DNA of 64,000 nt from an uncultured Clostridia bacterium (GTDB taxonomy: Bacteria > Bacillota > Clostridia > UMGS1883). The number at the start of each line of letters is the position of its first letter. The first letter of the stretch is position 1. A program made the translations under genes and the position numbers. Under the pieces are notes generated by a model. The model was given only the letters and a program-made list of their open reading frames with translations. It was not told where the DNA came from and made no database searches. Location: assembly GCA_947589005.1 (NCBI GenBank), contig CANPZO010000002.1, forward strand, positions 7,713-71,712. The letters run 5' to 3'. Shown piece by piece: positions 1-64,000 of the stretch.

Positions 1-373
1 AGTCCTGATTTTTGTCCACCCAAGATGTAAAATACCGGCCGTCACTGCTGCGGAAATCCGCACGGAATATGCCTATGCAGCCGTTATTTGTTCTGAGCCG
101 TCGTATGTCGGCCTCCTCTGTTTTGGGAACGGTCAGCTCCACGGCGCACATTTCCATAGGCTCGTATGTTGCCCCGACGCGCTCCATCATTTCGGCAAAC
201 TGGCAGATATGATAAACGCTTCTGTTGTTAAGCTCAAAGTGATAGTCGTCTATGTACCGACAGGGGTAGGTGTTTTTTTCGCCGTTTCTGTCTGTGATAC
301 ATATCTTCCCTCCGTCGGGGATTGAAAAAAGTCTCTCGTAGTCGCTGTTTATGAAGTTTATATCCCTGTTCAT
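1..373 (-). CDS. Hypothetical protein, 5' end in window (N-terminus MNRDINFINSDYERLF...); gene continues past the left edge
   Basis: Start codon at complement 373-371, preceded by RBS AGGAGGG (revcomp of 'ccctcct' at 377-384). Open frame to the window edge. AT-rich context typical of a mobile element. Confidence 0.45.
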   Translation of the reverse strand, partial: MNRDINFINSDYERLFSIPDGGKICITDRNGEKNTYPCRYIDDYHFELNNRSVYHICQFAEMMERVGATYEPMEMCAVELTVPKTEEADIRRLRTNNGCIGIFRADFRSSDGRYFTSWVDKNQD

Positions 374-541
374 TATTATTTCCCTCCTGTGTACCGCTCA
401 TGTTTACCCGACCTGATTGGCGGATATTTTTTCAGATCGTCTCTGTACTGCTCTCTTGTTTTAAAAAAGCTGCACCGCCCTGCCGCGCAAAACATATTCA
501 TCAATACGCTGCACTCTCCGTTTTTGTATGCGAAACAAGTC

Positions 542-751
542 TTATTTACCATAGTTTTCATCTTCCTTTTCAATTAATTTTACATAGCTCGCCACACGAA
601 GCCCCTCGGCTTCGGCGGCGGCAAAGAGTTTTTTCATTACGCGCCCGCGCCTTGCGGTCAGCTCCTTGCGATAGGCCGCCTTGACAGCCTTATATGCCGT
701 GAGGTCAAGATAACCGCTGGCGTTTCGCTTTTCACTGTCCACATGGCTCAC
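542..751 (-). CDS. Small hypothetical protein (69 aa), mobile-element associated
   Basis: ORF overlaps the next gene by 4 bp (ATGA coupling). Basic, helical composition. Confidence 0.4.
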   Translation of the reverse strand: MSHVDSEKRNASGYLDLTAYKAVKAAYRKELTARRGRVMKKLFAAAEAEGLRVASYVKLIEKEDENYGK

Positions 752-1005
752 CTCTCAGGCTCGCGCTTTTTCTTAAACTGCTCGAGGAATTCTATTTCAC
801 TCATTGTGCGGTCGCAGAAATCCTTTTTTGCGCTGAGTTCGGAGGCGAAGTAATGGCCGTGATTGTAGCTGTCACCATTCACGCAGGACCATGTGACGTA
901 TGGGGATGGAGTGCTTACGCCTTTCTTTTCACCGAGGACGATCTCCTTTTGTCCGACGGTGATACTGCTCGTTATAACGTAACCGGCGTTAGTTCTCTGT
1001 TCCAT
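748..1005 (-). CDS. Hypothetical protein (85 aa)
   Basis: ORF in an operon-like string with neighbouring minus-strand genes. Start overlaps the stop of an upstream small ORF. Confidence 0.4.
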   Translation of the reverse strand: MEQRTNAGYVITSSITVGQKEIVLGEKKGVSTPSPYVTWSCVNGDSYNHGHYFASELSAKKDFCDRTMSEIEFLEQFKKKREPER

Positions 1006-1156
1006 CGGCTTTTTCCTCCTCTTTTGTTTCGTCCGAAGCGGGCGAATGTCTGTCCATTTCGTCGTCGGCCTGACTTGCTACGACGAGGCAGCAATATACC
1101 GCGATAATTATGCCCGCGACCACAAATGCGGCTGCTGCTACAAGTGCGATTTTCAT
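989..1156 (-). CDS. Small predicted membrane protein (about 55 aa, MKIALVAAAAFVVAGIIIAVYCCLVV...)
   Basis: Not in the ORF track (below cutoff). ATG at complement 1156 with upstream GAAAGG. Hydrophobic helix then acidic tail. Stop overlaps the start of the 748..1005 gene. Confidence 0.35.
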   Translation of the reverse strand: MKIALVAAAAFVVAGIIIAVYCCLVVASQADDEMDRHSPASDETKEEEKADGTEN

Positions 1157-1164
1157 TGTGTACA

Positions 1165-2019
1165 CTACCTTTCTTTATCTATTTTTCTTTTTCTTGACCA
1201 GTTTTCAAGGAGCTTTATGACGGTTTCCTCCATCTGCTCCGGTGTATATCCCCTTGGGAAATATTTTCGGATTTTGTCCGTTTTGAACGTCAACTTGGCC
1301 TTCTCGGGCTTTTCCTCCCGCATTATGGCCTCTATGACGGCGGGCGAGAGCTTGTCCTCCTGATAAAACTGCCGTATTCGCCCGGCTTGTGAAATGGAAG
1401 GAGCGGTGCAGTCCTGCTCGATGACCTTCAAAACCTCCGATTGAGCTTTTGAGCCGAGGTATGACAGCTCAACCGCTGCGCTGAGGGCAATTTCCTTCCT
1501 GTCCACCATGTCCAGCAGGGGAGTTATGAGGTTGGTGAGGCGTATGTAGCGCTGGATTTGCTTGACGCTCTCACCTGAAATTTCCGATAAAACCTCATTT
1601 GAACGTCGCTTTTCTAACTTCGGGCCAATTTGACCCGAAGTTAAATCTGTCCTTTTTCCCTGACGTTTCATAGCTTCCAGCTTCATTTGATATGCAAAGG
1701 CTTTTTCGCTGAGAAGGATATTTTCCCTTTGCAAGTTGCTGTCCACAAGCAATATAACCGCCGCGTCGTCGTCAAGCTGGCGCACCATGACCGGCGCTTC
1801 CTTTATTCCTGCAATCTCACAGGCTTTGACACGTCTGTGGCCGGACAGTATCTCATACCCGCCGCCCTCTCTTGGCCGGGCAATGATGGGGGACAGCACC
1901 CCGCTCTGGCGTATGCTTTCCGCAAGCTCGTCCATACCTTCATCAAGCTGCACCTTAAAAGGCTGCTCAGAAAAGGGATACAGCTCCGACAGTGGGACGG
2001 TGCGGAGTTCTTCGTCCAC
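1165..2019 (-). CDS. ParB/Spo0J-like nuclease-domain protein (plasmid or ICE partition or processing)
   Basis: ParB N-terminal domain motifs: 'GHRRVKACEIAGIKEAPVMVR' and 'ILLVDSNLQRENI'. Stop/start overlaps the upstream gene. Confidence 0.7.
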   Translation of the reverse strand: MDEELRTVPLSELYPFSEQPFKVQLDEGMDELAESIRQSGVLSPIIARPREGGGYEILSGHRRVKACEIAGIKEAPVMVRQLDDDAAVILLVDSNLQRENILLSEKAFAYQMKLEAMKRQGKRTDLTSGQIGPKLEKRRSNEVLSEISGESVKQIQRYIRLTNLITPLLDMVDRKEIALSAAVELSYLGSKAQSEVLKVIEQDCTAPSISQAGRIRQFYQEDKLSPAVIEAIMREEKPEKAKLTFKTDKIRKYFPRGYTPEQMEETVIKLLENWSRKRKIDKER

Positions 2020-2885
2020 TAAGTATCACTCCCTCCGTACAAATCAAAAGCCACCGCGTTCTGGAGCTGGGCTTCAGCGGTGGCAGGTACATTAAACAGC
2101 GACGTTATGAGGTAGGCTTTCATGTTGCGGATTTTCTGGGTGTTTTTCTCAAACTGGAGCAAAAAGCTCTCAATGCCGGCATAGTCTATATCACGGAAGC
2201 GCTTCCGCACAAGCTCTGTGCTGTATGTGTAGCCCTCTATGACATAGCTTGACCGCTCCACGGTCAGGACTTCGGCCATGATGTTGACTATTTCATCGAC
2301 TACGGCCCGGTCATGTGTGGCCGTGAGGCTTTCATAGCAGATGTTCTGCCGGACAAATTCGGCGTTCTGTTCGTATTTATCCACCGACCTATCCGCTGCG
2401 GGATTGATAGATGGGTAATTAATACGCTCAGTATTTGATTTGTTTTTATTTGATTTATCTTTTATTAATTGCGTTGGATTTTCCAACGTAGGTTTTGCCT
2501 GCGTTGGCTTTACCAACATTGGATTTTCCAACGTAGGCTTTTCCAACATAGGTTTCTCCAACACAGGCTCGTCCAATGCAGGCTCTCTCGGCTCAGGCTT
2601 TTCGTGTATCACATACTCTGCGTCGGTGAGCTGGCCTTTTTCATTCCTGCGGCGGCTGCGCTCGATGTATCCGGCCGCCTCCAGCTCCTTTATGGAAACG
2701 CGGATAGCGTCGATGCCCTCCCTGCTGATGATGGCTAACCCTCTCAGGGTGTAGTCCCACTCCTCCGGCAGACTGAGCATGACGGACATCAACCCCTTTG
2801 ACCTGAGCGACAGCCTCTTGTCCCGCAGATGACAGTTTGACATCACGGTAAAGTCCTTGTTTTTTTCTACCCGGAATACTGACAT
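2019..2885 (-). CDS. Putative replication initiator / DnaD- or RepA_N-like winged-helix protein with Pro/Glu-rich pentapeptide repeat region
   Basis: N-terminus 'LSLRSKGLMSVMLSLPEEWDYTLRGLA...IKELEAAGYIERSRRR' resembles Firmicutes RepA_N / replisome-organiser wHTH. Central in-frame repeats (EKPMLEKPTLENPMLVKPTQ...) are encoded by the 15-bp tandem DNA repeats. Confidence 0.5.
   Translation of the reverse strand: MSVFRVEKNKDFTVMSNCHLRDKRLSLRSKGLMSVMLSLPEEWDYTLRGLAIISREGIDAIRVSIKELEAAGYIERSRRRNEKGQLTDAEYVIHEKPEPREPALDEPVLEKPMLEKPTLENPMLVKPTQAKPTLENPTQLIKDKSNKNKSNTERINYPSINPAADRSVDKYEQNAEFVRQNICYESLTATHDRAVVDEIVNIMAEVLTVERSSYVIEGYTYSTELVRKRFRDIDYAGIESFLLQFEKNTQKIRNMKAYLITSLFNVPATAEAQLQNAVAFDLYGGSDT
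2466..2600. repeat. About nine tandem 15-bp repeats (ttggattttccaacg-like units) inside the initiator-like gene
   Basis: Direct reading of the sequence. The units encode pentapeptide repeats on the minus strand. Confidence 0.8.
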
Positions 2886-2967
2886 GGTGTTCCTCCTTTC
2901 TTGATTTTTTGTATATGAAAAAGGCGTGTATCTTTGGTGATACGCGCCTTAACAACAAAATTGGGCA

Positions 2968-2996
2968 TTGACAAAGTTGTATAGTTATGATATAAT
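2968..2996 (+). promoter_or_regulatory. Consensus sigma-A promoter (TTGACA-17-TATAAT)
   Basis: TTGACA at 2968-2973, a 17-nt spacer, TATAAT at 2991-2996. Confidence 0.7.
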
Positions 2997-3002
2997 CTAC
3001 TA

Positions 3003-3188
3003 TACACAGGTAATATGTGTGAGCTTAATATGGCTTGTGTATATTTTATGGCAAGAAGTATTTGAACAAGCGCCTATGTCCCTAAAAGCTGAAATTATTC
3101 CTAAAAAATCGGCATACTTCTCCGCCAACAAAACCCCCACTTGGGGGCGAAAAATCCCAGAGCTTAAAGGGCTTTGGGATTTTTTGTG
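3003..3188 (+). ncRNA. Candidate small RNA (about 185 nt) from the consensus promoter to a two-hairpin intrinsic terminator
   Basis: A perfect promoter is followed about 140 nt later by hairpins 'cccccacttggggg' and 'aaaatcccagagcttaaagggctttgggatttttt' plus a T-run. No credible ORF. The overlapping 79-aa ORF starts inside the promoter. Confidence 0.35.
3134..3186 (+). terminator. Rho-independent terminator (double hairpin plus T-tract)
   Basis: Stem-loops at 3134-3147 and 3151-3185 followed by TTTTTT. Confidence 0.7.
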
Positions 3189-3313
3189 CTTTGTTGCGGT
3201 ATTGTAGTAGGGAAAAACTGATGTCGTTATAGAAATTTTCAATAGCTCATGCACCAAAGCTCCTTTCAGATATATATCATTACTTTGATATTATCAGAAA
3301 GGAGTTTTTTATT

Positions 3314-3682
3314 ATGAAAAAAATCTGGACAAAAGCGCAGTGCCATGAGCTTATGGGGCTTCCCCCTCCCGTTCATGCGAAGATTGATGAAACCGTCGCG
3401 ATACTCAACTTTTACTATGGCGAGAACAGAGATGTTGACAAAAATCTCGGCGGATACGTTCTACTGATAGAGAGTGAGAAAGATTTTGAAAGCCTTAAAG
3501 CTATCTTTCATGAGGAGATAGAAAACCTGACCGCAGAATATGTGGATATAATCCAATGCGAAAATACATCCGCATATATATGCGCTCAAATTATGCTCTC
3601 TGACGATTATTCCGTCGTATTGCTTATTCCCCGTCCCATAACGCCAAACTCGCTGTTAAAACAGGCAAATTCACGCTCATAA
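3314..3682 (+). CDS. Hypothetical protein (122 aa), paralog of 9442..9810
   Basis: RBS GAAAGGAG 8 nt upstream. No recognisable family. Duplicated within the window. Confidence 0.6.
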   Translation: MKKIWTKAQCHELMGLPPPVHAKIDETVAILNFYYGENRDVDKNLGGYVLLIESEKDFESLKAIFHEEIENLTAEYVDIIQCENTSAYICAQIMLSDDYSVVLLIPRPITPNSLLKQANSRS

Positions 3683-3906
3683 GCACACATTATCCGGCTA
3701 TGGTCTATCATTGGGCCATAGCCTTTTTTATTTGCCCTGAAAATACATCTGCACATGGGGACGCGAAATAAGGTCATATTACGATGACTTTTTCCCTCGC
3801 CTGTATTTTGGCGCCGGGCACTGAAAACATGACAAAAACAAACCCCGGAGAGCGAGGGAACTCTCCGGGTAAATTTATATTAAAGGGGATTTACACCCAC
3901 GTATTT

Positions 3907-6900
3907 TTACACTATTTCCACTGTCTCAGCTTCGCCGAGGGGCGTCATTGCTCGCAGCGATCTCCACACAAAGACCTTGGCCCGCTTAATATCCGCGGAA
4001 AGCGGAATATCAATGGTGTAGGACGCGCTGCCGTCACATTCCTGACTTCTCACCGACAAAAGTTTGCCATTGCCATCATATGCCGTCACAATTACAAACG
4101 CATTTTCGAGAGGTTCTGAGGCATCGACATAAAACCTGTAGCTGGACGAGAGCTTTTTATATGTAGTGGCCGTGAGCTTTTCACCGGGTTTGTCGCCAAC
4201 ATCGCCATCATCAAGGCCCACGTCAGGCTCCTGACCGGTGGTGAAAGACTTTATGTCGCCAAATTCAGTCATCTGGAACATATATGTTGTCTCCGAAAGC
4301 AGTCCGTCAATACGCACGCTGTAATCTCCGCCGCCGGCCTCGACCTCGGTCAAAATGACGTTTTCCGGCTCGGAGGCCATCCAATAGCGGATGTATCTCA
4401 CTATGCCGTCGCCCTGACCGGATACGCTGCCGCTCAGTGTCGCGTACCAACTGTCCACATCTTCCGCGTCATTGGTGACCGCCGTAACCTTTGTGCTGGT
4501 GCCGGCCACGTCTAAGGTAATAACGGTGTCCTTGTCGATGATGAAGCTATTGCCGCCCAGCTCCTCGCCGTTGACGTAAATCGCGTCGACCGTATACTCG
4601 GCGGCGGCTTCGGCGTTTACGCGGATTTCCGCGCCGTCAAGAGCTTTAATTCCGCTTGAACCGTCCGCCATCAGGAACACCGCTGAGGCGATCTCCGCCG
4701 GATCGGCGTCCACGTTTTCAAGGGAGCCGGCGGCGTTGGCCGTGGCCTGAACGGTGGCTCTGTATTCGGGAGTTATTTCTCCAAAGGTGGCGTACACGCT
4801 GCTGTCGCCGCTGACCTCGAAGGTGGAGCCGACGGTCTCGACGCCGTTGACGTAAATTTTGCCCAACACATAGCCCTGGTCAGGAACGGCGGAGACGGTG
4901 ACGATCTCGCCGTCCACGGCTTGGGACTTGTCCACGGTCACCGTACCGTGCTCCACCGCGCCCACGCTTATCTCGTTAAGGCAGTCGGTGTACAGGGTGG
5001 GGAGCTGACCCTCTCTTATCACCCATACGGCGTCGGGATTTTCTTGGAGATAGTCCATGGACTGGTAAGGCGTACCGAAAACTCTCTGCTGGAAGGACGC
5101 GCTCTTAAGCTGAGACATGGGTCGCTTGGTCTCGCTTGTTTCAACCTTTTTGCCGCTCGTCGTCAGCTTGAGACCGTCGTTGACATGGTTGTTTTGATAT
5201 GTGGCTGATAAATTGATTTCGCCAACAATATCGCCAACTTTAGAGCCGGTGTTATTGGAAATTATTTCATTAACGATAACAACAACGTCGTTTACGACGC
5301 CACTGCCTGACGCACCGCCAATATTTGCTTTACAATTAGCGGATATTACGCCGTTTACTTTTGCGAAACATTTTTTGCAGTCACCTTTGCCTGTCAAACC
5401 GCCAATTTTAATATTTGCTTTCTCATTTTTATTCCCATTGCATACAATTGCACCACCTTGATATTGGCTATCTTCGATGATTCGAGACATATTCCCCGCT
5501 ATGCCGCCAACATACATATCCTTTGCTCGGTTAGAGTTTACGCAAATGCTGTCATCGTCTGATGTAAACTTTACTGTACAGCGAAGGATGGAATCCGTAC
5601 ATATGCCAACAAGCCCGCCAATATTAAACGTGCTGTATGAGGTGTCGTTATAATATAGTTCTGTAGGATTACTGGTCAATTGTGCGGCGGATACTGTACA
5701 ATTGTATATCATTCCTTCTGAAGCACCGACCATACCGCCCACACTCGTATATTGACCAACAGTGCCGGAAATGGTCATAAGACTATCTTGGGACGTTACT
5801 TCGCAGTCAGTTAGATTGCCATCTATGCATCCTGACAATTGTCCTACTGTTAAATTTCCCCAGTTAACATCTCGATCAAGTGAAATAAAACATGTGTATG
5901 CCGAGCAATTTATGATGTCTCCTGTAATATCACCCAAAAGGCAGCCGAGACAACCCTCATCAGCAAATGAAACTCCTGATACGTTTACATATGTAGCTTT
6001 GCAACTGTCAATGTTTAAACATAATCCGCGTCCTAAAAGTGCTCCCACATATCCGTCACCATATCTATTGTCCATAGTAAAGCCATGGATATCTCCTGAC
6101 ACAGCTACATTTTTCAGCTCGCCAAATTTACCTGATTCCCAGTATGATTTTTTCCCTTTCGCATACCCAAAAATACCAACATAGCCTTCATAAGCCTTGG
6201 TGATCCTCAAATCCGAAATAGTATAGCCGTTGCCGTCAAACGAGCCGCGAAAATACTGATAATCGTTGCCGTAAAGACCGATGGGCACCCATTCGGTGTT
6301 GCCGAGGCTGATGTTGCCGGTAAGCTCGTAGTATTCATACTCCGGATCCGAGGTTTGGGAATTTACCCTTTGTGCAAGATAGGCGAGCTCGGCGGCGCTG
6401 GATATCTGATAGGGGTCGTCCTTGGTGCCGCTGCCGCCGGCAAAGGCCGTGGCCGTGCCGCCGCTCCACGAGCTGTCGCCCCAGACCGCGTAAAGGGTGG
6501 CGTCGTCCTCAAAGGTGTAGTCCATGCCGAGGCGGTATTCCGGCGCGGAAGCGTCGTAGCTCTTCGCCCAGCCACGAAGATAGCAGCCGTCCTTTATGGC
6601 CGAATTGGGCATACGCATGGTGTCGCCGTAGGTCAACTTCTGGTCCTGGAGCTCGCCCTTGCCGCCGTTGAGGTCAAAGTGTATGTCAAAGACCTTTGGT
6701 TCCCATACGGCGTAGAGGGTTATGTTTGTGTTTCTGTTATATCTGCCGCCGGCCTCGTATGAAGCGTAAGCCGCGGTTCGGCTTGAGGCCCAGCCCAGAA
6801 AATTATAGCCCTTTTTTGTGGGCACGGTACGGGACAGGGTCAGGGGCTGATCCTGTATTTTGGACTGCTGGGCGGGCGCGCCAGTGCCGCCGTTGGCGTC

Positions 6901-7965
6901 ATACTGCACGGTATAGGTGTTGTATATCCGGAAATCGTCACAGCTTACGGTCTTTTCCTGACCGGTATTAGTGTTGCGGACAATAAGGCTCGCGGAGTAG
7001 CTGCCGGCGGAGAGGCCGTTTACGCGGTGCTCGATGGCGTTCATGCTGTAGGTGGCGTAAAGGCCGCCGTTTTGGTAAAGCTGGAGGGTATAGTCCGTGG
7101 CGTTGGAAGCGTTGCCGCGCTTGAAGGTGGCGCTCCCGCCGGTTTTGTCAACCGTTCTTGTGAGAACGATATTGCCGATGGGATAGCACGAGCGGCAGCT
7201 TGTCACGCTTCGGGTGGAGCCGGTGTACTCCTTAGCCCCGCAGGACGTACACGTTTTGTACTCCTGATGCGGGTGGCCGCTTTCTAATTGAGTGATCCAG
7301 CTGTGGGTATGGGCGGCGGGTTTCTGGGCCGGTGAAGTCAGATTGCAGCTTCCGCTCGAAATGTACCAGTATTGGTTCAGGTTGCCTATTCGTTGGTCTT
7401 GCGTATCTCCGGATAAATAAGCCTGTGTAAGTTTAATACGGCCTGAGGGAATGCCAGAGGCTGGGTCAGCACAATAGACCGTATCCGAAGAAGCGTCGTA
7501 GTCAGTCGCCAAAACAGCATGGCGGCGTTTGGAGGGGTAGCTGTCATTAGGATACATATAGATAACTACGCCTTCCGCATGCTCACTGAGCAAAGAAATG
7601 AGCTTGTTTTTCTTATCCGCCGAAGAACCGGAAAACATACCGTATTTTACGGTCATTCCGGCATAAGAAAAACTAAGTCTTTGTCCCGCACCGGATACCC
7701 ATCCATAAGGCTCAACCGCGCTTTCTGTTATAGAATCCCAGTTTTCGTTGCCGCTTAAAAGCGCGTTCCTGCGAAGCATCATTGTTACAGAGGCCAAGGT
7801 ACACCTGCCTTTGCCCGACTGCTTTTTAAACACCGACGGATCATTTGCTGATGGAAGCGCCATAGTTTCGGCATCCCCTGTGCTCGCAAACGAAGCCGCC
7901 GGCACAAAGCTCAGAACCATTGCCATACAGACAAGCATGGCTAAAAGTTTTTTCCACTTTATCAT
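3907..7965 (-). CDS. Large secreted surface protein with several domain-like segments
   Basis: Start is the MIKWKK ATG with AAGGAGG RBS (the upstream ATG lacks an RBS). Signal peptide present. Segments: C39-like papain-fold peptidase motif 'GKGRCTLASVTMMLR'; two 'YNFLGW...YAVWEP' Listeria-Bacteroides repeats; a long Gly/Asn-rich beta-helix region; FN3-like; C-terminal recurrent 'YDGNGKLL...VFVWRSLRAMTPL' module. Confidence 0.75.
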   Translation of the reverse strand: MIKWKKLLAMLVCMAMVLSFVPAASFASTGDAETMALPSANDPSVFKKQSGKGRCTLASVTMMLRRNALLSGNENWDSITESAVEPYGWVSGAGQRLSFSYAGMTVKYGMFSGSSADKKNKLISLLSEHAEGVVIYMYPNDSYPSKRRHAVLATDYDASSDTVYCADPASGIPSGRIKLTQAYLSGDTQDQRIGNLNQYWYISSGSCNLTSPAQKPAAHTHSWITQLESGHPHQEYKTCTSCGAKEYTGSTRSVTSCRSCYPIGNIVLTRTVDKTGGSATFKRGNASNATDYTLQLYQNGGLYATYSMNAIEHRVNGLSAGSYSASLIVRNTNTGQEKTVSCDDFRIYNTYTVQYDANGGTGAPAQQSKIQDQPLTLSRTVPTKKGYNFLGWASSRTAAYASYEAGGRYNRNTNITLYAVWEPKVFDIHFDLNGGKGELQDQKLTYGDTMRMPNSAIKDGCYLRGWAKSYDASAPEYRLGMDYTFEDDATLYAVWGDSSWSGGTATAFAGGSGTKDDPYQISSAAELAYLAQRVNSQTSDPEYEYYELTGNISLGNTEWVPIGLYGNDYQYFRGSFDGNGYTISDLRITKAYEGYVGIFGYAKGKKSYWESGKFGELKNVAVSGDIHGFTMDNRYGDGYVGALLGRGLCLNIDSCKATYVNVSGVSFADEGCLGCLLGDITGDIINCSAYTCFISLDRDVNWGNLTVGQLSGCIDGNLTDCEVTSQDSLMTISGTVGQYTSVGGMVGASEGMIYNCTVSAAQLTSNPTELYYNDTSYSTFNIGGLVGICTDSILRCTVKFTSDDDSICVNSNRAKDMYVGGIAGNMSRIIEDSQYQGGAIVCNGNKNEKANIKIGGLTGKGDCKKCFAKVNGVISANCKANIGGASGSGVVNDVVVIVNEIISNNTGSKVGDIVGEINLSATYQNNHVNDGLKLTTSGKKVETSETKRPMSQLKSASFQQRVFGTPYQSMDYLQENPDAVWVIREGQLPTLYTDCLNEISVGAVEHGTVTVDKSQAVDGEIVTVSAVPDQGYVLGKIYVNGVETVGSTFEVSGDSSVYATFGEITPEYRATVQATANAAGSLENVDADPAEIASAVFLMADGSSGIKALDGAEIRVNAEAAAEYTVDAIYVNGEELGGNSFIIDKDTVITLDVAGTSTKVTAVTNDAEDVDSWYATLSGSVSGQGDGIVRYIRYWMASEPENVILTEVEAGGGDYSVRIDGLLSETTYMFQMTEFGDIKSFTTGQEPDVGLDDGDVGDKPGEKLTATTYKKLSSSYRFYVDASEPLENAFVIVTAYDGNGKLLSVRSQECDGSASYTIDIPLSADIKRAKVFVWRSLRAMTPLGEAETVEIV

Positions 7966-8084
7966 GTATATTCCTCCTTGTTTTTTTCTCATTATAACAT
8001 ACTATCTTTAAAAAAGCAATACTATCTCTATAAATTTATAAAAAATGTCTTTAAAAAGGATATAATATATTTGGTGATGATATA

Positions 8085-8414
8085 ATGAATTTGAAAAACA
8101 TAGGAAAAAACGTCAAGCAAATACGGAAGTCACGTAACTTGACCCAAGAAAAGCTGGCCGAGGCTATTGATATTTCCACCGTTCATATGTCACACATTGA
8201 AACAGGCAGCGTCTGCATGAGCCTCGACTGCCTGCTTTACCTGTGTACGGTTCTTGGAACCACGCCAAACGACATTTTGTTAGGCGAATTTGACCTGCCG
8301 GTCGAGGGGCAGGTGCGCATATCTGACGAAAAAATAAAAAGGCTCACCGCCGACGAGCTTTTGTTTATAGGCCGCGTCGCCGATTTGTTGAATGAAATTA
8401 AGCTGAACAGATGA
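8085..8414 (+). CDS. Xre/Cro-C1 family HTH transcriptional regulator
   Basis: HTH_3 motif 'IRKSRNLTQEKLAEAIDISTVHMSHIETG'. Confidence 0.8.
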   Translation: MNLKNIGKNVKQIRKSRNLTQEKLAEAIDISTVHMSHIETGSVCMSLDCLLYLCTVLGTTPNDILLGEFDLPVEGQVRISDEKIKRLTADELLFIGRVADLLNEIKLNR

Positions 8415-8692
8415 GGCCCGATATCCCTTTTGAAAACTCTATGCAACTGTTTACCGGCAAAATCAACGAGTTGACAGAGGAAAACGAGCGGCTTAACCGA
8501 GAAATAACTGAGAAAAAAGCCTCACTACCCGCCGCCCCTCTATCAACAGATGAAATCATGGCCTTAAAGCAAGACTTCATCACCTATATGCTTGACGAGA
8601 ACAATCTCCCGATTTGTAAAAAATGCCTTCAATCACTGATTGAGGGCATTTTTATTTATGAGGATGAAGTCAAGATAGTTTTCAACATTTAA
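8411..8692 (+). CDS. Hypothetical coiled-coil protein (93 aa)
   Basis: ATGA overlap with the upstream Xre gene. C-terminus '...CKKCLQSLIEGIFIYEDEVKIVFNI' faintly recalls a recombinase C-terminus (weak). Confidence 0.4.
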   Translation: MRPDIPFENSMQLFTGKINELTEENERLNREITEKKASLPAAPLSTDEIMALKQDFITYMLDENNLPICKKCLQSLIEGIFIYEDEVKIVFNI

Positions 8693-8699
8693 ACCTACA

Positions 8700-9231
8700 T
8701 CTGTCCCCATTTTGAGCCTATCCTCACCATAAGAGGATAGGCTCCTTTCGGGCATGATTTGTAAAATTCAAATATACATCTACCTATGAATTTAAGATAT
8801 CAGCTATATGCAGATGAGCAGATGTTTTCATCTGCATATCATGCGCACTCTTTCGAAGATAGTTTTTACCAATAACTTACTGCACTTTATAAATCCATGC
8901 TCCCCCGCTCCCCCTTGTTTAATCTATCACGCATGCAGGGATAGAACGATTTTTCATGTGCATATATGGTTATACAGCTTTAGTTAAAGAGATTATTATT
9001 TTCTATAAGGTCTGTGTAATATTATCAACAGAAGATGAGACAAGTACATATATCATCTGAAGATAGCTATTATATATTTTCATAGCAAGATGAATTATGT
9101 AACTCTATCATCTGCGGATAGATTTTTTTAAACCTCATCTTTCCATGATAACTTCATTTTCACTAAAAATTTTTTAAAGTTATTTTTATCAGGTACTTAC
9201 TGCACTTTCGTCTCCAAGGTGGGGAATTTGA
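8700..9231. repeat. AT-rich non-coding region with multiple short inverted repeats around a 'catctg' core and 14-bp direct repeats 'acttactgcacttt' (8873 and 9195)
   Basis: For example 'atgcagatga...tcatctgcat', 'agatga...tcatct', 'ctatcatctgcggatag'. The direct repeats are exact. Confidence 0.6.
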
Positions 9232-9258
9232 CGGTATACGCACCTTCTCCGCCAACAA

Positions 9259-9312
9259 AACCCCCACTTGAGGGCGAAAAATCCCAAAGCTTAAAGGGCT
9301 TTGGGATTTTTT
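9259..9312 (+). terminator. Rho-independent terminator (copy of 3134..3186)
   Basis: 'cccccacttgaggg' then 'aaaaatcccaaagcttaaagggctttgggattttttt'. Confidence 0.65.
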
Positions 9313-9441
9313 TGTGTCTTATTGCGGTATTGTAGTAGGGGAAATGTGATGTTGTTATAGGATTTTTCAATCGCTCATGCACCAAAGCTCCTTTCAGATA
9401 TATATCATTACTTTGATATTATCAGAAAGGAGTTTTTTATT

Positions 9442-9810
9442 ATGAAAAAAATCTGGACAAAAGCGCAGTGCCATGAGCTTATGGGGCTTCCGCCTCCTGT
9501 TCATGTTAAGATTAATGAAACTGTCGCAATACTCAATTTTTACTATGGCGAGAACAGGGACGTTGACAAAAATCTCGGCGGATACGTTCTGTTGATAGAG
9601 AGCGAAAATAATTTTGAAAGCCTTAAAGCTATCTTTCATGAGGAGATAGAAAACCTGACCGCAGAATATGTGGATATAATCTCATGCGAAAACACGTCCG
9701 CATATGTATGCGCTCAAATTGTGCTCTCTGACGATTATTCCGTCGTAATGCTTATTCCCCGTCCAATAACGCCAAACTCGCTGTTAGAACAGGCAAATTC
9801 AAGCTCATAG
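9442..9810 (+). CDS. Hypothetical protein (122 aa), paralog of 3314..3682
   Basis: About 93% amino-acid identity to the copy A gene, with the same RBS context. Confidence 0.6.
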   Translation: MKKIWTKAQCHELMGLPPPVHVKINETVAILNFYYGENRDVDKNLGGYVLLIESENNFESLKAIFHEEIENLTAEYVDIISCENTSAYVCAQIVLSDDYSVVMLIPRPITPNSLLEQANSSS

Positions 9811-10084
9811 GTAATGCCATAAGCGGTTGATGAAACATATATTATCATTTTGATATATACCAGCGGCCGACTGTGCAGGAACATAGTCCATCGCTCCTAT
9901 TCTACTTAAGAGAGACTTGTATTTTATAAAAAGCTGTGTTATTATACATATGATTTTACTCATCAATAAACTACATCTCAGATCTTGGTGTAAATAAAAA
10001 AATTATATAAAAACCGAACCTTTTACGCTGATTTTGTCACTATATAATGTCAGTACTGAAAAAATTATGAAAGTGGGATGCCAT

Positions 10085-12571
10085 ATGAAACGGTACAGTG
10101 ACCGGAGCGATGGCGAGCTTGTCTACATGACTCTAAGCGGTGACACAGATGCTTATGGAGAGCTGGTTGCCCGGCACAAAAATACAGTCTACAATGCGGC
10201 TTATGCTGTTGTGCATGAGCATTACGCGGCGGAGGACATCGCCCAAGACAGCTTTGTGGACGGCTTTATGCAGCTTCACCGGCTTTACGATCCGAACAAG
10301 TTTCCGGGCTGGATATATGCTGTCGCCCGGCGCAAGGCATTGCATTACGTCTCTCGCCGGCGGACGCATGAGGACATAGACAATGTTCCGGCAGTCAGCG
10401 CCGGCAGCGACCCTCTTGCCCGTATACTGAAAGAGGAAAGAATAAACGAAGTCAGAGCCGCTGTTGACGCCCTTTCTGAGAAAAACAGAACCGTAGCGGA
10501 GTTATTCTATTTTAAGAATGTTAATGTCAGCCGGATATCCGCTTTATTGGCTCTGCCGGAGGGAACTGTTAAGCGCAGGCTTCATGAGGCAAGAAAAAAA
10601 CTTAAAGAGAGGTTGGGATATATGCACGAAATGAGAAAAGAGGTCTCTGCCGATTTTGAAAAGATAGTGCAGAGGAAGATCAAGGAGTTGTCCGATTACG
10701 TGAGGCTCCACGGTTATGACGAGGATTATGATAAGCTGATCGGGGAGCTGGTGGACTTTGTTGTAACCCTGCCGGACTCCGAAGAAAAATGGTCGGCATC
10801 AGAAAATGTGGCTGAAACGCTTAGAGATATGTTTTTCTACCAATTCCGCGGGATGAATGATAATCATGAGGAGGCTATAAAATTCTTTGATACTGTGGCA
10901 GTTCCAAAAATGGAGAGCCTGAAAAATAACACCGGCATGGGTGATATTCTGTTTTGGCGTGGAGTGTGCAAATTTGCGCTTCGCCAAACAAATGAGGCCC
11001 GGGCCGACTTTACGGAGTCCCTGCGGCACTCAAAACCCTCCGATATTATGCACGCTTTGGCGGTTTCGGCTGTCAGGACGGTTGATCTGCTGAAAGAAAA
11101 TGCCGAGGACAACATACTGGGATATCAAATCACAGCCGAGGGCTACCGTTATGAGGGAGGAAAGCTCATTTTCCGAAGCCAGCCGGGAATTATCTCCGGC
11201 CGCCAGCACGAGAGCCTTAGTCATGTTTCCTTGGGATATTTCCTGTCGCGCTGTGATGACATTATGTTTGATACAGAAATGAAGGTGGGAGACATTCGCA
11301 CGAGCGACGGCGGAAGGATAAGTCTCGCGCTTGTTGCCCTTGACGAAAGCGTTACCGTTCAGGCGGGGACCTTTGAGTGTATGCACCTGATTTTGACTGA
11401 GGCGGGAGAGGTTACAGATGTCTGGTACTCCGATGGCATTGGCCTTGTTCGCGCAAGGTTCAATGGTCAGGAAAATGAGGAGGTTTACGAGCTGTCGGAG
11501 TATGAAATCAAGGGCGGCGAGGGGTATTGGCCTTTCTGTGAGGGCAACCGCTGGCGGTATGAAAACCCCGGTGTGCCCGACTACATTTATTATCGGCTGG
11601 AATATGAGGTGGACTGGACTGACGGTGCCTCCGCCAACCTATCCTACGTTACACCCATTGCATATAAGAAGAATTACGATTTGGAATATAGCATGGACAG
11701 CGATATGTATATTGATAAATGTTATCTCTGCTGCGACAACTGGGAGATAGATGAGGCTATTGAAGCTCTACGGCTGGCCGTTAGGGAAAACACATCACAG
11801 CAAGCGGCCTTGGCGGCTCTGGGCGGCATCGAGTATCTCGAATGGTTCAGAGATCTCAACAACAAGAATTACCGCTTCTGCCCGTCGAGCTACGCCGTCA
11901 GCAAAATCGGAAGGCTCGGCGACAAGATAGTTTATTCAGAGGGCGGAGTATATAGGTTTGGGCCATACCGTCTCGGTACCCGTTTTGAGGAAAACCGTAT
12001 TTTCGGTTATAAGCCCTTGCGATATCTGGAAATACTCTGTGACTGCGTCTGGGATGATAGCTGGGTTGACGGATACAGAAGCGAATGGAAATATGATGAC
12101 GCGGATGTTACGCTAACCGTGAATAAGGCGGGAGAAATTACCGTTCCGGCGGGTACATTTGCAGACTGCTTGAAGGTGATCATTACCGCCGAAGCTTCGG
12201 GTCTCAGCGGCGGCTGCTACTTTGACGATTACTCTCACACCTGGCGGGGAAAAAAGGAATACTGGTTCGCGCCCGGAGTGGGACTTGTACGCTTTGATTG
12301 TGAATGGGGTGATGTGCTGGACGCCTCTGCGCAATTGGTAAATTACCGTAATCCTGCCGGAGAATATAGATATTTCCCCTTGGCGCTGGGCTGCGAATGG
12401 GAGTATGACGAAGTGAATATGTCTCGCGAGGGCTACTGCGCTAAACGAATCATGAAAGTTATGTGCGGCATGAACAAACAATACCTGATGCAAGACATAA
12501 GCAAGGGCGTATTCCTTGGCACAGAAGAAGAGTATGAGGAATTTAAGAGAAAAATCTCGAAAAACAATTAA
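10085..12571 (+). CDS. ECF-type sigma-70 family protein fused to a long (about 650 aa) C-terminal extension with an internally duplicated domain
   Basis: Sigma region 2 ('YNAAYAVVHEHYAAEDIAQDSFVDGFMQL...PGWIYAVARRKALHY') and region 4 HTH ('LSEKNRTVAELFYFKNVNVSRISALLALPEGTVKRRLHEARKKL'). The C-terminus shows twice '...AGTF..C....IT.A.......YW.APGVGLVRF...' with no TM segment. The start is taken at MKRYS (the upstream ATG lacks an RBS). Confidence 0.7.
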   Translation: MKRYSDRSDGELVYMTLSGDTDAYGELVARHKNTVYNAAYAVVHEHYAAEDIAQDSFVDGFMQLHRLYDPNKFPGWIYAVARRKALHYVSRRRTHEDIDNVPAVSAGSDPLARILKEERINEVRAAVDALSEKNRTVAELFYFKNVNVSRISALLALPEGTVKRRLHEARKKLKERLGYMHEMRKEVSADFEKIVQRKIKELSDYVRLHGYDEDYDKLIGELVDFVVTLPDSEEKWSASENVAETLRDMFFYQFRGMNDNHEEAIKFFDTVAVPKMESLKNNTGMGDILFWRGVCKFALRQTNEARADFTESLRHSKPSDIMHALAVSAVRTVDLLKENAEDNILGYQITAEGYRYEGGKLIFRSQPGIISGRQHESLSHVSLGYFLSRCDDIMFDTEMKVGDIRTSDGGRISLALVALDESVTVQAGTFECMHLILTEAGEVTDVWYSDGIGLVRARFNGQENEEVYELSEYEIKGGEGYWPFCEGNRWRYENPGVPDYIYYRLEYEVDWTDGASANLSYVTPIAYKKNYDLEYSMDSDMYIDKCYLCCDNWEIDEAIEALRLAVRENTSQQAALAALGGIEYLEWFRDLNNKNYRFCPSSYAVSKIGRLGDKIVYSEGGVYRFGPYRLGTRFEENRIFGYKPLRYLEILCDCVWDDSWVDGYRSEWKYDDADVTLTVNKAGEITVPAGTFADCLKVIITAEASGLSGGCYFDDYSHTWRGKKEYWFAPGVGLVRFDCEWGDVLDASAQLVNYRNPAGEYRYFPLALGCEWEYDEVNMSREGYCAKRIMKVMCGMNKQYLMQDISKGVFLGTEEEYEEFKRKISKNN

Positions 12572-12605
12572 CGTTTAAGTATCCATTGGTCCTCCGTCTG
12601 ACATA

Positions 12606-12640
12606 ATGAAAAACGGCTGTCGGTGACAGCCGTTTTCTCT
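12606..12640 (+). terminator. Intrinsic terminator after the sigma-fusion gene
   Basis: 'aaaacggctgtcggtgacagccgttttctcttt'. Confidence 0.6.
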
Positions 12641-13242
12641 TTAGTTCTTGCAAAGTTCTTAACGCCGGTGTATTGAACGAGTTTCATGCAATATTAATCT
12701 TTTCGTGAATTATATTTTTTACAACAATGCAATTTAAAAAAGAGAACATTTCAAAATTTGTTAATGGGGTAGGTGAATATAATTTTGACTGTAAATACAA
12801 AATGGCGGTTGTGTCCCATTTGTCTATCTTAAGATCTACGCCCATATACAAGTTATCATCTCTGTAGAAAATGGGGGGCGGGCTCTAACTATACCAACAG
12901 CAAAGTCTTTTGGCTCAGAAAGGAGATGCCAAGCTGTTGGAGCCATATAAAATCCCATGTATCCTGCGCATAGGAAATCAGGACGAAAACGGATCGGCGG
13001 GAACAGCCGTTCCGATGATGAAAAATTGACGTTTATGCAAAAATATGGCTGGCTGATGGAGGACACGGATGTGAGGTTTTACAGCTCATTTTTTAAACAG
13101 CAGCGTAAAGAAACGCAAAAATAGGATTTAAATGAAAATGCAGTGCTTAGGCACATGGTGAACAAAGTCGTATATATACACTTTATGGTAAATATAAATG
13201 GTTAATATTTTGCGCAATTTCCTATCATCGTATTTTATACAC

Positions 13243-13271
13243 TTGATTTTATCAGTCATATCATTTATAAT
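13243..13271 (+). promoter_or_regulatory. Sigma-A-like promoter for the LysR gene (TTGATT-17-TATAAT)
   Basis: Hexamers at 13243-13248 and 13266-13271. Confidence 0.5.
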
Positions 13272-13328
13272 ATTTATGTATAACCGCAAAAAAATTACAA
13301 TGAGCGCACGTCGAAAGGAAAAAATGCC

Positions 13329-14213
13329 ATGTTGAAACAAATCAGATATTTTCACGCCGTGGTGCGTCTGGGCAGCTTCAGCGAGGCGGCGGAGCAATGT
13401 TACATATCGCAGTCCGCGATCTCTCAGCAGGTTCAGGCCCTGGAGCGGGAGCTGGGCGTAACGCTGCTGAAACGGGAGAACCGGCATTTTTCTCTGACGC
13501 CCGCCGGAGAGCATTTCTACCGGCAAAGCCTTTTATTTATGGCGGACTTTGACCGGCTGTGCAAGGAGACGAAACAAATCGCTCAGGGAGATGATTTTGT
13601 CCTGCGCGTCGGATATACCAAGGGATACGGCGGCGCGGAATTTCAGCGGGCGGTGGCGGAATTTACGGCGAAATACCCCGATGTTCCCATCGACATGAAA
13701 AACGGCAATCACGAGGACTTGTATGAACTACTGCGCGGTGGACAGGCGGATTTGGTGCTGAACGACCAGAGGCGCGCTTTTTCGGACGAGTACGTCAATA
13801 CCGTCCTGACCGTAATAAACTGCTATATCGAAATATCCGCCAGAAATCCCATTGCCGGGTTGGATTATGTCAATGTCAGCGATCTGCGGAACACTCCCTG
13901 TATTTTGGTCGCATCGAAAGAGCAGCAGGAAAACGAACGGTCCTATTATCATGAGATATATGGGATCGAGAGCCAATTTATATTCGCCGAAAATTTGGAT
14001 GAAGCACGGCTCATGGTCGTGAGTGGGAAGGGCTTTCTCCCCATTGAGGGAGGCGAGGCGCCGTCGCAGTTTGCCGAGACGATTGCGCGGCTTCCCCTTT
14101 GCCGAAACGGAAAACCCATAAGACGCAATTACTGCGCTTTTTGGAAGGTCAATAACTCCGGCTACTATATCGAGGAATTTGCCGAGATATTGAAAGCTCA
14201 GTTTAAGAAATAG
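13329..14213 (+). CDS. LysR-family transcriptional regulator
   Basis: N-terminal LysR HTH 'IRYFHAVVRLGSFSEAAEQCYISQSAISQQVQALERELGVTLL'. 294 aa. Confidence 0.85.
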   Translation: MLKQIRYFHAVVRLGSFSEAAEQCYISQSAISQQVQALERELGVTLLKRENRHFSLTPAGEHFYRQSLLFMADFDRLCKETKQIAQGDDFVLRVGYTKGYGGAEFQRAVAEFTAKYPDVPIDMKNGNHEDLYELLRGGQADLVLNDQRRAFSDEYVNTVLTVINCYIEISARNPIAGLDYVNVSDLRNTPCILVASKEQQENERSYYHEIYGIESQFIFAENLDEARLMVVSGKGFLPIEGGEAPSQFAETIARLPLCRNGKPIRRNYCAFWKVNNSGYYIEEFAEILKAQFKK

Positions 14214-14382
14214 AATATTTGATTCTGTCTAAGAGCCTGCCGGTGCAGGTTCTTTTTTCGTATTAGCTTTTGCTTATAGATAAGCCCCGAAAATCGAATT
14301 GCACTTTCCGACGGAAAGCTGTACAATATAAAGTGTAAATATGGCTTCGGAAGATAAAACAAATCATAAGGAGGACTTTATC

Positions 14383-14904
14383 ATGGATAAAAATCTGATC
14401 ATCTACTACTCCCGCAAAGGGAAAAACTACGTAAACGGCGGCATCAAAAATCTTGCCAAGGGCAACACGGAGATCGTGGCGGAGTTTATCCAAAAAGCAG
14501 TGGGCGGCGACCTTTTTCAGATCGAGACGGTAAAGGAATACGCAGCGGACTATTATGCCTGCACTGACGAGGCTAAGAAAGAACTGCGCGAACAGGCAAG
14601 ACCGGAGCTGAAAAAGTATCTGGACAGCATTGACTGTTACGACAACATTTTTGTTTGCGGCCCATGCTGGTGGGGAACTTTCCCGATGGCGGTGTTCACC
14701 CAGCTTGAAAGGCTGGATTTCACCGGCAAAAAGGTAATGGCCGTCATGACCCATGAGGGCAGCGGCCTCGGCTCCTGCGAGCGCGACCTGAAGAAAATCT
14801 GCGTGGGCGCGTCCTTTGGAAAAGGGCTTGCCATTCACGGCGCGGACGCCGCAAGGTCCGAAAGCACGGTTGCGGCATGGACGAAAAAGGCCGCCGCAAA
14901 TTGA
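14383..14904 (+). CDS. Flavodoxin-family protein (Flavodoxin_4-like), cytoplasmic
   Basis: RBS AAGGAGG before MDKNLIIYYS. Motifs 'LIIYYS...G.T' and 'FVCGPCWWGTFP'. Paralogous to the flavodoxin domains at 37768, 35687 and 38466. Confidence 0.8.
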   Translation: MDKNLIIYYSRKGKNYVNGGIKNLAKGNTEIVAEFIQKAVGGDLFQIETVKEYAADYYACTDEAKKELREQARPELKKYLDSIDCYDNIFVCGPCWWGTFPMAVFTQLERLDFTGKKVMAVMTHEGSGLGSCERDLKKICVGASFGKGLAIHGADAARSESTVAAWTKKAAAN

Positions 14905-14929
14905 TGATTTTAATAAGGAGGAAAGCAAA

Positions 14930-15784
14930 ATGATTCTTGACAGAAACGAAAACAAAGAAGTGGTTGTTCTTTTGGGCGCCGGCAGCATGGGGTGCGCCAT
15001 TGTCCGCCGCATTGCCGCGGGCAAAAAGATTTTGCTGGGCGACATCAGCGAAAAGGCGCTGGAGAGGGTTTCCCGTGAGTTCACCTACGGCGGGTACGAT
15101 GTGGAAACGCAGGCCGTAGACGCCTGTGATGAGCAGTCCATAAGGGCATTCGCGGAAAAGGCCGCCTCTCTCGGTCCGGTAATGTACTACATCCACACGG
15201 CGGGCGCGTCCCCCAGTCAGGCAAGCCCGGAACATATCATCAAGCTCGACTTGATCGGCACCTCCTACGCCATTGACGCTTTCGGTGAAGTGATGGCGCG
15301 GGGCGGCGCGGGCCTCATCGTTTCCAGCCAGACCGGGTATATGCCTCATACCCTCACTGCCGAGGACGAAGAAGCCCTTGCCATGACGCCGACTGATAAG
15401 CTCGCCTCCCTCCCTTGTCTCGACGGCTCGAAAACGCCTAATCAGGGCGCGGCCTATATCGTCTCCAAGCGGGTGAATCAGCTCCGCGTCCGCACGGCGG
15501 CGGCCACAACATGGGCGGATCGAGGTGCAAGGATTAACACCATAAGCCCCGGCATCATCGTGACGCTATTGGCCTATGACGAGTTCAATTCGCCGGGCAA
15601 CACCTATCAGAACATGATCGACTGCTCCGCCGTGGGCCGCGCGGGAACATCGGACGAGATCGCGGCGGCGGGCGCGTTTTTGCTGGGGACGGACGCCGGA
15701 TTTATCACGGGAACCGATTTGCTCATAGACGGCGGCGTGATCGCTTCTCTTAAAAGCGGGCGGTTCAATCTCAATATCAGGTAA
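14930..15784 (+). CDS. Short-chain dehydrogenase/reductase (SDR)
   Basis: RBS AAGGAGG. Rossmann 'VVVLLGAGSMGCAIVRRIA'. SDR catalytic region 'AAYIVSKRV'. Confidence 0.85.
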   Translation: MILDRNENKEVVVLLGAGSMGCAIVRRIAAGKKILLGDISEKALERVSREFTYGGYDVETQAVDACDEQSIRAFAEKAASLGPVMYYIHTAGASPSQASPEHIIKLDLIGTSYAIDAFGEVMARGGAGLIVSSQTGYMPHTLTAEDEEALAMTPTDKLASLPCLDGSKTPNQGAAYIVSKRVNQLRVRTAAATTWADRGARINTISPGIIVTLLAYDEFNSPGNTYQNMIDCSAVGRAGTSDEIAAAGAFLLGTDAGFITGTDLLIDGGVIASLKSGRFNLNIR

Positions 15785-15892
15785 GAAAGTCAGTGCGAAA
15801 ATGGAGCGGCGTGGACAGCCGTTCCGTTTTTTATGGCTCATTATCGTCGCCCTTAATTTCATTCAATTCATGAACCGTTTTCTTACCCGGCT

Positions 15893-15940
15893 TCAACCTT
15901 TTGGTTTAACCGTATAAACTTTTTTGAACTTCCCTTTTTT
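15893..15940 (+). promoter_or_regulatory. Conserved upstream element copy 1 (aaccttttggtt...ataaacttttttgaacttcc)
   Basis: One of three copies (also 33066..33112 and 37652..37725), each about 45-50 bp upstream of a start codon. Confidence 0.6.
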
Positions 15941-15991
15941 GATAAGCTGTTGTAAAATATGCTTAGGTAAAGTTTTCAGGGAAGGATGTGG

Positions 15992-17855
15992 AATGATGAA
16001 AAATATTATCGGAATGGTTCTGGGGCTGGCTGTCGTGCTGACTGCGTCAGCATGCAGCGCGGCGGAAAACGACAGCGGCAACGCTTCGAGCTTTATCCCC
16101 GACGCCAGACGGACTCAGACCATTTATTTTTGGGACGAGGGAAATGTCCCGGCCACCACAAGCTATACCGTCAACAACGGCAATTACTTTGATCCGCCCG
16201 AGTTCCGGCCGAATATGATTTTTTATCCGGCGGACGAGGGTACGCAGATAAAGGGCGCCGTGATGATAAATCCGGGCGGGGCTTTCATGTTCCGTGGCGA
16301 CAATGAAGGCGCTCCGGTGGCGAGAATGCTCAACCGTTACGGCTATCAGTGCTTTGTCGTCAATTACCGGCTCCGTCCCTATACCCAGGAGGAGGGCGCC
16401 CTCGACCTGGCGAGAGGCATAAGGTTCGTGCGGAAACACGCCGACATCTACGGCATCGACCCCCGGGATATAGCGTCAATCGGTTTCAGCGCCGGAGGAA
16501 TTCTGAGCGGAGAAGTGGCCATGAACTTTGACGGGCTTGTGAACGGGACCGCCATCGATAGTGGCTATGTCCCCGATGAACTGGATCAAGTGAGCGCCGA
16601 CTTGGCCGCGGAAGGGATGTTCTATTCATTTTACGGCAGGCTAAGCGTGGCGTCCCTCGACGTCGATAAGTTTCGGGAGGCCGAGCTGCCGCCAACCTAT
16701 GTCTGCTATGGCAGCAACGAGGTGTTCCGAGGTCAGATCGAAAATCACATTGTCGCCCTCCGCGAGGCGGGTATCCCTGTCGAGACTAATATGCTTGAGG
16801 GTCTGTACCACGGCTTTGCCTCGGGCGGCGGCTGGGGAGATGATTTTGACCGCTGGCTGAGCGGGGTTTTCGCGGAAAACGGCGGGGAGCTTACCGCTGA
16901 CTTTGCCTCGGCGGAACTGCGCGGCGGCGAGCTGACATACTCCCTCGACATAAAAGGGAACCCCGACAGAGCCGACATAATAGTCGCCTTTTACGACAGC
17001 GGCGGGACATTGGCGGGCGTGAACATAAATAAGCCGGAGGGCACGATAAACGCCGGTGGCGGAGGCACGCTAAAGCTGTTCCTGTGGGAGAAAGGGGCGC
17101 TCAGACCACTGACCGCGGCGAAAACCCTGCGTTTCGGCGGCGAACGGGAAACTCACCTCAACAATGTACTCGCCGGAGCGGACGGCAATATCCACTACAC
17201 CTACATTCTTCCGGCGGGGTACGACGAAAGCAAAACCTATCCCATGCTGATGACCTTGCCCGGCTGGAGCAATCTGTTCAATACCATCGAGACGACGCCC
17301 CTTACACAGAACCGTTACGCCGAGGGCAACGCGGCCGCGTGGACCGAGCTGGGAGGGGACTTCATCGTGGTTTCGCCCAGCCTCACCGACTGGGGCGCGA
17401 AATCGGCCCGTCAGACTGTTGAGCTTGCCGACTATTTTGTGGAAAACTTCCCCGTTGACCCAAAGCGGATATACGCGGCGGGCTTTTCCGCCGGAGGAGA
17501 GACTCTTTCGAGGGCGGTTGACATGAGGCCGGAGCTGTTCGCGGCCTATCTGCATATCTCGTCCCAGTGGGACGGCGGCTTTGAAAACGCGGCCTCCGCG
17601 CGTCTGCCGGTGTATATCTTCATAGCGGAGAACGACGAATACTACGGCTCGGCTCAGGCCCGCCGGGCATACGCTTCTCTTCGGGAAGCCTACGCCGCCG
17701 AGGGCATGACGGATGAGGAAATCGACGGGCTGCTGGTTCTGGACGTGCGGGACGATGAGTTCTTCAACGATCTGGGCATATACAGCTACCATGGCGGCGG
17801 AGGCGTCGCCGCAAACCAACAGGATATTATTTTGTGGATGTTAGGGAGGAATTAA
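15992..17855 (+). CDS. Secreted lipoprotein with two alpha/beta-hydrolase (esterase) domains separated by the recurrent YD..G.L/F.W..PL module
   Basis: Signal 'MMKNIIGMVLGLAVVLTASAC'. Domain 1 has 'NPGGAFMF' and the 'GFSAGG' nucleophile elbow. Domain 2 has 'GFSAGGETLS' (esterase / PHB-depolymerase-like). The middle carries 'AFYDSGGTLAGV...LFLWEKGALRPL'. Confidence 0.8.
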
Positions 17856-17857
17856 AA

Positions 17858-20800
17858 ATGAAAAAGCTTATTTCAATTCTTACGGCTGCGGCCCTTTTGA
17901 TTTGCTCAGTCGCCTGCGGCGCGGCGGGAGAACAGAACATGAGCGCCGCCGAAAAGGAGAGCTTCATAAGCGAAAATCTGGACGCCAGACACAGGCACCT
18001 GTCGGCCCTCGTAACCCTCAGCGCCAACATGGCCTACGACAAAATCGCCGGAGAGGTGGAGGCCGCTCTCAACGACGGCCTCACGCCCGTTGAGATAAAG
18101 GAGGCCATATATCACAGCGCGGCCTACTGCGGCTACACCCGGGCGGCGAGCGCCCTTGACGCGGCGGACGCGGCCCTTGAGGCCCTGGGCGCCGACACGG
18201 CTTACAGAACGCGGATAACCTCAAATGAGGAAAACCGCTACAATGACGGCCTGACGGTGCAGCGTTTCCTCTTTGGGCCGCAGATAGGCACAATAACCGA
18301 GGGCATGGCTCCCGCCATGAAGCTGCAAACCCTGTACCTTTCGGGAATATGCTTCGGCGACTTCTACAATCGCACCGGCCTCAGCCTTTACGACCGTGAG
18401 TTCCTGACCTTCTGCACCATAGTCGCCGACGGCAACTGTCAGGGTCAGCTCATGGGTCACGCCAATGGGAATTACGGCGTCGGACACTCCCCGGATATGC
18501 TTCGGGCGGCCATCCTCGCCAACGAGGAAGTGAACGGCCCTGAAAAGACCGCTCAGGCTCTGAACGTGATAGATACCGTGCCCGGCGCGGCGGCGGAGAA
18601 TGTGAAGCCGGAGCCGGAAGAAAAAACGCCCGTGACCCTTGACTACGAAAGCGACAGCGCCGAGCTTTTGGCCACAATGGAGCATTACAGGGCCGACGAC
18701 GCCGACGGCTTCATAGCCGCCAATCTGGACGGGCAGGCTCAAAACCTCGTCACAGAAGCGACGACAGCGGCAATAAACGGAGCCGCCGCTCCAACCTCCG
18801 ATAACAAGGCCCTGCAAAATCTCATCGACCTTGCGGTAATCGCCGCCGAGGGCGGACGGGAGGCCGAAGTCCCCGCCAAGGTGGCCGAGAGCATAAGCGC
18901 CGGAAACAGCGGCGACAGAATGTTGGCGGCGGCTCTGCTGGCCACGCCGTACAACGGCTTCCCCCGGACGCTGAACATCATGAGCGCGATTAATTCCGCC
19001 CTTGCCGATTTGCCCGAGCCGGAAAAGACCGTTGTCACCATGACAATAGGAAGTCCCACCATGACCGTGAACGGCGCCGAAGCTCCCATCGACGCTGAGG
19101 ACACCGTGCCCATGGTGACAAACGGACGCACCCTGCTGCCTGTACGGGCCTTCGTGGAGGCAATCGGCGGCAGCGTAAGCTGGGACGACGTGTCCCGTAC
19201 GGCGACCCTTACCTATAACGGAACCGAAATCAAGCTCACGATAGACTTGGCCGCCGCTATCCTTAACGGTGAGGAACGCACCCTTGACGTTGCCCCCGTC
19301 GTAGTAAACGGACGCACTATGCTGCCCATACGCTTCATCGCTGAGAGCTTCGGTTTTACGGTGCTGTGGAACGGAGAAACGCAGACCGTGACCGTAATCG
19401 ACGCGGACACAATAGATTACGTTTTCCCCAGAGGAATGGTAAATCCCGTCCCCAACTTCACCGGCGTGTCATATCTGAACTTCATGACCGGTTATGACGA
19501 AACAATGAAGATACCCTCCTTCGGGCTGGTGACCTTCGAGCCCTGCACAAGGACCGACTGGCACAGCCACGACGGCGGGCAGATACTCCTTGTGACCGAG
19601 GGAAGAGGGATATTCAAGGCCGAAGGAGAACCGGCCCGGTATATGCTCCCCGGCGACGTTATAATGATAGCTCCGGGGCAGAAGCACATCCACGCCGCCG
19701 CCGATGACAGTTGGTTCGCCCATATTGCGCTGAGCACCAATCCGGGCGCCGGTACCACCAACTGGTACGAAAAGGTCGGCGACGAGGAATACCAAACCTA
19801 CGTCGCCGAGGCGGAGGCCTCCGGCAGAACCGCCGAAGTGAGAAACACCGTGTTCCCCCGTGGCGAGGTTTACACCTCACAGGGCCTGATCGGTACGGCC
19901 TATAAAAACACCCTTGTTGAATATGAAAGCATCTGGAACTGTCCGGAGGTGGACAATTATACCCTTGAAGCCGGCGCGTCGGTAAGCCCCCACAGCCATC
20001 AGGGCGGTCAGATAATAGCCGTCACAAATGGCGGCGGCAGCTACACGGAAAACGGCGAAACAACAGAAATTAAGCCCGGTGACATTTTGACCGCTCAGCC
20101 CGGAGCAATTCACTCGATAACCGCCGGCGGAAGCGGGATTGCCTTCATAGCCGTGAACGGAAGTCCCGGCAGCGACGCTGTGAAATGGGAAAACGGCTCC
20201 GTTGCCCCGACCGAACAGTCCGCCGTGGCAAAAACCGAAGCGGGGCTTGTGCAGGGCGAGATCAGAAACGGCATATACACATATCTCGGCGTTCCATACG
20301 CCGAGGCGAAGGAGCGCTTCGTTCCGGCCGAAAAGGTGACCCCATGGGAAGGCGTGCGTCCGGCTCTCGAATACGGGCCAATGTCGCCCCAGGGCATGGT
20401 GCAGGGCGGCACGGACAACAACTGCCAGAATTTGAATATATGGACGCCGGCACTGGCCGACGGCGGTAAACGCCCGGTTATGGTGTGGCTCCACGGAGGC
20501 GGCTTTTCCTCCGGCACGGCCAACGAAACCACCACTGACGGCGAAAACCTCAGCCGTAAAGGCGACGTGGTCGTAGTTTCGGTCAATCACAGGCTGAACC
20601 TCATGGGACATCTTGACCTTTCGGCCTACGGCGACAAGTATAAATATTCCGCCAACGTGGGCATAGCCGACATAGTTGACTCCCTTGAATGGATAAGGGA
20701 CAATATCGAACAGTTCGGCGGCGACCCAAACAACGTGACCGTTTTTGGCGAGTCTGGTGGCGGCGCCAAGGTTCTGGCCCTGATGACCGCGCCCGAGGCA

Positions 20801-21691
20801 AAGGGCCTGTTCGATAAGGGCATTGTCGAAAGCGGCGCTACCGAGACAGTCGGCCCGGTGTTTACCTCCCTTGAGGCCAGCCGCAGGGTCACCGAGCTGA
20901 TGCTCGGCGAGCTCGGCATAACCCCCGACCGTATCGAGGAGCTGCAAACCGTTGATTATGACAGGCTCAACGAGGCCGGTAACGCGGCTCTTGCTCAGAC
21001 AGCTCAGGAGTTTAAGATACCCGCCGCTTTGGGCGCGGGCTACAGCATGGAATGGGAGCCGGTTTTGGACGGCGATTATATGCCCACCGACCCGGTGACC
21101 GCGGACTCCTTTGCCGAGGCGGGCAGAGATGTTCCTCTCCTGATAGGCACCAACCTCAACGAGTGGACGGTAATGGGTTCCATGTTCGGCGGCGGACAGC
21201 AGGATAACGCCAGCCTTGACGAGCGTATGCGTCAGACCTACGGCGACGACGCCCAGCGGGTAATGGAGGAGTTCGCCAAAGCCTATCCCAATGAGGAGCC
21301 GAAGAACGCCCTTTACATCGACACTCTCATAAGAATGCCCATACTTAAGATCATGTCTCACAAGGCCGACCAGAACGGCGCGCCGGTCTACTCCTACATT
21401 TTCAGCTGGGGAACGTCCTATCACACGGCGGAGATACCCTTTGTGTTCAACAATGTTGACAAGACCCAGGTCAGCGGCGACCCGGAAGAGGCCAGCAAGC
21501 TGTCCGAGGTGATGAGCCAGGCGTGGATAAACTTCGCCCGAACCGGTAACCCGGGCGGGAACGGAGTTCCAAGCTGGGAGCCGTATACGCGGAGCGGCGG
21601 TGCGGTGATGATTTTCGACAACGAGACCTATCTCACCCACAACCACGATAAGGAGCTGCTTGAGATACTGGCCCCTGATTATGAGTATTAA
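17858..21691 (+). CDS. Giant multi-domain secreted lipoprotein, domain order CMD(AhpD-like) x2, Cu-amine-oxidase-N x2, cupin x2, type-B carboxylesterase
   Basis: Lipoprotein signal 'MKKLISILTAAALLICSVAC'. CMD motifs 'IKEAIYHSAAYCGYTRA' and 'LLATPYNGFPRT'. Cu_amine_oxidN1 repeats 'MTIGSPTMTVNGAEAPID...LLPVRAFVEAIGGSVSWD'. Cupins 'WHSHDGGQILLVTEG' and 'SPHSHQGGQIIAVTNG'. Carboxylesterase has 'VWLHGGGF' and 'FGESGGG'. Confidence 0.8.
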   Translation: MKKLISILTAAALLICSVACGAAGEQNMSAAEKESFISENLDARHRHLSALVTLSANMAYDKIAGEVEAALNDGLTPVEIKEAIYHSAAYCGYTRAASALDAADAALEALGADTAYRTRITSNEENRYNDGLTVQRFLFGPQIGTITEGMAPAMKLQTLYLSGICFGDFYNRTGLSLYDREFLTFCTIVADGNCQGQLMGHANGNYGVGHSPDMLRAAILANEEVNGPEKTAQALNVIDTVPGAAAENVKPEPEEKTPVTLDYESDSAELLATMEHYRADDADGFIAANLDGQAQNLVTEATTAAINGAAAPTSDNKALQNLIDLAVIAAEGGREAEVPAKVAESISAGNSGDRMLAAALLATPYNGFPRTLNIMSAINSALADLPEPEKTVVTMTIGSPTMTVNGAEAPIDAEDTVPMVTNGRTLLPVRAFVEAIGGSVSWDDVSRTATLTYNGTEIKLTIDLAAAILNGEERTLDVAPVVVNGRTMLPIRFIAESFGFTVLWNGETQTVTVIDADTIDYVFPRGMVNPVPNFTGVSYLNFMTGYDETMKIPSFGLVTFEPCTRTDWHSHDGGQILLVTEGRGIFKAEGEPARYMLPGDVIMIAPGQKHIHAAADDSWFAHIALSTNPGAGTTNWYEKVGDEEYQTYVAEAEASGRTAEVRNTVFPRGEVYTSQGLIGTAYKNTLVEYESIWNCPEVDNYTLEAGASVSPHSHQGGQIIAVTNGGGSYTENGETTEIKPGDILTAQPGAIHSITAGGSGIAFIAVNGSPGSDAVKWENGSVAPTEQSAVAKTEAGLVQGEIRNGIYTYLGVPYAEAKERFVPAEKVTPWEGVRPALEYGPMSPQGMVQGGTDNNCQNLNIWTPALADGGKRPVMVWLHGGGFSSGTANETTTDGENLSRKGDVVVVSVNHRLNLMGHLDLSAYGDKYKYSANVGIADIVDSLEWIRDNIEQFGGDPNNVTVFGESGGGAKVLALMTAPEAKGLFDKGIVESGATETVGPVFTSLEASRRVTELMLGELGITPDRIEELQTVDYDRLNEAGNAALAQTAQEFKIPAALGAGYSMEWEPVLDGDYMPTDPVTADSFAEAGRDVPLLIGTNLNEWTVMGSMFGGGQQDNASLDERMRQTYGDDAQRVMEEFAKAYPNEEPKNALYIDTLIRMPILKIMSHKADQNGAPVYSYIFSWGTSYHTAEIPFVFNNVDKTQVSGDPEEASKLSEVMSQAWINFARTGNPGGNGVPSWEPYTRSGGAVMIFDNETYLTHNHDKELLEILAPDYEY

Positions 21692-21887
21692 ACGCGGGAG
21701 GGAGGGCTTAGTGTGAAAAAATCACACTAAGCCCCGGCAGATTTTACGCGCCGTCGAATTTTTCCTCACCCCGATGGGGTTCGGAAACGACGATGCGCAA
21801 AAAAATCTCTTATCATTCCTTGCCCTGCGATAAGAGATTTTCCGTGAATTATAGTTTTTGCTCGCAGGGCGGCGGAATGGAGATTTT

Positions 21888-23981
21888 ATGAAAAAAATAC
21901 TTGTAACCCTCCTGTGCCTGACGCTGATAATGACGGGCTCGGCCTGCGGCGCGGCGGAGGACGGTGATATAATCAGCGCCGAACGGCCCGTGTTCGACGG
22001 CGGCGCGATAAGGTTTTCGATAACCTCGAAAACCGACGCCGACGATGTGCTGACAGCCGCCGCCCTCTACAGCGGCGGCAGGCTGGAAGGGGTGAAGGTG
22101 AACACTTTGAACGGCGAATTTGCCGTAAACAGCGGCGACGAATATATGATGAAAATTTTTGCTTGGGAAAGGGACACCTTAAGACCTCTGACCTCCGTTT
22201 TGACCTTTGACGGCCTGAAAGCGGGGGATAAGCGCCTGCCCGGCGAGGAGCTGGACGAAATCCCCGCGCCCTATTATAACGCCTCCAACGAACCGGGAAC
22301 TCTTGAGGAGCTGTATTACGACACATACGAGTCCTTTTCATACGAGAGCAAGACCCGTCCCCTTACTAAGCGGGCCATAATCTACCTCCCATACGGCTAT
22401 GACGAGGGCAAGCGGTACAATATTTTTTACTATATGCACGGCGGCTGGAGCAACGAGACTACCTCCCTCGGCGTACCGGGCAGGCCCTCAGCCTTAAAAA
22501 ACGTTATTGACAACGCCATAGCGAACGGCGAAATGCAGCCGATGATAATCGTGTGTCCCACTTATAACAACACTAACGAAAACGGTCAGGACAGCGACAA
22601 TTTCAGCCTGGCCCTCCAGCTCAACCGTCAGTTTCACAACGAATTGGTGAACGACCTGATGCCGGCGGCGGAAAGCAGGTACAGCACCTACGCTGCGGAC
22701 GTGACGCCGGAGGGGCTGGCCGCTTCCAGACGGCATCGGGGCTTCGGGGGCTTTTCCATGGGTTCGGTAGCCACGTGGCGAACCTTTCAGAACTGCCTGG
22801 ACTACTTCTACTATTTTATGCCCATGAGCTGCGGCACCTCCCTTGACGATGAAAACATATTCAGCGCCGCCGAGGGCCGGGATCAAAGCGATTATTTTGT
22901 ATGGGTCATGACCGGCACAAACGATTTTGCTTACAGCTACGTCAACAATCGCGTCAATAAGATGCGTGGCTCGAAGTATTTTACCGAAAATGAGAACTTT
23001 ATTTACCGCGTAAAGGAAGGGTACGACCACGGCGGTCTGGCGAGCATGGAATACAGCTATAACGGATTGAAATATTTTTGGAACGAATACGGCGCGACCG
23101 GCGGCCAATCGCACGCCGCCTACACCGCCGAAACAAAAATTTCCGACGTGATAAGCGACCCCGCCTTCGGCGATTACGGGCGGCTGCTGTTCCCGGTGAA
23201 CAGCGGCTATTACGGCGGAAGCACTCTGGGCGATCTGTCCATGACATGGTACAACTATATCGACCCGGACAAGACCGTGGAGATAGCAAATTATATGAAG
23301 TCCCACGCGGATGCCGGAGATACGGTGTTTTATGACATTTACACCGAGGCCGAAAAGACGGCTGACCCCGCCAAGCGCAACACCGGCCTGTTCTTCTTCC
23401 GGGGTGAGCCGGGCGCCAAGTTCGCCATCTGCAACGCCGGCGGAGGGTTTGCCTACGTGGGAGCGATGCACGACAGCTTTCCCCACGCTTTGGAGCTGAG
23501 CAAAAAGGGCTACAACGCCTTTGCCCTGATATACCGTCCCGGCTGGGACACCGCCATGGAGGACCTGGCCCGGGCCATCGCCTTTGTGCATGAAAACGCC
23601 GGCGAACTTCAGGTGGATGTTACGGGCTACTCTCTTTGGGGCGGCAGCGCCGGGGCGAGAATGGCCGCCGACCTCGGCACATACGGCACGGCCTATTACG
23701 GCGAAAAGTCCTATCCCAAGCCGGCCGCCGTCATAATGCAGTACACCGGCCATTCGGAGGTCACCGGCGACGAGCCGCCCACCTACAGCTGCGTGGGCAC
23801 AAGCGACGGCATCGCCAATTACCGCACCATGGAGCGGCGCATAAACGCCATAAAAGCCAACGGAACGGACGCCGAGATAGAAGTGTTTGCGGGTCTGCCC
23901 CACGGCTTCGGCCTTGGCACAGGAACCGTGGCCGAGGGCTGGTTAGATAACGCCGTGGCCTTTTGGGAAAGAAATATGTAA
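21888..23981 (+). CDS. Secreted lipoprotein: N-terminal recurrent module plus esterase-family domain plus alpha/beta-hydrolase (BD-FAE/lipase-like) domain
   Basis: Signal 'MKKILVTLLCLTLIMTGSAC'. Recurrent module 'ALYSGGRLEGV...IFAWERDTLRPL'. Esterase signature 'IIYLPYGYDEGKRYNIFYYMHGGW'. Second domain has 'YSLWGGSAGA' GxSxG. Confidence 0.8.
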   Translation: MKKILVTLLCLTLIMTGSACGAAEDGDIISAERPVFDGGAIRFSITSKTDADDVLTAAALYSGGRLEGVKVNTLNGEFAVNSGDEYMMKIFAWERDTLRPLTSVLTFDGLKAGDKRLPGEELDEIPAPYYNASNEPGTLEELYYDTYESFSYESKTRPLTKRAIIYLPYGYDEGKRYNIFYYMHGGWSNETTSLGVPGRPSALKNVIDNAIANGEMQPMIIVCPTYNNTNENGQDSDNFSLALQLNRQFHNELVNDLMPAAESRYSTYAADVTPEGLAASRRHRGFGGFSMGSVATWRTFQNCLDYFYYFMPMSCGTSLDDENIFSAAEGRDQSDYFVWVMTGTNDFAYSYVNNRVNKMRGSKYFTENENFIYRVKEGYDHGGLASMEYSYNGLKYFWNEYGATGGQSHAAYTAETKISDVISDPAFGDYGRLLFPVNSGYYGGSTLGDLSMTWYNYIDPDKTVEIANYMKSHADAGDTVFYDIYTEAEKTADPAKRNTGLFFFRGEPGAKFAICNAGGGFAYVGAMHDSFPHALELSKKGYNAFALIYRPGWDTAMEDLARAIAFVHENAGELQVDVTGYSLWGGSAGARMAADLGTYGTAYYGEKSYPKPAAVIMQYTGHSEVTGDEPPTYSCVGTSDGIANYRTMERRINAIKANGTDAEIEVFAGLPHGFGLGTGTVAEGWLDNAVAFWERNM

Positions 23982-24027
23982 TAAAAAAGCGACCGGGCGG
24001 CTCAAACTTGCCGGTGAGCCCTATGAA

Positions 24028-24215
24028 TTAGGGGGAAAGCTCGAAAGGGATCTCCCTTTCGATAAAAAACATAAAATCCCAGGGCGTGTACCTGGGATTT
24101 TATACCTTAATCGGGGTAGAAATTAAATTTTATCAAGATAAAATTTAATTTTGTAAGCGCAAGCGCCCGATGCGGAGGGGTTCTCTCAAAGGGGAACCGT
24201 GCGGGTTCCCCTTTG
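24028..24215. repeat. Multi-hairpin intergenic repeat element, copy A (four stem-loops plus conserved single-stranded motifs)
   Basis: Matches the reverse complement of 34331..34512. Loops and linkers are conserved ('gggcgtgtacc', 'ataccttaatcgggg', 'gtaagcgcaagcgcccgatgcgga') while the stems differ in sequence but stay complementary. Confidence 0.7.
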
Positions 24216-24216
24216 A

Positions 24217-24609
24217 TTAAAACTTTATTTCCTCCGGCGGGGCGGTGAAGGACGAGAAAACCGCCGTGGCGTCCTTGAAATACAGAACCTCGGTGTTGTC
24301 GTCGTCGGGGGAGTACATGGCCTGAAGATCGGGATAGCTCTCGAGCAGGTGGGCCTTGGCCTCCCTGCGGTCGTCCCGCACAAGTGTGCCCGAAACGCGG
24401 AGCCACTTTTCGCCGTTAAAAGCGCAAAGCTCCGCCTTGGGGTTAGCTTGAATTTGCTTCGACACGGCCTTTGCCTTGCCGGTCTGAATGTAAAGCTTAC
24501 CCTCGAAAATGTCCACCGTACCGAAGGGGCGCACCCTCGGCTGGTCCCCCTCCGCCGTGGCCATATAGTAGGTTCCGCAGGCTTTCAGAAATTCATAAAC
24601 CTTTTCCAT
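24217..24609 (-). CDS. Pyridoxamine 5'-phosphate oxidase-like FMN-binding protein (general stress protein 26 family)
   Basis: 'MEKVYEFLKACGTYYMATAEGDQPRVRPFGTV' is a typical PNPOx-like N-terminus. 130 aa. Confidence 0.75.
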   Translation of the reverse strand: MEKVYEFLKACGTYYMATAEGDQPRVRPFGTVDIFEGKLYIQTGKAKAVSKQIQANPKAELCAFNGEKWLRVSGTLVRDDRREAKAHLLESYPDLQAMYSPDDDNTEVLYFKDATAVFSSFTAPPEEIKF

Positions 24610-24771
24610 AAATCATACCTCCATATTTGTTGTATTATCATTATACAAAATTTAAGTTGAAAAATCAAGCGCGAAATGAAAAATCTCACACAATCCTCAC
24701 ATTTTCCTCATAAATTTTTAACAAATATGTTGTACAATAAAAACAGAAATTCGTAACGGGCGGGAAAAAAT

Positions 24772-25437
24772 ATGAAGATGTTGATTGTTGACGACGACAG
24801 GCATTTGAGAAAGCTTGTTTATACATACGCCGGGGCCGAGGGCTTCGACTGTGTACAAACGGGCAGTGGGGCCGAGGCGATAACGCTTGTGAGGAACAAT
24901 AAATTTGATATAATCATACTCGACATAATGATGCCCGGCCTTGACGGGTTTGAAACTTTGGCCGAAATGCGCAAATATTCCCGGGCGCCGGTGATAATGC
25001 TGACGGCCAGAAGCGAGGAATACGACAAGCTGCGGGGCTTTGAGCTGGGGGCCGACGATTATGTGGTAAAGCCATTCAGCCCCCAGGAGCTGATGGCGAG
25101 GGTCAACGCCATACTCCGGCGCACCAAGGGCGAGCTGGCCCCGGAGCTGCGCTTCGGCGGGCTTTACATTTCAGAGGCCGCCAGGAGCGTGTATATTGAC
25201 GGCAAAAGCGTGGATCTGCCGCCCAAGCAGTTTGACCTCCTGCTGACCCTGGCAAAAAGCAGGGGAGCGGTGCTCAATCGGGAACACCTCATAGAATTGG
25301 TTTGGGGCTATGATTTCATAGGCTACAGCCGGACGGTTGATACCCATATAAAGGAGCTCAGGGACAATCTGGGCAAATATCGGGATATGATACAGACCGT
25401 GTGGGGAGTTGGATATAAATTTGAATACAAAGAATAG
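24772..25437 (+). CDS. OmpR-family response regulator
   Basis: Receiver 'MKMLIVDDD...DIIILDIMMPGLDGFE' and a winged-helix C-terminus. Confidence 0.9.
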   Translation: MKMLIVDDDRHLRKLVYTYAGAEGFDCVQTGSGAEAITLVRNNKFDIIILDIMMPGLDGFETLAEMRKYSRAPVIMLTARSEEYDKLRGFELGADDYVVKPFSPQELMARVNAILRRTKGELAPELRFGGLYISEAARSVYIDGKSVDLPPKQFDLLLTLAKSRGAVLNREHLIELVWGYDFIGYSRTVDTHIKELRDNLGKYRDMIQTVWGVGYKFEYKE

Positions 25438-26854
25438 AAGGCTTCTGCCGGGAATGACTCTGCGCCTGTGGCTGATTATGATGCTGCTGGTGGTGTTCAC
25501 CGTGGGCTTCATGTGGACGGTGCAGATTGTCGTATTGGAAAGGAGCCACATAACCTCCGAAGAAAAAGAAGTGGATGACGGCCTCGCCTCGGTGAAGGGC
25601 CGCTTGGAAAGCGAGGACCTGGAGGGCAGCGATCTGCTGGCCTACCTTGGTATGAAGGTTGGAGAAAAGCTGGTTATTTCCGGCAGCGACGGCGAGCTGA
25701 TATCCATATACTCCAACGGCCACCCGGTGGACATGGCTCAAGAGCCCGAGGAAAACTTTGTGTGGCGGATGCTGCAAAGCAGTGAATGTTACGGTGATAT
25801 TCTGGCGCACCGCTCTTTCAGCTGCGAGGAAAGATACAAGGGCCGCGTTTACGCATATGAGGCGGGAGTGCCGGTGACCTACGGCGGAAAGGAAGCGTAC
25901 CTCATCGTGATACGCTCCTTTGGGACCCTCTATAACATAATCGACATAAACCGCAGACATCTGGTAGTGCTGAGCGTATTGCTGACGCTGGCGTCGGCGC
26001 TGCTGGCGGCGCTGCTGGCACGGCGCTTTGTGAAGCCTATCAAAAAAATAAAGACCTCGGTGGACGAGCTGGCGAAGGGCAATCTCATTGATGTGCCGGA
26101 GCTGAAGATGAATGACGAGCTGGGCCGGCTTTCCAAGTCCGTAAAGGAGCTGGGCGTGAACCTCCGCCGAGTGGATAAGCTCCGCAAGGAGGTCATAGCG
26201 AACGTGTCTCACGAGCTCCGTTCGCCTCTTGCTCTCATCGGCGGCTATGCGGAAATGGTGAGGGACATAGACTGGAAGGACGAAAAAAAGCGGAACGAGG
26301 ATTTGAACCTCATAGTGAGCGAGTCCAAGCGCATGAGCGAGATGGTCAGCGATATTCTGGACTATTCACAGCTGCAAGCGGGCTATTTAAAGCTGAATTG
26401 CGACCGTTATGACCTTTTGGATATAGCCGAGGCGGAAATCGGGCGCTGCGGCGCGGAGGCCGCCCGGCATGAAATAAACATAAAGCTCAATACCGAGCTC
26501 AGCGAGTTGACGGTGTACGCCGACGCCGCAAAGCTCTGTCAGGTCATAAGGAACCTTTTGTACAACGCCATAAACCACACCGAAAACGGCGGCGAGATTG
26601 AGGTTAAGATTTCCGTCGATGAAAAGGGCGTGTTATTTGAAGTCAAAAACCCCGGCGAACCAATTCCGGAAGACGAAAGGGCCATTATTTGGGAGCGTTA
26701 CCAGCGCAGCCAGCATCAGGGCGGGCGAAGTGCCGGTACCGGCATAGGGCTTTCGATAGTCAGCACCATTCTTGAGGCCCACGGCGCGACTTACGGCGTG
26801 GACTGCGACGGAGGCATAACGGATTTTTGGTTCAGGCTCGACAGCGAAAATTGA
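25409..26854 (+). CDS. Sensor histidine kinase (TM, HAMP, HisKA, HATPase)
   Basis: H-box 'NVSHELRSPL'. ATPase motifs 'YNAINHT' and 'GTGIGLSIV'. The start may be the internal ATG near 25454. Confidence 0.85.
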   Translation: MDINLNTKNRRLLPGMTLRLWLIMMLLVVFTVGFMWTVQIVVLERSHITSEEKEVDDGLASVKGRLESEDLEGSDLLAYLGMKVGEKLVISGSDGELISIYSNGHPVDMAQEPEENFVWRMLQSSECYGDILAHRSFSCEERYKGRVYAYEAGVPVTYGGKEAYLIVIRSFGTLYNIIDINRRHLVVLSVLLTLASALLAALLARRFVKPIKKIKTSVDELAKGNLIDVPELKMNDELGRLSKSVKELGVNLRRVDKLRKEVIANVSHELRSPLALIGGYAEMVRDIDWKDEKKRNEDLNLIVSESKRMSEMVSDILDYSQLQAGYLKLNCDRYDLLDIAEAEIGRCGAEAARHEINIKLNTELSELTVYADAAKLCQVIRNLLYNAINHTENGGEIEVKISVDEKGVLFEVKNPGEPIPEDERAIIWERYQRSQHQGGRSAGTGIGLSIVSTILEAHGATYGVDCDGGITDFWFRLDSEN

Positions 26855-26918
26855 CGCTTTACATTTCAGGGAAAGTGTGGTACAATTTTTATAGGTATAT
26901 TAAAAAGGAGGTTTTTAT

Positions 26919-28352
26919 ATGAAAACATTGAACGCAAAAAGGCTGATCGCCTTTGCGGTGGCCGTGGCGGTGATCTGCCTGGGCTTCGGCCTTTACGCCT
27001 GGCACAGCGGCCGTCCCGTGATGGACACGGCGCAGGCGGCGGACGCGGGCACGGTGATCAAGCTGCAAATCGGCAGCCCCACCATGACCGTCAACGGGGC
27101 GGAGCAGGAGATCGACCCCGGCAGAGGAACGGCGCCCATCATTCAGGATAACCGGACGCTGCTCCCAATTCGGGCGGTCATCGAGGCCCTGGGCGGCAGC
27201 GTGACCTGGGATCAGGAAACTCAGACGGTTATGCTGGCGTATAAGGGCGACATAATCACCATGGTCATCGGCAGCACCTCGGCCTATATCAACGAGGACG
27301 CCCAGACCCTTGACGTGGCCCCCGTCATAATCGACGGGCGCACCATGCTGCCCATACGCTTTGTGGCGGAGGGCTTCAAGCTGGGCGTTGACTGGGACGG
27401 CGAGACCCGGATCGTCACCGTGACCGCGTCCGCGCCGGAGGGACACGCCACCAATGACGCCGACGCCCCGACGGTGTACATGACGACGAGCATCACCCCG
27501 GAGGCCCTTGTCGCCATATATGAGAAGCTGGGCTTTGAACCCCAGGGCAACGTCGCGGTGAAGATGTCCACCGGCGAGCCGCCAAACAGCAACTATTTAA
27601 GACCGGAGCTTATCGGCGACTTGGTTAAAAAGGTTGACGGTACAATCGTTGAGTGCAACACCGCCTACGGCGGCAGCCGCTCCAATACCGCCATGCATAA
27701 ACAAGTTATAGAGGATCACGGTCTTAACGCCATATCAAAGAACGGTGTCGCTGACATTATGGACGAGGACGGTTCCCTCGTAATCCCCGTACCCACGCCC
27801 GAAAACGGCAAGTCAACCATTACCGAGGACTATGTGGGCGCTCACCTCGCCAACTATGACAGCCTAATCTCGCTGGCCCACTTCAAGGGTCACGCAATGG
27901 CGGGCTACGGCGGAGCCATAAAGAATATGTCAATCGGCATCGGCTCCACCGAGGGCAAGTGCTATATCCATTCCGCCGGACAGAGCCACACCTCGCCCTG
28001 GGGCGGCGATCAGGACAAATTCCTTGAATCCATGGGCGACGCCACCAGCGCCGTTGTCAATCAGTTTGACGGACGGGTGGTATATATCAACGTGATGAAC
28101 CGGCTGTCCGTGGACTGCGACTGCGACGGCAATCCCGCCGAGCCGGATATGCACGACATCGGTATACTGGCCTCCTATGACCCGGTGGCTTTGGATCAGG
28201 CGTGTCTTGACCTCGTATATGCTCAAAAGGACGGCGACGGCAAGTCTCTCGTCCAGCGCATCGAGAGCCGCAACGGTCTCCACACCCTCGAGCACGCCGA
28301 GGAAATAGGGCTTGGAAGCAGAACGTACAATTTGGTCAGCATAGATAACTAA
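26919..28352 (+). CDS. Secreted or membrane-anchored protein: Cu-amine-oxidase-N repeats plus DUF362 domain
   Basis: N-terminal anchor 'LIAFAVAVAVICLGFGLYAW'. Cu_amine_oxidN1 'LQIGSPTMTVNGAEQEID...LLPIRAVIEALGGSVTWD'. DUF362-like 'IVECNTAYGGSRS...LAHFKGHAMAGYGGAIKNMSIGIGS...DCDCDGNP'. Paralog of 38466..40205. Confidence 0.75.
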   Translation: MKTLNAKRLIAFAVAVAVICLGFGLYAWHSGRPVMDTAQAADAGTVIKLQIGSPTMTVNGAEQEIDPGRGTAPIIQDNRTLLPIRAVIEALGGSVTWDQETQTVMLAYKGDIITMVIGSTSAYINEDAQTLDVAPVIIDGRTMLPIRFVAEGFKLGVDWDGETRIVTVTASAPEGHATNDADAPTVYMTTSITPEALVAIYEKLGFEPQGNVAVKMSTGEPPNSNYLRPELIGDLVKKVDGTIVECNTAYGGSRSNTAMHKQVIEDHGLNAISKNGVADIMDEDGSLVIPVPTPENGKSTITEDYVGAHLANYDSLISLAHFKGHAMAGYGGAIKNMSIGIGSTEGKCYIHSAGQSHTSPWGGDQDKFLESMGDATSAVVNQFDGRVVYINVMNRLSVDCDCDGNPAEPDMHDIGILASYDPVALDQACLDLVYAQKDGDGKSLVQRIESRNGLHTLEHAEEIGLGSRTYNLVSIDN

Positions 28353-28427
28353 GCTTGACAGAACCAATAAAAAAGAGTATAATTCAGGTAGTACAAAATT
28401 AATATTTAATATAAGGAGGAAAACAAA

Positions 28428-28781
28428 ATGGCATGTTTTATCGTACCAACGGCGGAGGCAATCGTAACGACGGTTGTAAAGAAATCTACGGACAAAAAGG
28501 AAACGCGTAATCCCTTCATCAAACGGCTGAACTGGCTTAACAATATGCTTTGGGGCGGCAGCGCGCTCCTCGCTTTCGAGCACGTTTGGCACGGGGAGGT
28601 TACGCCCTGGTTCCCGTTCCTGACCAACGCGGCGACGCCCGCAAGCACGGCCGCGATGCTGGGAGAAATGGCGACGTCCGGCGTGGGCATGGCGCTCTTG
28701 GTTACGGCGGTATGGGCCGGAATTGCCGCCGCTGCAAACGCGATAGAAAAACGCCCTGTAAGCGCGGAATTGCAGGCATAA
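28428..28781 (+). CDS. Small predicted membrane protein
   Basis: RBS AAGGAGG. Hydrophobic segments. Confidence 0.5.
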   Translation: MACFIVPTAEAIVTTVVKKSTDKKETRNPFIKRLNWLNNMLWGGSALLAFEHVWHGEVTPWFPFLTNAATPASTAAMLGEMATSGVGMALLVTAVWAGIAAAANAIEKRPVSAELQA

Positions 28782-28785
28782 ACGA

Positions 28786-29094
28786 ATGACGCTTTTAATA
28801 ACGGTTTTCGCGGCCGTCACGGTAACGGTGATTTGGTACAACACCGCGGGCAGAATGAAGCTGGGGACGCTGGCGCTGATGCTTTGGGGCGCGGCGTTGA
28901 TGTGGCTTGTTGACGCTGTCGCGGAATACATAGAAGTCGGGGCGGAGTATTTTACTCCCGCCCCGGCGGATATGCTGAACGACGCTTATCTCGGACTGTC
29001 CGTGATTGCCCTCGCGCTGGTGATATGGCTTGCGGTCGTCTTGTACAAAGACCCGAAGGGCCGGATAAGAAAGGCCATACAAAAAGAAAAATAG
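28786..29094 (+). CDS. Small predicted membrane protein
   Basis: Three hydrophobic helices. Adjacent to the previous small gene. Confidence 0.5.
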   Translation: MTLLITVFAAVTVTVIWYNTAGRMKLGTLALMLWGAALMWLVDAVAEYIEVGAEYFTPAPADMLNDAYLGLSVIALALVIWLAVVLYKDPKGRIRKAIQKEK

Positions 29095-29103
29095 GGGATA
29101 GGG

Positions 29104-29150
29104 CGGTTTTGTTTGTAGGCTGAAACCGCCCTTCTTTTCAGGAGCAAACA
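29104..29150 (+). terminator. Intrinsic terminator
   Basis: 'agggcggttttgtttgtaggctgaaaccgcccttcttttc'. Confidence 0.55.
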
Positions 29151-29164
29151 GGAGCAAAGAAAAA

Positions 29165-29956
29165 ATGAACGCAAAATATGAGAAGCTAAAAAATTATCTG
29201 AAAGACCTTGGCTCGGTTGCCGTGGCCTTTTCCGGCGGCGTGGATTCTACCTTTCTGTTAAAGACCGCCCATGACGTTTTGGGCGACAAGGCGGTCGCCG
29301 TGACCGCCCGGTCCTGTTCCTTTCCGGAGCGGGAGCTCGGCGAGGCAAAGCGGTTTTGCGCCCGGGAGGGAATTCGCCATATTGTGGTGCAATCGGAAGA
29401 GCTGAGCATCGAGGGCTTCGCGGACAATCCGAAAAACCGCTGTTACCTCTGCAAAACGGAACTGTTCAAAAAAATGCGTGAAGCGGTCGCCTCCCTTGGG
29501 ATAGAGCATATCGCGGAGGGGTCCAATATGGACGACAACGGCGATTACCGCCCCGGACTTATCGCGGTTCGGGAGCAGGGCATCAAAAGTCCGCTGCGAT
29601 ACGCGGAGCTTAATAAAAATGAAATACGGGAATTATCCAAGGAGCTTGGTTTAGATACATGGAATAAGCAGTCCTTCGCCTGCCTTTCCTCCCGCTTTGT
29701 TTACGGTGAGAAAATTACGGAGGAAAAGCTGAACATGGTGGACAGGGCCGAACAATACCTGCTGGATTTGGGATTTACTCAGGTGCGGGTGCGGATCCAC
29801 GGGAAAATGGCGCGAATAGAAATTAACAGGGACGAATTCCCCAAAATGATAGGCGTGTCCCAACAGGTTTACGAGTATCTGAAAAATTTGGGCTTTACCT
29901 ATGTGTCGCTGGACCTTTGCGGCTACCGCACGGGGAGCATGAACGAGGTGCTGTGA
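29165..29956 (+). CDS. larE: LarE-like ATP-dependent sulfur-transferase (PP-loop ATP pyrophosphatase) of nickel-pincer cofactor biosynthesis
   Basis: PP-loop 'AVAFSGGVDSTFLLKTAHD'. Conserved 'NPKNRCYLCK'. Immediately followed by larB. Confidence 0.75.
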   Translation: MNAKYEKLKNYLKDLGSVAVAFSGGVDSTFLLKTAHDVLGDKAVAVTARSCSFPERELGEAKRFCAREGIRHIVVQSEELSIEGFADNPKNRCYLCKTELFKKMREAVASLGIEHIAEGSNMDDNGDYRPGLIAVREQGIKSPLRYAELNKNEIRELSKELGLDTWNKQSFACLSSRFVYGEKITEEKLNMVDRAEQYLLDLGFTQVRVRIHGKMARIEINRDEFPKMIGVSQQVYEYLKNLGFTYVSLDLCGYRTGSMNEVL

Positions 29957-29957
29957 A

Positions 29958-30719
29958 ATGGAGCAAAAGGAATTAAAACAGCTCTTGCGGGACGTGGCGG
30001 AGGGAAGGCTCTCCGCGGACGACGCGCTGCTGAAATTCAGGGCCCAGCCCTTTGAGGATTTGGGCTTTGCCAAAATTGACCACCACAGGAGCGTGCGTCA
30101 GGGAGCCGCGGAAGTGATTTACGGAGCGGGAAAAACGCCGGAGCAGATTGCGGAGATTGCAAAGCGGCTCCGCTTCGCCGGACAGAAAACGGTTTTGATT
30201 ACCCGAATGAGCAAGGAGGCGGCGGAGGTCACCGGCGGCGAGCTTCCGCTGACCTATCACGAGATAGCGCGGATAGGAATTGTGGGCGAAATGCCGGAGC
30301 CCGATACGGACTCGGCCGTCGTCATTGCCAGCGGCGGCACCAGCGATATGCCCGTCGCGGAGGAGGCCGCGCTTACCGCTCAGGCGCTCGGGAACAAGGT
30401 GACGCGGCTTTACGACGTGGGCGTCGCGGGCCTGCACAGATTGCTGGCGCATACGGAGGAGATCATGCGGGCAAAGGTGATTGTCGCGGTCGCCGGCATG
30501 GAGGGCGCGCTGGCCAGCGTGATAGGCGGCCTGGCGGACTGCCCCGTTGTCGCCGTCCCCACAAGCGTCGGTTACGGAGCGTCTTTCGGCGGCCTGTCCG
30601 CGCTGCTGTCCATGCTCAATTCCTGCGCAAGCGGCGTCAGCGTGGTAAACATTGACAACGGTTTCGGCGCCGGTTATCTTGCGAGTATGATAAATCACAT
30701 GGGAGGGACAAACCGGTGA
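29958..30719 (+). CDS. larB: LarB-like pyridinium-3,5-biscarboxylic acid mononucleotide synthase (PurE-like)
   Basis: The N-terminal extension plus PurE-like 'KVIVAVAGMEGALASVIGGLADCPVVAVPTSVGYG' is typical of LarB. Confidence 0.75.
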   Translation: MEQKELKQLLRDVAEGRLSADDALLKFRAQPFEDLGFAKIDHHRSVRQGAAEVIYGAGKTPEQIAEIAKRLRFAGQKTVLITRMSKEAAEVTGGELPLTYHEIARIGIVGEMPEPDTDSAVVIASGGTSDMPVAEEAALTAQALGNKVTRLYDVGVAGLHRLLAHTEEIMRAKVIVAVAGMEGALASVIGGLADCPVVAVPTSVGYGASFGGLSALLSMLNSCASGVSVVNIDNGFGAGYLASMINHMGGTNR

Positions 30720-30845
30720 AAATTTTATACATGGACTGCGCGATGGGCGCTTCCGGCGATATGCCGGCCGCTTGGCCCGAATTGCACTGGAACGCGAAAT
30801 CAGCCTTGAAGAGGCCGGACGGCCGCTGGAAAGCGAGAGTTAAAA
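30716..30845 (+). pseudogene. larC: LarC remnant: only about 20 N-terminal codons recognisable, the rest deleted or frameshifted
   Basis: GTGA overlap with the larB stop. 'VKILYMDCAMGASGDM' matches the canonical LarC N-terminus (M.ILY.DC..G.SGDM). The frame then collapses and the next gene starts at 30846. Confidence 0.5.
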
Positions 30846-31751
30846 ATGATTTGGAACGTTTTAAGGCGTGAGTTCGTCTACCTCTGGTACTACTTTGAGG
30901 TGCAGCTCCGTCAGATAGTGCCCTATTGGGCGCTGGGTATAGTGCTGGGCTCGGTAATCTCCGTGTTCGGCAAGGAAAAAATACACAAAATGGTGGTCGC
31001 AATTCAGGACAAGCACCTTGGTCTGTTCGGGCTGATACCGGCGGCTTTGCTGGGCATCGCCTCGCCCCTGTGTATGTACGGGACAATCCCGCTGGCGGCG
31101 TCCTTTTCCCAAAAGGGCCTGCGGGACGACTACCTGGCCGCCTTCATGATGTGCAGCGTGCTGTTAAATCCCCAGCTTCTCATCTACAGCGCGGCTCTGG
31201 GGCCCACGGCCCTGACGGTGCGCTTCGTGAGCTGCTTCCTCTGCGGAGTGGTGGCGGGACTGTTGATACGGTGCTTTTTTAAGGACAAAAGCTTCTTCAA
31301 CTTCGAGGGCTTTTCCGAGCGTGCCAGCCGTGATACCGACCCAAATATGCTCCTGCGGCTGCTTAAAAACATTGGCCGCAACATCAAGGCCACGGGCAAG
31401 TGGTTTTTGCTGGGCATATTCCTTACGGCGCTGTATCAAAGGTACGTCCCGCAGGAGGCTTTCGCCGCCCTTTTCGGCAAAAACGAAGGCTTCGGGGTGC
31501 TGATGGCGGCGACGATAGGCGTGCCGCTGTACGTCTGCGGCGGCGGGACGATACCGCTGCTCCAGGAATGGCTCATGAACGGCATGAGCATGGGCGCGGC
31601 GGCGTCATTTATGGTGACCGGCCCGGCCACGAAGATAACCAACCTTGGCGCGCTTAAAATCGTGCTTGGGATAAGGAATTTCATTCTCTACATAGCTTAT
31701 GTGATAGCGTTTTCGCTGGCGGCGGGACTGCTGGTGGATCTGATTGTTTAG
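30846..31751 (+). CDS. Predicted permease (DUF318/YraQ-like two-repeat permease family)
   Basis: Multiple TM helices. Motifs 'IASPLCMYGTIPLAASF' and 'GVPLYVCGGGTIPLL' typical of DUF318 permeases. Confidence 0.65.
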   Translation: MIWNVLRREFVYLWYYFEVQLRQIVPYWALGIVLGSVISVFGKEKIHKMVVAIQDKHLGLFGLIPAALLGIASPLCMYGTIPLAASFSQKGLRDDYLAAFMMCSVLLNPQLLIYSAALGPTALTVRFVSCFLCGVVAGLLIRCFFKDKSFFNFEGFSERASRDTDPNMLLRLLKNIGRNIKATGKWFLLGIFLTALYQRYVPQEAFAALFGKNEGFGVLMAATIGVPLYVCGGGTIPLLQEWLMNGMSMGAAASFMVTGPATKITNLGALKIVLGIRNFILYIAYVIAFSLAAGLLVDLIV

Positions 31752-31764
31752 GGAGGAGAAGCTC

Positions 31765-32661
31765 ATGCACAACCATCACCTTGAAACCTTCATTAGGGTT
31801 GCCGACAGCGGCAGCTTTTCAAAGGCCGCCGACGTCATGTTCATTTCCCCCACCGCGGTTATCAAGCAGATAGATTTGCTTGAGCAGGAGCTGGGGCTTA
31901 AGCTCATGGAGCGCAGCTCTCGGGGCGTTAGCCTCACCCCCGCCGGTGAGTCAGTGTATAACGACGCCAAGTACATGATACAGTATTCCCACGACTCCAT
32001 CGTCCGCGCTCAAAACGCCATGGAAAAAAAGGAAAAGGTCATACGCATCGGCGTGTCGCTAATGACCCCGGCCCAATTCGTGCTTTCGCTGTGGCCGAGG
32101 ATCAAGGAGATATGCCCGGGGCTGACGTTCCGTCTTGTGCCCTTTGACAACACTCCGGCCAACGCCCGGGAGATACTGAAAAACCTTGGCACCAACATCG
32201 ACATTGTGGCCGGCTGGTACGACGAGGATTTCCTCAGCAGCCGGGGCTGCGCGGCCCTTCGCCTTGAGGACGAGCCTATCTGCTGCGCGGTGAGCGTTAA
32301 CCACCGTCTCGCGGGCAATAAGCGGCTCAAGGTGGAGGACTTGGCGGGCGAAAACCTTATGCTCATCCGCCGGGGCTGGAACCGCTACACCGACGCTCTG
32401 CGGGAGCATTTGTGGATGAACTTTCCCGACCTCAAGGTGACCGACGTGCCTTTCTTCGACGTGAGCGTATTCAACCGCTGCGAGGAGGAGGGCGGCGTCC
32501 TCGTCGCTTTCGGCAAGTGGGAAAGCGTCCACCCGCTGCTCAAAATAATCCCCGTGGACTGGGGCTTTACCATTCCCTTCGGTATATTGCACTCGCCGAG
32601 GCCGTCAAGCGTGGTGAGCGAGTTTTTGAGCGCGGTCAAAGATGTGTGTTCAATTTCATAA
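31765..32661 (+). CDS. LysR-family transcriptional regulator
   Basis: RBS GGGAGGAG. HTH 'LETFIRVADSGSFSKAADVMFISPTAVIKQIDLLEQELGLKLM'. Confidence 0.85.
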   Translation: MHNHHLETFIRVADSGSFSKAADVMFISPTAVIKQIDLLEQELGLKLMERSSRGVSLTPAGESVYNDAKYMIQYSHDSIVRAQNAMEKKEKVIRIGVSLMTPAQFVLSLWPRIKEICPGLTFRLVPFDNTPANAREILKNLGTNIDIVAGWYDEDFLSSRGCAALRLEDEPICCAVSVNHRLAGNKRLKVEDLAGENLMLIRRGWNRYTDALREHLWMNFPDLKVTDVPFFDVSVFNRCEEEGGVLVAFGKWESVHPLLKIIPVDWGFTIPFGILHSPRPSSVVSEFLSAVKDVCSIS

Positions 32662-33065
32662 CCTTTAGGGCTGTAAAAAATAGTGCAGACCTGCGTCGTC
32701 ACAAAATCGGCATCGCCGTTTTGCGGGGGGTTGCCGCCTTCGGCGGCTTATATGTCCGTCTTTGTATGACGGCGGCTTGAAGGCAAGCCGCCCTACGCCC
32801 TACTGTAACAGTTACGTATAGGGCGGGCTGCCCTCAGCCCGCCGCGGCCCGCATGACGGGCTTTGCCCCGACGCAGACAGTGTGATTTTCGTTCGTAGTT
32901 CAATGGCATAAAATGAGAAAATTCGCTCGTAAGGGCGAATTTTCTACATTAATGCAACTATTTTATTTTTATAGACTAATATTACAACACTAAAATTTGC
33001 CTTAAATTAAGGAATTAAGCCCTTGAACGATCTGCGCCATTTTTTTACGGCCCCCTTTTTAGCTT

Positions 33066-33112
33066 AAACCTTTTGGTTCAAAGGCATAAACTTTTTTGCA
33101 CTTCCGTTTTGG
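33066..33112 (+). promoter_or_regulatory. Conserved upstream element copy 2, with extended -10 'tgctacaat' downstream
   Basis: 'aaaccttttggttcaaaggcataaacttttttgcacttccgttttgg' lies about 50 bp upstream of the Fe-ADH start. Confidence 0.6.
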
Positions 33113-33160
33113 TAAAAACCGTGCTACAATGAAATCAACAACAAAAGGGGGCAGTATAAT

Positions 33161-34330
33161 ATGGACAACTTCATTTTTGAAAACCGCACCAAGGTATATT
33201 TCGGCAAGGGCTGCGTCAAGGAGTTTCTTGTCTGCGAGGCGAAAAAATACGGCGGCAAGGTGATGCTGGCTTACGGCGGAGGCTCGATAAAAAGAAACGG
33301 CATCTACGACGAGATAACCTCCCTGCTCCGTGACGCCGATTTGGAGACGGTGGACTTCCCCGGCATCATGGCAAACCCCACCTATGAAAAGGTGCTGGAG
33401 GGTGCGCGTCTTGCCCGGGAGGAAAACGTCGGCCTCATCCTCGGAATTGGCGGAGGCTCGGTCATGGACTGCTGCAAGGCGATTTCTCTGGCGGCGGTCT
33501 ACGACGGCGATATATGGAAGGACTACTGGGCGAGGAACGGGGTCATCGGCTTTGAGCCCCTGCCTCTGGGCGTGGTCGTTACCGTGACCGGCACCGGCAG
33601 CGAAATGAACGGCGGGACCGTCATAACCAACGAGGCACTCAAGGTCAAAACGGGCCGGGATTATCCCGCCTGCAACCCCCGCTTTGCCCTTTTGGACCCG
33701 ACCTACACCTTCACGGTACCGCCTTTACAGATGGCCGCGGGCGGCTTTGACACCCTGAGCCATATAATGGAGATATATTTCAGCAAGCCAGACGAGGACA
33801 ATGTGTCCGACGATATTGCCGAGGCTTTGATGCGCGGGGTTATAAAAAACCTCCCCGCCGCCCTGAAGAACCCGGAGGACTACACCGCCCGCAGCAACCT
33901 TATGTGGCTGGCAACGATGGCGGAGAACCGCGTTATCAAGCTGGGGAAACGGACGGACTTCCAAGCCCATCAGATCGAGCATCAGCTTGGGGCCTACACC
34001 GACTGCAACCACGGCTGCGGTTTGGCGGTCATAACCCCGCCCTATTACCGGCGCATCTACGAGGCCGGCATATGCAAATTTGTGCGCTTCGCCACCAACG
34101 TGTGGGGTATCTCTACCGTGGGTAAAAATTCCGCCCAGGTGGCAAGGGAAGGCATCGACGCTTTGGAGAAATTCATCAGGGACATCGGCCTACCCTCAAG
34201 GCTCCGCGATATCGGCGTCGCCGAGGACGCGCCCCTTGACGAGATCGCCCAAAGCTGCAATATCTCACCCGGCAGCTACAGACAGCTCACCCACGAGGAG
34301 ATAGCGGAAATATTAAAAAGCAATTATTAA
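33161..34330 (+). CDS. Iron-containing alcohol dehydrogenase (Fe-ADH; butanol or propanediol dehydrogenase family)
   Basis: 'GGGSVMDCCKAISLAA' glycine-rich NAD motif. Metal-binding His motifs. 389 aa. Confidence 0.85.
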   Translation: MDNFIFENRTKVYFGKGCVKEFLVCEAKKYGGKVMLAYGGGSIKRNGIYDEITSLLRDADLETVDFPGIMANPTYEKVLEGARLAREENVGLILGIGGGSVMDCCKAISLAAVYDGDIWKDYWARNGVIGFEPLPLGVVVTVTGTGSEMNGGTVITNEALKVKTGRDYPACNPRFALLDPTYTFTVPPLQMAAGGFDTLSHIMEIYFSKPDEDNVSDDIAEALMRGVIKNLPAALKNPEDYTARSNLMWLATMAENRVIKLGKRTDFQAHQIEHQLGAYTDCNHGCGLAVITPPYYRRIYEAGICKFVRFATNVWGISTVGKNSAQVAREGIDALEKFIRDIGLPSRLRDIGVAEDAPLDEIAQSCNISPGSYRQLTHEEIAEILKSNY

Positions 34331-34512
34331 TTCGCGGGGACAACCCGCGCGGTTTTCCCCGCGGAACCCTTTTCCGCATCGGGCGCTTGCGCTTACGGGA
34401 ATTTGTCTGCGGACAAATTCCCTACCCCGATTAAGGTATCAAAAGTCCGGTACACGCCCGTACTTTTGATAAATTTAATCGAAAGGGGGTTCCCTTTCGA
34501 GCATTCCCCCTA
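34331..34512. repeat. Multi-hairpin intergenic repeat element, copy B (inverted relative to copy A)
   Basis: See copy A. It sits between the Fe-ADH stop and the hydrolase RBS. Confidence 0.7.
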
Positions 34513-34558
34513 AGTATATAAAAGTTTAATATTTTAATATAAAATGGAGGTAATAAAA

Positions 34559-35686
34559 ATGAAAACACAGAGAACATTACTGGCTTTGGCTCTGGCCGGA
34601 GCACTGGGGGCCATGTCCCTTTCCGGCTGCACCGCTCAAAACGAAACCGCGAAGGAGCCTGAAACAAATCAAGAGGTACAGTCTCAGGCGGAAATCCCGG
34701 AGGGCGCTTTAGTGATCGCCGAGCAGGGCATTTTCTCCGCCGGCGGCACCACAATTACCAGCGAGGGCACATTTAATCCGGAGGATCAGTGGGAGGCCAC
34801 AGGCGCCGGGCAGACCCTTCACGCCGACCACGCAAACGTGCTCTACCAAATACCCGCCGATGAGACGGGCCTCCCCATGGTATTTCTCCACGGATACGGC
34901 CAGTCCCGTATGGGTTGGATGACCACTCCTGACGGACGGGAGGGCTGGTCGGATATGTTCCTGCGCAAGGGACACAGCGTATTCCTGATAGATGAGCCCC
35001 GGCGCGGCGAGGCCGGAATGACTACCGTAAGCGGAAATATCAGCACCACCACGCTTGACCAGCGTTGGTACACCCAGTTCCGTATCGGACGCTGGGAAAA
35101 CGGAAAGTCCGTTGTAAACGAGGGCTCTCAATTCCCCAACGACGATGAGTCCGTGGATCAGTTTTTCCGCCAAATGACGCCGGACACGGGCATGACCTCC
35201 GATATGGGCGGCGACTTTGATATGGAAACGGTGTCCAAGGCCGTTGCGGCCACCATTGACGAGGTTTACGAGCGCACCGGAAAGAATTCCATACTTGTGA
35301 CCCACTCTCAGGGCGGCGGCCCGGGCTGGGCGGCGGCCGCATATACCGACCACATAGCCGCCATCGTCGCCATTGAGCCCGGCGGAGCTCCGGCCGCGGA
35401 CAGCGCCGAATTTACGGCGGTGCTTGAAAAGAAGATACCCGTTACCATGTACTTTGGCGACTACATCAACAACGGCGACCCGGCCATTCAGGCCACGGCA
35501 ATGTGGCAGGGTATGCGCGGCGCCTGCTACGCCTTTGAGGAGGCTTACAATGCTCAGGGCGGCAACTGCACCGTTATCGATCTGCCAGAGGAGGGTATCA
35601 CCGGCAACGACCACTTCATGTTCCAGGATTTGAATAATGACGTGATCGCCGACCATATTCAAAATTGGATAGAGGAGAATGTAAAA

Positions 35687-35689
<3 letters not shown>
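34559..35689 (+). CDS. Secreted lipoprotein alpha/beta-hydrolase
   Basis: Signal and lipobox 'LGAMSLSGC'. Motifs 'MVFLHGYGQSRMGW' and 'LVTHSQGGGPGW' (GxSxG). Confidence 0.75.
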
Positions 35690-37391
<1,702 letters not shown>

Positions 37392-37651
37392 ACGCTGGGG
37401 CGGCGGCTTTGTCCGCCGCCTTAAACCTTTAGAATTGGAATAAAAAATTGTCGCTGAAACACATTTTGTCATTTCTCCAAAACTTCGTAAACGCCTTCGG
37501 CGTTGTTTGTCGCTTTTACTTAAATTCAATGTTCTTTTGCGCGGCAAAAGAACCAAAAGCGCCGGGGCCCTCGCCATGGCCCCGGACCCCTCAAGGCGCT
37601 TAAGGGGCCTGCGGGCCCCTTAAGAATCCCCAAAACTTGTTTGCCGCCGCA

Positions 37652-37725
37652 ACTGCTTAAACCAAAAGGTTTCTTTGAACCTTTTGGTTTGGCGGCATAA
37701 ACTTTTTTGCACTTCACTTTTTTGA
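37652..37725 (+). promoter_or_regulatory. Conserved upstream element copy 3, with a perfect 14-bp inverted duplication of the aacc-tttt-ggtt hairpin and extended -10 'tgataaaat'
   Basis: 'aaaccaaaaggtttctttgaaaccttttggtttggcggcataaacttttttgcacttcac'. Confidence 0.6.
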
Positions 37726-37767
37726 AAAAAAGTGATAAAATTAAATTAATCTAAGGAGGCAGAAGCT

Positions 37768-38250
37768 ATGGCGTCGTTGATAATATATTATTCTCAGGCG
37801 CGTGGGAATACGAGGCGCATCGCGGAAATGATACGTCAGGCCACGAACTATGACATCGCCGAAATAGAAACCGCGTTTCCGTATAAGGGAACTTATGAGG
37901 AAATCGTCGATCAGGGAAAGGCCGAGGTCAGCGAGGGCTATATGCCGGAGCTGAGGCCCTTGGGTAAAATACTTTCCGGCTATGACACCGTCATAATCGG
38001 CACGCCGACATGGTGGTACACCATGGCCCCCGCCGTCCGCGCCTTTCTCACGGAAAACGATTTCAGCGGAAAAACCGTTGTTCCGTTTCACACTCACGGC
38101 GGCTGGCCCGGACACACCCTTGACGACATGAAGGCGCTGTGCAAGGGGGCGAGCTTTAAAAACGAGATGTCCGTGCAGTTTGATTTTGAGGGCGGGAGCA
38201 CTCTCATAACGCCCGAGGATAAGCTGCGGGATTGGATAAAGAAGCTTTAA
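37768..38250 (+). CDS. Flavodoxin-family protein (cytoplasmic)
   Basis: RBS AAGGAGG. 'LIIYYSQARGNTRRIAE' and 'VIIGTPTWWYTMAP'. 160 aa. Confidence 0.8.
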   Translation: MASLIIYYSQARGNTRRIAEMIRQATNYDIAEIETAFPYKGTYEEIVDQGKAEVSEGYMPELRPLGKILSGYDTVIIGTPTWWYTMAPAVRAFLTENDFSGKTVVPFHTHGGWPGHTLDDMKALCKGASFKNEMSVQFDFEGGSTLITPEDKLRDWIKKL

Positions 38251-38259
38251 TAAGTTTAA

Positions 38260-38430
38260 GGCAATACCGCACAAAGACCGCTTTAAAGCTTTGCACCCGT
38301 CTTGCTTGCATCTTTTCCGACGTTTCTTACGAAAACTCCTTGAAATACGACAGGTATCCTATGGTCGTTTTCGTAATTCCGTCAAAAAATCTGCGGCGCA
38401 ATACGGGCACAATCTCTGTGCGGTATTGCC
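38260..38430. repeat. REP-like palindromic element (arms GGCAATACCGCACA / TGTGCGGTATTGCC) split by an about 140-bp insert; related hairpin at 63779..63811
   Basis: Arms at 38260-38273 and 38417-38430. The inner region carries a degenerate second copy. Confidence 0.55.
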
Positions 38431-38465
38431 TTAATATAACCACTATAACTACTGGAGGCGAGAAA

Positions 38466-40205
38466 ATGAAAAATCTCAAAAAAATCACGGCCTTTGCCCT
38501 GAGCCTTGCCGTACTCTGTCTCGGCTTCGGGCTGCTTGTCCGCACGCAAAAGACCACCACGGCCTACGCCGCGGACACCGGCTACGAGACCACTGACCCT
38601 GACGCTCCCGAGGTGCTGTTCACCTCGGAGATAACCTCCGAGTCGCTGCTCCGTATATATAAAGCCCTTGGCTTTGACGCGGAGGGCGAGGTGGCCGTCA
38701 AGATGTCCACCGGCGAGCCGCCAAACAGCAACTATCTCCGTCCCGAGCTGATAAAAGACCTTATCCAGGAGGTGGACGGCACCATCGTCGAGTGCAACAC
38801 CGCCTACGGCGGACGGCGCTCCAGCACCGCCATGCACCGGCAGGTGATAGAGGACCACGGCTTTCTCGACGTGGCAAAGGCCGTTGACATAATGGACGAA
38901 GACGGGGACATCACCATTCCCGTTCCCACGCCTGCCACAGGCGCGCGTTCGACCATAACCACCAACCGCGTGGGCGCCCATCTTACGAACTACGACAGCC
39001 TTATCTCGCTGGCCCACTTCAAGGGCCACGCCATGGCGGGATACGGCGGAGCTATCAAAAATATGTCAATCGGCATCGGCTCGGTGGCGGGCAAGTGCCT
39101 TATCCACACGGGCGGCAGATCCAGTACAAGTCCCTGGGGCGGCAACCAGAACGCCTTTCTTGAATCCATGGGCGACGCCACAAGCAGCGTGGTAAATCAG
39201 TTTGACGGAAAAGTCGTTTATATCAACGTGATGAACCGGTTGTCAATAGACTGCGACTGCGACGGCAACCCCTCCGAGCCGGATATGCACGACATCGGCA
39301 TACTGGCCTCCTATGACCCGGTGGCGCTGGATCAGGCTTGCCTTGACCTGATTTCTCAGGCCGACGGCAACACGAGATTTTTAAACCGTGTCAACGGTCA
39401 AAACGGCTTCCACACCCTTGAACACGCAGAGGAGATAGGTCTCGGCAGCCGAAGCTACCGCATACGGGATATCGACGCCGAGCCGGTGGCCGTCACCATG
39501 AGCTATGACAACGGACAGCTTACGGTTTCGGGCCTTGACGGCGAGGCGGCCCTCATCAGAGTTTCATATTCCGACGGCGCTTTGGCGGGAGTCGATATTT
39601 CCTCCGTTACCAACGGGACGCGGAACATGGAGGCCGAGGGCGGCGACAGGCTTTTCCTCTGGAACAGTCTCATGTCCATGCAGCCCCTGTGCCCGTCGGT
39701 GACCGTGCCCGACGGCGGGCCCAAGACCCTCGTGGTCTACTACTCCGCCACCAACACTACCGAGGGAGTGGCCGAAAAGATAGCCGCCTACACCGGCGCG
39801 GATATTTTCGAGATCACTCCGTCCGACCCCTACACCGACGACGACCTTGACTGGACGGACAATAACAGCCGCGTTGTGGCCGAGCATGACGACCCCGACG
39901 GCCGCCATGTGGAGCTTGAGACTACCGACGTTCCCGACTGGACAAGCTACGACACCGTATATATCGGCGCGCCCATATGGTGGGGCGAGTTCTCGTGGGT
40001 AATCGACGATTTTGTAAAGAACAACGATTTCACGGGTAAAACAGTTATACCTTTCTGCACCTCAATGTCCTCCGGTTTGGGCGACAGCGGGCGGCACGTC
40101 GCTGAAATGACGTCCTCCGGCAACTGGTTGGACGGCAAACGCTTTGGCACACGGGCAAGCGAAGCAGAGGTACAGGAATGGATAGACAGCTTGGGGCTTA
40201 ATTAA
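38466..40205 (+). CDS. Secreted or anchored protein: DUF362 domain plus recurrent YS.G.L/F.W..PL module plus C-terminal extracellular flavodoxin-like domain
   Basis: RBS GGAGGCGAG. Anchor 'ITAFALSLAVLCLGFGLLV'. DUF362 paralog of 26919 ('IVECNTAYGGRRS...DCDCDGNPSEPDMHDIG'). The C-terminal 145 aa are nearly identical to the 35687 flavodoxin domain. Confidence 0.75.
   Translation: MKNLKKITAFALSLAVLCLGFGLLVRTQKTTTAYAADTGYETTDPDAPEVLFTSEITSESLLRIYKALGFDAEGEVAVKMSTGEPPNSNYLRPELIKDLIQEVDGTIVECNTAYGGRRSSTAMHRQVIEDHGFLDVAKAVDIMDEDGDITIPVPTPATGARSTITTNRVGAHLTNYDSLISLAHFKGHAMAGYGGAIKNMSIGIGSVAGKCLIHTGGRSSTSPWGGNQNAFLESMGDATSSVVNQFDGKVVYINVMNRLSIDCDCDGNPSEPDMHDIGILASYDPVALDQACLDLISQADGNTRFLNRVNGQNGFHTLEHAEEIGLGSRSYRIRDIDAEPVAVTMSYDNGQLTVSGLDGEAALIRVSYSDGALAGVDISSVTNGTRNMEAEGGDRLFLWNSLMSMQPLCPSVTVPDGGPKTLVVYYSATNTTEGVAEKIAAYTGADIFEITPSDPYTDDDLDWTDNNSRVVAEHDDPDGRHVELETTDVPDWTSYDTVYIGAPIWWGEFSWVIDDFVKNNDFTGKTVIPFCTSMSSGLGDSGRHVAEMTSSGNWLDGKRFGTRASEAEVQEWIDSLGLN
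39770..40197 (+). repeat. Near-identical (about 99%) duplication of 36090..36520 (flavodoxin-like domain coding sequence)
   Basis: Direct comparison. The antisense ORFs 36270..36473 and 39947..40150 translate identically. Confidence 0.85.
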
Positions 40206-40374
40206 ACGCAGGTGAGCCGAATCCCGCACGAAATCGGTTCCTCATTGCTCCGCCCCGGGCATAAACGGCCGCAAAAATTAAGAGGCGCGGGCCTCTTTGA
40301 TATATAAAATCCCTCCGGCGTAAACCCTCATGCGCCGGAGGGAATTTTTTATTTACGGCGTCCACACCGCGGTG

Positions 40375-40983
40375 CTATTCCCAAACATCAAGTTTTCTGT
40401 CTTTGTAGTAAAACTCTCTGTCTTTCTCTCCGATTTCACGAACAACTTGGCAGGGAACGCCAAAGGCCACCGTATTTGAGGGAATATCATGCGTTACAAC
40501 ACTGCCCGCTCCGATAACGGAATTGTCACCTATCTTAATGCCCGGCATAATTTGACAACCCGAGCCTATCCAAACATTTTTTCCAATATGAATTGGGAGG
40601 TTGTAAACATAGTGATGCTCGCGCAAAACGGGCAAAATGGGGTGCCCGGAGGTTGTAAAGACAACATTTGGGGATATCATCGAATAATCGCCGATGTATA
40701 TGTGCTCATCGTCCACAAATGTGACATTTGAGTTGATATAAATTCCTTTGCCCAAATGTACGTGTTTGCAGCCCCAGTTTGCGTGGAGAGGTGTTTCGAC
40801 CGTACACCCTGTTCCAACCTCGGCAAATACCTCATGAAGGAGTTCTTGACGAAGTTCCGTCTGCGTAGGCAAAGTGCGGTTATACTCTGTCATCTTGTCT
40901 TGATATATATGTTGGTCTCCAAGTAACGCGGGGTCGTCGTAGCGATAGGGTAAACCTTGTTGTTTTCGTTCGACATTATTCAT
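40375..40983 (-). CDS. Sugar (maltose/galactoside-type) O-acetyltransferase, hexapeptide-repeat family
   Basis: RBS AAAGGAG before MNNVERK. 'YRYDDPALLGDQ...EYNRT' N-terminus typical of Maa/LacA. LbH repeats 'IGKNVWIGSGCQIMPGIKIGDNSVIGAGSVV'. Low-GC island. Confidence 0.8.
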   Translation of the reverse strand: MNNVERKQQGLPYRYDDPALLGDQHIYQDKMTEYNRTLPTQTELRQELLHEVFAEVGTGCTVETPLHANWGCKHVHLGKGIYINSNVTFVDDEHIYIGDYSMISPNVVFTTSGHPILPVLREHHYVYNLPIHIGKNVWIGSGCQIMPGIKIGDNSVIGAGSVVTHDIPSNTVAFGVPCQVVREIGEKDREFYYKDRKLDVWE

Positions 40984-41035
40984 AACAATAACTCCTTTGT
41001 TAAATTTCGGTTGATTTGGAGAAGAAAAACCATAT

Positions 41036-41329
41036 ATGAAAGTTGTCACATTGTGCGGAAGCATGAAATTTTTTAAAGAAATGCAGGATATAGCAGTTGA
41101 GCTTGAAACAAAATTTGACTGTTGTGTTGTTACACCTATTGGCGGTACAAAGAAAGGTATGGACAACACTGCAATAAAAAAGCTGGCCAAAGCCCATTAC
41201 AAGAAAGTCGACATGGCGGATGCTGTTTATATCGTAAATATAGGAGGTTATATTGGCGAGGCTGTCCGAGAAGAGCTGCGCTATGCACAGACGCACAATA
41301 AAGATATAATTTTTCATGAAGTCAAATAA
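41036..41329 (+). CDS. Hypothetical small protein (97 aa), possible Rossmann-like fold
   Basis: ORF in the low-GC islet with a weak RBS. Not confidently assignable. Confidence 0.35.
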   Translation: MKVVTLCGSMKFFKEMQDIAVELETKFDCCVVTPIGGTKKGMDNTAIKKLAKAHYKKVDMADAVYIVNIGGYIGEAVREELRYAQTHNKDIIFHEVK

Positions 41330-41339
41330 AAACAAATTC

Positions 41340-41412
41340 CAGCTTATTTCCCGCTCCAAAGCCCCTTTCAGATATATCATTACTTTGATATTATCAGAAA
41401 GGAGCTTTTTAG
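41340..41412 (+). repeat. Relic third copy of the 5'-UTR/RBS-hairpin region that precedes the 122-aa genes (no gene follows)
   Basis: 'ccaaagcccctttcagatatatcattactttgatattatcagaaaggagcttttta' matches 3255-3312 and 9383-9440. Followed by an immediate stop. Confidence 0.7.
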
Positions 41413-41508
41413 GTTGTGAACTAAATATCGCGTTTGTTCAGTGTGTTGTTCGCAAAAGAGCGGTATCAAAATCATGCCGTCTTAAGTATAACTTTTTATG
41501 GCCCCCAA

Positions 41509-42417
41509 TTACCTTTTCACACGTACCACAATATCGCCGGTGTCCGTCTTTATTTCACACTTGCCGCCGGTCACGGACTTTGGCACGCTTACGTGGCCGG
41601 TGTCAGAATCCGCGAAGAAAATCTTATCCGTCAGAAGCTCGCCGCTGACGCCGCCGGTGTCGGTTTCGATATACAGCTCGGCGGCGTCGCAACCGTTGAG
41701 GCCGATATGCCCGGTATCGCTTATAAGCTCGAATTTTCCGGTGCCGACGACATTTTTGAGCGAGATGTCTCCGGTGTCTGTCTCGGCGCGAAGGTCGCCG
41801 CAAGTAACGCTGTCAAGGCTCACTCGTCCGGTGTCGGCGCCGAGTTTCATATTCCCGGCGGAGACGCCGCTTATGACCATCGCGCCGGTGTCAAGCTCAA
41901 TATCGACGCTGCCCCTGACATTCGCCGAACAGCTCACCGCGCCCGTGTCACCGGCGATATTTATACTCTCAAAGGTAAAGCCCCTCGGGAGGTAAACGTT
42001 GCCGGTGTCGGTATTTATGTTCAAAAATTCGTACTCGTTTTGCGGCAGATACACCGTCATCGTCGGCCTTGTGAAGGATATCGAAATAAAGCCGAGCCAC
42101 CCGCGCGAGTCTTTGGTATCAATAATCAAGGCGCCGTCTTTGACCTCCGCGGTGTGCCTGACCTCCTCGTCCTCATAGCAGACGACCCTGCATTTTCCGT
42201 CCTCTGAGGGCAAAAGCTCGAGGTCGGCCGTGTACACGTTTACCGTGATATTTTTGAAATCCCCGCTCGGCTCAAATGTGTTTGTGGCATAATTGACCGT
42301 CCCGAGCCGGGTGATATCCCAGCCGCACAGCGCCAAAGTTATGACGAACAGCACCGCGCTTGCGAGAATTAGCGCCGCGGCGGTAATAAGCCAATTTTTG
42401 ACGGTTTTATTCATCAC
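41509..42417 (-). CDS. DUF4097-family putative adhesin / LiaG-like membrane-anchored beta-helix protein
   Basis: N-terminal TM. Repeated 'DTG.ISL' / 'DTGDI' beta-strand repeats typical of DUF4097. Confidence 0.7.
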   Translation of the reverse strand: MMNKTVKNWLITAAALILASAVLFVITLALCGWDITRLGTVNYATNTFEPSGDFKNITVNVYTADLELLPSEDGKCRVVCYEDEEVRHTAEVKDGALIIDTKDSRGWLGFISISFTRPTMTVYLPQNEYEFLNINTDTGNVYLPRGFTFESINIAGDTGAVSCSANVRGSVDIELDTGAMVISGVSAGNMKLGADTGRVSLDSVTCGDLRAETDTGDISLKNVVGTGKFELISDTGHIGLNGCDAAELYIETDTGGVSGELLTDKIFFADSDTGHVSVPKSVTGGKCEIKTDTGDIVVRVKR

Positions 42418-43013
42418 GACGCCTCCTTTCCGACAAGCATATGCTTAAGCCCGACGGCGGCCTTTTTTGTCAGCCAAATTGCGCCCTTAGTAACGGCAAG
42501 GCATACAAAAAACATAAGTATCGCCGTCCCCGCGCACAAAAGCCCAACCGCGAGCATTGACAAAGCGGTGAGGGCTCTGCCGCGTATCACAAAGTATATC
42601 GCCGAAGCAACTCCGCCGAGCGCCCCGGCGGCGACCGAAACAAAGGCCGCCCAGAACGAGATTATCACCGCCCACACGACGATATACGCCGCTAACACAA
42701 TTGAGATAACGGAAATCAAAAGCGGGAGCCACAGCGGAAAACCGAGTATCAAAAGTACTATGACCCACGGTCTTATCGGGCTTTTCGGCCTTATTTTTTC
42801 TTTTACAAGCCTTGTGATCGGAGTATCCGCCAGGATTTGCGAGACTATATCCTTGACATTTCCGATCTCAGCAACCGCCTCGGCCTCCGACAGCCCGTCC
42901 TCGACGCGGTCGTCGATCATCTCGCCGTAAAACATCAGCCGCTCCTCGACGTCCTCCCGAGGCAGCCCGCGCAAGCCCCGCCGAAGCTGCGCCAAAAATT
43001 CCTGTTTATTCAT
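42414..43013 (-). CDS. DUF1700 (HAAS-domain) membrane protein
   Basis: Start at MNKQEFLAQLRRGL with AAGGAGG RBS. N-terminal DUF1700 then TM helices. Coupled to the PadR gene. Confidence 0.65.
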   Translation of the reverse strand: MNKQEFLAQLRRGLRGLPREDVEERLMFYGEMIDDRVEDGLSEAEAVAEIGNVKDIVSQILADTPITRLVKEKIRPKSPIRPWVIVLLILGFPLWLPLLISVISIVLAAYIVVWAVIISFWAAFVSVAAGALGGVASAIYFVIRGRALTALSMLAVGLLCAGTAILMFFVCLAVTKGAIWLTKKAAVGLKHMLVGKEAS

Positions 43014-43323
43014 TTTCTTCCTCCTTGACAACAAAACGGTAGATGAAAAGAATTTCCTTCCAATCCTCTTTAAATTCCTCGATGCGCCGAAGTCCCGAGT
43101 CGGTAATATGGTAATATTTTCTGAGCCGACCATCATGCTCGGCGCTGTGGACGGTCAACATTCCCGCCGCCTCAAGGCGCTTTAAAATGGTATATAAAGT
43201 CGATTCGGACAGCGAAAGATAGGGCTTCATGTCCTTGATTATTTGATATCCGTAGGAGTCCTTGTCCTTTATCGCCGCCAGCACGCAAACGTCCAAAAGC
43301 CCGCGCTTCAACTGAATATCCAT
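43006..43323 (-). CDS. PadR-family transcriptional regulator
   Basis: 'LDVCVLAAIKDKDSYGYQIIKDMK...STLYTILKRLEAAGML' PadR wHTH. Confidence 0.85.
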   Translation of the reverse strand: MDIQLKRGLLDVCVLAAIKDKDSYGYQIIKDMKPYLSLSESTLYTILKRLEAAGMLTVHSAEHDGRLRKYYHITDSGLRRIEEFKEDWKEILFIYRFVVKEEENE

Positions 43324-43564
43324 ACAATACCTCCTCTCACGGTATACATTGTATCACGAAGTATTCAATTTGTCAATAGGGAAAATGAAAAAATTTAAAC
43401 ATAAAAAACAGATCCCCGGCGAAGGCGAGGATAATTTTATACTAATCTGTGCGGAAGAACTCTCCCCTTTCTTGTCCTTAGTATACATTCGGACGCGAAT
43501 ATTATTGACAGGTCAAACATTTTATGATATAATATATACAAGTAAATATGGAGGATTGATATTC

Positions 43565-46500
43565 ATGAACAGGAAATTTATTTCCGCCGTGTTGTCGGCG
43601 GCGCTGTTTATCGGTGCGTCATACGTTCCGGCGATTGCCGATGGCAAAAGAGCGACGCCTATGGGCGACAGAGTGACGCTCATAGTTGAAACGGAGGGGG
43701 CTCCGCTTTTGGAAACGAAAAACGCCGTCCTTATGGGGGCGTCGGAGTATATGGAAACGGACGAGGCGAAGGAAACGGAGGCGCAAATTTTAAGCGCGCA
43801 GTCGGCGGTAAAGTCCGACATTAAGAAGCGCGTGGGAGCGGACGTCAGCTCCGGCCGCACATACACGAGCGTTTTTAACGGATTCTCGGTAGAGGCTTAC
43901 GAAAGCGATATTGAAAAAATAAGGGCCGTTGACGGCGTAAAAAACGTGTACAAATCGGTAACCTTTGAAGTTCCGCCCGAGCCGGCATCGGGAGGCGAAA
44001 GCGAGCCGGGCTACGGCGCGGCGATGATGAACGCGCAGGCGATGTACGACGCGGGCTTTGACGGTCACGGAAAGGTTATCGCGATCATAGACGCCGCCTT
44101 TGACACGTCCCATGAGTTTTTCGCGTCCGGTGTTGAAGAGCCGGCGCTGACAAAAAGCAAGATACGCGAATTTATCGAAAACAACGAGTTTAACGTCGAT
44201 ATATCGGCAAATCAGGTCTATAGAAGCGAAAAAATTCCGTTCGCGTACGATTACTGTTACGGCGACGCGGACACATACAACGCGTTGGAAACTCACGGCA
44301 ACCACGTCGCGGGTATAGCGGCGGGTAAAAACGGCGTGTTTGAGGGTACAACCTTTTCGGGCGTCGCGCCCGAGGCGCAGCTTGTGCTTATGAAGGCCGG
44401 GTATGATGGCGATGACGGTTCAATGTCTATTGATGTGGTTATTGACGCGCTGGACGACGCGTCAAAGCTTGGTGTGTGCGCCGTGAATCTGAGTCTTGGA
44501 TCAACCATCGCGGAGTATGCTCCTTATGATACGGCCGTGGAAAATATGCGCAAAGCGGGCATCGCGGTCGTATGCTCGGCGGGTAACTCTGACAGATACG
44601 AGGAAACGACTGATAATCCCGACTACATATACAACAACGTACCGGCGTCGGTCTCCGCGTCAACGTCGGTCGCGTCGATTGACCCGAATAAAAAGTGGGT
44701 CTTCACCGGAGGCTTTACGCTGGGCGGCGGTGAAAGATTGAGTACGCCTCTGTACAGCAAGCTGTTTTTTGAAAAATTTGCGGATAAGTACCACGATTAT
44801 GTTTGCGGCGATACTCTGGCCGATTTTCAGGCTATGGGCGATATCTCGGGAAAAATAGCGGTGGTTCCGAACGGGACGGACGCGAAAAGCGGCAAACTGC
44901 TTGAAATGGGTGTTGTAGGTATTATAGTCGTGTCGGAAGACGAACAGATCGGGAGAGTAATTACGGCAAGCGATGAGATACCGGGCATAATGGTGAGCAA
45001 AACCGTCGGTGATCGGCTCAGGAGTGCGGAAACCAAGACCATTCAAACCGACAGGACGGAAAACAGGACTATAGAGGAGGACAGCGCATCGGGCATGGCA
45101 TACTATACGAGCTGGGGCACCCAGTCCGACCTTGAGCTTAAGCCTGAAATCACCGCTCCGGGCAGCGATATACTTTCGGCGGGGAATGACGACGAGTACG
45201 TAAACGACAGCGGCACATCCATGGCGTCTCCTCAGATAACGGGCGCGATGGCGCTTATGAGCGGATTTGTCGATACGAAGTGGCCCGACGTAACGGGCGC
45301 GGATAAGGTCGCGCTTATGGAAAATCTGCTGATGAGCTCGGCGGATATTGTGTTCCAGGACGCGGAAAAGACGCTCCCCGAGTCGCCGAGACGGCAGGGC
45401 GCTGGCCTTGCAGACCTTTCGGACGCGCTGACGCTCCCCGTAATACTGAAGGGCGGCACGGGCAAGTCGAAGCTCAGCCTGAGGGACCGGCTTGACGACA
45501 ATATAACGCTTAAATTCACGGCGGAAAATCTGACGGGAGAGGACGTGACATACGACAGTATTAAAATATACGCGTTCACCGACAATTACGAGGAGAGGGA
45601 CGGTGAAAAAATAATCACCGACTCCGTGCCGCTGGAATTTGAGCCCGCCGCCGATAATCCCGAGAGCGTGACAGTGCCCGCGAACGGGGAGAAGGAAATA
45701 ACGCTCAAAATAACCCTCGACAGCGAACAGACAGCCGCCAACAAGGAAATTTTCACAAACGGCTTCTGGGTTGACGGCTATATAGTCCTCTCGTCAAGGG
45801 ACGGCTCGGCGACGGAGGCGAGTATGCCGTACACGGGCTTCTACGGCGACTGGACATCCTTTGACGCTATGACTCCCTCGTATTTCGAGGAGGGCGGCAG
45901 CGATGAAAACGGCGGCTTGATGGCGTCAGACACCGTGCTCGGCACAAATGTGTTTGTTCCCGAGGACGCGCCGGACAGGAGCGAATACGAAAGCGAGGAT
46001 TATGTGGGTCTTTCAAACAGCATTGATCTTTACTATAATATAAATATTCGTATGCTGCGTTCACTGCGCGATGCCACTACAACGGTTAAAAATTCAAACG
46101 GCGATATTATCATTACGGAGCCAGCGTATATGGGACTGTCGCGTAAGGAGGATTATATGGACATTGTTCCGATTGGCGTGGGAGACTTGCCGGACGGCGA
46201 CTACACCGCGATGGTATCGGGTACTCTCGCGTATGAGAGCGAGCGGAGCAGAACGGAGGAAAAGACGTATAAATTCTACGTCGATTCTATTCCGCCAAAG
46301 ATAAAAAATCCGAGAATTTACGAGGAGGACGGAAAAACCTACGCGTCCTTTGAGGCGAGCGACAATCGCTATCTGATGGGCGCCGCGGCGTGTGACGCCA
46401 CCGGCCAAACGGTTACCGAGGCGGTGAAAGCCGAAAAGGAAGCGGAAATAAAAATAGATGTGACCGGCATGGACATGGAAAGCCTTGAGTTTTCCGTCAG

Positions 46501-46855
46501 CGATTACGCGTTTAACGAAAACGTGTTCACAATCGGCACGGTAAGCGCGAAAATCACGGACAGTGTCATAGACGGCGGAAACGTCGCGTTTGTCGCGAGC
46601 GTCACGAATATGTCGGCCGATGCGGACGCGGACATTATAATGGCGCTGTATGACGGCGACGGCAGACTTATCGGCGTGAATATGCAAAACGCTTTTCTCG
46701 AAAGCGGAGAGAAGAAAATGTTCACATTCGATTTTACCGATGTATCGGAGATGGCTGACGCGAGACTGTTTGTCTGGGAGCATGGCAAAATGGCGCCGCT
46801 GGGGGCGGTGGGAACGACTACAGAAAACAAAAATCCATCAGGGGACATCGGTTGA
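43565..46855 (+). CDS. Cell-envelope subtilisin-like serine peptidase (S8; I9 propeptide, PA domain insert, FN3-like, C-terminal recurrent module)
   Basis: RBS GGAGG. Signal peptide. Catalytic triad contexts 'VIAIIDAAFD', 'HGNHVAGIAAG', 'GTSMASPQITGA'. C-terminal 'ALYDGDGRLIGV...LFVWEHGKMAPL'. Confidence 0.85.
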   Translation: MNRKFISAVLSAALFIGASYVPAIADGKRATPMGDRVTLIVETEGAPLLETKNAVLMGASEYMETDEAKETEAQILSAQSAVKSDIKKRVGADVSSGRTYTSVFNGFSVEAYESDIEKIRAVDGVKNVYKSVTFEVPPEPASGGESEPGYGAAMMNAQAMYDAGFDGHGKVIAIIDAAFDTSHEFFASGVEEPALTKSKIREFIENNEFNVDISANQVYRSEKIPFAYDYCYGDADTYNALETHGNHVAGIAAGKNGVFEGTTFSGVAPEAQLVLMKAGYDGDDGSMSIDVVIDALDDASKLGVCAVNLSLGSTIAEYAPYDTAVENMRKAGIAVVCSAGNSDRYEETTDNPDYIYNNVPASVSASTSVASIDPNKKWVFTGGFTLGGGERLSTPLYSKLFFEKFADKYHDYVCGDTLADFQAMGDISGKIAVVPNGTDAKSGKLLEMGVVGIIVVSEDEQIGRVITASDEIPGIMVSKTVGDRLRSAETKTIQTDRTENRTIEEDSASGMAYYTSWGTQSDLELKPEITAPGSDILSAGNDDEYVNDSGTSMASPQITGAMALMSGFVDTKWPDVTGADKVALMENLLMSSADIVFQDAEKTLPESPRRQGAGLADLSDALTLPVILKGGTGKSKLSLRDRLDDNITLKFTAENLTGEDVTYDSIKIYAFTDNYEERDGEKIITDSVPLEFEPAADNPESVTVPANGEKEITLKITLDSEQTAANKEIFTNGFWVDGYIVLSSRDGSATEASMPYTGFYGDWTSFDAMTPSYFEEGGSDENGGLMASDTVLGTNVFVPEDAPDRSEYESEDYVGLSNSIDLYYNINIRMLRSLRDATTTVKNSNGDIIITEPAYMGLSRKEDYMDIVPIGVGDLPDGDYTAMVSGTLAYESERSRTEEKTYKFYVDSIPPKIKNPRIYEEDGKTYASFEASDNRYLMGAAACDATGQTVTEAVKAEKEAEIKIDVTGMDMESLEFSVSDYAFNENVFTIGTVSAKITDSVIDGGNVAFVASVTNMSADADADIIMALYDGDGRLIGVNMQNAFLESGEKKMFTFDFTDVSEMADARLFVWEHGKMAPLGAVGTTTENKNPSGDIG

Positions 46856-47448
46856 CGCGTCAAAAAGGAAAGATGCTGTAAAAGCAGAGTGAGCATAAGC
46901 CGCGTTTTGCCCGTTATCTCGCCAATAAAGCATAAATAATATCCGATGAGAGTGTTATAACAGTTTCCTATACTGTTTCCAAAGGTGTTTTTGTAGTAAA
47001 CACCGGCAATGTCGGCATAAGGTCTCCGCATATCCGACGCAAAAAACTTCACCTGCCGTCAGCTTGCTTTCGGCGCTTTCCACTTTTTACGATGACCTCT
47101 TGCAAATTGAGAATTTCTGTTGTATAATGTTGTATAATTATTAGTAGAGAGCATATTTGTTTCCTCCTGTCTGAGTTTAGGGGTAAATTCATTATACAGG
47201 ATTTTTCCAAATATGCTCTCTCTTTTTTGCTTTTTTGAGAGGTGATTTTGTATAGTATAGAACCGAAATTTAATAAAACCATCGGCAGCGTATATTGGTT
47301 CAACACTGACTTCGTGACCATCGCAGTTCCATACTTTTATGATATCGGTCTTATAGAGCTTCGATGCATAAAAAGATGGAATTTTTATCGTAAGGCGAAT
47401 ATGCCATGACCATTCGTATGCGGTCCGTTTTCCGCGCTTGATAAATCA

Positions 47449-47964
47449 TTAGAAATCCGTTTTCAGCCTTACCAGGCGGCCCAGCACCCGAACCCGACCG
47501 GCGAAGGACTCCCTTGACATTATGGCCTCGTTAAGGCCGTCGCTCAGGCACACGCGGCCGCCGTCGCATCGGAATTGGGCGAACCGCTCCCCGCCGTCCG
47601 CGGCCAGGAGCAGAATGTCCCCGTCCTTCGGCGTCCGGCACGGCCTTACCAGGGCGGAGGCTCCGGGCGTCAGCCCTTGACCGGCCATATTTCCGTCCTT
47701 TATCTCAATCACCAGGCCGTCCATCGCCGAGGGCAGCTCGGCCGCCTCGAAGGGCAGCTTGTCCGCCGCCATCACCGCGCCCTCGGCGGGCAGAAGTGCC
47801 AGCGCCGCAATAAGGCGGGACACGGCCCGCTGTGAGGGCGGAACGTAGCCGTTGGTGAAATTGTCAAAGCCGGCGGGACTCACGCCCATTATTTCGGCCA
47901 GCTCCCTGTCGCTCAGGTCCACGCTGTCCTTGATTTTCTCGATATAGGCCGCGAACGTGTTCAT
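47449..47964 (-). CDS. HTH plus S24(LexA)-like C-terminal domain repressor with apparently substituted catalytic dyad
   Basis: N-terminal HTH 'LSDRELAEIMGVSPAG'. The C-terminus aligns to the LexA/S24 fold, but the GxSM position reads 'DGNMAG' and the Lys position appears to be Arg. Confidence 0.5.
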   Translation of the reverse strand: MNTFAAYIEKIKDSVDLSDRELAEIMGVSPAGFDNFTNGYVPPSQRAVSRLIAALALLPAEGAVMAADKLPFEAAELPSAMDGLVIEIKDGNMAGQGLTPGASALVRPCRTPKDGDILLLAADGGERFAQFRCDGGRVCLSDGLNEAIMSRESFAGRVRVLGRLVRLKTDF

Positions 47965-47968
47965 CCTC

Positions 47969-48298
47969 TCACCTCCGGCTTTCCGCGTAAAGGAGGATGA
48001 GCTCCTCCACGAACTTCCGCTGCTTTTCGTCCATGTCCGCGTACAGGCGCTCCAACGGGCCGCCGCCGCTCTGCCCGAACAAAATGTAGTCGGCGCTTGT
48101 TTCCAGCGTCCGGCACAGCTCTATCAGGGTGCCTACCGACAGGCCGCAGACGCCGCGCTCGATGTTGCTTATGTTTTGACAGTCCATATCCGTTTTTTCG
48201 GCCACATATTCCTGGGTATAACCCTTCGCTCTGCGCGCCGCCTTAACTCGGGCGCCCACCGCCCGGTAATCATAGCCCTGATGCTTCAAAGCAGCCAC
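47969..48298 (-). CDS. Xre-family HTH transcriptional regulator
   Basis: 'VGARVKAARRAKGYTQEYVAEKTDMDCQNISNIERG'. Confidence 0.8.
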   Translation of the reverse strand: MAALKHQGYDYRAVGARVKAARRAKGYTQEYVAEKTDMDCQNISNIERGVCGLSVGTLIELCRTLETSADYILFGQSGGGPLERLYADMDEKQRKFVEELILLYAESRR

Positions 48299-48444
48299 CT
48301 CGTATACTAAGTCTTATACATCTATTATAGTTTTATTATGTGATATTTTTAATGCAGTAGTATTTCTATATATAGAAGTAGTATATCTATATATTACGGG
48401 GAAATTCTGCCGAAACACAAAATAAAAAAATCCCAAAAGAGGGA

Positions 48445-48473
48445 TTGACATTTCGGAAAAATTGTTATATAAT
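48445..48473 (+). promoter_or_regulatory. Consensus sigma-A promoter (TTGACA-17-TATAAT)
   Basis: Hexamers at 48445-48450 and 48468-48473. Confidence 0.7.
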
Positions 48474-48481
48474 ATTGACAG

Positions 48482-48670
48482 ATAAAAGGGAGTAGTTAAC
48501 GCCCTGCGTCGGTTGTCCCGTCAGTACGGTCAAATGACCCGGGACGCCGGTCGAGACACGGAGCCTTTCCGCGCCTCGATAGACGAGACTTTTATTGCGG
48601 TGTGTTCATGCGGGGCGCACCGCAATAAAAGTCTCGTTTTCTCATTGTGGGCGGCCTGTCCAGAAATAAA
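48482..48670 (+). ncRNA. Structured 5' leader with intrinsic terminator; possible yybP-ykoY-like (Mn2+-type) riboswitch
   Basis: Begins 'AAAGGGAGUAG' (resembles the conserved yybP-ykoY 5' segment). 18-bp perfect terminator stem 'gagacttttattgcggtg...caccgcaataaaagtctc' plus U-tract just before the RBS of a cation antiporter. Confidence 0.35.
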
Positions 48671-48682
48671 GGAGGAAAAAAC

Positions 48683-49642
48683 ATGGACATTTTAATCAGC
48701 GTGCTGCTGCTCATCGTGGGCTTTGTCCTGCTGGTAAAGGGGGCCGACCTGTTTGTGGACGGCGCCGTGGGCATCAGCCAAAAGCTCAAGATACCCGCCA
48801 TAGTTATAGGCTTGACCGTGGTTGCCTTTGGCACCAGCGCGCCGGAAACCTCGGTGAGCATATCCGCCGCCGTCGCCGGCGCCAACGGCATCGCCGTGGG
48901 CAACGTCATAGGCTCGAATATGTTCAACCTTTTAGTGGTGACGGGCCTTTCGGCCATTTTTATGTCCCTGCCCGTGTCGGGGAGCATACTGAAGCGGGAC
49001 TACCCCTATATGCTGCTGATAACGGCGGTGCTGCTGGGTATGTTCTTCTTTGTCACCCCCAAGGACCTGAGCCGTGCCGACGGAATAATCCTGCTGGCGC
49101 TTTTCGCCTTTTTCCTGATTTATACCGTTGTCGGGGCGCTTAAGGCGCGTTCCGGCGAGGCCGGGCCCGACGGCGACACGCCGCCGCTGTGGAAAAGCCT
49201 GCTCCTCTCGGCCATCGGAATTGCGGCAATCGTTTTCGGCGGCGATTTGGTAGTGGATCACGCCACCAGGGTCGCCCGTGCCTGCGGCATGAGCGAGGTG
49301 CTGGTGGGCCTGACAATAGTGGCCTTCGGCACCTCCCTGCCCGAGCTGGTCACCAGCGTCGTGGCCTCGAAAAAGGGTGAAAACGACATCGCCATCGGCA
49401 ATGTGGTGGGCTCCAACATCTTCAATATCCTGCTGGTGCTGGGACTTTCCGCCACCATCAACCCTATCGCCGTGGACGGCGACGTCATCATAGACACCGC
49501 CATACTCATAGCCGTCTGCGCGGCCTTTGCCGTGCCCATGTACAGGAACAAAAAGCTGGGCCGGCTGTCCGGCGTGCTGATGGTTCTGACCTACGCGGCC
49601 TATTTGACGTATATCATCATGCGCAATTACGGGATAGTGTAA
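48683..49642 (+). CDS. Ca2+/Na+ antiporter, CaCA (YrbG) family
   Basis: RBS AAGGAGG. Two alpha-repeats 'GTSAPE' and 'GTSLPE'. 10 TM helices. Confidence 0.85.
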   Translation: MDILISVLLLIVGFVLLVKGADLFVDGAVGISQKLKIPAIVIGLTVVAFGTSAPETSVSISAAVAGANGIAVGNVIGSNMFNLLVVTGLSAIFMSLPVSGSILKRDYPYMLLITAVLLGMFFFVTPKDLSRADGIILLALFAFFLIYTVVGALKARSGEAGPDGDTPPLWKSLLLSAIGIAAIVFGGDLVVDHATRVARACGMSEVLVGLTIVAFGTSLPELVTSVVASKKGENDIAIGNVVGSNIFNILLVLGLSATINPIAVDGDVIIDTAILIAVCAAFAVPMYRNKKLGRLSGVLMVLTYAAYLTYIIMRNYGIV

Positions 49643-49691
49643 ACTCTTTCGCGGCGGTCTGTCCGGCGGGAAAAATATCGGGGCGGCGGCC

Positions 49692-52307
49692 TCACTCCTC
49701 ATTGGGGATATCTATTCCCGCCCTCGGCACGCTCAAATTCGCTTCCTTTATAAGGTCGCGGATAGCCGCCTCCGCCATGGATATCTCGGCGTGGAGCTCG
49801 GCGGCGGACAGTCGGAGGGCGCCGCCGCCGAGGATTATGACCTGCTCAAGATTGTCGGAGGTGGCCACCCGTACCCGATGGTTCTTCACCAGCCGGTGGG
49901 TCACCTTTTCGATATACATATCGGCGGTCTCGGCCTCCTTGGTATAGACCACGTCCACGCCGTCGATACGCTCGACCTCCCTGCGCTCGCCCTTGACCCT
50001 GTAGGCGTCAAAGACCGCTATAACCTCCTTGCCGGAAAAGCCCCTGTAGTTGGAGAGCGTTCCGATAAGGGCTTCTCGGGCAAGCTCGAGGCTTTCCTCC
50101 GCCAGCTCCTTAAGCTCGTCCCAGGCAAAAATGATATTGTAGCCGTCCACCAGCAGGTATTCCGGTCCGGAGGGCGGCTTTTTTGCGCGCGCTTCACCGT
50201 GGGAGGCGGGCTCGCGCCGGGTCTCCATGGAGTAGCGGTCATGCTTTATGGGGCCGTAGGTGCGCTCGAATATCTTTATAAGCTCCTTGTCCTCGGCCGC
50301 CCGGGCGACGTAGCCGGCGGCCATTTCACGTACCGTGGGGCGCGGCCTGTCTCCTTCGCCGCCGAAGGAAAAGCCGCTCTCGGTGTGCATATGGTCCCGA
50401 ACCTGATACCAGGGCACCAGAAAGCCCGCCCCGCCGCCGCAGAACACCGAATCGGCGGTGTTGTCAAGGTCGGCGTCACAGTCATAGCCTATCCCGGCTA
50501 TGACCTCATCGGCGTTGTGGCAGGGGCGGTAGCCCCCGGGCAGACAGCCGAGCCGTCCCCGGCCGCCGGTATAGCCGGCCACCTGCGTGTGATAGCCGCC
50601 AATCTCCGACACGGGGGCTTTGCCGGTAATCACCGCCGACGCGGGCGACTGCTCCGGTTGAGAAAATTCCGCCCCCATAAGGCGCAAATCGTTCATGGCC
50701 CGTCCTATGGCCTCGGGCGGTATTTCCAGCCGGAAGTCGTACCAAGGCTCCAGCAGCACCGACTTTGCGGAGCGCAGTCCCTGTCTTACCGCGCGGTAGG
50801 TGGCCTGGCGGAAGTCGCCGCCCTCGGTGTGCTTTTTGTGGGCGCGGCCGCCCACCACCGTTATGCGCATATCCGTAATCGGCGAGCCGGTCAGCACGCC
50901 TATATGCTGCTTTTCACGCAGATGGGACAAAATCAGGCGCTGCCAGTTTTTGTCAAGTATATCCTCGCCGCAGTCGGCGGCGAAGCTGAGCCCGCTGCCG
51001 GGGCGGGTCGGCTCCAGCACCAGATGCACCTCGGCATAGTGGCGCAGAGGCTCGTAATGGCCCACGCCCTCCACCGGAGCGGCGATGGTCTCCTTGTAGG
51101 CGATGCTGCCTGGGCCGAAGGCTATGTCGAGGCCAAAGCGTTCGCGCACCAGCCGCTGCAGCACCTCCAGCTGGACCGTGCCCATGAGCCTTACCCGTAT
51201 TTCCCGATGCCCCTCGTCCCAGGCTATGTGGAGCTGGGGGTCCTCGGCCTCAAGCTGGCGGAGCTTTTGCAGGGCCGCCATCGGGTCCGTGCCGGCGGGC
51301 AGCTCCACCCGGTAGCTTAGCACGGGCTCGAGCACTGGGGGCGAGGCCGTCCTTTCAAAGCCCAGCCCCTCCCCTGCGGAGGCGGCGGTGAGGCCGGTGA
51401 CGGCGCAGACGTCGCCCGCCTCCGCCCTGTCGGTGGAGCGGAACTTCGCCCCTGAATATATGCGTATCTGATTTACTTTTTCCGAAATTTCTCCCTCGTC
51501 CACGGTATCTCTCGCGCGGAGGGCGCCGCCGGTGAGCTTCATGTGGGTCAGGCGTTCGCCCCTTTCGTCCTCGGATATCTTAAAGACCCTGGCCCCGAAC
51601 TCCCGGCCATACGAGTGCTGTACGGTCCGTTTGTCCAGCATATCCGCGAACCTGTCCACGCCCTGCATTTTCAGGGCGGAGCCGAAAAGACAGGGGAATA
51701 CCCGCCGCTTTTTAATGGCGTCGGCAATGAGGCCGTCGGGAGCCTTTTCGCCCTCGAAAAATTTTTCGGCGATCTTGTCGTCAAAGACGGCAAGGGCCTC
51801 CTGCGTCTCATCGCTTTCAACGGCGGTAAAGTCGGTAAAGCCCTTGCCGAGGCGGTTGTTCAGCTCGGCCGTCAGCTCGGCGCGGGTGCGGGCGCAGATG
51901 TCCATTTTATTCACGAAAACAAAGACCGGAACCCTGTACCTTTCCAGCAGCCGCCAAAGGGTCTCGGTGTGGCTCTGCACCCCGTCGGGGCCGCTGACAA
52001 CCAGTACGGCGTAGTCCAGAACATTCAGAACCCTTTCCGTCTCGGCGGAAAAATCCACATGGCCGGGAGTGTCAAGGAGGGTAAGCTCCGTGTCCCCCAG
52101 CCGCAGCACCGCCTGCTTTGAGAATATGGTGATGCCCTTTTCTTTTTCTATGGCGTGAGTGTCCAGAAAGGCGTCCCCGTGGTCCACCCGTCCGGTCTTT
52201 CTTATTTCTCCCGCCAGATATAGCAGTCCCTCGGAAAGGGTGGTTTTGCCCGCGTCCACGTGGGCCAGTATGCCGACGGCGATTTTTTTCATGCGCTCAA
52301 ATCCGTT
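49692..52307 (-). CDS. Ribosomal-protection (TetM/TetO)-like translational GTPase fused to a C-terminal YacP/Rae1-type NYN ribonuclease domain
   Basis: N-terminal 'ILAHVDAGKTTLSEGLLY...DTPGHVDF...NKMD' G-domain. 'RVFKISEDERGERLTHMKLTGGALRARDTV' parallels TetM. The last about 230 aa have 'EYLLVDGYNIIFAW...VIAVFDAY...VVYTKEAETADMYIE', diagnostic of the NYN/YacP family. Single uninterrupted ORF. Confidence 0.75.
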   Translation of the reverse strand, partial: NGFERMKKIAVGILAHVDAGKTTLSEGLLYLAGEIRKTGRVDHGDAFLDTHAIEKEKGITIFSKQAVLRLGDTELTLLDTPGHVDFSAETERVLNVLDYAVLVVSGPDGVQSHTETLWRLLERYRVPVFVFVNKMDICARTRAELTAELNNRLGKGFTDFTAVESDETQEALAVFDDKIAEKFFEGEKAPDGLIADAIKKRRVFPCLFGSALKMQGVDRFADMLDKRTVQHSYGREFGARVFKISEDERGERLTHMKLTGGALRARDTVDEGEISEKVNQIRIYSGAKFRSTDRAEAGDVCAVTGLTAASAGEGLGFERTASPPVLEPVLSYRVELPAGTDPMAALQKLRQLEAEDPQLHIAWDEGHREIRVRLMGTVQLEVLQRLVRERFGLDIAFGPGSIAYKETIAAPVEGVGHYEPLRHYAEVHLVLEPTRPGSGLSFAADCGEDILDKNWQRLILSHLREKQHIGVLTGSPITDMRITVVGGRAHKKHTEGGDFRQATYRAVRQGLRSAKSVLLEPWYDFRLEIPPEAIGRAMNDLRLMGAEFSQPEQSPASAVITGKAPVSEIGGYHTQVAGYTGGRGRLGCLPGGYRPCHNADEVIAGIGYDCDADLDNTADSVFCGGGAGFLVPWYQVRDHMHTESGFSFGGEGDRPRPTVREMAAGYVARAAEDKELIKIFERTYGPIKHDRYSMETRREPASHGEARAKKPPSGPEYLLVDGYNIIFAWDELKELAEESLELAREALIGTLSNYRGFSGKEVIAVFDAYRVKGERREVERIDGVDVVYTKEAETADMYIEKVTHRLVKNHRVRVATSDNLEQVIILGGGALRLSAAELHAEISMAEAAIRDLIKEANLSVPRAGIDIPNEE

Positions 52308-52386
52308 CATAAAATTTATTGAGATAATTGTACCACAGAGGGGTAAAAATTGCAATAAAATTTTCTAAAAATATGAACAAAAGCCC

Positions 52387-52415
52387 TTGATTTATCTTTT
52401 CAAATGTGCTATACT
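52387..52415 (+). promoter_or_regulatory. Promoter for tRNA-Leu (TTGATT-17-TATACT)
   Basis: Hexamers at 52387-52392 and 52410-52415. Confidence 0.5.
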
Positions 52416-52428
52416 GTTAAGGAAATAT

Positions 52429-52515
52429 GCCGATGTGATGGAATTGGTAGACGTAGTGGACTCAAAATCCACCGGTAGCGATACCGTGCCGGTTCGAGTC
52501 CGGCCATCGGCACCA
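52429..52515 (+). tRNA. tRNA-Leu (anticodon CAA)
   Basis: Cloverleaf readable: acceptor GCCGATG/CATCGGC plus CCA, anticodon loop CUCAAAA, long variable arm, T-arm GGTTCGAGTCC. Confidence 0.85.
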
Positions 52516-52518
52516 CGT

Positions 52519-52552
52519 CGGAGCAAAGGGTGACTACGCTCCGACGTTTCCT
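52519..52552 (+). terminator. Intrinsic terminator after the tRNA
   Basis: 'cgtcggagcaaagggtgactacgctccgacgttt'. Confidence 0.6.
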
Positions 52553-52750
52553 TTTCGGAAACGTCCGTAGCTCGTACCCATTTGCTCCTCCTTTTCCCCA
52601 AGAATAACTCCGTTATTCTCGGGGGCTCCGATTTTTACGCAAAGAGCGACTACGCTTACCCCCCTTCCCAAAACCCGCCGTCCGCGGCGGAAAAACACGC
52701 GACACCGATGCCCAAATGTCCCTAACTTTTTACGTTTGGTCGTGATACAA

Positions 52751-53935
52751 ATGAAGGCACAAAAACCACAAATCAACAAGCCCGCTCTGGCGCTGGCACT
52801 GTTCTGCGCGGTCTGCATTTCCGCCGCCATGACGCTGGTGGCGCTTCAGCTCAGGTCCGACTCCGCGGCCCGCTCCGGCGTACCCGCGGAGCCGCAGCCG
52901 CCCGAGGCGGTCACCGTCGAGCTCGCCGCCGTGGGCGACAATCTTATGCACCTGCCTCTGATAAACAGCTGCCGCACGGATACAGGCTACAACTTCGACG
53001 GCTTTTACGAGCACATAGCCCCCTATCTGGCAGGGGCCGACATCAAGGCCATAAACCAGGAGACCGTGTTCGTGAACGACCCCTCCCGCTACAGCGGCTA
53101 CCCGAGTTTCGGCGGCCCCACGGCCATAGGCGAAAGCGTGGTCAAGGCGGGCTTCAATGTTGTCGAGCAGGCGTCAAATCACTCCTACGACCAGGGCCTG
53201 ACAGGTCTTGAGGACACTATGGCCTTTTGGAAAAGCCGGCCCGTTACCCTGCTGGGGGTCAACGAGACTCCCGAGGAGGCCCTTCGCGTCGATAAATTTG
53301 AAAAGGACGGCTTTACCGTCGCGATGATGAACTACACCTACGGTCTCAACGGCTATGTCCTCCCCTCCGGCAGAGAGCATATGGTAAACGTGCTGAACGA
53401 GGACGGCCGCCCCGCCATGGCGGAGCAGATAGCCCGCGCCAAGGCCGAGAGCGATATGCTCATAGTCTTTCCCCACTGGGGCACGGAATACGACACCGAG
53501 CCGGACGACTATCAGCGGGACTGGTTAAAGTTCTTCAACGAAAACGGAGTTGACATAATTATAGGGGCGCACCCTCACGTACTCCAGCCCGTGGAGGAAT
53601 ACGTTGGCGAGACCGGCTATAAAACGCTGGTGTTCTACTCTCTGGGCAACTTCATCTCCAATCAGGATTCCGTCGTCAAGGAGCTGGGCGGCATGGCGCG
53701 GGTGACCCTTGTGAAGGACGGGGAGGGCTGCCGGGTGGAAAAATACTCGCTGGAGCCGTGCTTCACCCATCTTTCCGGCGGCAAATACACGGTCTATATG
53801 CTCAAGGACTACACCGACGAGCTGGCTCGGAGCCACGCCAAATACGGCGGCAGTCTCAGCACGGCGGCCATATGGGACAAGTTTTACGAGATAACCGGCC
53901 GGCCGGAGGGTGAAACGGCGGCGCCGGCGGCCTAA
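52751..53935 (+). CDS. CapA-family (PGA_cap metallophosphatase-like) membrane-anchored protein
   Basis: N-terminal TM. 'LAAVGDNLMH' and 'FPHWGTEY' motifs of the CapA/PgsA family. Confidence 0.7.
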   Translation: MKAQKPQINKPALALALFCAVCISAAMTLVALQLRSDSAARSGVPAEPQPPEAVTVELAAVGDNLMHLPLINSCRTDTGYNFDGFYEHIAPYLAGADIKAINQETVFVNDPSRYSGYPSFGGPTAIGESVVKAGFNVVEQASNHSYDQGLTGLEDTMAFWKSRPVTLLGVNETPEEALRVDKFEKDGFTVAMMNYTYGLNGYVLPSGREHMVNVLNEDGRPAMAEQIARAKAESDMLIVFPHWGTEYDTEPDDYQRDWLKFFNENGVDIIIGAHPHVLQPVEEYVGETGYKTLVFYSLGNFISNQDSVVKELGGMARVTLVKDGEGCRVEKYSLEPCFTHLSGGKYTVYMLKDYTDELARSHAKYGGSLSTAAIWDKFYEITGRPEGETAAPAA

Positions 53936-54040
53936 AGGCCGGACGCCGTTGAGAGGTATTATCTTAATACTTTATTCAAAAATTTACGACAAAGCCGAAA
54001 CAAAAACCGAGTATCATAATTTTAAAGGATGTGATATTCT

Positions 54041-56248
54041 GTGAAAAAGACGATTGGAAAAATTCTGGCCCTGACCGCCGCCTGCGCGGTGGGCGTATCG
54101 GCGGCGTTCGCTCTGCAAGGGGCCCGCGCCGAGGACGTCAGGGTCACGCTGAACGGGGAGGAGCTGACCTTTGCTCAGCCGCCCTTTATACAGAACGGCA
54201 CCACCATGGTGCCCATGAGGACCATATTCGAGGCTTTGGGGACGGACGTTTCGTGGAACGCCGGAGAAAAATCGGTGACCGCCGTTAAAAACGGAAAGAG
54301 CGTCTATGTTGCCGCCGACAGCAGGTCCGCCGTCATCAACGGCGCCCCCGTGGAGCTGGCCGAGGCGCCCGTAATCAAAAACGGCGTGACCCTTGTGCCC
54401 CTCAGAGTAGTCAGCGAGGCCATGGGCCTTGACGTGGAGTGGGACGCGGAAAACCGCACCGCCGTGCTGATAGACGAGGACTCGCCCAAAGACGACAGCT
54501 GGAAGGAGACAACCGGCGATATTGACCTGAGCTCAATGACCGTGAACGGCCCCGGCCTGTCCGTGGACGGAAAGACCGTCCTTGTGACCGAAGGGGGCGA
54601 CTTTACCGTCACCGGCAAAAATGCCGACGCCATGATAAAAGTCAACTCCAAATCCCGGGTGAAGCTGCGTCTAAGCGGCGTTGAGCTCACCAACTCGGAC
54701 GGCCCCGCCATTTACTTTGAAAACTGCGACAAGGGCTTTATAACCGTATCAAAGGGCACCGAAAACTACCTGGCCGACGGGACGGAGTATTCCGTGGACG
54801 CCAAGGGCGCGGTGTTCAGCAACGACGACCTGGAAATTCAGGGCGGCGGCAAGCTTACCGTAGTGTCAAACTATAACCACGCCATCGTCAGCGACGACAA
54901 GCTCACCGTGGAGGAGGGCGTCCTTGTGCTCACCGCCAAGGGCGACGGTCTCCACGCCAACGACGGCATCGAAATATCCGGCGGCGACCTGACGGTGACC
55001 GCCTTGGGCGACGGCATACAGTCCGAGGACTATGTGGACATAACCGGCGGCACGGTGAATATCACCACCACCGGCCAGGTGGAGCCGTCCGCCGCGGGCT
55101 GGGGAGGCTTTGGCGGCCGGGGCGGTATGGGCCTCGGAGACATGGGCGGAGCCGATTTCGGCGGCAGAGGCGGCTTTGGCGGCCGTCAGCCCATGCAGGA
55201 CGGCCAGACGCCCCCGCAGATGCCCGACGACCGGCAGCCCATGGAAATGGCCGGCGACCGGCAGCCCATGGAAATGCCTGATGACCGGCAGCTTCCGCAG
55301 ATGCCGGAGGGCGGCCCCGGGGAGGAAGACGTCCTGACCGACGAAAGCGCCTACCCCTCCACCAAGGGCATAAAGGCTGAGACCAACCTGCTCGTAAGGG
55401 GCGGCGACGTCACCGTGAACTCCTCCGACCACTGTCTCCACAGCGCGGGCATAATATATATCGACGGCGCCGCGCTGAGCCTGACCTCTCAGGCGGGCAA
55501 GGGCGTTTCCGCCCACGCCGGACTGTGCGTAGAGGGCGGCGCAATAAATGTGCTTAAGAGCACCGAGGGTCTTGAAAGCAAGGACCGCTTTGTCATAAAC
55601 GGCGGCACGGTACACGTCACGGCCAGTGACGACGGTCTCAACGCCGGAGGCACGAACGGTCGGGACGCCGGAATGAATGGCGGCCACTGTCTGTATATGA
55701 ACGGCGGATACGTCTATGTAGACGCGGCAGGGGACGGCCTCGACGCCAACGGCATACTGTACATTACCGGCGGCACGGCCGTTGTGAACGGCCCCACAAA
55801 CAGCGGGAACGGCGCCCTTGACAGCGGCGGCGGCATAGTGGTTACCGGCGGTACTCTTATCGCCTCCGGAGCCGCCGGAATGGCCGAATATCCCGCAGGC
55901 GGGCTGTCTGCCCAATCCACGGTGGTCTACGCCGGTTCCTCCGCGGCGGCCGGCGACCTGATAAGGATAGAGGACGCGGAGGGCCAAGAGATACTCACCT
56001 ATTCCTCCTCCAAGCCATGGCAGAATCTTGTATTTTCCTCGCCGTTGCTCGAGCGGGGCAAGGAGTACCGCATACTCACCGGCGGCAGCTATGAGGGCGG
56101 GACCGAGACGGACGGCGTATACGAGGGCGGCAGCTACACCGGCGGAACGGTGGCGGAGACCTTTACTCTCGACGACGCGACCGTGACCGTGGGCGCCGTG
56201 ACGGGCATGGGCGGCTTCGGCGGCATGGGCGGCCATCGCGGACGGTAA
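54041..56248 (+). CDS. Secreted protein: Cu-amine-oxidase-N repeats, Pro/Met-rich linker, right-handed beta-helix (Cthe_2159-like carbohydrate-binding) domain
   Basis: Possible GTG start. Signal 'MKKTIGKILALTAACAVGVSAAFA'. Cu_amine_oxidN1 'TLNGEELTFAQPPFIQNGTTMVPMRTIFEALG'. Repeated 'GDGL.A' / 'GGT..V' beta-helix rungs. Confidence 0.7.
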   Translation: MKKTIGKILALTAACAVGVSAAFALQGARAEDVRVTLNGEELTFAQPPFIQNGTTMVPMRTIFEALGTDVSWNAGEKSVTAVKNGKSVYVAADSRSAVINGAPVELAEAPVIKNGVTLVPLRVVSEAMGLDVEWDAENRTAVLIDEDSPKDDSWKETTGDIDLSSMTVNGPGLSVDGKTVLVTEGGDFTVTGKNADAMIKVNSKSRVKLRLSGVELTNSDGPAIYFENCDKGFITVSKGTENYLADGTEYSVDAKGAVFSNDDLEIQGGGKLTVVSNYNHAIVSDDKLTVEEGVLVLTAKGDGLHANDGIEISGGDLTVTALGDGIQSEDYVDITGGTVNITTTGQVEPSAAGWGGFGGRGGMGLGDMGGADFGGRGGFGGRQPMQDGQTPPQMPDDRQPMEMAGDRQPMEMPDDRQLPQMPEGGPGEEDVLTDESAYPSTKGIKAETNLLVRGGDVTVNSSDHCLHSAGIIYIDGAALSLTSQAGKGVSAHAGLCVEGGAINVLKSTEGLESKDRFVINGGTVHVTASDDGLNAGGTNGRDAGMNGGHCLYMNGGYVYVDAAGDGLDANGILYITGGTAVVNGPTNSGNGALDSGGGIVVTGGTLIASGAAGMAEYPAGGLSAQSTVVYAGSSAAAGDLIRIEDAEGQEILTYSSSKPWQNLVFSSPLLERGKEYRILTGGSYEGGTETDGVYEGGSYTGGTVAETFTLDDATVTVGAVTGMGGFGGMGGHRGR

Positions 56249-56257
56249 AATTATTTG

Positions 56258-56286
56258 TTGACATTTGGCCCTCCCTGTGATATACT
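56258..56286 (+). promoter_or_regulatory. Promoter (TTGACA-17-TATACT) with partial palindrome overlapping the -10; candidate Fur-family autoregulatory site
   Basis: Hexamers at 56258-56263 and 56281-56286. 'atactaagaacaagtcctgatagtat' partial inverted repeat. Confidence 0.45.
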
Positions 56287-56327
56287 AAGAACAAGTCCTG
56301 ATAGTATAGTCAAAGGGAGGGCGCTTT

Positions 56328-56711
56328 ATGGCCCAAAAACGCGACACAAAGCAGCGGCGGCTGGTTTTGGAGGCGGTGCGTTCACGGACGGACCACCCCA
56401 CCGCCGACGAGATATATCTGGCCGTCCGGGAGAAGGACGGGAGGATAAGCAGGGGCACCGTTTACCGCAACCTGAGCGTTTTGGCCGATAGCGGAGAGCT
56501 GACCCACGTAAGGGTGCCGGCGGCGGACCGCTACGATTTGCGGCTGGATTTGCACTATCACATTTTCTGCACGGGCTGCGGAGCGGTATTTGACGCGCCG
56601 GAAGAGTACGACGGCGGCGCGGACCGACGGGTGGAAGCGGCCACAGGCTTCAGTATAGAGCGCCACAGGACCGTGTTCGAGGGACTGTGTCCCGAGTGCC
56701 GGGAAAAATGA
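56328..56711 (+). CDS. Fur-family metalloregulator (Zur/PerR-like)
   Basis: 'RLVLEAVRSRTDHPTADEIYLAV', 'HHIFCTGCGAV', C-terminal 'CPECRE' metal site. Confidence 0.85.
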   Translation: MAQKRDTKQRRLVLEAVRSRTDHPTADEIYLAVREKDGRISRGTVYRNLSVLADSGELTHVRVPAADRYDLRLDLHYHIFCTGCGAVFDAPEEYDGGADRRVEAATGFSIERHRTVFEGLCPECREK

Positions 56712-56802
56712 AAAACAGCACATAAAAAATTCGGCGCGACCGAATTTTTTATATAATGACCGAAAGTCCGCCGTGGGGCCTTTCGGCGGTAGTATGAGAC
56801 AG

Positions 56803-58353
56803 GGTGATAAAATGAGGCTTAGGAGAGTGGCGGCGATGATGCTGGCCGTTTGTTTGTCCATGGCGGCCCTCCCGGCGGGGGCGGCCTTTTCCGACGTGAA
56901 GGAGAGGGACTGGTTCTATGACAGCGTTACTGCCATGGCCGGGGCCGGTCACATCAACGGCTATCCCGACGGCTCTTTTCGGCCGAACGAAAAGATAAGC
57001 GGCGCGGAGCTGGTGAGCATAGCCGCCCGTATGCGCGGTCTCGCGCCTGTCCCCGCACAAAACGCTCACTGGGCGGGAGGGCTGATGCGGGCGGCACTTG
57101 ACGCGGGCTGGTACGATTGGGACGAGCTTCCCCCGGACGCGCGGAATTACGACGAGCCGATATCCCGTCAGCTTGCGGTGAAAATAGTGATGAGGGCCTT
57201 TGCCCCCGACGCTCGGGGCGACTACGCCGTCGAGTCGGCGAAGATAGCCGATTTTTCCCAGCTGGACGGCAGGTACTACGAGCCGGTGCTGGCGGCCTAC
57301 GCCCTTGGCATAGCCACCGGCGACGACAGGGGCAACTTCGAGCCCAAATCCGGCCTCAGCAGGGCTCAAGCCTGCGCCCTTTTGAGCAGGGCGGCGGGCT
57401 TTGCTCCGGCGGGGGAGGGGGCCGCGCCGCCGGAAACCTCCGTGCCCGTTGTCCCCGTTTCGGGCGGGGTCGGCGAAAACGGGCATCTACGGGTCATAGG
57501 CACACGCCTCTGCAACGAAAACGGCGACCCCGTGGTGCTCCGCGGCATGAGCAGCCACGGCCTCCAGTGGTTCCCGCGGTTCATGACGGGAAACGTAATA
57601 CGCTCCACGGCCGAAAGGGGAGCCAACCTCCTCCGTCTGGCGATGTACACCGCCGAGGGCGGCTATCTCAGCGACCCTTCCGTCAAAAACACCCTTTATG
57701 ACGCCGTTGACCTCGCGCGGGCGCTGGATATGTACGCCATTATCGACTGGCACATACTTTCCGACGGGGACCCCATGACCCACCTTGAGGAGGCGGAGAC
57801 CTTCTTCCGGGAGGCGGCGGAGAGGTATCGCGGCGACCCGGCGGTGATTTACGAGATATGCAACGAGCCCAACGGCAATATTACCTGGAGCGGGAACGTA
57901 AAGCCCTATGCCGAGGCGGTCATCGGGGTCATCAGGGCCGTGGACCCTCAGGCGGTGATACTGGTGGGCAGTCCGACCTGGAGCCAGGACCTCCACGAGG
58001 CCGCAAAAGACCCTCTCGCCTTTGACAATATAATGTATACCTGCCACTTTTACGCCGGCACCCACGGCCAATGGCTCCGTGACCGTATAGACGAGGCTTT
58101 GGCCCGGGGCCTTCCGGTGTTTGTCAGCGAGTGGGGCGTCAGCGCCGCCGACGGCGGGGGAGGAGTCTTTGCGGCGGAAACCGGAGAGTGGCTGAGCTTT
58201 ATGGAAGAAAGGGGCATAAGCTGGGCCAACTGGTCCCTCTGCGACAAAAACGAGACCTCCGCCGCCGTGAGGCCGGGGGCGGATATTTCAGACGGAATAT
58301 CCGACGGCGAGCTGAGCGAGTCGGGAAAAATCGTGTTCGGCGCGTTCCGATGA
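56803..58353 (+). CDS. SLH-domain-anchored glycoside hydrolase family 5 enzyme
   Basis: Signal peptide. Three SLH repeats ('FSDVKERDWFYDSVTAMAGAGHINGYPDGSFRPNEKISGAE'). GH5 catalytic motifs 'ICNEPNG' and 'FVSEWGVS'. Confidence 0.8.
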   Translation, partial: GDKMRLRRVAAMMLAVCLSMAALPAGAAFSDVKERDWFYDSVTAMAGAGHINGYPDGSFRPNEKISGAELVSIAARMRGLAPVPAQNAHWAGGLMRAALDAGWYDWDELPPDARNYDEPISRQLAVKIVMRAFAPDARGDYAVESAKIADFSQLDGRYYEPVLAAYALGIATGDDRGNFEPKSGLSRAQACALLSRAAGFAPAGEGAAPPETSVPVVPVSGGVGENGHLRVIGTRLCNENGDPVVLRGMSSHGLQWFPRFMTGNVIRSTAERGANLLRLAMYTAEGGYLSDPSVKNTLYDAVDLARALDMYAIIDWHILSDGDPMTHLEEAETFFREAAERYRGDPAVIYEICNEPNGNITWSGNVKPYAEAVIGVIRAVDPQAVILVGSPTWSQDLHEAAKDPLAFDNIMYTCHFYAGTHGQWLRDRIDEALARGLPVFVSEWGVSAADGGGGVFAAETGEWLSFMEERGISWANWSLCDKNETSAAVRPGADISDGISDGELSESGKIVFGAFR

Positions 58354-58454
58354 CGGCGGACCATTTCATACAAATTTGTTAAATTTAAAACTTGGTTATT
58401 GACTACAAGGCGGATTTGATGTATAATACACTTTGGATTTATGCGTGACCCGTT

Positions 58455-58709
58455 ATGGAGGTGATATGCTTGTTCTGTCCCAAATGCGGAAAAATGAACC
58501 CGGACGACCGGGAAAAATGCAGCGGCTGCGGAGCGGTGCTCCATGAACCGAAGGCCGAGGCTCCGAAGAAAAAATCCGGCCTTGCCGGTAAGATAATCGC
58601 GATAGCGGCGGCGGCGGCCGTAGCCGTGGGCGGCACGGTCTTCGCGGTGAGCAGCTGTGAAAAGGCGGACGCTCAAAGCCGCGGCGCCTGCGTAATTATG
58701 GCTTTTTAA
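58455..58709 (+). CDS. Zinc-ribbon plus TM small protein
   Basis: 'CPKCGKMNPDDREKCSGCG' zinc ribbon then a hydrophobic helix. The start could be the TTG at 58470 after GGAGGTG. Confidence 0.45.
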   Translation: MEVICLFCPKCGKMNPDDREKCSGCGAVLHEPKAEAPKKKSGLAGKIIAIAAAAAVAVGGTVFAVSSCEKADAQSRGACVIMAF

Positions 58710-58738
58710 GCGTCCTGAGCGAAGGAGGTTAAATAAAA

Positions 58739-60832
58739 TTGATATCCGTGTTTAAATCCGTATGGAAAAACATAAGAAAATTCTTTTCCGGGCTCTACCG
58801 CTTTATTGAAAATCACACCCTGATTTTCTGCGCTTTTCTGAGCATTGTGGAAAACTTTATCATAGAGGCGCTGAGCCGGCGCAGCGTTGTGGAGGCGGCT
58901 CGGTATCTGGTCAGCAACCCGGTGGTGTTTTTGTACAATTCCCTTATAATACTGCTGTTCCTGTCCATGAGCCTGCTGTTCAGGCGGAGGATATTCGGTA
59001 TAGTGCTGTTCTCCCTGCCGTGGCTGCTCTGCGGCGCCATCAACAGCGCCGTCCTCAGCTACCGCGTTACTCCTTTGGGCGCCATTGACTTCCAGATAGT
59101 CAAGATGAGCCTCATCATGGTCTACCTCAGCAAGGCCCAGCGTATAATGCTGTACGTGGGCGCGGCCCTGATGGTGGTGGCGATAGTGGCCCTTTGGATA
59201 TTGGGGCCGAAAATCAGCGGCAAGATAAATTTCGGCCGGAACGTGGCCGCGATAGTGGGCGTGCTTTTGGCGGTTATCCTCTGCACAAATCTCGGACTCA
59301 ACTTCCAGGCCCTGGGCAACCGCTTCGGCGACCTGCCCGGCGCCTACAACAAGTACGGCTTTGTCTACTGCTTCAGCTCCAGCGTGCTGGACACCGGCAT
59401 GGACAAACCCGCCGGCTACGGCCCCGAAATGGTGCAGGAGGTCCTTGACACCCTGCCGCCGGAATCCGTGCCCGGCGAGGACGCCATAAAGCCCGACATA
59501 ATCATGATACAGTTGGAGTCCTTTATCGACCCCAACCTTATAAAGAACGCGAAGTTCAGCGAAAATCCGACGCCGGTGTTCACCTGGCTTAAGGAAAATT
59601 ACACCTGCGGGGCGCTGCATATGCCCTCCTACGGCGGCGGCACCGCCAACTCGGAGTTCGAGGTGCTGACCGGCATGACAATGGAGCCCTTCGGCGCGGG
59701 AGAATATCCCTACAAGACCATCATGCTCAAGGCCAACTGCGAAAGCATCGCCACCAATCTTAAGGAGCTGGGCTACGGCACCCACGCCATACACAACCAC
59801 ACCGGCAACTTCTACGACAGGGACAAGGTCTACCCCCACATGGGCTTCGACAGCTTCCAGTCCATAGAATATATGAACAATATCGAGCGCACCTCCTACG
59901 GCTGGTGCAAGGACAAAATACTCACCAACGAGATACTCACCGCCATGGACACCGACCCCGAGCATGAGCAGCAGTTCGTCTGGGTGGTATCGGTTCAGGG
60001 CCACGGCAAGTACCCCTCCGAGCCCATCGAGGGGCTGGACCTTACGCTGACGATGGAGAGGGGCGACTTCAGCGACGAGCGCACCTCGGAGATAGAATAT
60101 TACTCCAACATGGTGTATGAGATGGACGCCTTTGTCGGCGATTTGATATCCAAGCTGGAGGAGCGCGGCAGTCCCACGGTGCTGGTGCTTTACGGCGACC
60201 ATCTGCCCAGTCTGGACTTCACCGCCGACGAGCTTGAGCTGGGCGACATTTACACCACCGAGTACGCCATCTGGGACAACATCGGCCTCCAAAAGCAGCC
60301 CTATCAGAAAATGGAATCCAACTTCCTCAGCGGCTATGTGACCTCGCTGCTGGGCTACAACGTGGGCGTTATCAACCGGCTCAACCAAAGCTGCGGCAGC
60401 GACCCCGACTACGAGGAAAAGCTGGAGCTTCTTCAATACGACTCCCTTTACGGCGAGCATTACAGCTGGCCCGACCCGGACTACTATCAAGCCACGGATA
60501 TGAGAATGGGCACCGTGCCCGTCACGGTGGACTATGTGACCCTCATCGGGGAAAACCTCTACATCCACGGCAGCGGCTTTACCGATAAGAGCGCAATTTA
60601 CATCAACGGAGAAAAAATGACCGGCACAAAGAAGCTGAGCTCCTCCTGTCTTGTGCTCAGCGGTATGTCCTCAATCAAGAAGGGCGACGCCATTCAAGTG
60701 GGACAACCCTCGAGCAAGCGCGAGGTTCTGAGCTATACCGGCGAGGTAATCTTCGGCGCGCAGGTGTCCCCACCCGAGGAGGACGTCGAGACGTCCGGAG
60801 ACGAGGCGTCCGGTCTTGACTCCGCCGCATAA
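58739..60832 (+). CDS. LTA synthase (LtaS)-family phosphoglycerol transferase / sulfatase-domain membrane protein
   Basis: TTG start after AAGGAGG. 5 N-terminal TM helices. Sulfatase-fold motifs 'IIMIQLESF' and 'TANSEFEVLTG'. Confidence 0.8.
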   Translation: MISVFKSVWKNIRKFFSGLYRFIENHTLIFCAFLSIVENFIIEALSRRSVVEAARYLVSNPVVFLYNSLIILLFLSMSLLFRRRIFGIVLFSLPWLLCGAINSAVLSYRVTPLGAIDFQIVKMSLIMVYLSKAQRIMLYVGAALMVVAIVALWILGPKISGKINFGRNVAAIVGVLLAVILCTNLGLNFQALGNRFGDLPGAYNKYGFVYCFSSSVLDTGMDKPAGYGPEMVQEVLDTLPPESVPGEDAIKPDIIMIQLESFIDPNLIKNAKFSENPTPVFTWLKENYTCGALHMPSYGGGTANSEFEVLTGMTMEPFGAGEYPYKTIMLKANCESIATNLKELGYGTHAIHNHTGNFYDRDKVYPHMGFDSFQSIEYMNNIERTSYGWCKDKILTNEILTAMDTDPEHEQQFVWVVSVQGHGKYPSEPIEGLDLTLTMERGDFSDERTSEIEYYSNMVYEMDAFVGDLISKLEERGSPTVLVLYGDHLPSLDFTADELELGDIYTTEYAIWDNIGLQKQPYQKMESNFLSGYVTSLLGYNVGVINRLNQSCGSDPDYEEKLELLQYDSLYGEHYSWPDPDYYQATDMRMGTVPVTVDYVTLIGENLYIHGSGFTDKSAIYINGEKMTGTKKLSSSCLVLSGMSSIKKGDAIQVGQPSSKREVLSYTGEVIFGAQVSPPEEDVETSGDEASGLDSAA

Positions 60833-60837
60833 ACGAA

Positions 60838-60866
60838 AAGGACTTCCGAACGGAAGTCCTTTGAGC
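60838..60866 (+). terminator. Hairpin terminator; identical hairpin repeated at 61075..61106
   Basis: 'aaggacttccgaacggaagtcctt' occurs twice, and the second is followed by TTTTTTAT. Confidence 0.6.
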
Positions 60867-61133
60867 TTGTCGAAAAACAAAAATGCAGTCTTGATACTGT
60901 AGGGGCGGTCATTGGCCGCCCGCCATCAAACGTTTATGTTGGCAATGATAAATGATATTACAATCAAATATATCCATAAAACCGTATATTTGTCGCCGTA
61001 AATCTGTGTAAGCGGGAGCGCAATGCGCTCCCCTACAAAATCCGGCAAAGAAATCGACTTTATCGACAGTCTGAAAGGACTTCCGAACGGAAGTCCTTTT
61101 TTATAAAATCTGGCAAATGGGAACCGCCCCTCG

Positions 61134-62459
61134 CTATACCGCCAGAACTCCGGTGTCCGTTTCCAGCAGTATCATTATATCCTCCTCCGCGCCGGTCTGG
61201 GTGTTGATATAGATGAGGAAGTTTCTGTCGTCCACCCGGCCGCGGAGCTGGTAGCAGAAGGCTTCGTCCCCACCGTCAAGGGGAATGACCGCATAGGACA
61301 CGTCCGATACCGGCGCGCCGCGGCTGACCAGCTTTACCGCGTCGGCGGGCGTCAGCTTCGGCTCGGGGATGTCACGGTGGCAGTGGTTCATCACGTAGCC
61401 GCGGCCCTCGAAGCCCACGACCTCGCCGTTGTCAAGGGCCACCTTTACCTTTATCAAATCTGGATAGACCGTGTAGCCGTCCTGAGTCCAGGCGTAGTTC
61501 AGCACAGCGCAGTCGTCCTTTATGTCATAATAGCTCTCGGTCATACCGTTGTAGCCGTTCCGCCGCAGAAAGTCGGCGGCAAACTGCTTCGCCTCCTCCA
61601 GCTCCAGCTTTCTCTCGCCCACGCTGCGGTTGTTGAGCAGCCAAAGCAGGCTCCCTCCGGCCTTGGCAAGCTCCAGCTTTTTGCCGCCGTTCTCGAAGTA
61701 ATAGGAGGGTATCTTTCCCTCGCCTTCGCCGGTGAGCTTCGCCCCAGAGCCGATATATACCTCGGCCGCGGCGAGGGCGGTCTTTTCGTCTATATCGGAG
61801 GCGTACTCGAGAGAAACGGGCGCCTTGTTCATCACGTGCTGGGAAAAGGGACCGTCATACACCAGGGACGGATAGTCGTGGAGCTCCTGCTCAAGGTCCG
61901 CGATGCTCTTGGCCATAGCGGAGCCGCCTCCGCCGCCGGAAAGCGCTTTTATCCCCGATTCCGCAAAGCTGACGTCGCCGTTGTTCATCTTTACCAGCAG
62001 CTCGTCAAGACCCTCCTGAAGGCTCTGGGCATACCGACCCAGCTCGGTTATGGTCTCGAGCTCGCTGTCCGTCATTTCGCCGCCGTTAAGCACGCGCATG
62101 GAAACGCTGTGGGCGTAATCTCCCACCTGGGACAGGAACTCCGCCGTTTTCGCCACCGATGTCTCGCCCAGCGGCAGGGCGCAGAGATCGGTCTTTGCCG
62201 CCGCCGCGCTGCGGTACAGCTCGCCGCTGAGGTCCACCAGCCGGCTGGGGTCCCCGATGAGCCGGCTCTTAAGCAGCTGGGTCTCCATGTCGTCCACATA
62301 GCCCGTCAAATCAGTGAATATTTGGCGGTACATAAGATTTTGCGCGTATTCCAGCTCCCGGGCCTTTTTGTACTGGCAGAGCCCGAACACCGCCAGCGCC
62401 AGCAGCAAAAGGGAAAGAATGATGTGCTGGCCGTATTTTTTCAATTTACTCATATCCAT
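61134..62459 (-). CDS. ypeB: YpeB-like spore germination protein (PepSY domains)
   Basis: N-terminal TM then 'YRQIFTDLTGYVDDMETQLLKS...LPLGETSVAKTAEFLSQVGDYAHS' parallels B. subtilis YpeB. Confidence 0.7.
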   Translation of the reverse strand: MDMSKLKKYGQHIILSLLLLALAVFGLCQYKKARELEYAQNLMYRQIFTDLTGYVDDMETQLLKSRLIGDPSRLVDLSGELYRSAAAAKTDLCALPLGETSVAKTAEFLSQVGDYAHSVSMRVLNGGEMTDSELETITELGRYAQSLQEGLDELLVKMNNGDVSFAESGIKALSGGGGGSAMAKSIADLEQELHDYPSLVYDGPFSQHVMNKAPVSLEYASDIDEKTALAAAEVYIGSGAKLTGEGEGKIPSYYFENGGKKLELAKAGGSLLWLLNNRSVGERKLELEEAKQFAADFLRRNGYNGMTESYYDIKDDCAVLNYAWTQDGYTVYPDLIKVKVALDNGEVVGFEGRGYVMNHCHRDIPEPKLTPADAVKLVSRGAPVSDVSYAVIPLDGGDEAFCYQLRGRVDDRNFLIYINTQTGAEEDIMILLETDTGVLAV

Positions 62460-62558
62460 CCTCCTAAGTAAGTTTATTTTTATTGATTTTTGTTTTGTTT
62501 ATTCGCCGCGGTTGCAATTTTTTTGAAAAGATGCTAATATATTTAGCGGAAAGGACTG

Positions 62559-63767
62559 ATGAATGTGAAATATGTGATAGTTCTGGCGGACGGCTGTGCC
62601 GACCGTCCTTTGGCGGAGCTTGGGAACAAAACTCCCCTTGAGGCCGCCTATACGCCCAATATGGACAGCTTTGCCGACAATGGCAGCCTGTATTTTGTCA
62701 AGACCGTGCCCGAGGGCATGAAGCCCGGCAGCGACGTGGCCAATCTGTCGGTAATGGGCTACGACCCCCGGCTCTACTACACCGGCCGTTCGCCGCTTGA
62801 GGCGGCGTCCATCGGCGTTGAGCTTGGGCCGAACCAGACCGCCTTCCGTGCCAACACGGTGACCCTCAGCGGCGAGGAAAATTACGAGGACAAGACCATG
62901 GTGGACTACAGCGCCGGCGAGATATCCACCGCCGAAAGCGGGCAGCTGCTCAGGGCTGTCGAGGCGGAGCTGGGCGGCGGCGGCATACATTTTTATCCCG
63001 GCGTGAGCTACCGTCACCTTTTCGTCTGGGACGACGCGCCCGAGAGCTTTAAGCTCACTCCGCCCCACGACATTTCGGACAGGAAGATTAAGGACTACCT
63101 GCCCGACAACGAGGTCATTCTCGATTTGATGAAAAAGAGCGAAAAAATCCTGAAAAATCACCCCGTAAACCGGAAGCGCGTGGCCGAGGGCAAAAACCCC
63201 GCCACCTCCCTGTGGATATGGGGCGAGGGCAAAAAGCCCGCTCTGTCGGGCTTTGAGGAGCTTTACGGAGTAAAGGGCGCGGTGGTCAGCGCCGTGGACC
63301 TTATCAAGGGCATAGGCATACTGGCCGGCATGAAGAGCATCGACGTGGAGGGCGCCACCGGCAACCTGCGCACCAACTTCGACGGCAAGGCAAAGGCCGC
63401 CGCCGACGCCCTGCTGAAGGACGGCCTCGATTTGGTATACGTTCATCTGGAGGCTCCGGACGAGTGCGGCCATCAGGGGGACGCCGAGGGCAAAAAGCGG
63501 AGCCTCGAGCTCATAGACGAGAAAATAATAGGTTATATAAAGAAGCGGCTGGACGAGAGCGGCGAGGATTACAAGTTCATGGTTCTGCCGGACCACCCCA
63601 CCCCCGTTTCAATAAAAACGCACAGCGGTGAGAGCGTGCCCTGCGTGATGTACCGTAAGGGCGAGGAAAACCGCACCGGCTTCGTATATACCGAAGCCTG
63701 CGCCGAGAAAAACGGCGCTTTTCGCGCGGTGGGGCACGAGCTTATGAAAGAATTTTTGAATAAATAG
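62559..63767 (+). CDS. apgM: Cofactor-independent phosphoglycerate mutase, archaeal-type (ApgM family)
   Basis: 'YVIVLADGCADRPLAELGNKTPLEAA' N-terminus and 'VHLEAPDECGHQGD' metal site, characteristic of ApgM. Confidence 0.8.
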   Translation: MNVKYVIVLADGCADRPLAELGNKTPLEAAYTPNMDSFADNGSLYFVKTVPEGMKPGSDVANLSVMGYDPRLYYTGRSPLEAASIGVELGPNQTAFRANTVTLSGEENYEDKTMVDYSAGEISTAESGQLLRAVEAELGGGGIHFYPGVSYRHLFVWDDAPESFKLTPPHDISDRKIKDYLPDNEVILDLMKKSEKILKNHPVNRKRVAEGKNPATSLWIWGEGKKPALSGFEELYGVKGAVVSAVDLIKGIGILAGMKSIDVEGATGNLRTNFDGKAKAAADALLKDGLDLVYVHLEAPDECGHQGDAEGKKRSLELIDEKIIGYIKKRLDESGEDYKFMVLPDHPTPVSIKTHSGESVPCVMYRKGEENRTGFVYTEACAEKNGAFRAVGHELMKEFLNK

Positions 63768-63778
63768 GATAGATATGA

Positions 63779-63811
63779 AGCAATACCGCACAGAGATTGT
63801 GCGGTATTGCT
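63779..63811 (+). terminator. Hairpin terminator / REP-like palindrome GCAATACCGCACA-gagat-TGTGCGGTATTGC
   Basis: Perfect 14-bp stem. Same arms as the element at 38260..38430. Confidence 0.6.
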
Positions 63812-63964
63812 CGCTTCATGCGGCGGCGCAAAATTGAACAAACGGTTATCTTCCGCGGCCGTGACGCATAAATATATATTGATAAATTATACGCAAAAAG
63901 GATTTTGGGAAAATTTGCAGAATATATAAATAACAGAGAGAAAACGGCTGAAAGGAGGCTTTTT

Positions 63965-64000
63965 ATGAACGTCAGAGAATTGACGGAGGACATAGAGAGG
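63965..64000 (+). CDS. Start of a gene (MNVRELTEDIER...), truncated by the window edge
   Basis: AAAGGAGG RBS 7 nt upstream of the ATG. Confidence 0.35.
   Translation, partial: MNVRELTEDIER

Follow-up and report, generated by a model that had tools for sequence, protein, structure and literature searches.

The reference pathway for the nickel-pincer nucleotide is encoded by the Lactiplantibacillus plantarum lar operon (larA-larE), and its biosynthetic enzymes LarB, LarE and LarC are known to act in sequence on NaAD, carboxylating and hydrolysing it, adding sulfur and inserting nickel (PMC11770544). In L. plantarum, larC1/larC2 is translated by means of a programmed ribosomal frameshift (PMC13510736). 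Genomes with larB, larC and larE but without larA make up about 15% of those surveyed (PMC11796402), and LarA-less lar clusters can serve other enzymes, such as the NphT aldo-keto reductases (PMC13524815), a further case being the NPAD ornithine cyclodeaminase (cited in PMC13524815).

The 64-kb stretch of DNA from an uncultured gut Clostridia bacterium analysed here, which we call the window, encodes a homolog of the L. plantarum LarE but has neither LarA nor a Lar(MN)QO transporter, and its larC is deleted. It resembles the NphT and NPAD clusters in having lar biosynthesis genes without LarA beside oxidoreductase genes; unlike in the NphT clusters, however, its aldo-keto reductase is DkgA-like, and the sole LarA-related candidates are DUF362 proteins. 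Much closer is a sister cluster in the metagenome-assembled genome Lapin-008__bin63 (L008; CANQRB010000007.1), with a second example in ENA ERZ27249467 (L094). Both have the same gene order as the window, and the L008 proteins are 98% (LarE) and 96% (LarB) identical to those of the window, but the sister cluster encodes a complete 397-residue LarC (LarC1 plus LarC2), whereas the window is without 1,066 bp of larC.

All on the forward strand, the genes of the window locus run in the order sm117, sm102, larE, larB, larC remnant, ArsP_1 permease and lysR, with a DUF362 gene upstream. A promoter-like TTGACA-17 nt-TATAAT site (28355-28383; 12 of 12 matches in a consensus scan, a pattern match only) precedes sm117 (28428-28781), which encodes a small membrane protein of no known family (no Pfam or NCBIfam match), and alignment shows the adjoining sm102 (28786-29094) to be its apparent paralogue. 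Between sm102 and larE lies a stable, terminator- or attenuator-like hairpin followed by UUCUUUUC (29093-29139; RNA fold -22.4 kcal/mol, z = -2.24), and an Rfam scan for riboswitches and other known RNAs around the operon matched only a tRNA at 52429-52512. The earlier note on this DNA had taken larE and larB to be genuine and full length, and profile searches bore this out, as both exceeded the NCBI model cut-offs. LarE (29165-29956), an ATP-dependent sulfur transferase, scored 346.8 bits against TIGR00268 (cut-off 150) over profile positions 2-259 of 259. LarB (29958-30719), the carboxylase/hydrolase making P2CMN, scored 287.3 bits against NF033503 (cut-off 175) over positions 1-209 of 209 and carries a PurE/AIRC-type domain (PF00731, 60.4 bits); 1 nt separates the larE stop from the larB start. 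An alignment of LarE to its L. plantarum homolog (5UDQ, E = 2e-49) showed the SGGVDS PP-loop and a CYLC motif, with the third cysteine shifted to one residue after Cys176 of the L. plantarum protein. The CxxC-C motif marks LarE proteins of the [4Fe-4S] type (PMC9283937), and by its cysteine pattern the window LarE is of this type, in contrast to the sacrificial single-cysteine type of L. plantarum. The intact ArsP_1 (formerly DUF318) permease gene (30846-31751; PF03773, 135.9 bits with the cut-off at 32.3, profile positions 12-292 of 294) adjoins the larC stub, as the earlier note had also stated. The conserved block ends with a gene for a LysR-family regulator (31765-32661; HTH_1 and LysR_substrate domains), which is syntenic in L008, L094 and L095. 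An ArsP_1 permease and DUF362 pair also occurs distant from any lar genes.

The larC remnant falls within a 51-codon ORF (30716-30871) whose GTG start shares the sequence GTGA with the larB stop, the very overlap seen for the intact larC of L008, and whose first 16 residues (VKILYMDCAMGASGDM) match those of the L008 LarC (MKILYIDCAMGASGDM); the stub thus starts at the true larC start. The earlier note had described it as a LarC N-terminus that collapses after about 20 codons; that N-terminus is present, but so are the last 72 nt of larC, out of frame. The note had also suggested aligning this region to the larC of relatives, and it was this comparison that defined the deletion: by blastn, window positions 29091-30771 align to L008 positions 5131-6814 and window positions 30772-32665 to L008 positions 7881-9774, so that the gap between the aligned blocks, L008 6815-7880, comprises the 1,066 bp missing from the window. 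What is left is 128 nt, namely the 56-nt 5' end (30716-30771; authentic start, codons 1-18 plus 2 nt) joined to the final 72 nt (30772-30843; last 23 codons and the ancestral TAA stop, out of frame with the start). The two pieces have 86-93% identity to the L008 larC, are syntenic between larB and the permease gene, and when the 3' piece is read in the +1 frame it gives LARIALEREISLEEAGRPLESES before the stop, compared to LSRIAAERKISLEEAGRLLESGS in L008. The ORF itself arose through the fusion and ends 26 nt into the permease gene, and its 51-residue product had zero matches to Pfam or NCBIfam models, including TIGR00299 (LarC1), NF052512 (LarC2) and PF01969. In all, larC codons 19-374 (~90% of the gene length) were lost, a stretch comprising the entire histidine-rich, acidic-pocket LarC1 core and the CTP-binding LarC2 domain; the LarC1 and LarC2 matches of the L008 protein (residues 88-249 and 260-375, respectively) are all inside it. 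Judged from its coding content, the remnant would be unable to make the nickel insertase. Direct repeats at the deletion ends of the intact allele amounted to chance-level matches only, with no flanking repeat, and microhomology at the junction is at most 1-2 nt.

Comparison with related loci leaves us nearly certain that the larC deletion is real and derived. The closest relatives have an intact larC of 397-409 residues at the same position, including the closest species representative, L008 (92-94% nucleotide identity; LarC1 216 bits, LarC2 144 bits), as well as L094, L092 and L093. The deletion junction itself is identical in nine assemblies. Seven of these (L001-L007), produced by two pipelines, share exactly the 401 nt spanning it, and the other two (L095 and L096) represent a strain diverged by 3-5%, with larB 97.3% and the permease gene 95% identical to those of the window. 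The earlier note had raised the prospect of a sequencing error or frameshift artefact; the stub might also reflect a full-length larC that was wrongly assembled, and the low coverage of the contigs (about 2-6x) is in keeping with such explanations. However, the recurrence of one junction in nine assemblies, the diverged strain included, rules out sequencing and frameshift errors as its source, and with 1,066 bases absent rather than one, no single-base correction would restore them, making an artefact scarcely credible. We give equally little credence to the proposal that the permease gene replaced larC, whether by insertion into it or by displacing it. While the stub does adjoin and overlap the permease start, in L008 and L094 an intact larC lies between larB and the same permease gene, ending 2-3 nt before the permease, and L037 has larC, larE and the permease together in one block; this synteny refutes displacement. 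Moreover, the window retains the final 72 nt of larC upstream of the permease gene, and a clean internal deletion is the sole difference between the two arrangements. The 51-codon ORF might alternatively have been kept for a purpose, either as a bridging ORF that couples permease translation to larB or as the product of a larC1/larC2-like frameshift, given its coupled GTGA overlap with larB, its end inside the permease gene, its remaining open at 51 codons in both diverged strains, and the programmed frameshifting of the L. plantarum larC. We regard this as very unlikely, as 6 of its 51 residues differ between the strains with nucleotide divergence at the neutral level, and it matches no family. 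The LarC coding sequence is split over two frames in both systems, but the L. plantarum genes encode both domains fully; with ~90% of the coding sequence gone from the window, frameshifting cannot rescue its larC, and even a frameshifted product would have only 41 LarC residues and neither domain. The remnant is a real but ordinary pseudogene in a known system, an ordinary lineage-specific gene loss.

Whether the rest of the pathway is dying, as the earlier note had also proposed, is a closer question, and the L095/L096 strain allowed evolution after the deletion to be followed. Between it and the window larB differs by 7 nonsynonymous changes (570 sites) and 14 synonymous ones (189 sites; binomial p = 6.5e-5), and the gene has been under purifying selection since the deletion. 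The permease and lysR have dN/dS values of 0.054 and 0.049 since the deletion (0.05-0.08 over all permease comparisons), and larE has a value of 0.067 against L008. The remnant, on the other hand, is drifting at about the neutral rate: it differs at 10 of 130 nt (7.7%) between the window and L095, and its ORF, while of the same length in L095 and L096, has 6 amino acid changes, including one in a conserved SGD (to SDD). If larC loss had ended cofactor synthesis, larE and larB would be pseudogenes-to-be that have not yet been hit, and such early-stage decay of a dead pathway retains an appreciable, though lesser, likelihood. It is in line with the destruction of larC and the absence of a replacement from the 64-kb window, where a tblastn search with the L008 LarC found no second LarC. 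Sister lineages also show other losses from the block: L092 and L093 have an internal deletion in the permease gene, L070 has a LarC1-only ORF and L010 has larB without larC or larE, a pattern of differing part losses that fits an expendable cluster. Finally, the larB dN/dS was 0.16 against the other deletion-bearing strain compared to 0.077 against L008 of the intact lineage, and this approximately two-fold rise, from small counts, could mean some relaxation. Nevertheless, a neutrally evolving larB would be expected to show ~3 nonsynonymous changes per synonymous change rather than the 7:14 observed, all LarE catalytic motifs are present, and larE and larB are free of stops and frameshifts in the nine assemblies (in L095 and L096, larE is represented by its last 96-126 nt) while the remnant has diverged by 7.7%. 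The proposal of decay is therefore weakened by the selection seen on larB after the deletion, and we lean slightly towards the remaining lar genes still being in use. Our preferred overall explanation, to which we assign a probability of roughly 0.6, is a single larC deletion in a nickel-pincer block with larE and larB kept. The locus is a cofactor gene block of sm117, sm102, larE, larB, larC, permease and lysR in which the common ancestor of the strain group underwent one 1,066-bp internal deletion in larC, and LarE and LarB may still be making the sulfur-bearing precursor P2TMN, a role that would call for a LarC gene in another part of the genome. Among 80 LarB-anchored loci, 20 had no LarC within 6 kb, and lar genes were often split between loci.

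The earlier note was correct that the window has no LarA. Among the large window ORFs taken to be real genes, Pfam scans detected neither Lar_N above its cut-off nor PF01969, the best Lar_N score being 17.8 bits (cut-off 23.3) within a DUF362 protein, and a tblastn search with 5HUQ matched only the two DUF362 genes, at E = 0.16 and E = 2.0. The note's reading of this absence as a sign of decay did not hold up, however. In a set of 160 related loci linked to lar genes or to sm117, LarA was missing from the surrounding ~6 kb in every case, which makes its absence here uninformative on decay, and the published survey likewise includes genomes with larB, larC and larE but no larA. An aldo-keto reductase at 36501-37391 was considered as a possible NphT-type nickel-pincer enzyme and rejected; it appears to be a canonical DkgA-like protein (4MHB, E = 1e-109; NF008598, 270 bits), and none of the 60 best PDB matches listed is named NphT.

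The window does encode two DUF362 proteins with a LarA-like fold, both of which retain the Lys and His that bind the cofactor. The one at 26919-28352 (PF04015, 160.6 bits) begins with a membrane anchor or signal sequence and carries a Cu_amine_oxidN1 domain (PF07833, 128.5 bits) together with a sub-threshold Lar_N match. The DUF362 and LarA families belong to the same Pfam clan, CL0471 (PMC11770544). A fold search with the AlphaFold model (pLDDT 83.8) had LarA-family structures as its top 18 PDB matches (5HUQ, E = 4.5e-5; TM 0.44-0.50), the next match having E = 0.3, and a BlastP comparison to 5HUQ gave E = 7e-5; a sequence-profile search against the PDB gave no match, the link to LarA coming only through the fold search and pairwise BlastP. 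In LarA, Lys184 tethers the cofactor, His200 is a nickel ligand, Arg75 binds phosphate and His108 is the second catalytic histidine. In an ungapped local alignment, H130, K140 and H156 of the DUF362 protein, all invariant in 25 homologs, stand opposite LarA H174, K184 and H200, while Arg75 and His108 are not kept (aligned residues Glu25 and Ser58). Genomic linkage is weak: of 80 LarB loci 4 have DUF362 nearby, and of 80 sm117 loci none does. Based on the model and these residues, the protein encoded at 26919-28352 is a possible, unproven user of the nickel-pincer cofactor.

The sm117 and sm102 products are an unannotated small membrane pair that is often linked to lar genes. In alignments sm117 has an invariant LWGGSALLAFEHxWHGE motif and sm102 the motif WGAxLMWLVDAxxEYxE, and the two are near-constant partners (79 of 80 loci). 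The neighbours of pairs located away from lar genes were uninformative, with no nickel enzymes among them, and a literature search found no transporters linked to lar genes. It is conceivable, though improbable, that larB and larE are selected without larC as the block serves a non-classical role, in which the DUF362 proteins would be unrecognised enzymes using the pincer cofactor or its precursor, sm117 and sm102, with their buried His/Glu/Asp motifs, a new lar-dedicated family of nickel or cofactor transporters, and the ArsP_1 permease a partner of DUF362.

The main use of these findings lies in annotation, where the 51-codon ORF is best labelled a larC remnant rather than a gene. The wider value of the locus is modest, that of a natural experiment in which the nickel insertase was lost in one strain group with LarB still selected, the permease was lost in a sister lineage, and only LarC1 or only LarB was kept elsewhere. 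A comparison of complete genomes from these lineages would reveal the lar genes for which another locus can substitute, and also whether nickel-pincer biology includes the linked DUF362 proteins and the small membrane pair.

The lar block of the window comprises, all on the forward strand, larE (29165–29956; NCBI LarE equivalog, 346.8 bits against a cut-off of 150), larB (29958–30719; NCBI LarB equivalog, 287.3 bits against a cut-off of 175, with the full profile covered), a 51-codon ORF with a GTG start (30716–30871) that overlaps the larB stop as GTGA, and a permease gene of the ArsP_1 family, formerly DUF318 (30846–31751; 135.9 bits). A single nucleotide separates the larE stop from the larB start, and the 51-codon ORF extends 26 nt into the permease gene. 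These positions agree exactly with the ORFs of the earlier note, and its LarE and LarB assignments passed the HMM test, both scoring far over the equivalog cut-offs. LarE retains its SGGxDS PP-loop and its CxxC-C cysteines, the latter being those that bind the [4Fe-4S] cluster in the Thermotoga enzyme, while the 51-residue product matched no Pfam or NCBIfam model.

A LarB scan with one genome per species gave 80 loci, the closest being L008 (MAG Lapin-008__bin63), with 92–94% nucleotide identity to the window across ~11 kb. Its gene order is DUF362, two small membrane protein genes (sm117 and sm102), larE, larB, larC (397 residues), the same permease and LysR, and its LarC matches both domain models (LarC1, 216 bits; LarC2, 144 bits). 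Window positions 29091–30771 align with L008 5131–6814 and 30772–32665 with L008 7881–9774; as these two blocks flank a stretch found only in L008, exactly 1,066 bp are absent from the window. What had been described as a larC stub is indeed one, and the alignment to this intact relative defines it as two fused larC ends: the first 56 nt (18 codons plus 2 nt) and the final 72 nt (23 codons plus the stop). Because 1,066 is not divisible by three, the 3' piece has lost its frame within the mechanical ORF; in the +1 frame this piece translates as LARIALEREISLEEAGRPLESES before the stop, the L008 equivalent being LSRIAAERKISLEEAGRLLESGS, also before the stop. Lost with the deletion were the histidine-rich, acidic-pocket portion of LarC1 and the entire CTP-binding LarC2 domain, both of which are required for activity (PMC13510736). 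No meaningful direct repeats flank the breakpoints in the intact allele. A single old deletion inside the gene made larC of the window a pseudogene, the rest of the lar block being conserved and still constrained.

Seven assemblies with the same LarB (four ENA NODE and three Logan contigs) carry an identical 401-nt stretch spanning the stub, and exact look-ups of the LarE, permease and stub proteins returned deletion-bearing contigs only. Two further contigs (L095 and L096) carry a different LarB allele, P0127, with 97.3% identity to the window in larB and 95% in the permease, and have the same junction and 51-codon ORF. Since this junction is shared by the window and L095 strains and larC is intact in the relatives L008, L094, L092 and L093, the simplest history is one in which the common ancestor of these two strains underwent a single deletion once it had separated from the intact lineages. 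To the extent that these tools permit, the recurrence of the junction and the loss of 1,066 bp exclude an assembly artefact and a single-base frameshift. At the start of the L095 contig (1–30), larE homology ends 66 nt ahead of the larE stop codon, which reflects either an artefact of the contig end at low coverage (2.3x) or another rearrangement in that strain.

The earlier note had offered decay of the pathway as one of two readings. Speaking against continued use of larE and larB, differing parts are lost in related clusters: the permease is internally deleted in L092 and L093, larC is reduced to LarC1 in L070, and L010 is without larE and larC. In the comparison with L008, larE has a dN/dS of 0.067 and larB one of 0.077, values within the range of neighbouring genes (0.05–0.11). 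The two deletion-bearing strains offer a more telling comparison, because they sample post-deletion time: their larB genes differ by 7 nonsynonymous and 14 synonymous changes (dN/dS 0.16), whereas about three quarters would be expected to be nonsynonymous under neutrality (binomial p = 6.5e-5); constraint is likewise seen on the permease (0.054) and LysR (0.049). In the remnant, 10 of 130 nt distinguish the window from L095, near the synonymous rate, and the conserved SGD motif is SDD in L095; thus the remnant drifts and larB does not. The constraint on larB weakens the reading of a decaying pathway. Continued use of larE and larB is our inference and would most simply need a LarC encoded elsewhere; there is no second LarC in the window, and such split loci are common, 20 of the 80 LarB-anchored loci being without LarC within 6 kb.

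Eight of the 10 remnant differences lie within ~20 nt just past the junction (30776–30797), where the L095 sequence is ancestral-looking, and may represent one multi-nucleotide event. The L070 larC (1436–2191, in an Oscillospiraceae MAG) is a 251-residue, LarC1-only ORF that ends in the interdomain linker and adjoins a permease of the same kind; a further larB locus (L045) lies in this MAG. L010 (4051–7802) is a cluster of DUF362, sm117, sm102, larB and permease, in which neither larE nor larC was found within 6 kb and the larC position is a plain gap of 152 bp.

The proposal that the permease replaced larC is not borne out, as intact larC ends 2–3 nt upstream of the same permease in L008 and L094, and the larC tail is still present upstream of the window permease. 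DUF362 seems a closer associate of the permease than the lar genes are: in P0256, a lineage unrelated to this one (24 contigs), an ArsP_1 permease lies directly 3' of DUF362 amid aldo-keto reductases and flavodoxins, and none of the 10 places listed has a lar gene within 10 kb. In the sister lineage of L092 (7385–7591) and L093 (1902–2108), where larC is intact, the permease is internally deleted to a 68-residue ORF joining its nt 1–104 to nt 814–905 (the first 104 and last 92 nt).

The reported lack of LarA in the window was upheld by Pfam scans of the large ORFs considered genuine genes and by tblastn with the 5HUQ LarA sequence (checked against the PDB); nor was there a LarA match at E <= 1e-3 in any of the 80 LarB-anchored or 80 sm117-anchored loci. 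The lack of LarA is no evidence of decay: larB, larC and larE occur without larA in ~15% of surveyed genomes (PMC11796402), and cofactor users other than LarA are known (PMC13524815). The window aldo-keto reductase gives no sign of being one, as it is a canonical DkgA-like enzyme with no NphT-named entry among its best PDB matches.

Two DUF362 proteins are encoded in the window, one fused to Cu_amine_oxidN1 (26919–28352) and one to flavodoxin_4 (38232–40205). DUF362 and the LarA N-terminal domain belong to one Pfam clan, CL0471 (PMC11770544); the DUF362 AlphaFold model (pLDDT 83.8) has significant fold matches to LarA-family structures only, and BLASTP against 5HUQ gave E = 7e-5. The DUF362 residues H130, K140 and H156 align with LarA His174, Lys184 (cofactor-tethering) and His200 (nickel ligand), and Glu and Ser occupy the positions of LarA Arg75 and His108. 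The His/Lys/His triad is invariant across 25 homologues, as are three cysteines (CDC...C). In genomes, DUF362 is only weakly linked to lar genes (4 of 80 LarB loci, 0 of 80 sm117 loci), and a tie to the nickel-pincer cofactor, suggested by model and alignment, is only a lead.

Upstream of larE, sm117 (28428–28781; 117 residues) and sm102 (28786–29094; 102 residues) belong to no Pfam or NCBIfam family, look like paralogues and have invariant His/Glu/Asp motifs in alignments. They co-occur in 79 of 80 loci. In 10 of the 80 LarB-anchored species loci the pair immediately precedes larE, larB or larC, and about half (19–20 of 40) of the sm117-anchored metagenome loci with enough flank likewise have it directly ahead of lar genes. 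A perfect promoter consensus precedes the pair, and a stable hairpin (−22.4 kcal/mol; 29093–29139) followed by the U-rich tract UUCUUUUC separates it from larE, the sm102–larE intergenic region being 70 nt in the window versus ~236 nt in L008. Judged from sequence, the pair is a candidate nickel or cofactor transporter, with a role in nickel supply plausible.

More widely, ~13300–40200 holds a run of esterases, a 1,285-residue CMD/cupin/carboxylesterase fusion, flavodoxin_4 proteins, an aldo-keto reductase, an Fe-ADH and an acetyltransferase, several being Cu_amine_oxidN1 fusions behind N-terminal signal-like sequences, and resembles a cell-surface redox or detoxification island. The region is indel-prone, with ~1.4 kb extra in L008 after LysR (window 32665–32879 versus L008 9774–11180) and ~0.7 kb extra in the window (23995–24674 versus L008 498–532). 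These side observations, based on inference, are more novel than the loss of larC, itself an ordinary event in a known system.

Follow-up and report, generated by a model that had tools for sequence, protein, structure and literature searches.

The window, the 64,000-nucleotide stretch of clostridial DNA analysed here, carries on its minus strand a single open reading frame (52355 to 49692) that, according to the ORF list, contains neither a stop codon nor a frameshift and joins an EF-G/Tet-type GTPase to a Rae1-type NYN nuclease domain in one polypeptide. This combination had been recognized in the earlier note and was borne out by the uninterrupted frame and by the Pfam matches (Table 1). 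Three in-frame start candidates are available, TTG 52355, ATG 52310 and ATG 52292. The N-termini of homologues follow the pattern MK+h.hGILAHVD and their lengths range from 845 to 881 aa; therefore ATG 52292 was taken as the likely start, giving a protein of 866 aa. Position 52307, the upper limit of the gene in the earlier note, does not coincide with a start codon. A putative promoter, recognized by its consensus match alone, lies ≈ 35 nt upstream of ATG 52292.

The gene is flanked by a convergent Na/Ca-exchanger gene downstream and by a tRNA-Leu(CAA) gene (52429-52515, plus strand), with a PGA_cap gene as a further neighbor. The monocistronic layout proposed at the outset was confirmed, the gene having a promoter-like site of its own and a convergent gene downstream, and the adjoining tRNA-Leu gene was correctly noted. 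Its interpretation as an integration landmark did not hold up: the adjacency is missing in all 37 other loci checked (37/37) and is common only to the window locus and its closest relative, where the same flanking genes are present, which indicates ordinary synteny. The GC3 value of the fusion gene, 0.76, resembles that of the neighboring genes. Across 80 species loci, neither an antitoxin partner, whose absence had been anticipated, nor any conserved operon partner was found by ORF calling and all-against-all clustering; every neighbor family is confined to at most 13 of the 80 loci, and the recurrent ones are generic transporters in varying positions. The fusion gene is native to the chromosome and stands alone.

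Table 1. Features of the fusion gene and its product in the window (residue numbers refer to the 866-aa protein)
Feature	Residues	Position	Strand	Basis
CDS of the fusion protein, likely start (stop codon 49692-49694)	1-866	49692..52292	-	ORF list, homologue N-termini and lengths
Sigma-70-type promoter-like site, TTGCAA-17-TACAAT with upstream TG		52327..52355	-	consensus scan
G domain	4-221	51630..52283	-	Pfam GTP_EFTU, 3e-48
EF-G domain II	232-309	51366..51599	-	Pfam EF-G_D2; beta-barrel in AF2 model
EF-G domain III	322-393	51114..51329	-	Pfam EFG_III
EF-G domain IV	395-510	50763..51110	-	Pfam EFG_IV, 3.5e-16
EF-G domain V	512-593	50514..50759	-	Pfam EFG_C, 1e-14
Family-specific mini-domain	594-640	50373..50513	-	AF2 model, conservation
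Tether (≈ 70 aa)	641-711	50160..50372	-	predicted disordered
Rae1/YacP-type NYN endoribonuclease domain	712-853	49734..50159	-	Pfam NYN_YacP, 5MQ8

Architecture of the fusion protein

All Pfam domain matches of the protein exceed their gathering scores. The G domain displays the motifs G1 AHVDAGKTT, switch-I GITI, G3 DTPGH, G4 NKMD and G5 SALK, and its G' insertion is strongly reduced. The G motifs are invariant among 67 aligned family sequences; in a larger set of 195 members, G1 is found in 194, G3 in all 195 and G4 in 180. The earlier note had read these motifs as hallmarks of ribosomal protection proteins; they are indeed present, but belong to translational GTPases in general, and the motif specific to TetM is missing. 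In the profile searches, the N-terminus matches the EF-G-type domains of Pfam but stays below the NCBIfam cut-offs for both Tet proteins and EF-G. The best NCBIfam match is tet_protect (NF012153) with 383 bits versus a cut-off of 775; the Tet(M/W/O/S) model gives 246 versus 1100 bits, the Tet(M) model 202 versus 1420, and the EF-G models yield 273-297 bits versus cut-offs of 583-659 (TIGR00484, 273 versus 659).

With Tet(M) and Tet(O) (PDB 3J9Y, 3J25, 4V6V) the protein shares the five-domain EF-G-like layout, the reduced G' insertion and the intact G motifs, and residues 1-580 can be aligned with TetM in a collinear manner. It differs from them in the loops of domain IV, in the C-terminus, where another domain takes the place of the short TetM helix, and in not being located on mobile elements. 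The tip of domain IV carries two loops peculiar to the fusion family, GHYEPLRHYAEV and KHTEGGDFRQATYRA, which occur in 194 of the 195 members; in the alignment with Tet(M) and Tet(O) the invariant KHTEGGDFRQATYRA stands where TetM has the loop YSPVSTPADFR, and the loop III motif Y-S-P-V-S-T-P itself is replaced by AHKKHTEGGDFR throughout the family. TetM-ribosome structures have shown this loop of TetM to dislodge tetracycline. With an identity of 28-30% to Tet(M/O/W), scores below the curated cut-offs and no TetM loop, the protein does not belong to the TetM/TetO group to which it had been assigned. The same dislodging role of the domain-IV loop was described in the 2015 survey discussed below (PMC4342817). 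Compared with EF-G, the body agrees in fold (Foldseek E ≈ 1e-50) and in GTPase motifs and has a domain-IV loop that likewise includes a histidine in a similar pattern, whereas the G' insertion is mostly gone (≈ 26 versus ≈ 70 residues between aligned blocks) and extra modules have been added at the C-terminus.

The first of these modules, a mini-domain of ≈ 45 aa, is predicted by AF2 to form a helix, a beta-hairpin and a second helix, with block mean pLDDT values of 78-90 for residues 591-630 and 68 for residues 631-640. Cys 591 and Cys 618 are invariant, His 592 and His 636 nearly so. When the mini-domain and linker were searched together as a profile against Pfam and PDB sequences, only chance-level matches resulted. 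The mini-domain is also present in relatives from Lactobacillaceae that lack the NYN domain; the similarity to the L. salivarius protein extends to residue ≈ 638. It is followed by a tether with pLDDT < 50 at residues 642-706, which includes the motif (D/E)ELxxIFExTYGxIxR at about residues 668-684 (183 of 195 members) and terminates in a basic stretch ahead of the NYN domain. The spacing between SVFC and DGYN in the 195 members amounts to 89-135 aa (median 97), mostly 89-100 aa. The tether is thus predicted to be disordered, yet is constrained in length and holds a conserved motif. The idea that this motif represents a relocated C-terminal tail of Rae1 was rejected, because the fusions of Lachnospiraceae have both the tether motif and the tail.

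The assignment of the C-terminus to the NYN/YacP fold was fully supported by the search against NYN_YacP (PF05991), which matches residues 713-851 (5e-48) with 163.6 bits versus a gathering score of 24.6; the extent of the region is ≈ 155 residues (712-866) and not 230 as first estimated. The last 166 residues match the crystal structure of B. subtilis YacP/Rae1 (PDB 5MQ8) with E = 1e-28. By alignment, Asp 716, Asp 762, Asp 791 and Asp 813 are the equivalents of Asp 7, Asp 53, Asp 81 and Asp 104 of Rae1, of which Asp 7 and Asp 81 are altered in the published, inactive catalytic mutant D7N D81N (PMC10351889). These four acidic residues are invariant in the 67 sequences, and the four NYN motifs are each found in 192-195 of the 195 members; together with the retention of G1, G3 and, to the extent given above, G4, this shows both active sites to be under selection. 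Identity of the fused domain to B. subtilis Rae1 and the C. difficile YacP orthologue amounts to 41-48%, against only 35% between those two. Judged by sequence, the fused domain stands no further from genuine Rae1 proteins than these do from each other.

The fusion family and standalone Rae1

The earlier note had considered the fusion previously undescribed. It had in fact been reported twice: Atkinson 2015 (BMC Genomics, PMC4342817) listed Tet-subfamily proteins with a YacP-like NYN domain in ten clostridial species and suggested testing their RNase activity, and Matelska et al. 2017 (NAR, PMC5499597) mentioned "TetM-NYN_YacP fusion proteins" in Clostridia. The literature search revealed no experimental study of a family member. 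The window protein has the domain architecture of the proteins described in 2015 and 2017, comes from the same bacterial class and shows nothing different in kind. It contains all of HYEPLRHY, KHTEGGDFR, SVFC and ELxxIFExTYG, which are present in 183-194 of the 195 members, and is a member of this family of clostridial Tet-like GTPases fused to NYN_YacP. What is added here is the spread of the family far beyond the ten species of 2015, together with the conserved mini-domain, the length-constrained tether, the NYN-less sisters in Lactobacillaceae and the missing TetM loop.

The database search for the same architecture yielded no fewer than 8000 protein clusters, and the fusion occurs in 600 or more species genomes, with representatives in Oscillospiraceae, Ruminococcaceae, Lachnospiraceae and Monoglobus. 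Hundreds of these fusion proteins share 59-77% identity with the window protein, and the best 120 homologues have an architecture identical to its own; an exact search for the window protein in public assemblies gave no match. In one abundant gut species, the gene order acpS-fusion-trmO is encountered, near pheST and the genes of L10/L12. Both the spread and the context are those expected of a core gene. Two records labelled as plasmids proved to be non-mobilizable and chromosome-like, and the one "phage" record examined contains cellular genes only. The existence of the NYN-less relatives in Lactobacillaceae shows that the GTPase module has a role independent of the nuclease; rpsN, which lies beside the NYN-less gene of L. 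salivarius, was checked as a neighbor and is not conserved.

Rae1 of B. subtilis (PDB 5MQ8/5MQ9), with an NYN_YacP domain 42% identical to the fused one and the same four acidic residues including Asp 7 and Asp 81, is a single-domain protein of 170 aa encoded in the cluster cysS-mrnC-rlmB-rae1-sigH. In the fusion, by contrast, the NYN domain forms the C-terminal part of a GTPase of 866 aa encoded by a lone gene that is not next to rlmB or sigH. The clade of the window protein also lacks the C-terminal tail that is present in standalone Rae1 and in the fusions of Lachnospiraceae. By analogy, a link to translation such as that of Rae1 is expected for the fusion protein. The rlmB and sigH loci of Monoglobus are devoid of rae1, as is the rlmB locus of Vescimonas (Oscillospiraceae), and a tblastn search with the NYN domain retrieved nothing but the fusion from the Monoglobus records. 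Judged by these two partial genomes, the fusion may be the sole Rae1 homologue in lineages such as Monoglobus and Oscillospiraceae, where it would carry out the housekeeping job of Rae1 with a built-in ribosome-targeting module. Co-occurrence or natural splitting was examined by looking for standalone NYN proteins that resemble the fused domain closely; the best candidates proved to be fragments or genes interrupted by scaffold gaps or by a frameshift.

Candidate action on the ribosome

Rae1 has recently been recognized as the nuclease that converts collided ribosomes into substrates of tmRNA rescue in Gram-positive bacteria, the rescue of collisions by Rae1 running through tmRNA (PMC12407103, PMC13622287). 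Its cleavage depends on translation and is now placed 12 nt upstream of the codon in the A site of the stalled ribosome, at the tail end (PMC12407103), so that cleavage within the A site, as envisaged in the earlier note, is not borne out. For the clostridial fusion we slightly favor the reading of a housekeeping Rae1, ribosome-docked and GTP-gated, that cuts mRNA on stalled or collided ribosomes; its ribosome binding, GTPase activity, RNase activity and substrate we infer from homology. The GTP-bound factor would dock at the GTPase-associated center of the ribosome in the manner of EF-G and TetM, and its domain IV would probe the 30S A site of either a stalled ribosome or one member of a collided pair. 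In complexes of EF-G and TetM, domain IV fills the A site. If the same applies here, the tethered NYN domain would consequently have to cut the mRNA outside the decoding center and, by analogy with Rae1, might do so behind the stalled ribosome, at its trailing edge, or in the space separating two that have collided. The product would be a truncated mRNA resolvable by tmRNA, and GTP hydrolysis would then free the factor. With a pTM of 0.59, the inter-domain geometry of the AF2 model is unreliable and leaves the position of the NYN domain undefined. Two further observations weigh against this reading, namely the NYN-less relatives, in which the GTPase module works by itself, and the missing Rae1 tail in the clade of the window protein. 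Ribosome-binding proteins that carry or consist of a nuclease-type domain and act on collided ribosomes are also represented by MutS2 of B. subtilis and SmrB of E. coli (PMC12407103, PMC13622287); the resemblance is one of analogy only, as their folds (SMR domain, ABC-type ATPase) are unrelated to that of the fusion and no homology was found.

Among the alternatives, a different RNA target ranks first. Delivered by the GTPase, the nuclease could be directed at rRNA near the factor-binding site or the decoding center, or at ribosome-bound tRNA, and could serve ribosome maturation, quality control, inactivation or turnover. The tether would let it reach rRNA surfaces, and trmO, a gene of tRNA modification, lies directly downstream in 6 of the 80 loci and in L088-L091. 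[quoted passage not shown] We regard a target other than mRNA as rather unlikely. Clearly less probable is a ribosomal protection protein for tetracycline resistance to which the added nuclease contributes, an idea raised in Atkinson 2015 (PMC4342817) and encouraged by the generic tet_protect model as best NCBIfam match, by the one-stretch alignment with TetM and by the many database relatives named "TetM/TetW/TetO/TetS family". Against it stand the score of that match and those of the specific Tet models, all far below their cut-offs, the low identity, the replacement of both the YSPVSTPADFR loop and the C-terminal helix of TetM, and the chromosomal location of the gene, off mobile elements, in hundreds of species.

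Ribosome-dependent mRNA nucleases such as RelE are classic toxins, and this precedent, together with a monocistronic gene adjoining a tRNA gene, would fit a toxin or abortive-infection effector that, once activated, halts translation by cleavage of ribosome-bound RNA. The locus gives no PADLOC match and has no antitoxin-like or other conserved neighbors, its GC3 is that of native genes, and the tRNA adjacency is not conserved; related loci have contexts of housekeeping type, the gene is present as a single copy in core chromosomal contexts in at least 600 species, and no real phage or mobilizable plasmid carrying it was found. A role of this kind was not borne out and appears highly improbable. 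We give hardly any weight to the view that the two modules act independently, or that the fusion is an artefact of annotation or assembly joining two adjacent genes. In some database entries (L092-L096) the NYN domain does have a gene to itself, placed after that of the GTPase, but L095 and L096 contain scaffold N runs, L094 comes from a fragmented and probably low-quality assembly, and L092/L093 has an apparent frameshift inside the linker, as judged from the conserved linker motif dropping out of the reading frame. The ORF in the window is uninterrupted, and among the 80 species loci fetched, 72 or more have a full-length fusion (> 780 aa) with constrained tether length.

A more elaborate version of the mRNA-cutting reading is put forward only tentatively. 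The protein might be a single-polypeptide, GTP-gated factor of "no-go decay" in which the EF-G-like body recognizes a stalled or collided ribosome via its A site and the tether, conserved in length, serves as a ruler that sets the Rae1 nuclease on the mRNA at a constant distance, and it might have replaced standalone Rae1 in most gut Clostridia. By the Rosetta-stone logic of gene fusions, free Rae1 would then have the NYN-less sister GTPases of Lactobacillaceae as partners; if true, this cooperation would explain the recruitment of Rae1 to ribosomes. The occurrence of a fusion of Rae1 with an EF-G-type protein in hundreds of dominant human and animal gut species in itself suggests one answer to the question of how Rae1 finds ribosomes, namely delivery via the ribosomal factor-binding site, and makes the fusion protein a tractable target for structural work. 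In this context one should also consider the naming of these genes, for which "elongation factor G" and "TetM/TetW/TetO/TetS family tetracycline resistance protein" are widespread labels. Such labelling may inflate resistome counts, since the defining features of ribosomal protection proteins are missing.

Anatomy and affinities of the two modules

The GTPase-NYN fusion is real, as the earlier note had held: its minus-strand ORF runs from 52355 to 49692 without interruption in the ORF listing, both halves match Pfam profiles, GTP_EFTU and EF-G domains at the N-terminus and NYN_YacP at the C-terminus (see the table), the last 166 residues match the crystal structure of B. subtilis YacP/Rae1 (E=1e-28), and the first 700 match EF-G and TetM chains (about 1e-63 to 1e-65). 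The start assigned at 52307 has no start codon; ATG 52292 is likely the start, giving 866 aa, because it agrees with the N-termini (MK..hGILAHVD) and lengths (845-881 aa) of the homologues. The monocistronic layout stands, since the next gene downstream, for a Na/Ca exchanger, is convergent.

Features of the fusion protein, its gene and the surrounding DNA
Feature	Position	Strand	Basis or remark
GTP_EFTU	residues 4-221		Pfam 3e-48
EF-G domains II, III, IV, V	fusion protein		Pfam
NYN_YacP	residues 713-851		Pfam 5e-48
Promoter-like site TTGCAA-17-TACAAT, preceded by TG	52355-52327	minus	consensus match
tRNA-Leu(CAA)	52429-52515	plus	beside fusion gene
Two tandem genes	47449-48298	minus	about 1.4 kb past fusion 3' end
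Long ORFs antisense to fusion gene, up to 509 aa	e.g. 49791-51320	plus	ORF listing

An AlphaFold2 model computed from 67 family members (mean pLDDT 78.9, pTM 0.59) gives with confidence an EF-G-like five-domain body, for which EF-G structures are the top Foldseek matches in the PDB (about 1e-50), followed by a small helix/beta-hairpin/helix domain (residues 594-634), a stretch with pLDDT <50 (642-706) and a folded NYN domain (712-853). The mini-domain (594-640) and the tether (641-711) matched nothing above chance among Pfam families and PDB sequences. The 67 aligned members show no variation in the GTPase motifs (P-loop, switch-I threonine, DTPGH, NKxD and SAL) or in four NYN aspartates, D716, D762, D791 and D813; of these, D716 and D791 correspond in alignment to Rae1 D7 and D81, the residues altered in a published catalytic mutant (PMC10351889). 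Within 195 members the counts are 192-195 for each of G1, G3 and the four NYN motifs, 180 for G4 and 183 for the linker motif (D/E)ELxxIFExTYG, and the mini-domain motif SVFC lies 89-135 residues ahead of the NYN start (median 97, mostly 89-100). The family mini-domain also holds conserved Cys and His residues.

Aligned to Tet(M) and Tet(O), the window protein has AHKKHTEGGDFR where domain IV of TetM carries the loop YSPVSTPADFR, and a second loop of GHYEPLRHYAEV; neither varies across the fusion family. The mini-domain takes the place of the short C-terminal helix of TetM. Much nearer than these Tet proteins are NYN-less Lactobacillaceae proteins of 640-660 aa (48% identity), which carry the mini-domain and end there; the GTPase module is therefore placed, by sequence, in a Firmicute subfamily of its own inside the Tet-like branch. 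No conserved neighbours of these NYN-less genes were found. On L. salivarius pMP118 (L003, 3529-5920) one of them adjoins rpsN (ribosomal protein S14) and a small 'putative metal homeostasis protein' gene, but three other Lactobacillaceae lack this adjacency.

In the window protein, Monoglobus and Agathobacter, the fused NYN domains share 41-48% identity with B. subtilis Rae1 and its C. difficile orthologue, and since these two share just 35% with each other, the conservation is of orthologue level. The C-terminal tail of standalone Rae1 is missing in the window clade and retained in Lachnospiraceae fusions. Standalone rae1 resides between rlmB and sigH in B. subtilis, C. difficile, Listeria and others, but is missing from the rlmB and sigH loci of the fusion-bearing Monoglobus pectinilyticus and from the rlmB locus in Vescimonas (Oscillospiraceae); in a tblastn search of Monoglobus records with the NYN domain the fusion was the sole match. 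These loci, drawn from two taxa rather than from a census, are consistent with the fusion replacing standalone Rae1. Seemingly standalone NYN proteins, 52-68% identical to the fused domain, were rejected as fragments or as genes broken by scaffold N runs or a linker frameshift. Public assemblies often split the fusion gene in this way in its low-complexity linker (L092-L096), the resulting entries ('NYN domain-containing protein, partial', 'elongation factor G, partial') mimicking standalone genes.

Distribution and genomic context

The protein had been called previously undescribed, but TetM-NYN_YacP fusions in some Clostridia were reported by Matelska et al. in 2017 (PMC5499597), with their function left open, and a literature search found no experimental work on the fusion family. 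The window protein is a further member of a very common family that was described before and is as yet uncharacterised, and the finding is both real and biologically attractive. At least 8000 proteins matched, the best 120 all sharing the fusion architecture; a scan with one genome per species matched at least 600 species, of which the best 80, all full-length, come from Oscillospiraceae, Ruminococcaceae, Lachnospiraceae, Acutalibacteraceae, Monoglobus relatives, Herbinix and others.

The recurring neighbours in these 80 loci are generic transporters at varying positions. The tRNA methyltransferase gene trmO lies directly downstream of the fusion in six, and one abundant gut species has the gene order acpS-fusion-trmO, with pheST and the L10/L12 genes nearby. 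At four loci (L088-L091, 12585-13259) the TrmO gene follows the fusion gene by about 10 nt. The trmO-linked loci form a subset of Ruminococcaceae and Oscillospiraceae, in which fusion and trmO may constitute an operon.

The tRNA-Leu gene, earlier taken for an integration landmark, loses that meaning: the adjacency occurs in 0 of 37 other loci and is common only to the closest relative (77% identity, L101), together with PGA_cap and Cthe_2159 genes. There tRNA-Leu(CAA) (7853-7939) lies between the PGA_cap and fusion genes, as in the window, but on the strand of the fusion gene instead of opposite to it, which indicates a local inversion inside otherwise conserved synteny. Carriage by mobile replicons was also considered and rejected. 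Two 'plasmid' matches are non-mobilizable, chromosome-like records, and the best 'phage' match (MT835563.1, 'UNVERIFIED Bacteriophage sp.', homologue 57% identical) encodes an NAD(P)H-hydrate dehydratase, an enolase-superfamily enzyme, a citrate transporter and a peptidoglycan-binding protein, shows no phage-family match in ten large ORFs scanned, and is probably a bacterial contig.

Proposed mode of action and rival explanations

Views on Rae1 itself have shifted, and a 2026 preprint describes tmRNA substrates generated by Rae1 from collided ribosomes (PMC13622287). Beyond the observed anatomy, conservation and context, a ribosome-docked, GTP-dependent mRNA-cutting mechanism is, on balance, probable. 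The GTP form would dock at the factor-binding site, like EF-G and TetM, and domain IV would probe the 30S A site with its own conserved tip. Cleavage in the A site, as first proposed, does not fit, because domain IV would fill that site and Rae1 cuts outside it; the most likely targets of the tethered NYN domain would be mRNA sites at the stalled ribosome's edge or between ribosomes that have collided. The ribosome would then be rescued by tmRNA, and the factor released via GTP hydrolysis.

A nuclease directed at rRNA or tRNA is rather unlikely. Tetracycline resistance is distinctly improbable: generic tet_protect is the top NCBIfam match, yet its 383 bits fall short of the cut-off of 775, the specific models for Tet and for EF-G score well under their respective cut-offs, the protein is 28-30% identical to Tet(W), Tet(M) and Tet(O), and with the TetM loop replaced a true ribosomal protection protein was rejected. 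The toxin or abortive-infection role raised in the earlier note, or any defence function, is harder still to credit, as PADLOC returned no match, neighbour families recur in at most 13 of the 80 loci, and GC3 (0.76) is similar to that of neighbouring genes. Independent modules or an artefact would be the least probable reading of an intact fusion.

Other features of the window

Positions 1-13000 have a GC3 of about 0.4-0.6, against 0.7-0.8 in the rest, and hold ParB_N and DUF6017 genes, one XRE HTH gene, a 1361-aa Listeria-Bacteroides-repeat protein, an 845-aa protein with a sigma-70 r2/r4 region at its N-terminus, and a direct repeat of 300 nt (3130-3429 and 9258-9557, 86% identical); the region looks like an integrated mobile element remnant. 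The tandem genes beyond the fusion encode a 109-aa XRE-type HTH protein and a 171-aa protein that matched no Pfam family and whose gene has a very high GC3 (0.81). HTH genes occur near some fusions (Matelska et al., PMC5499597), whereas here the convergent transporter gene intervenes. As to antisense ORFs, crude longest-ORF calling in a related GC-rich locus (L019) chose one of 889 aa over the real gene.
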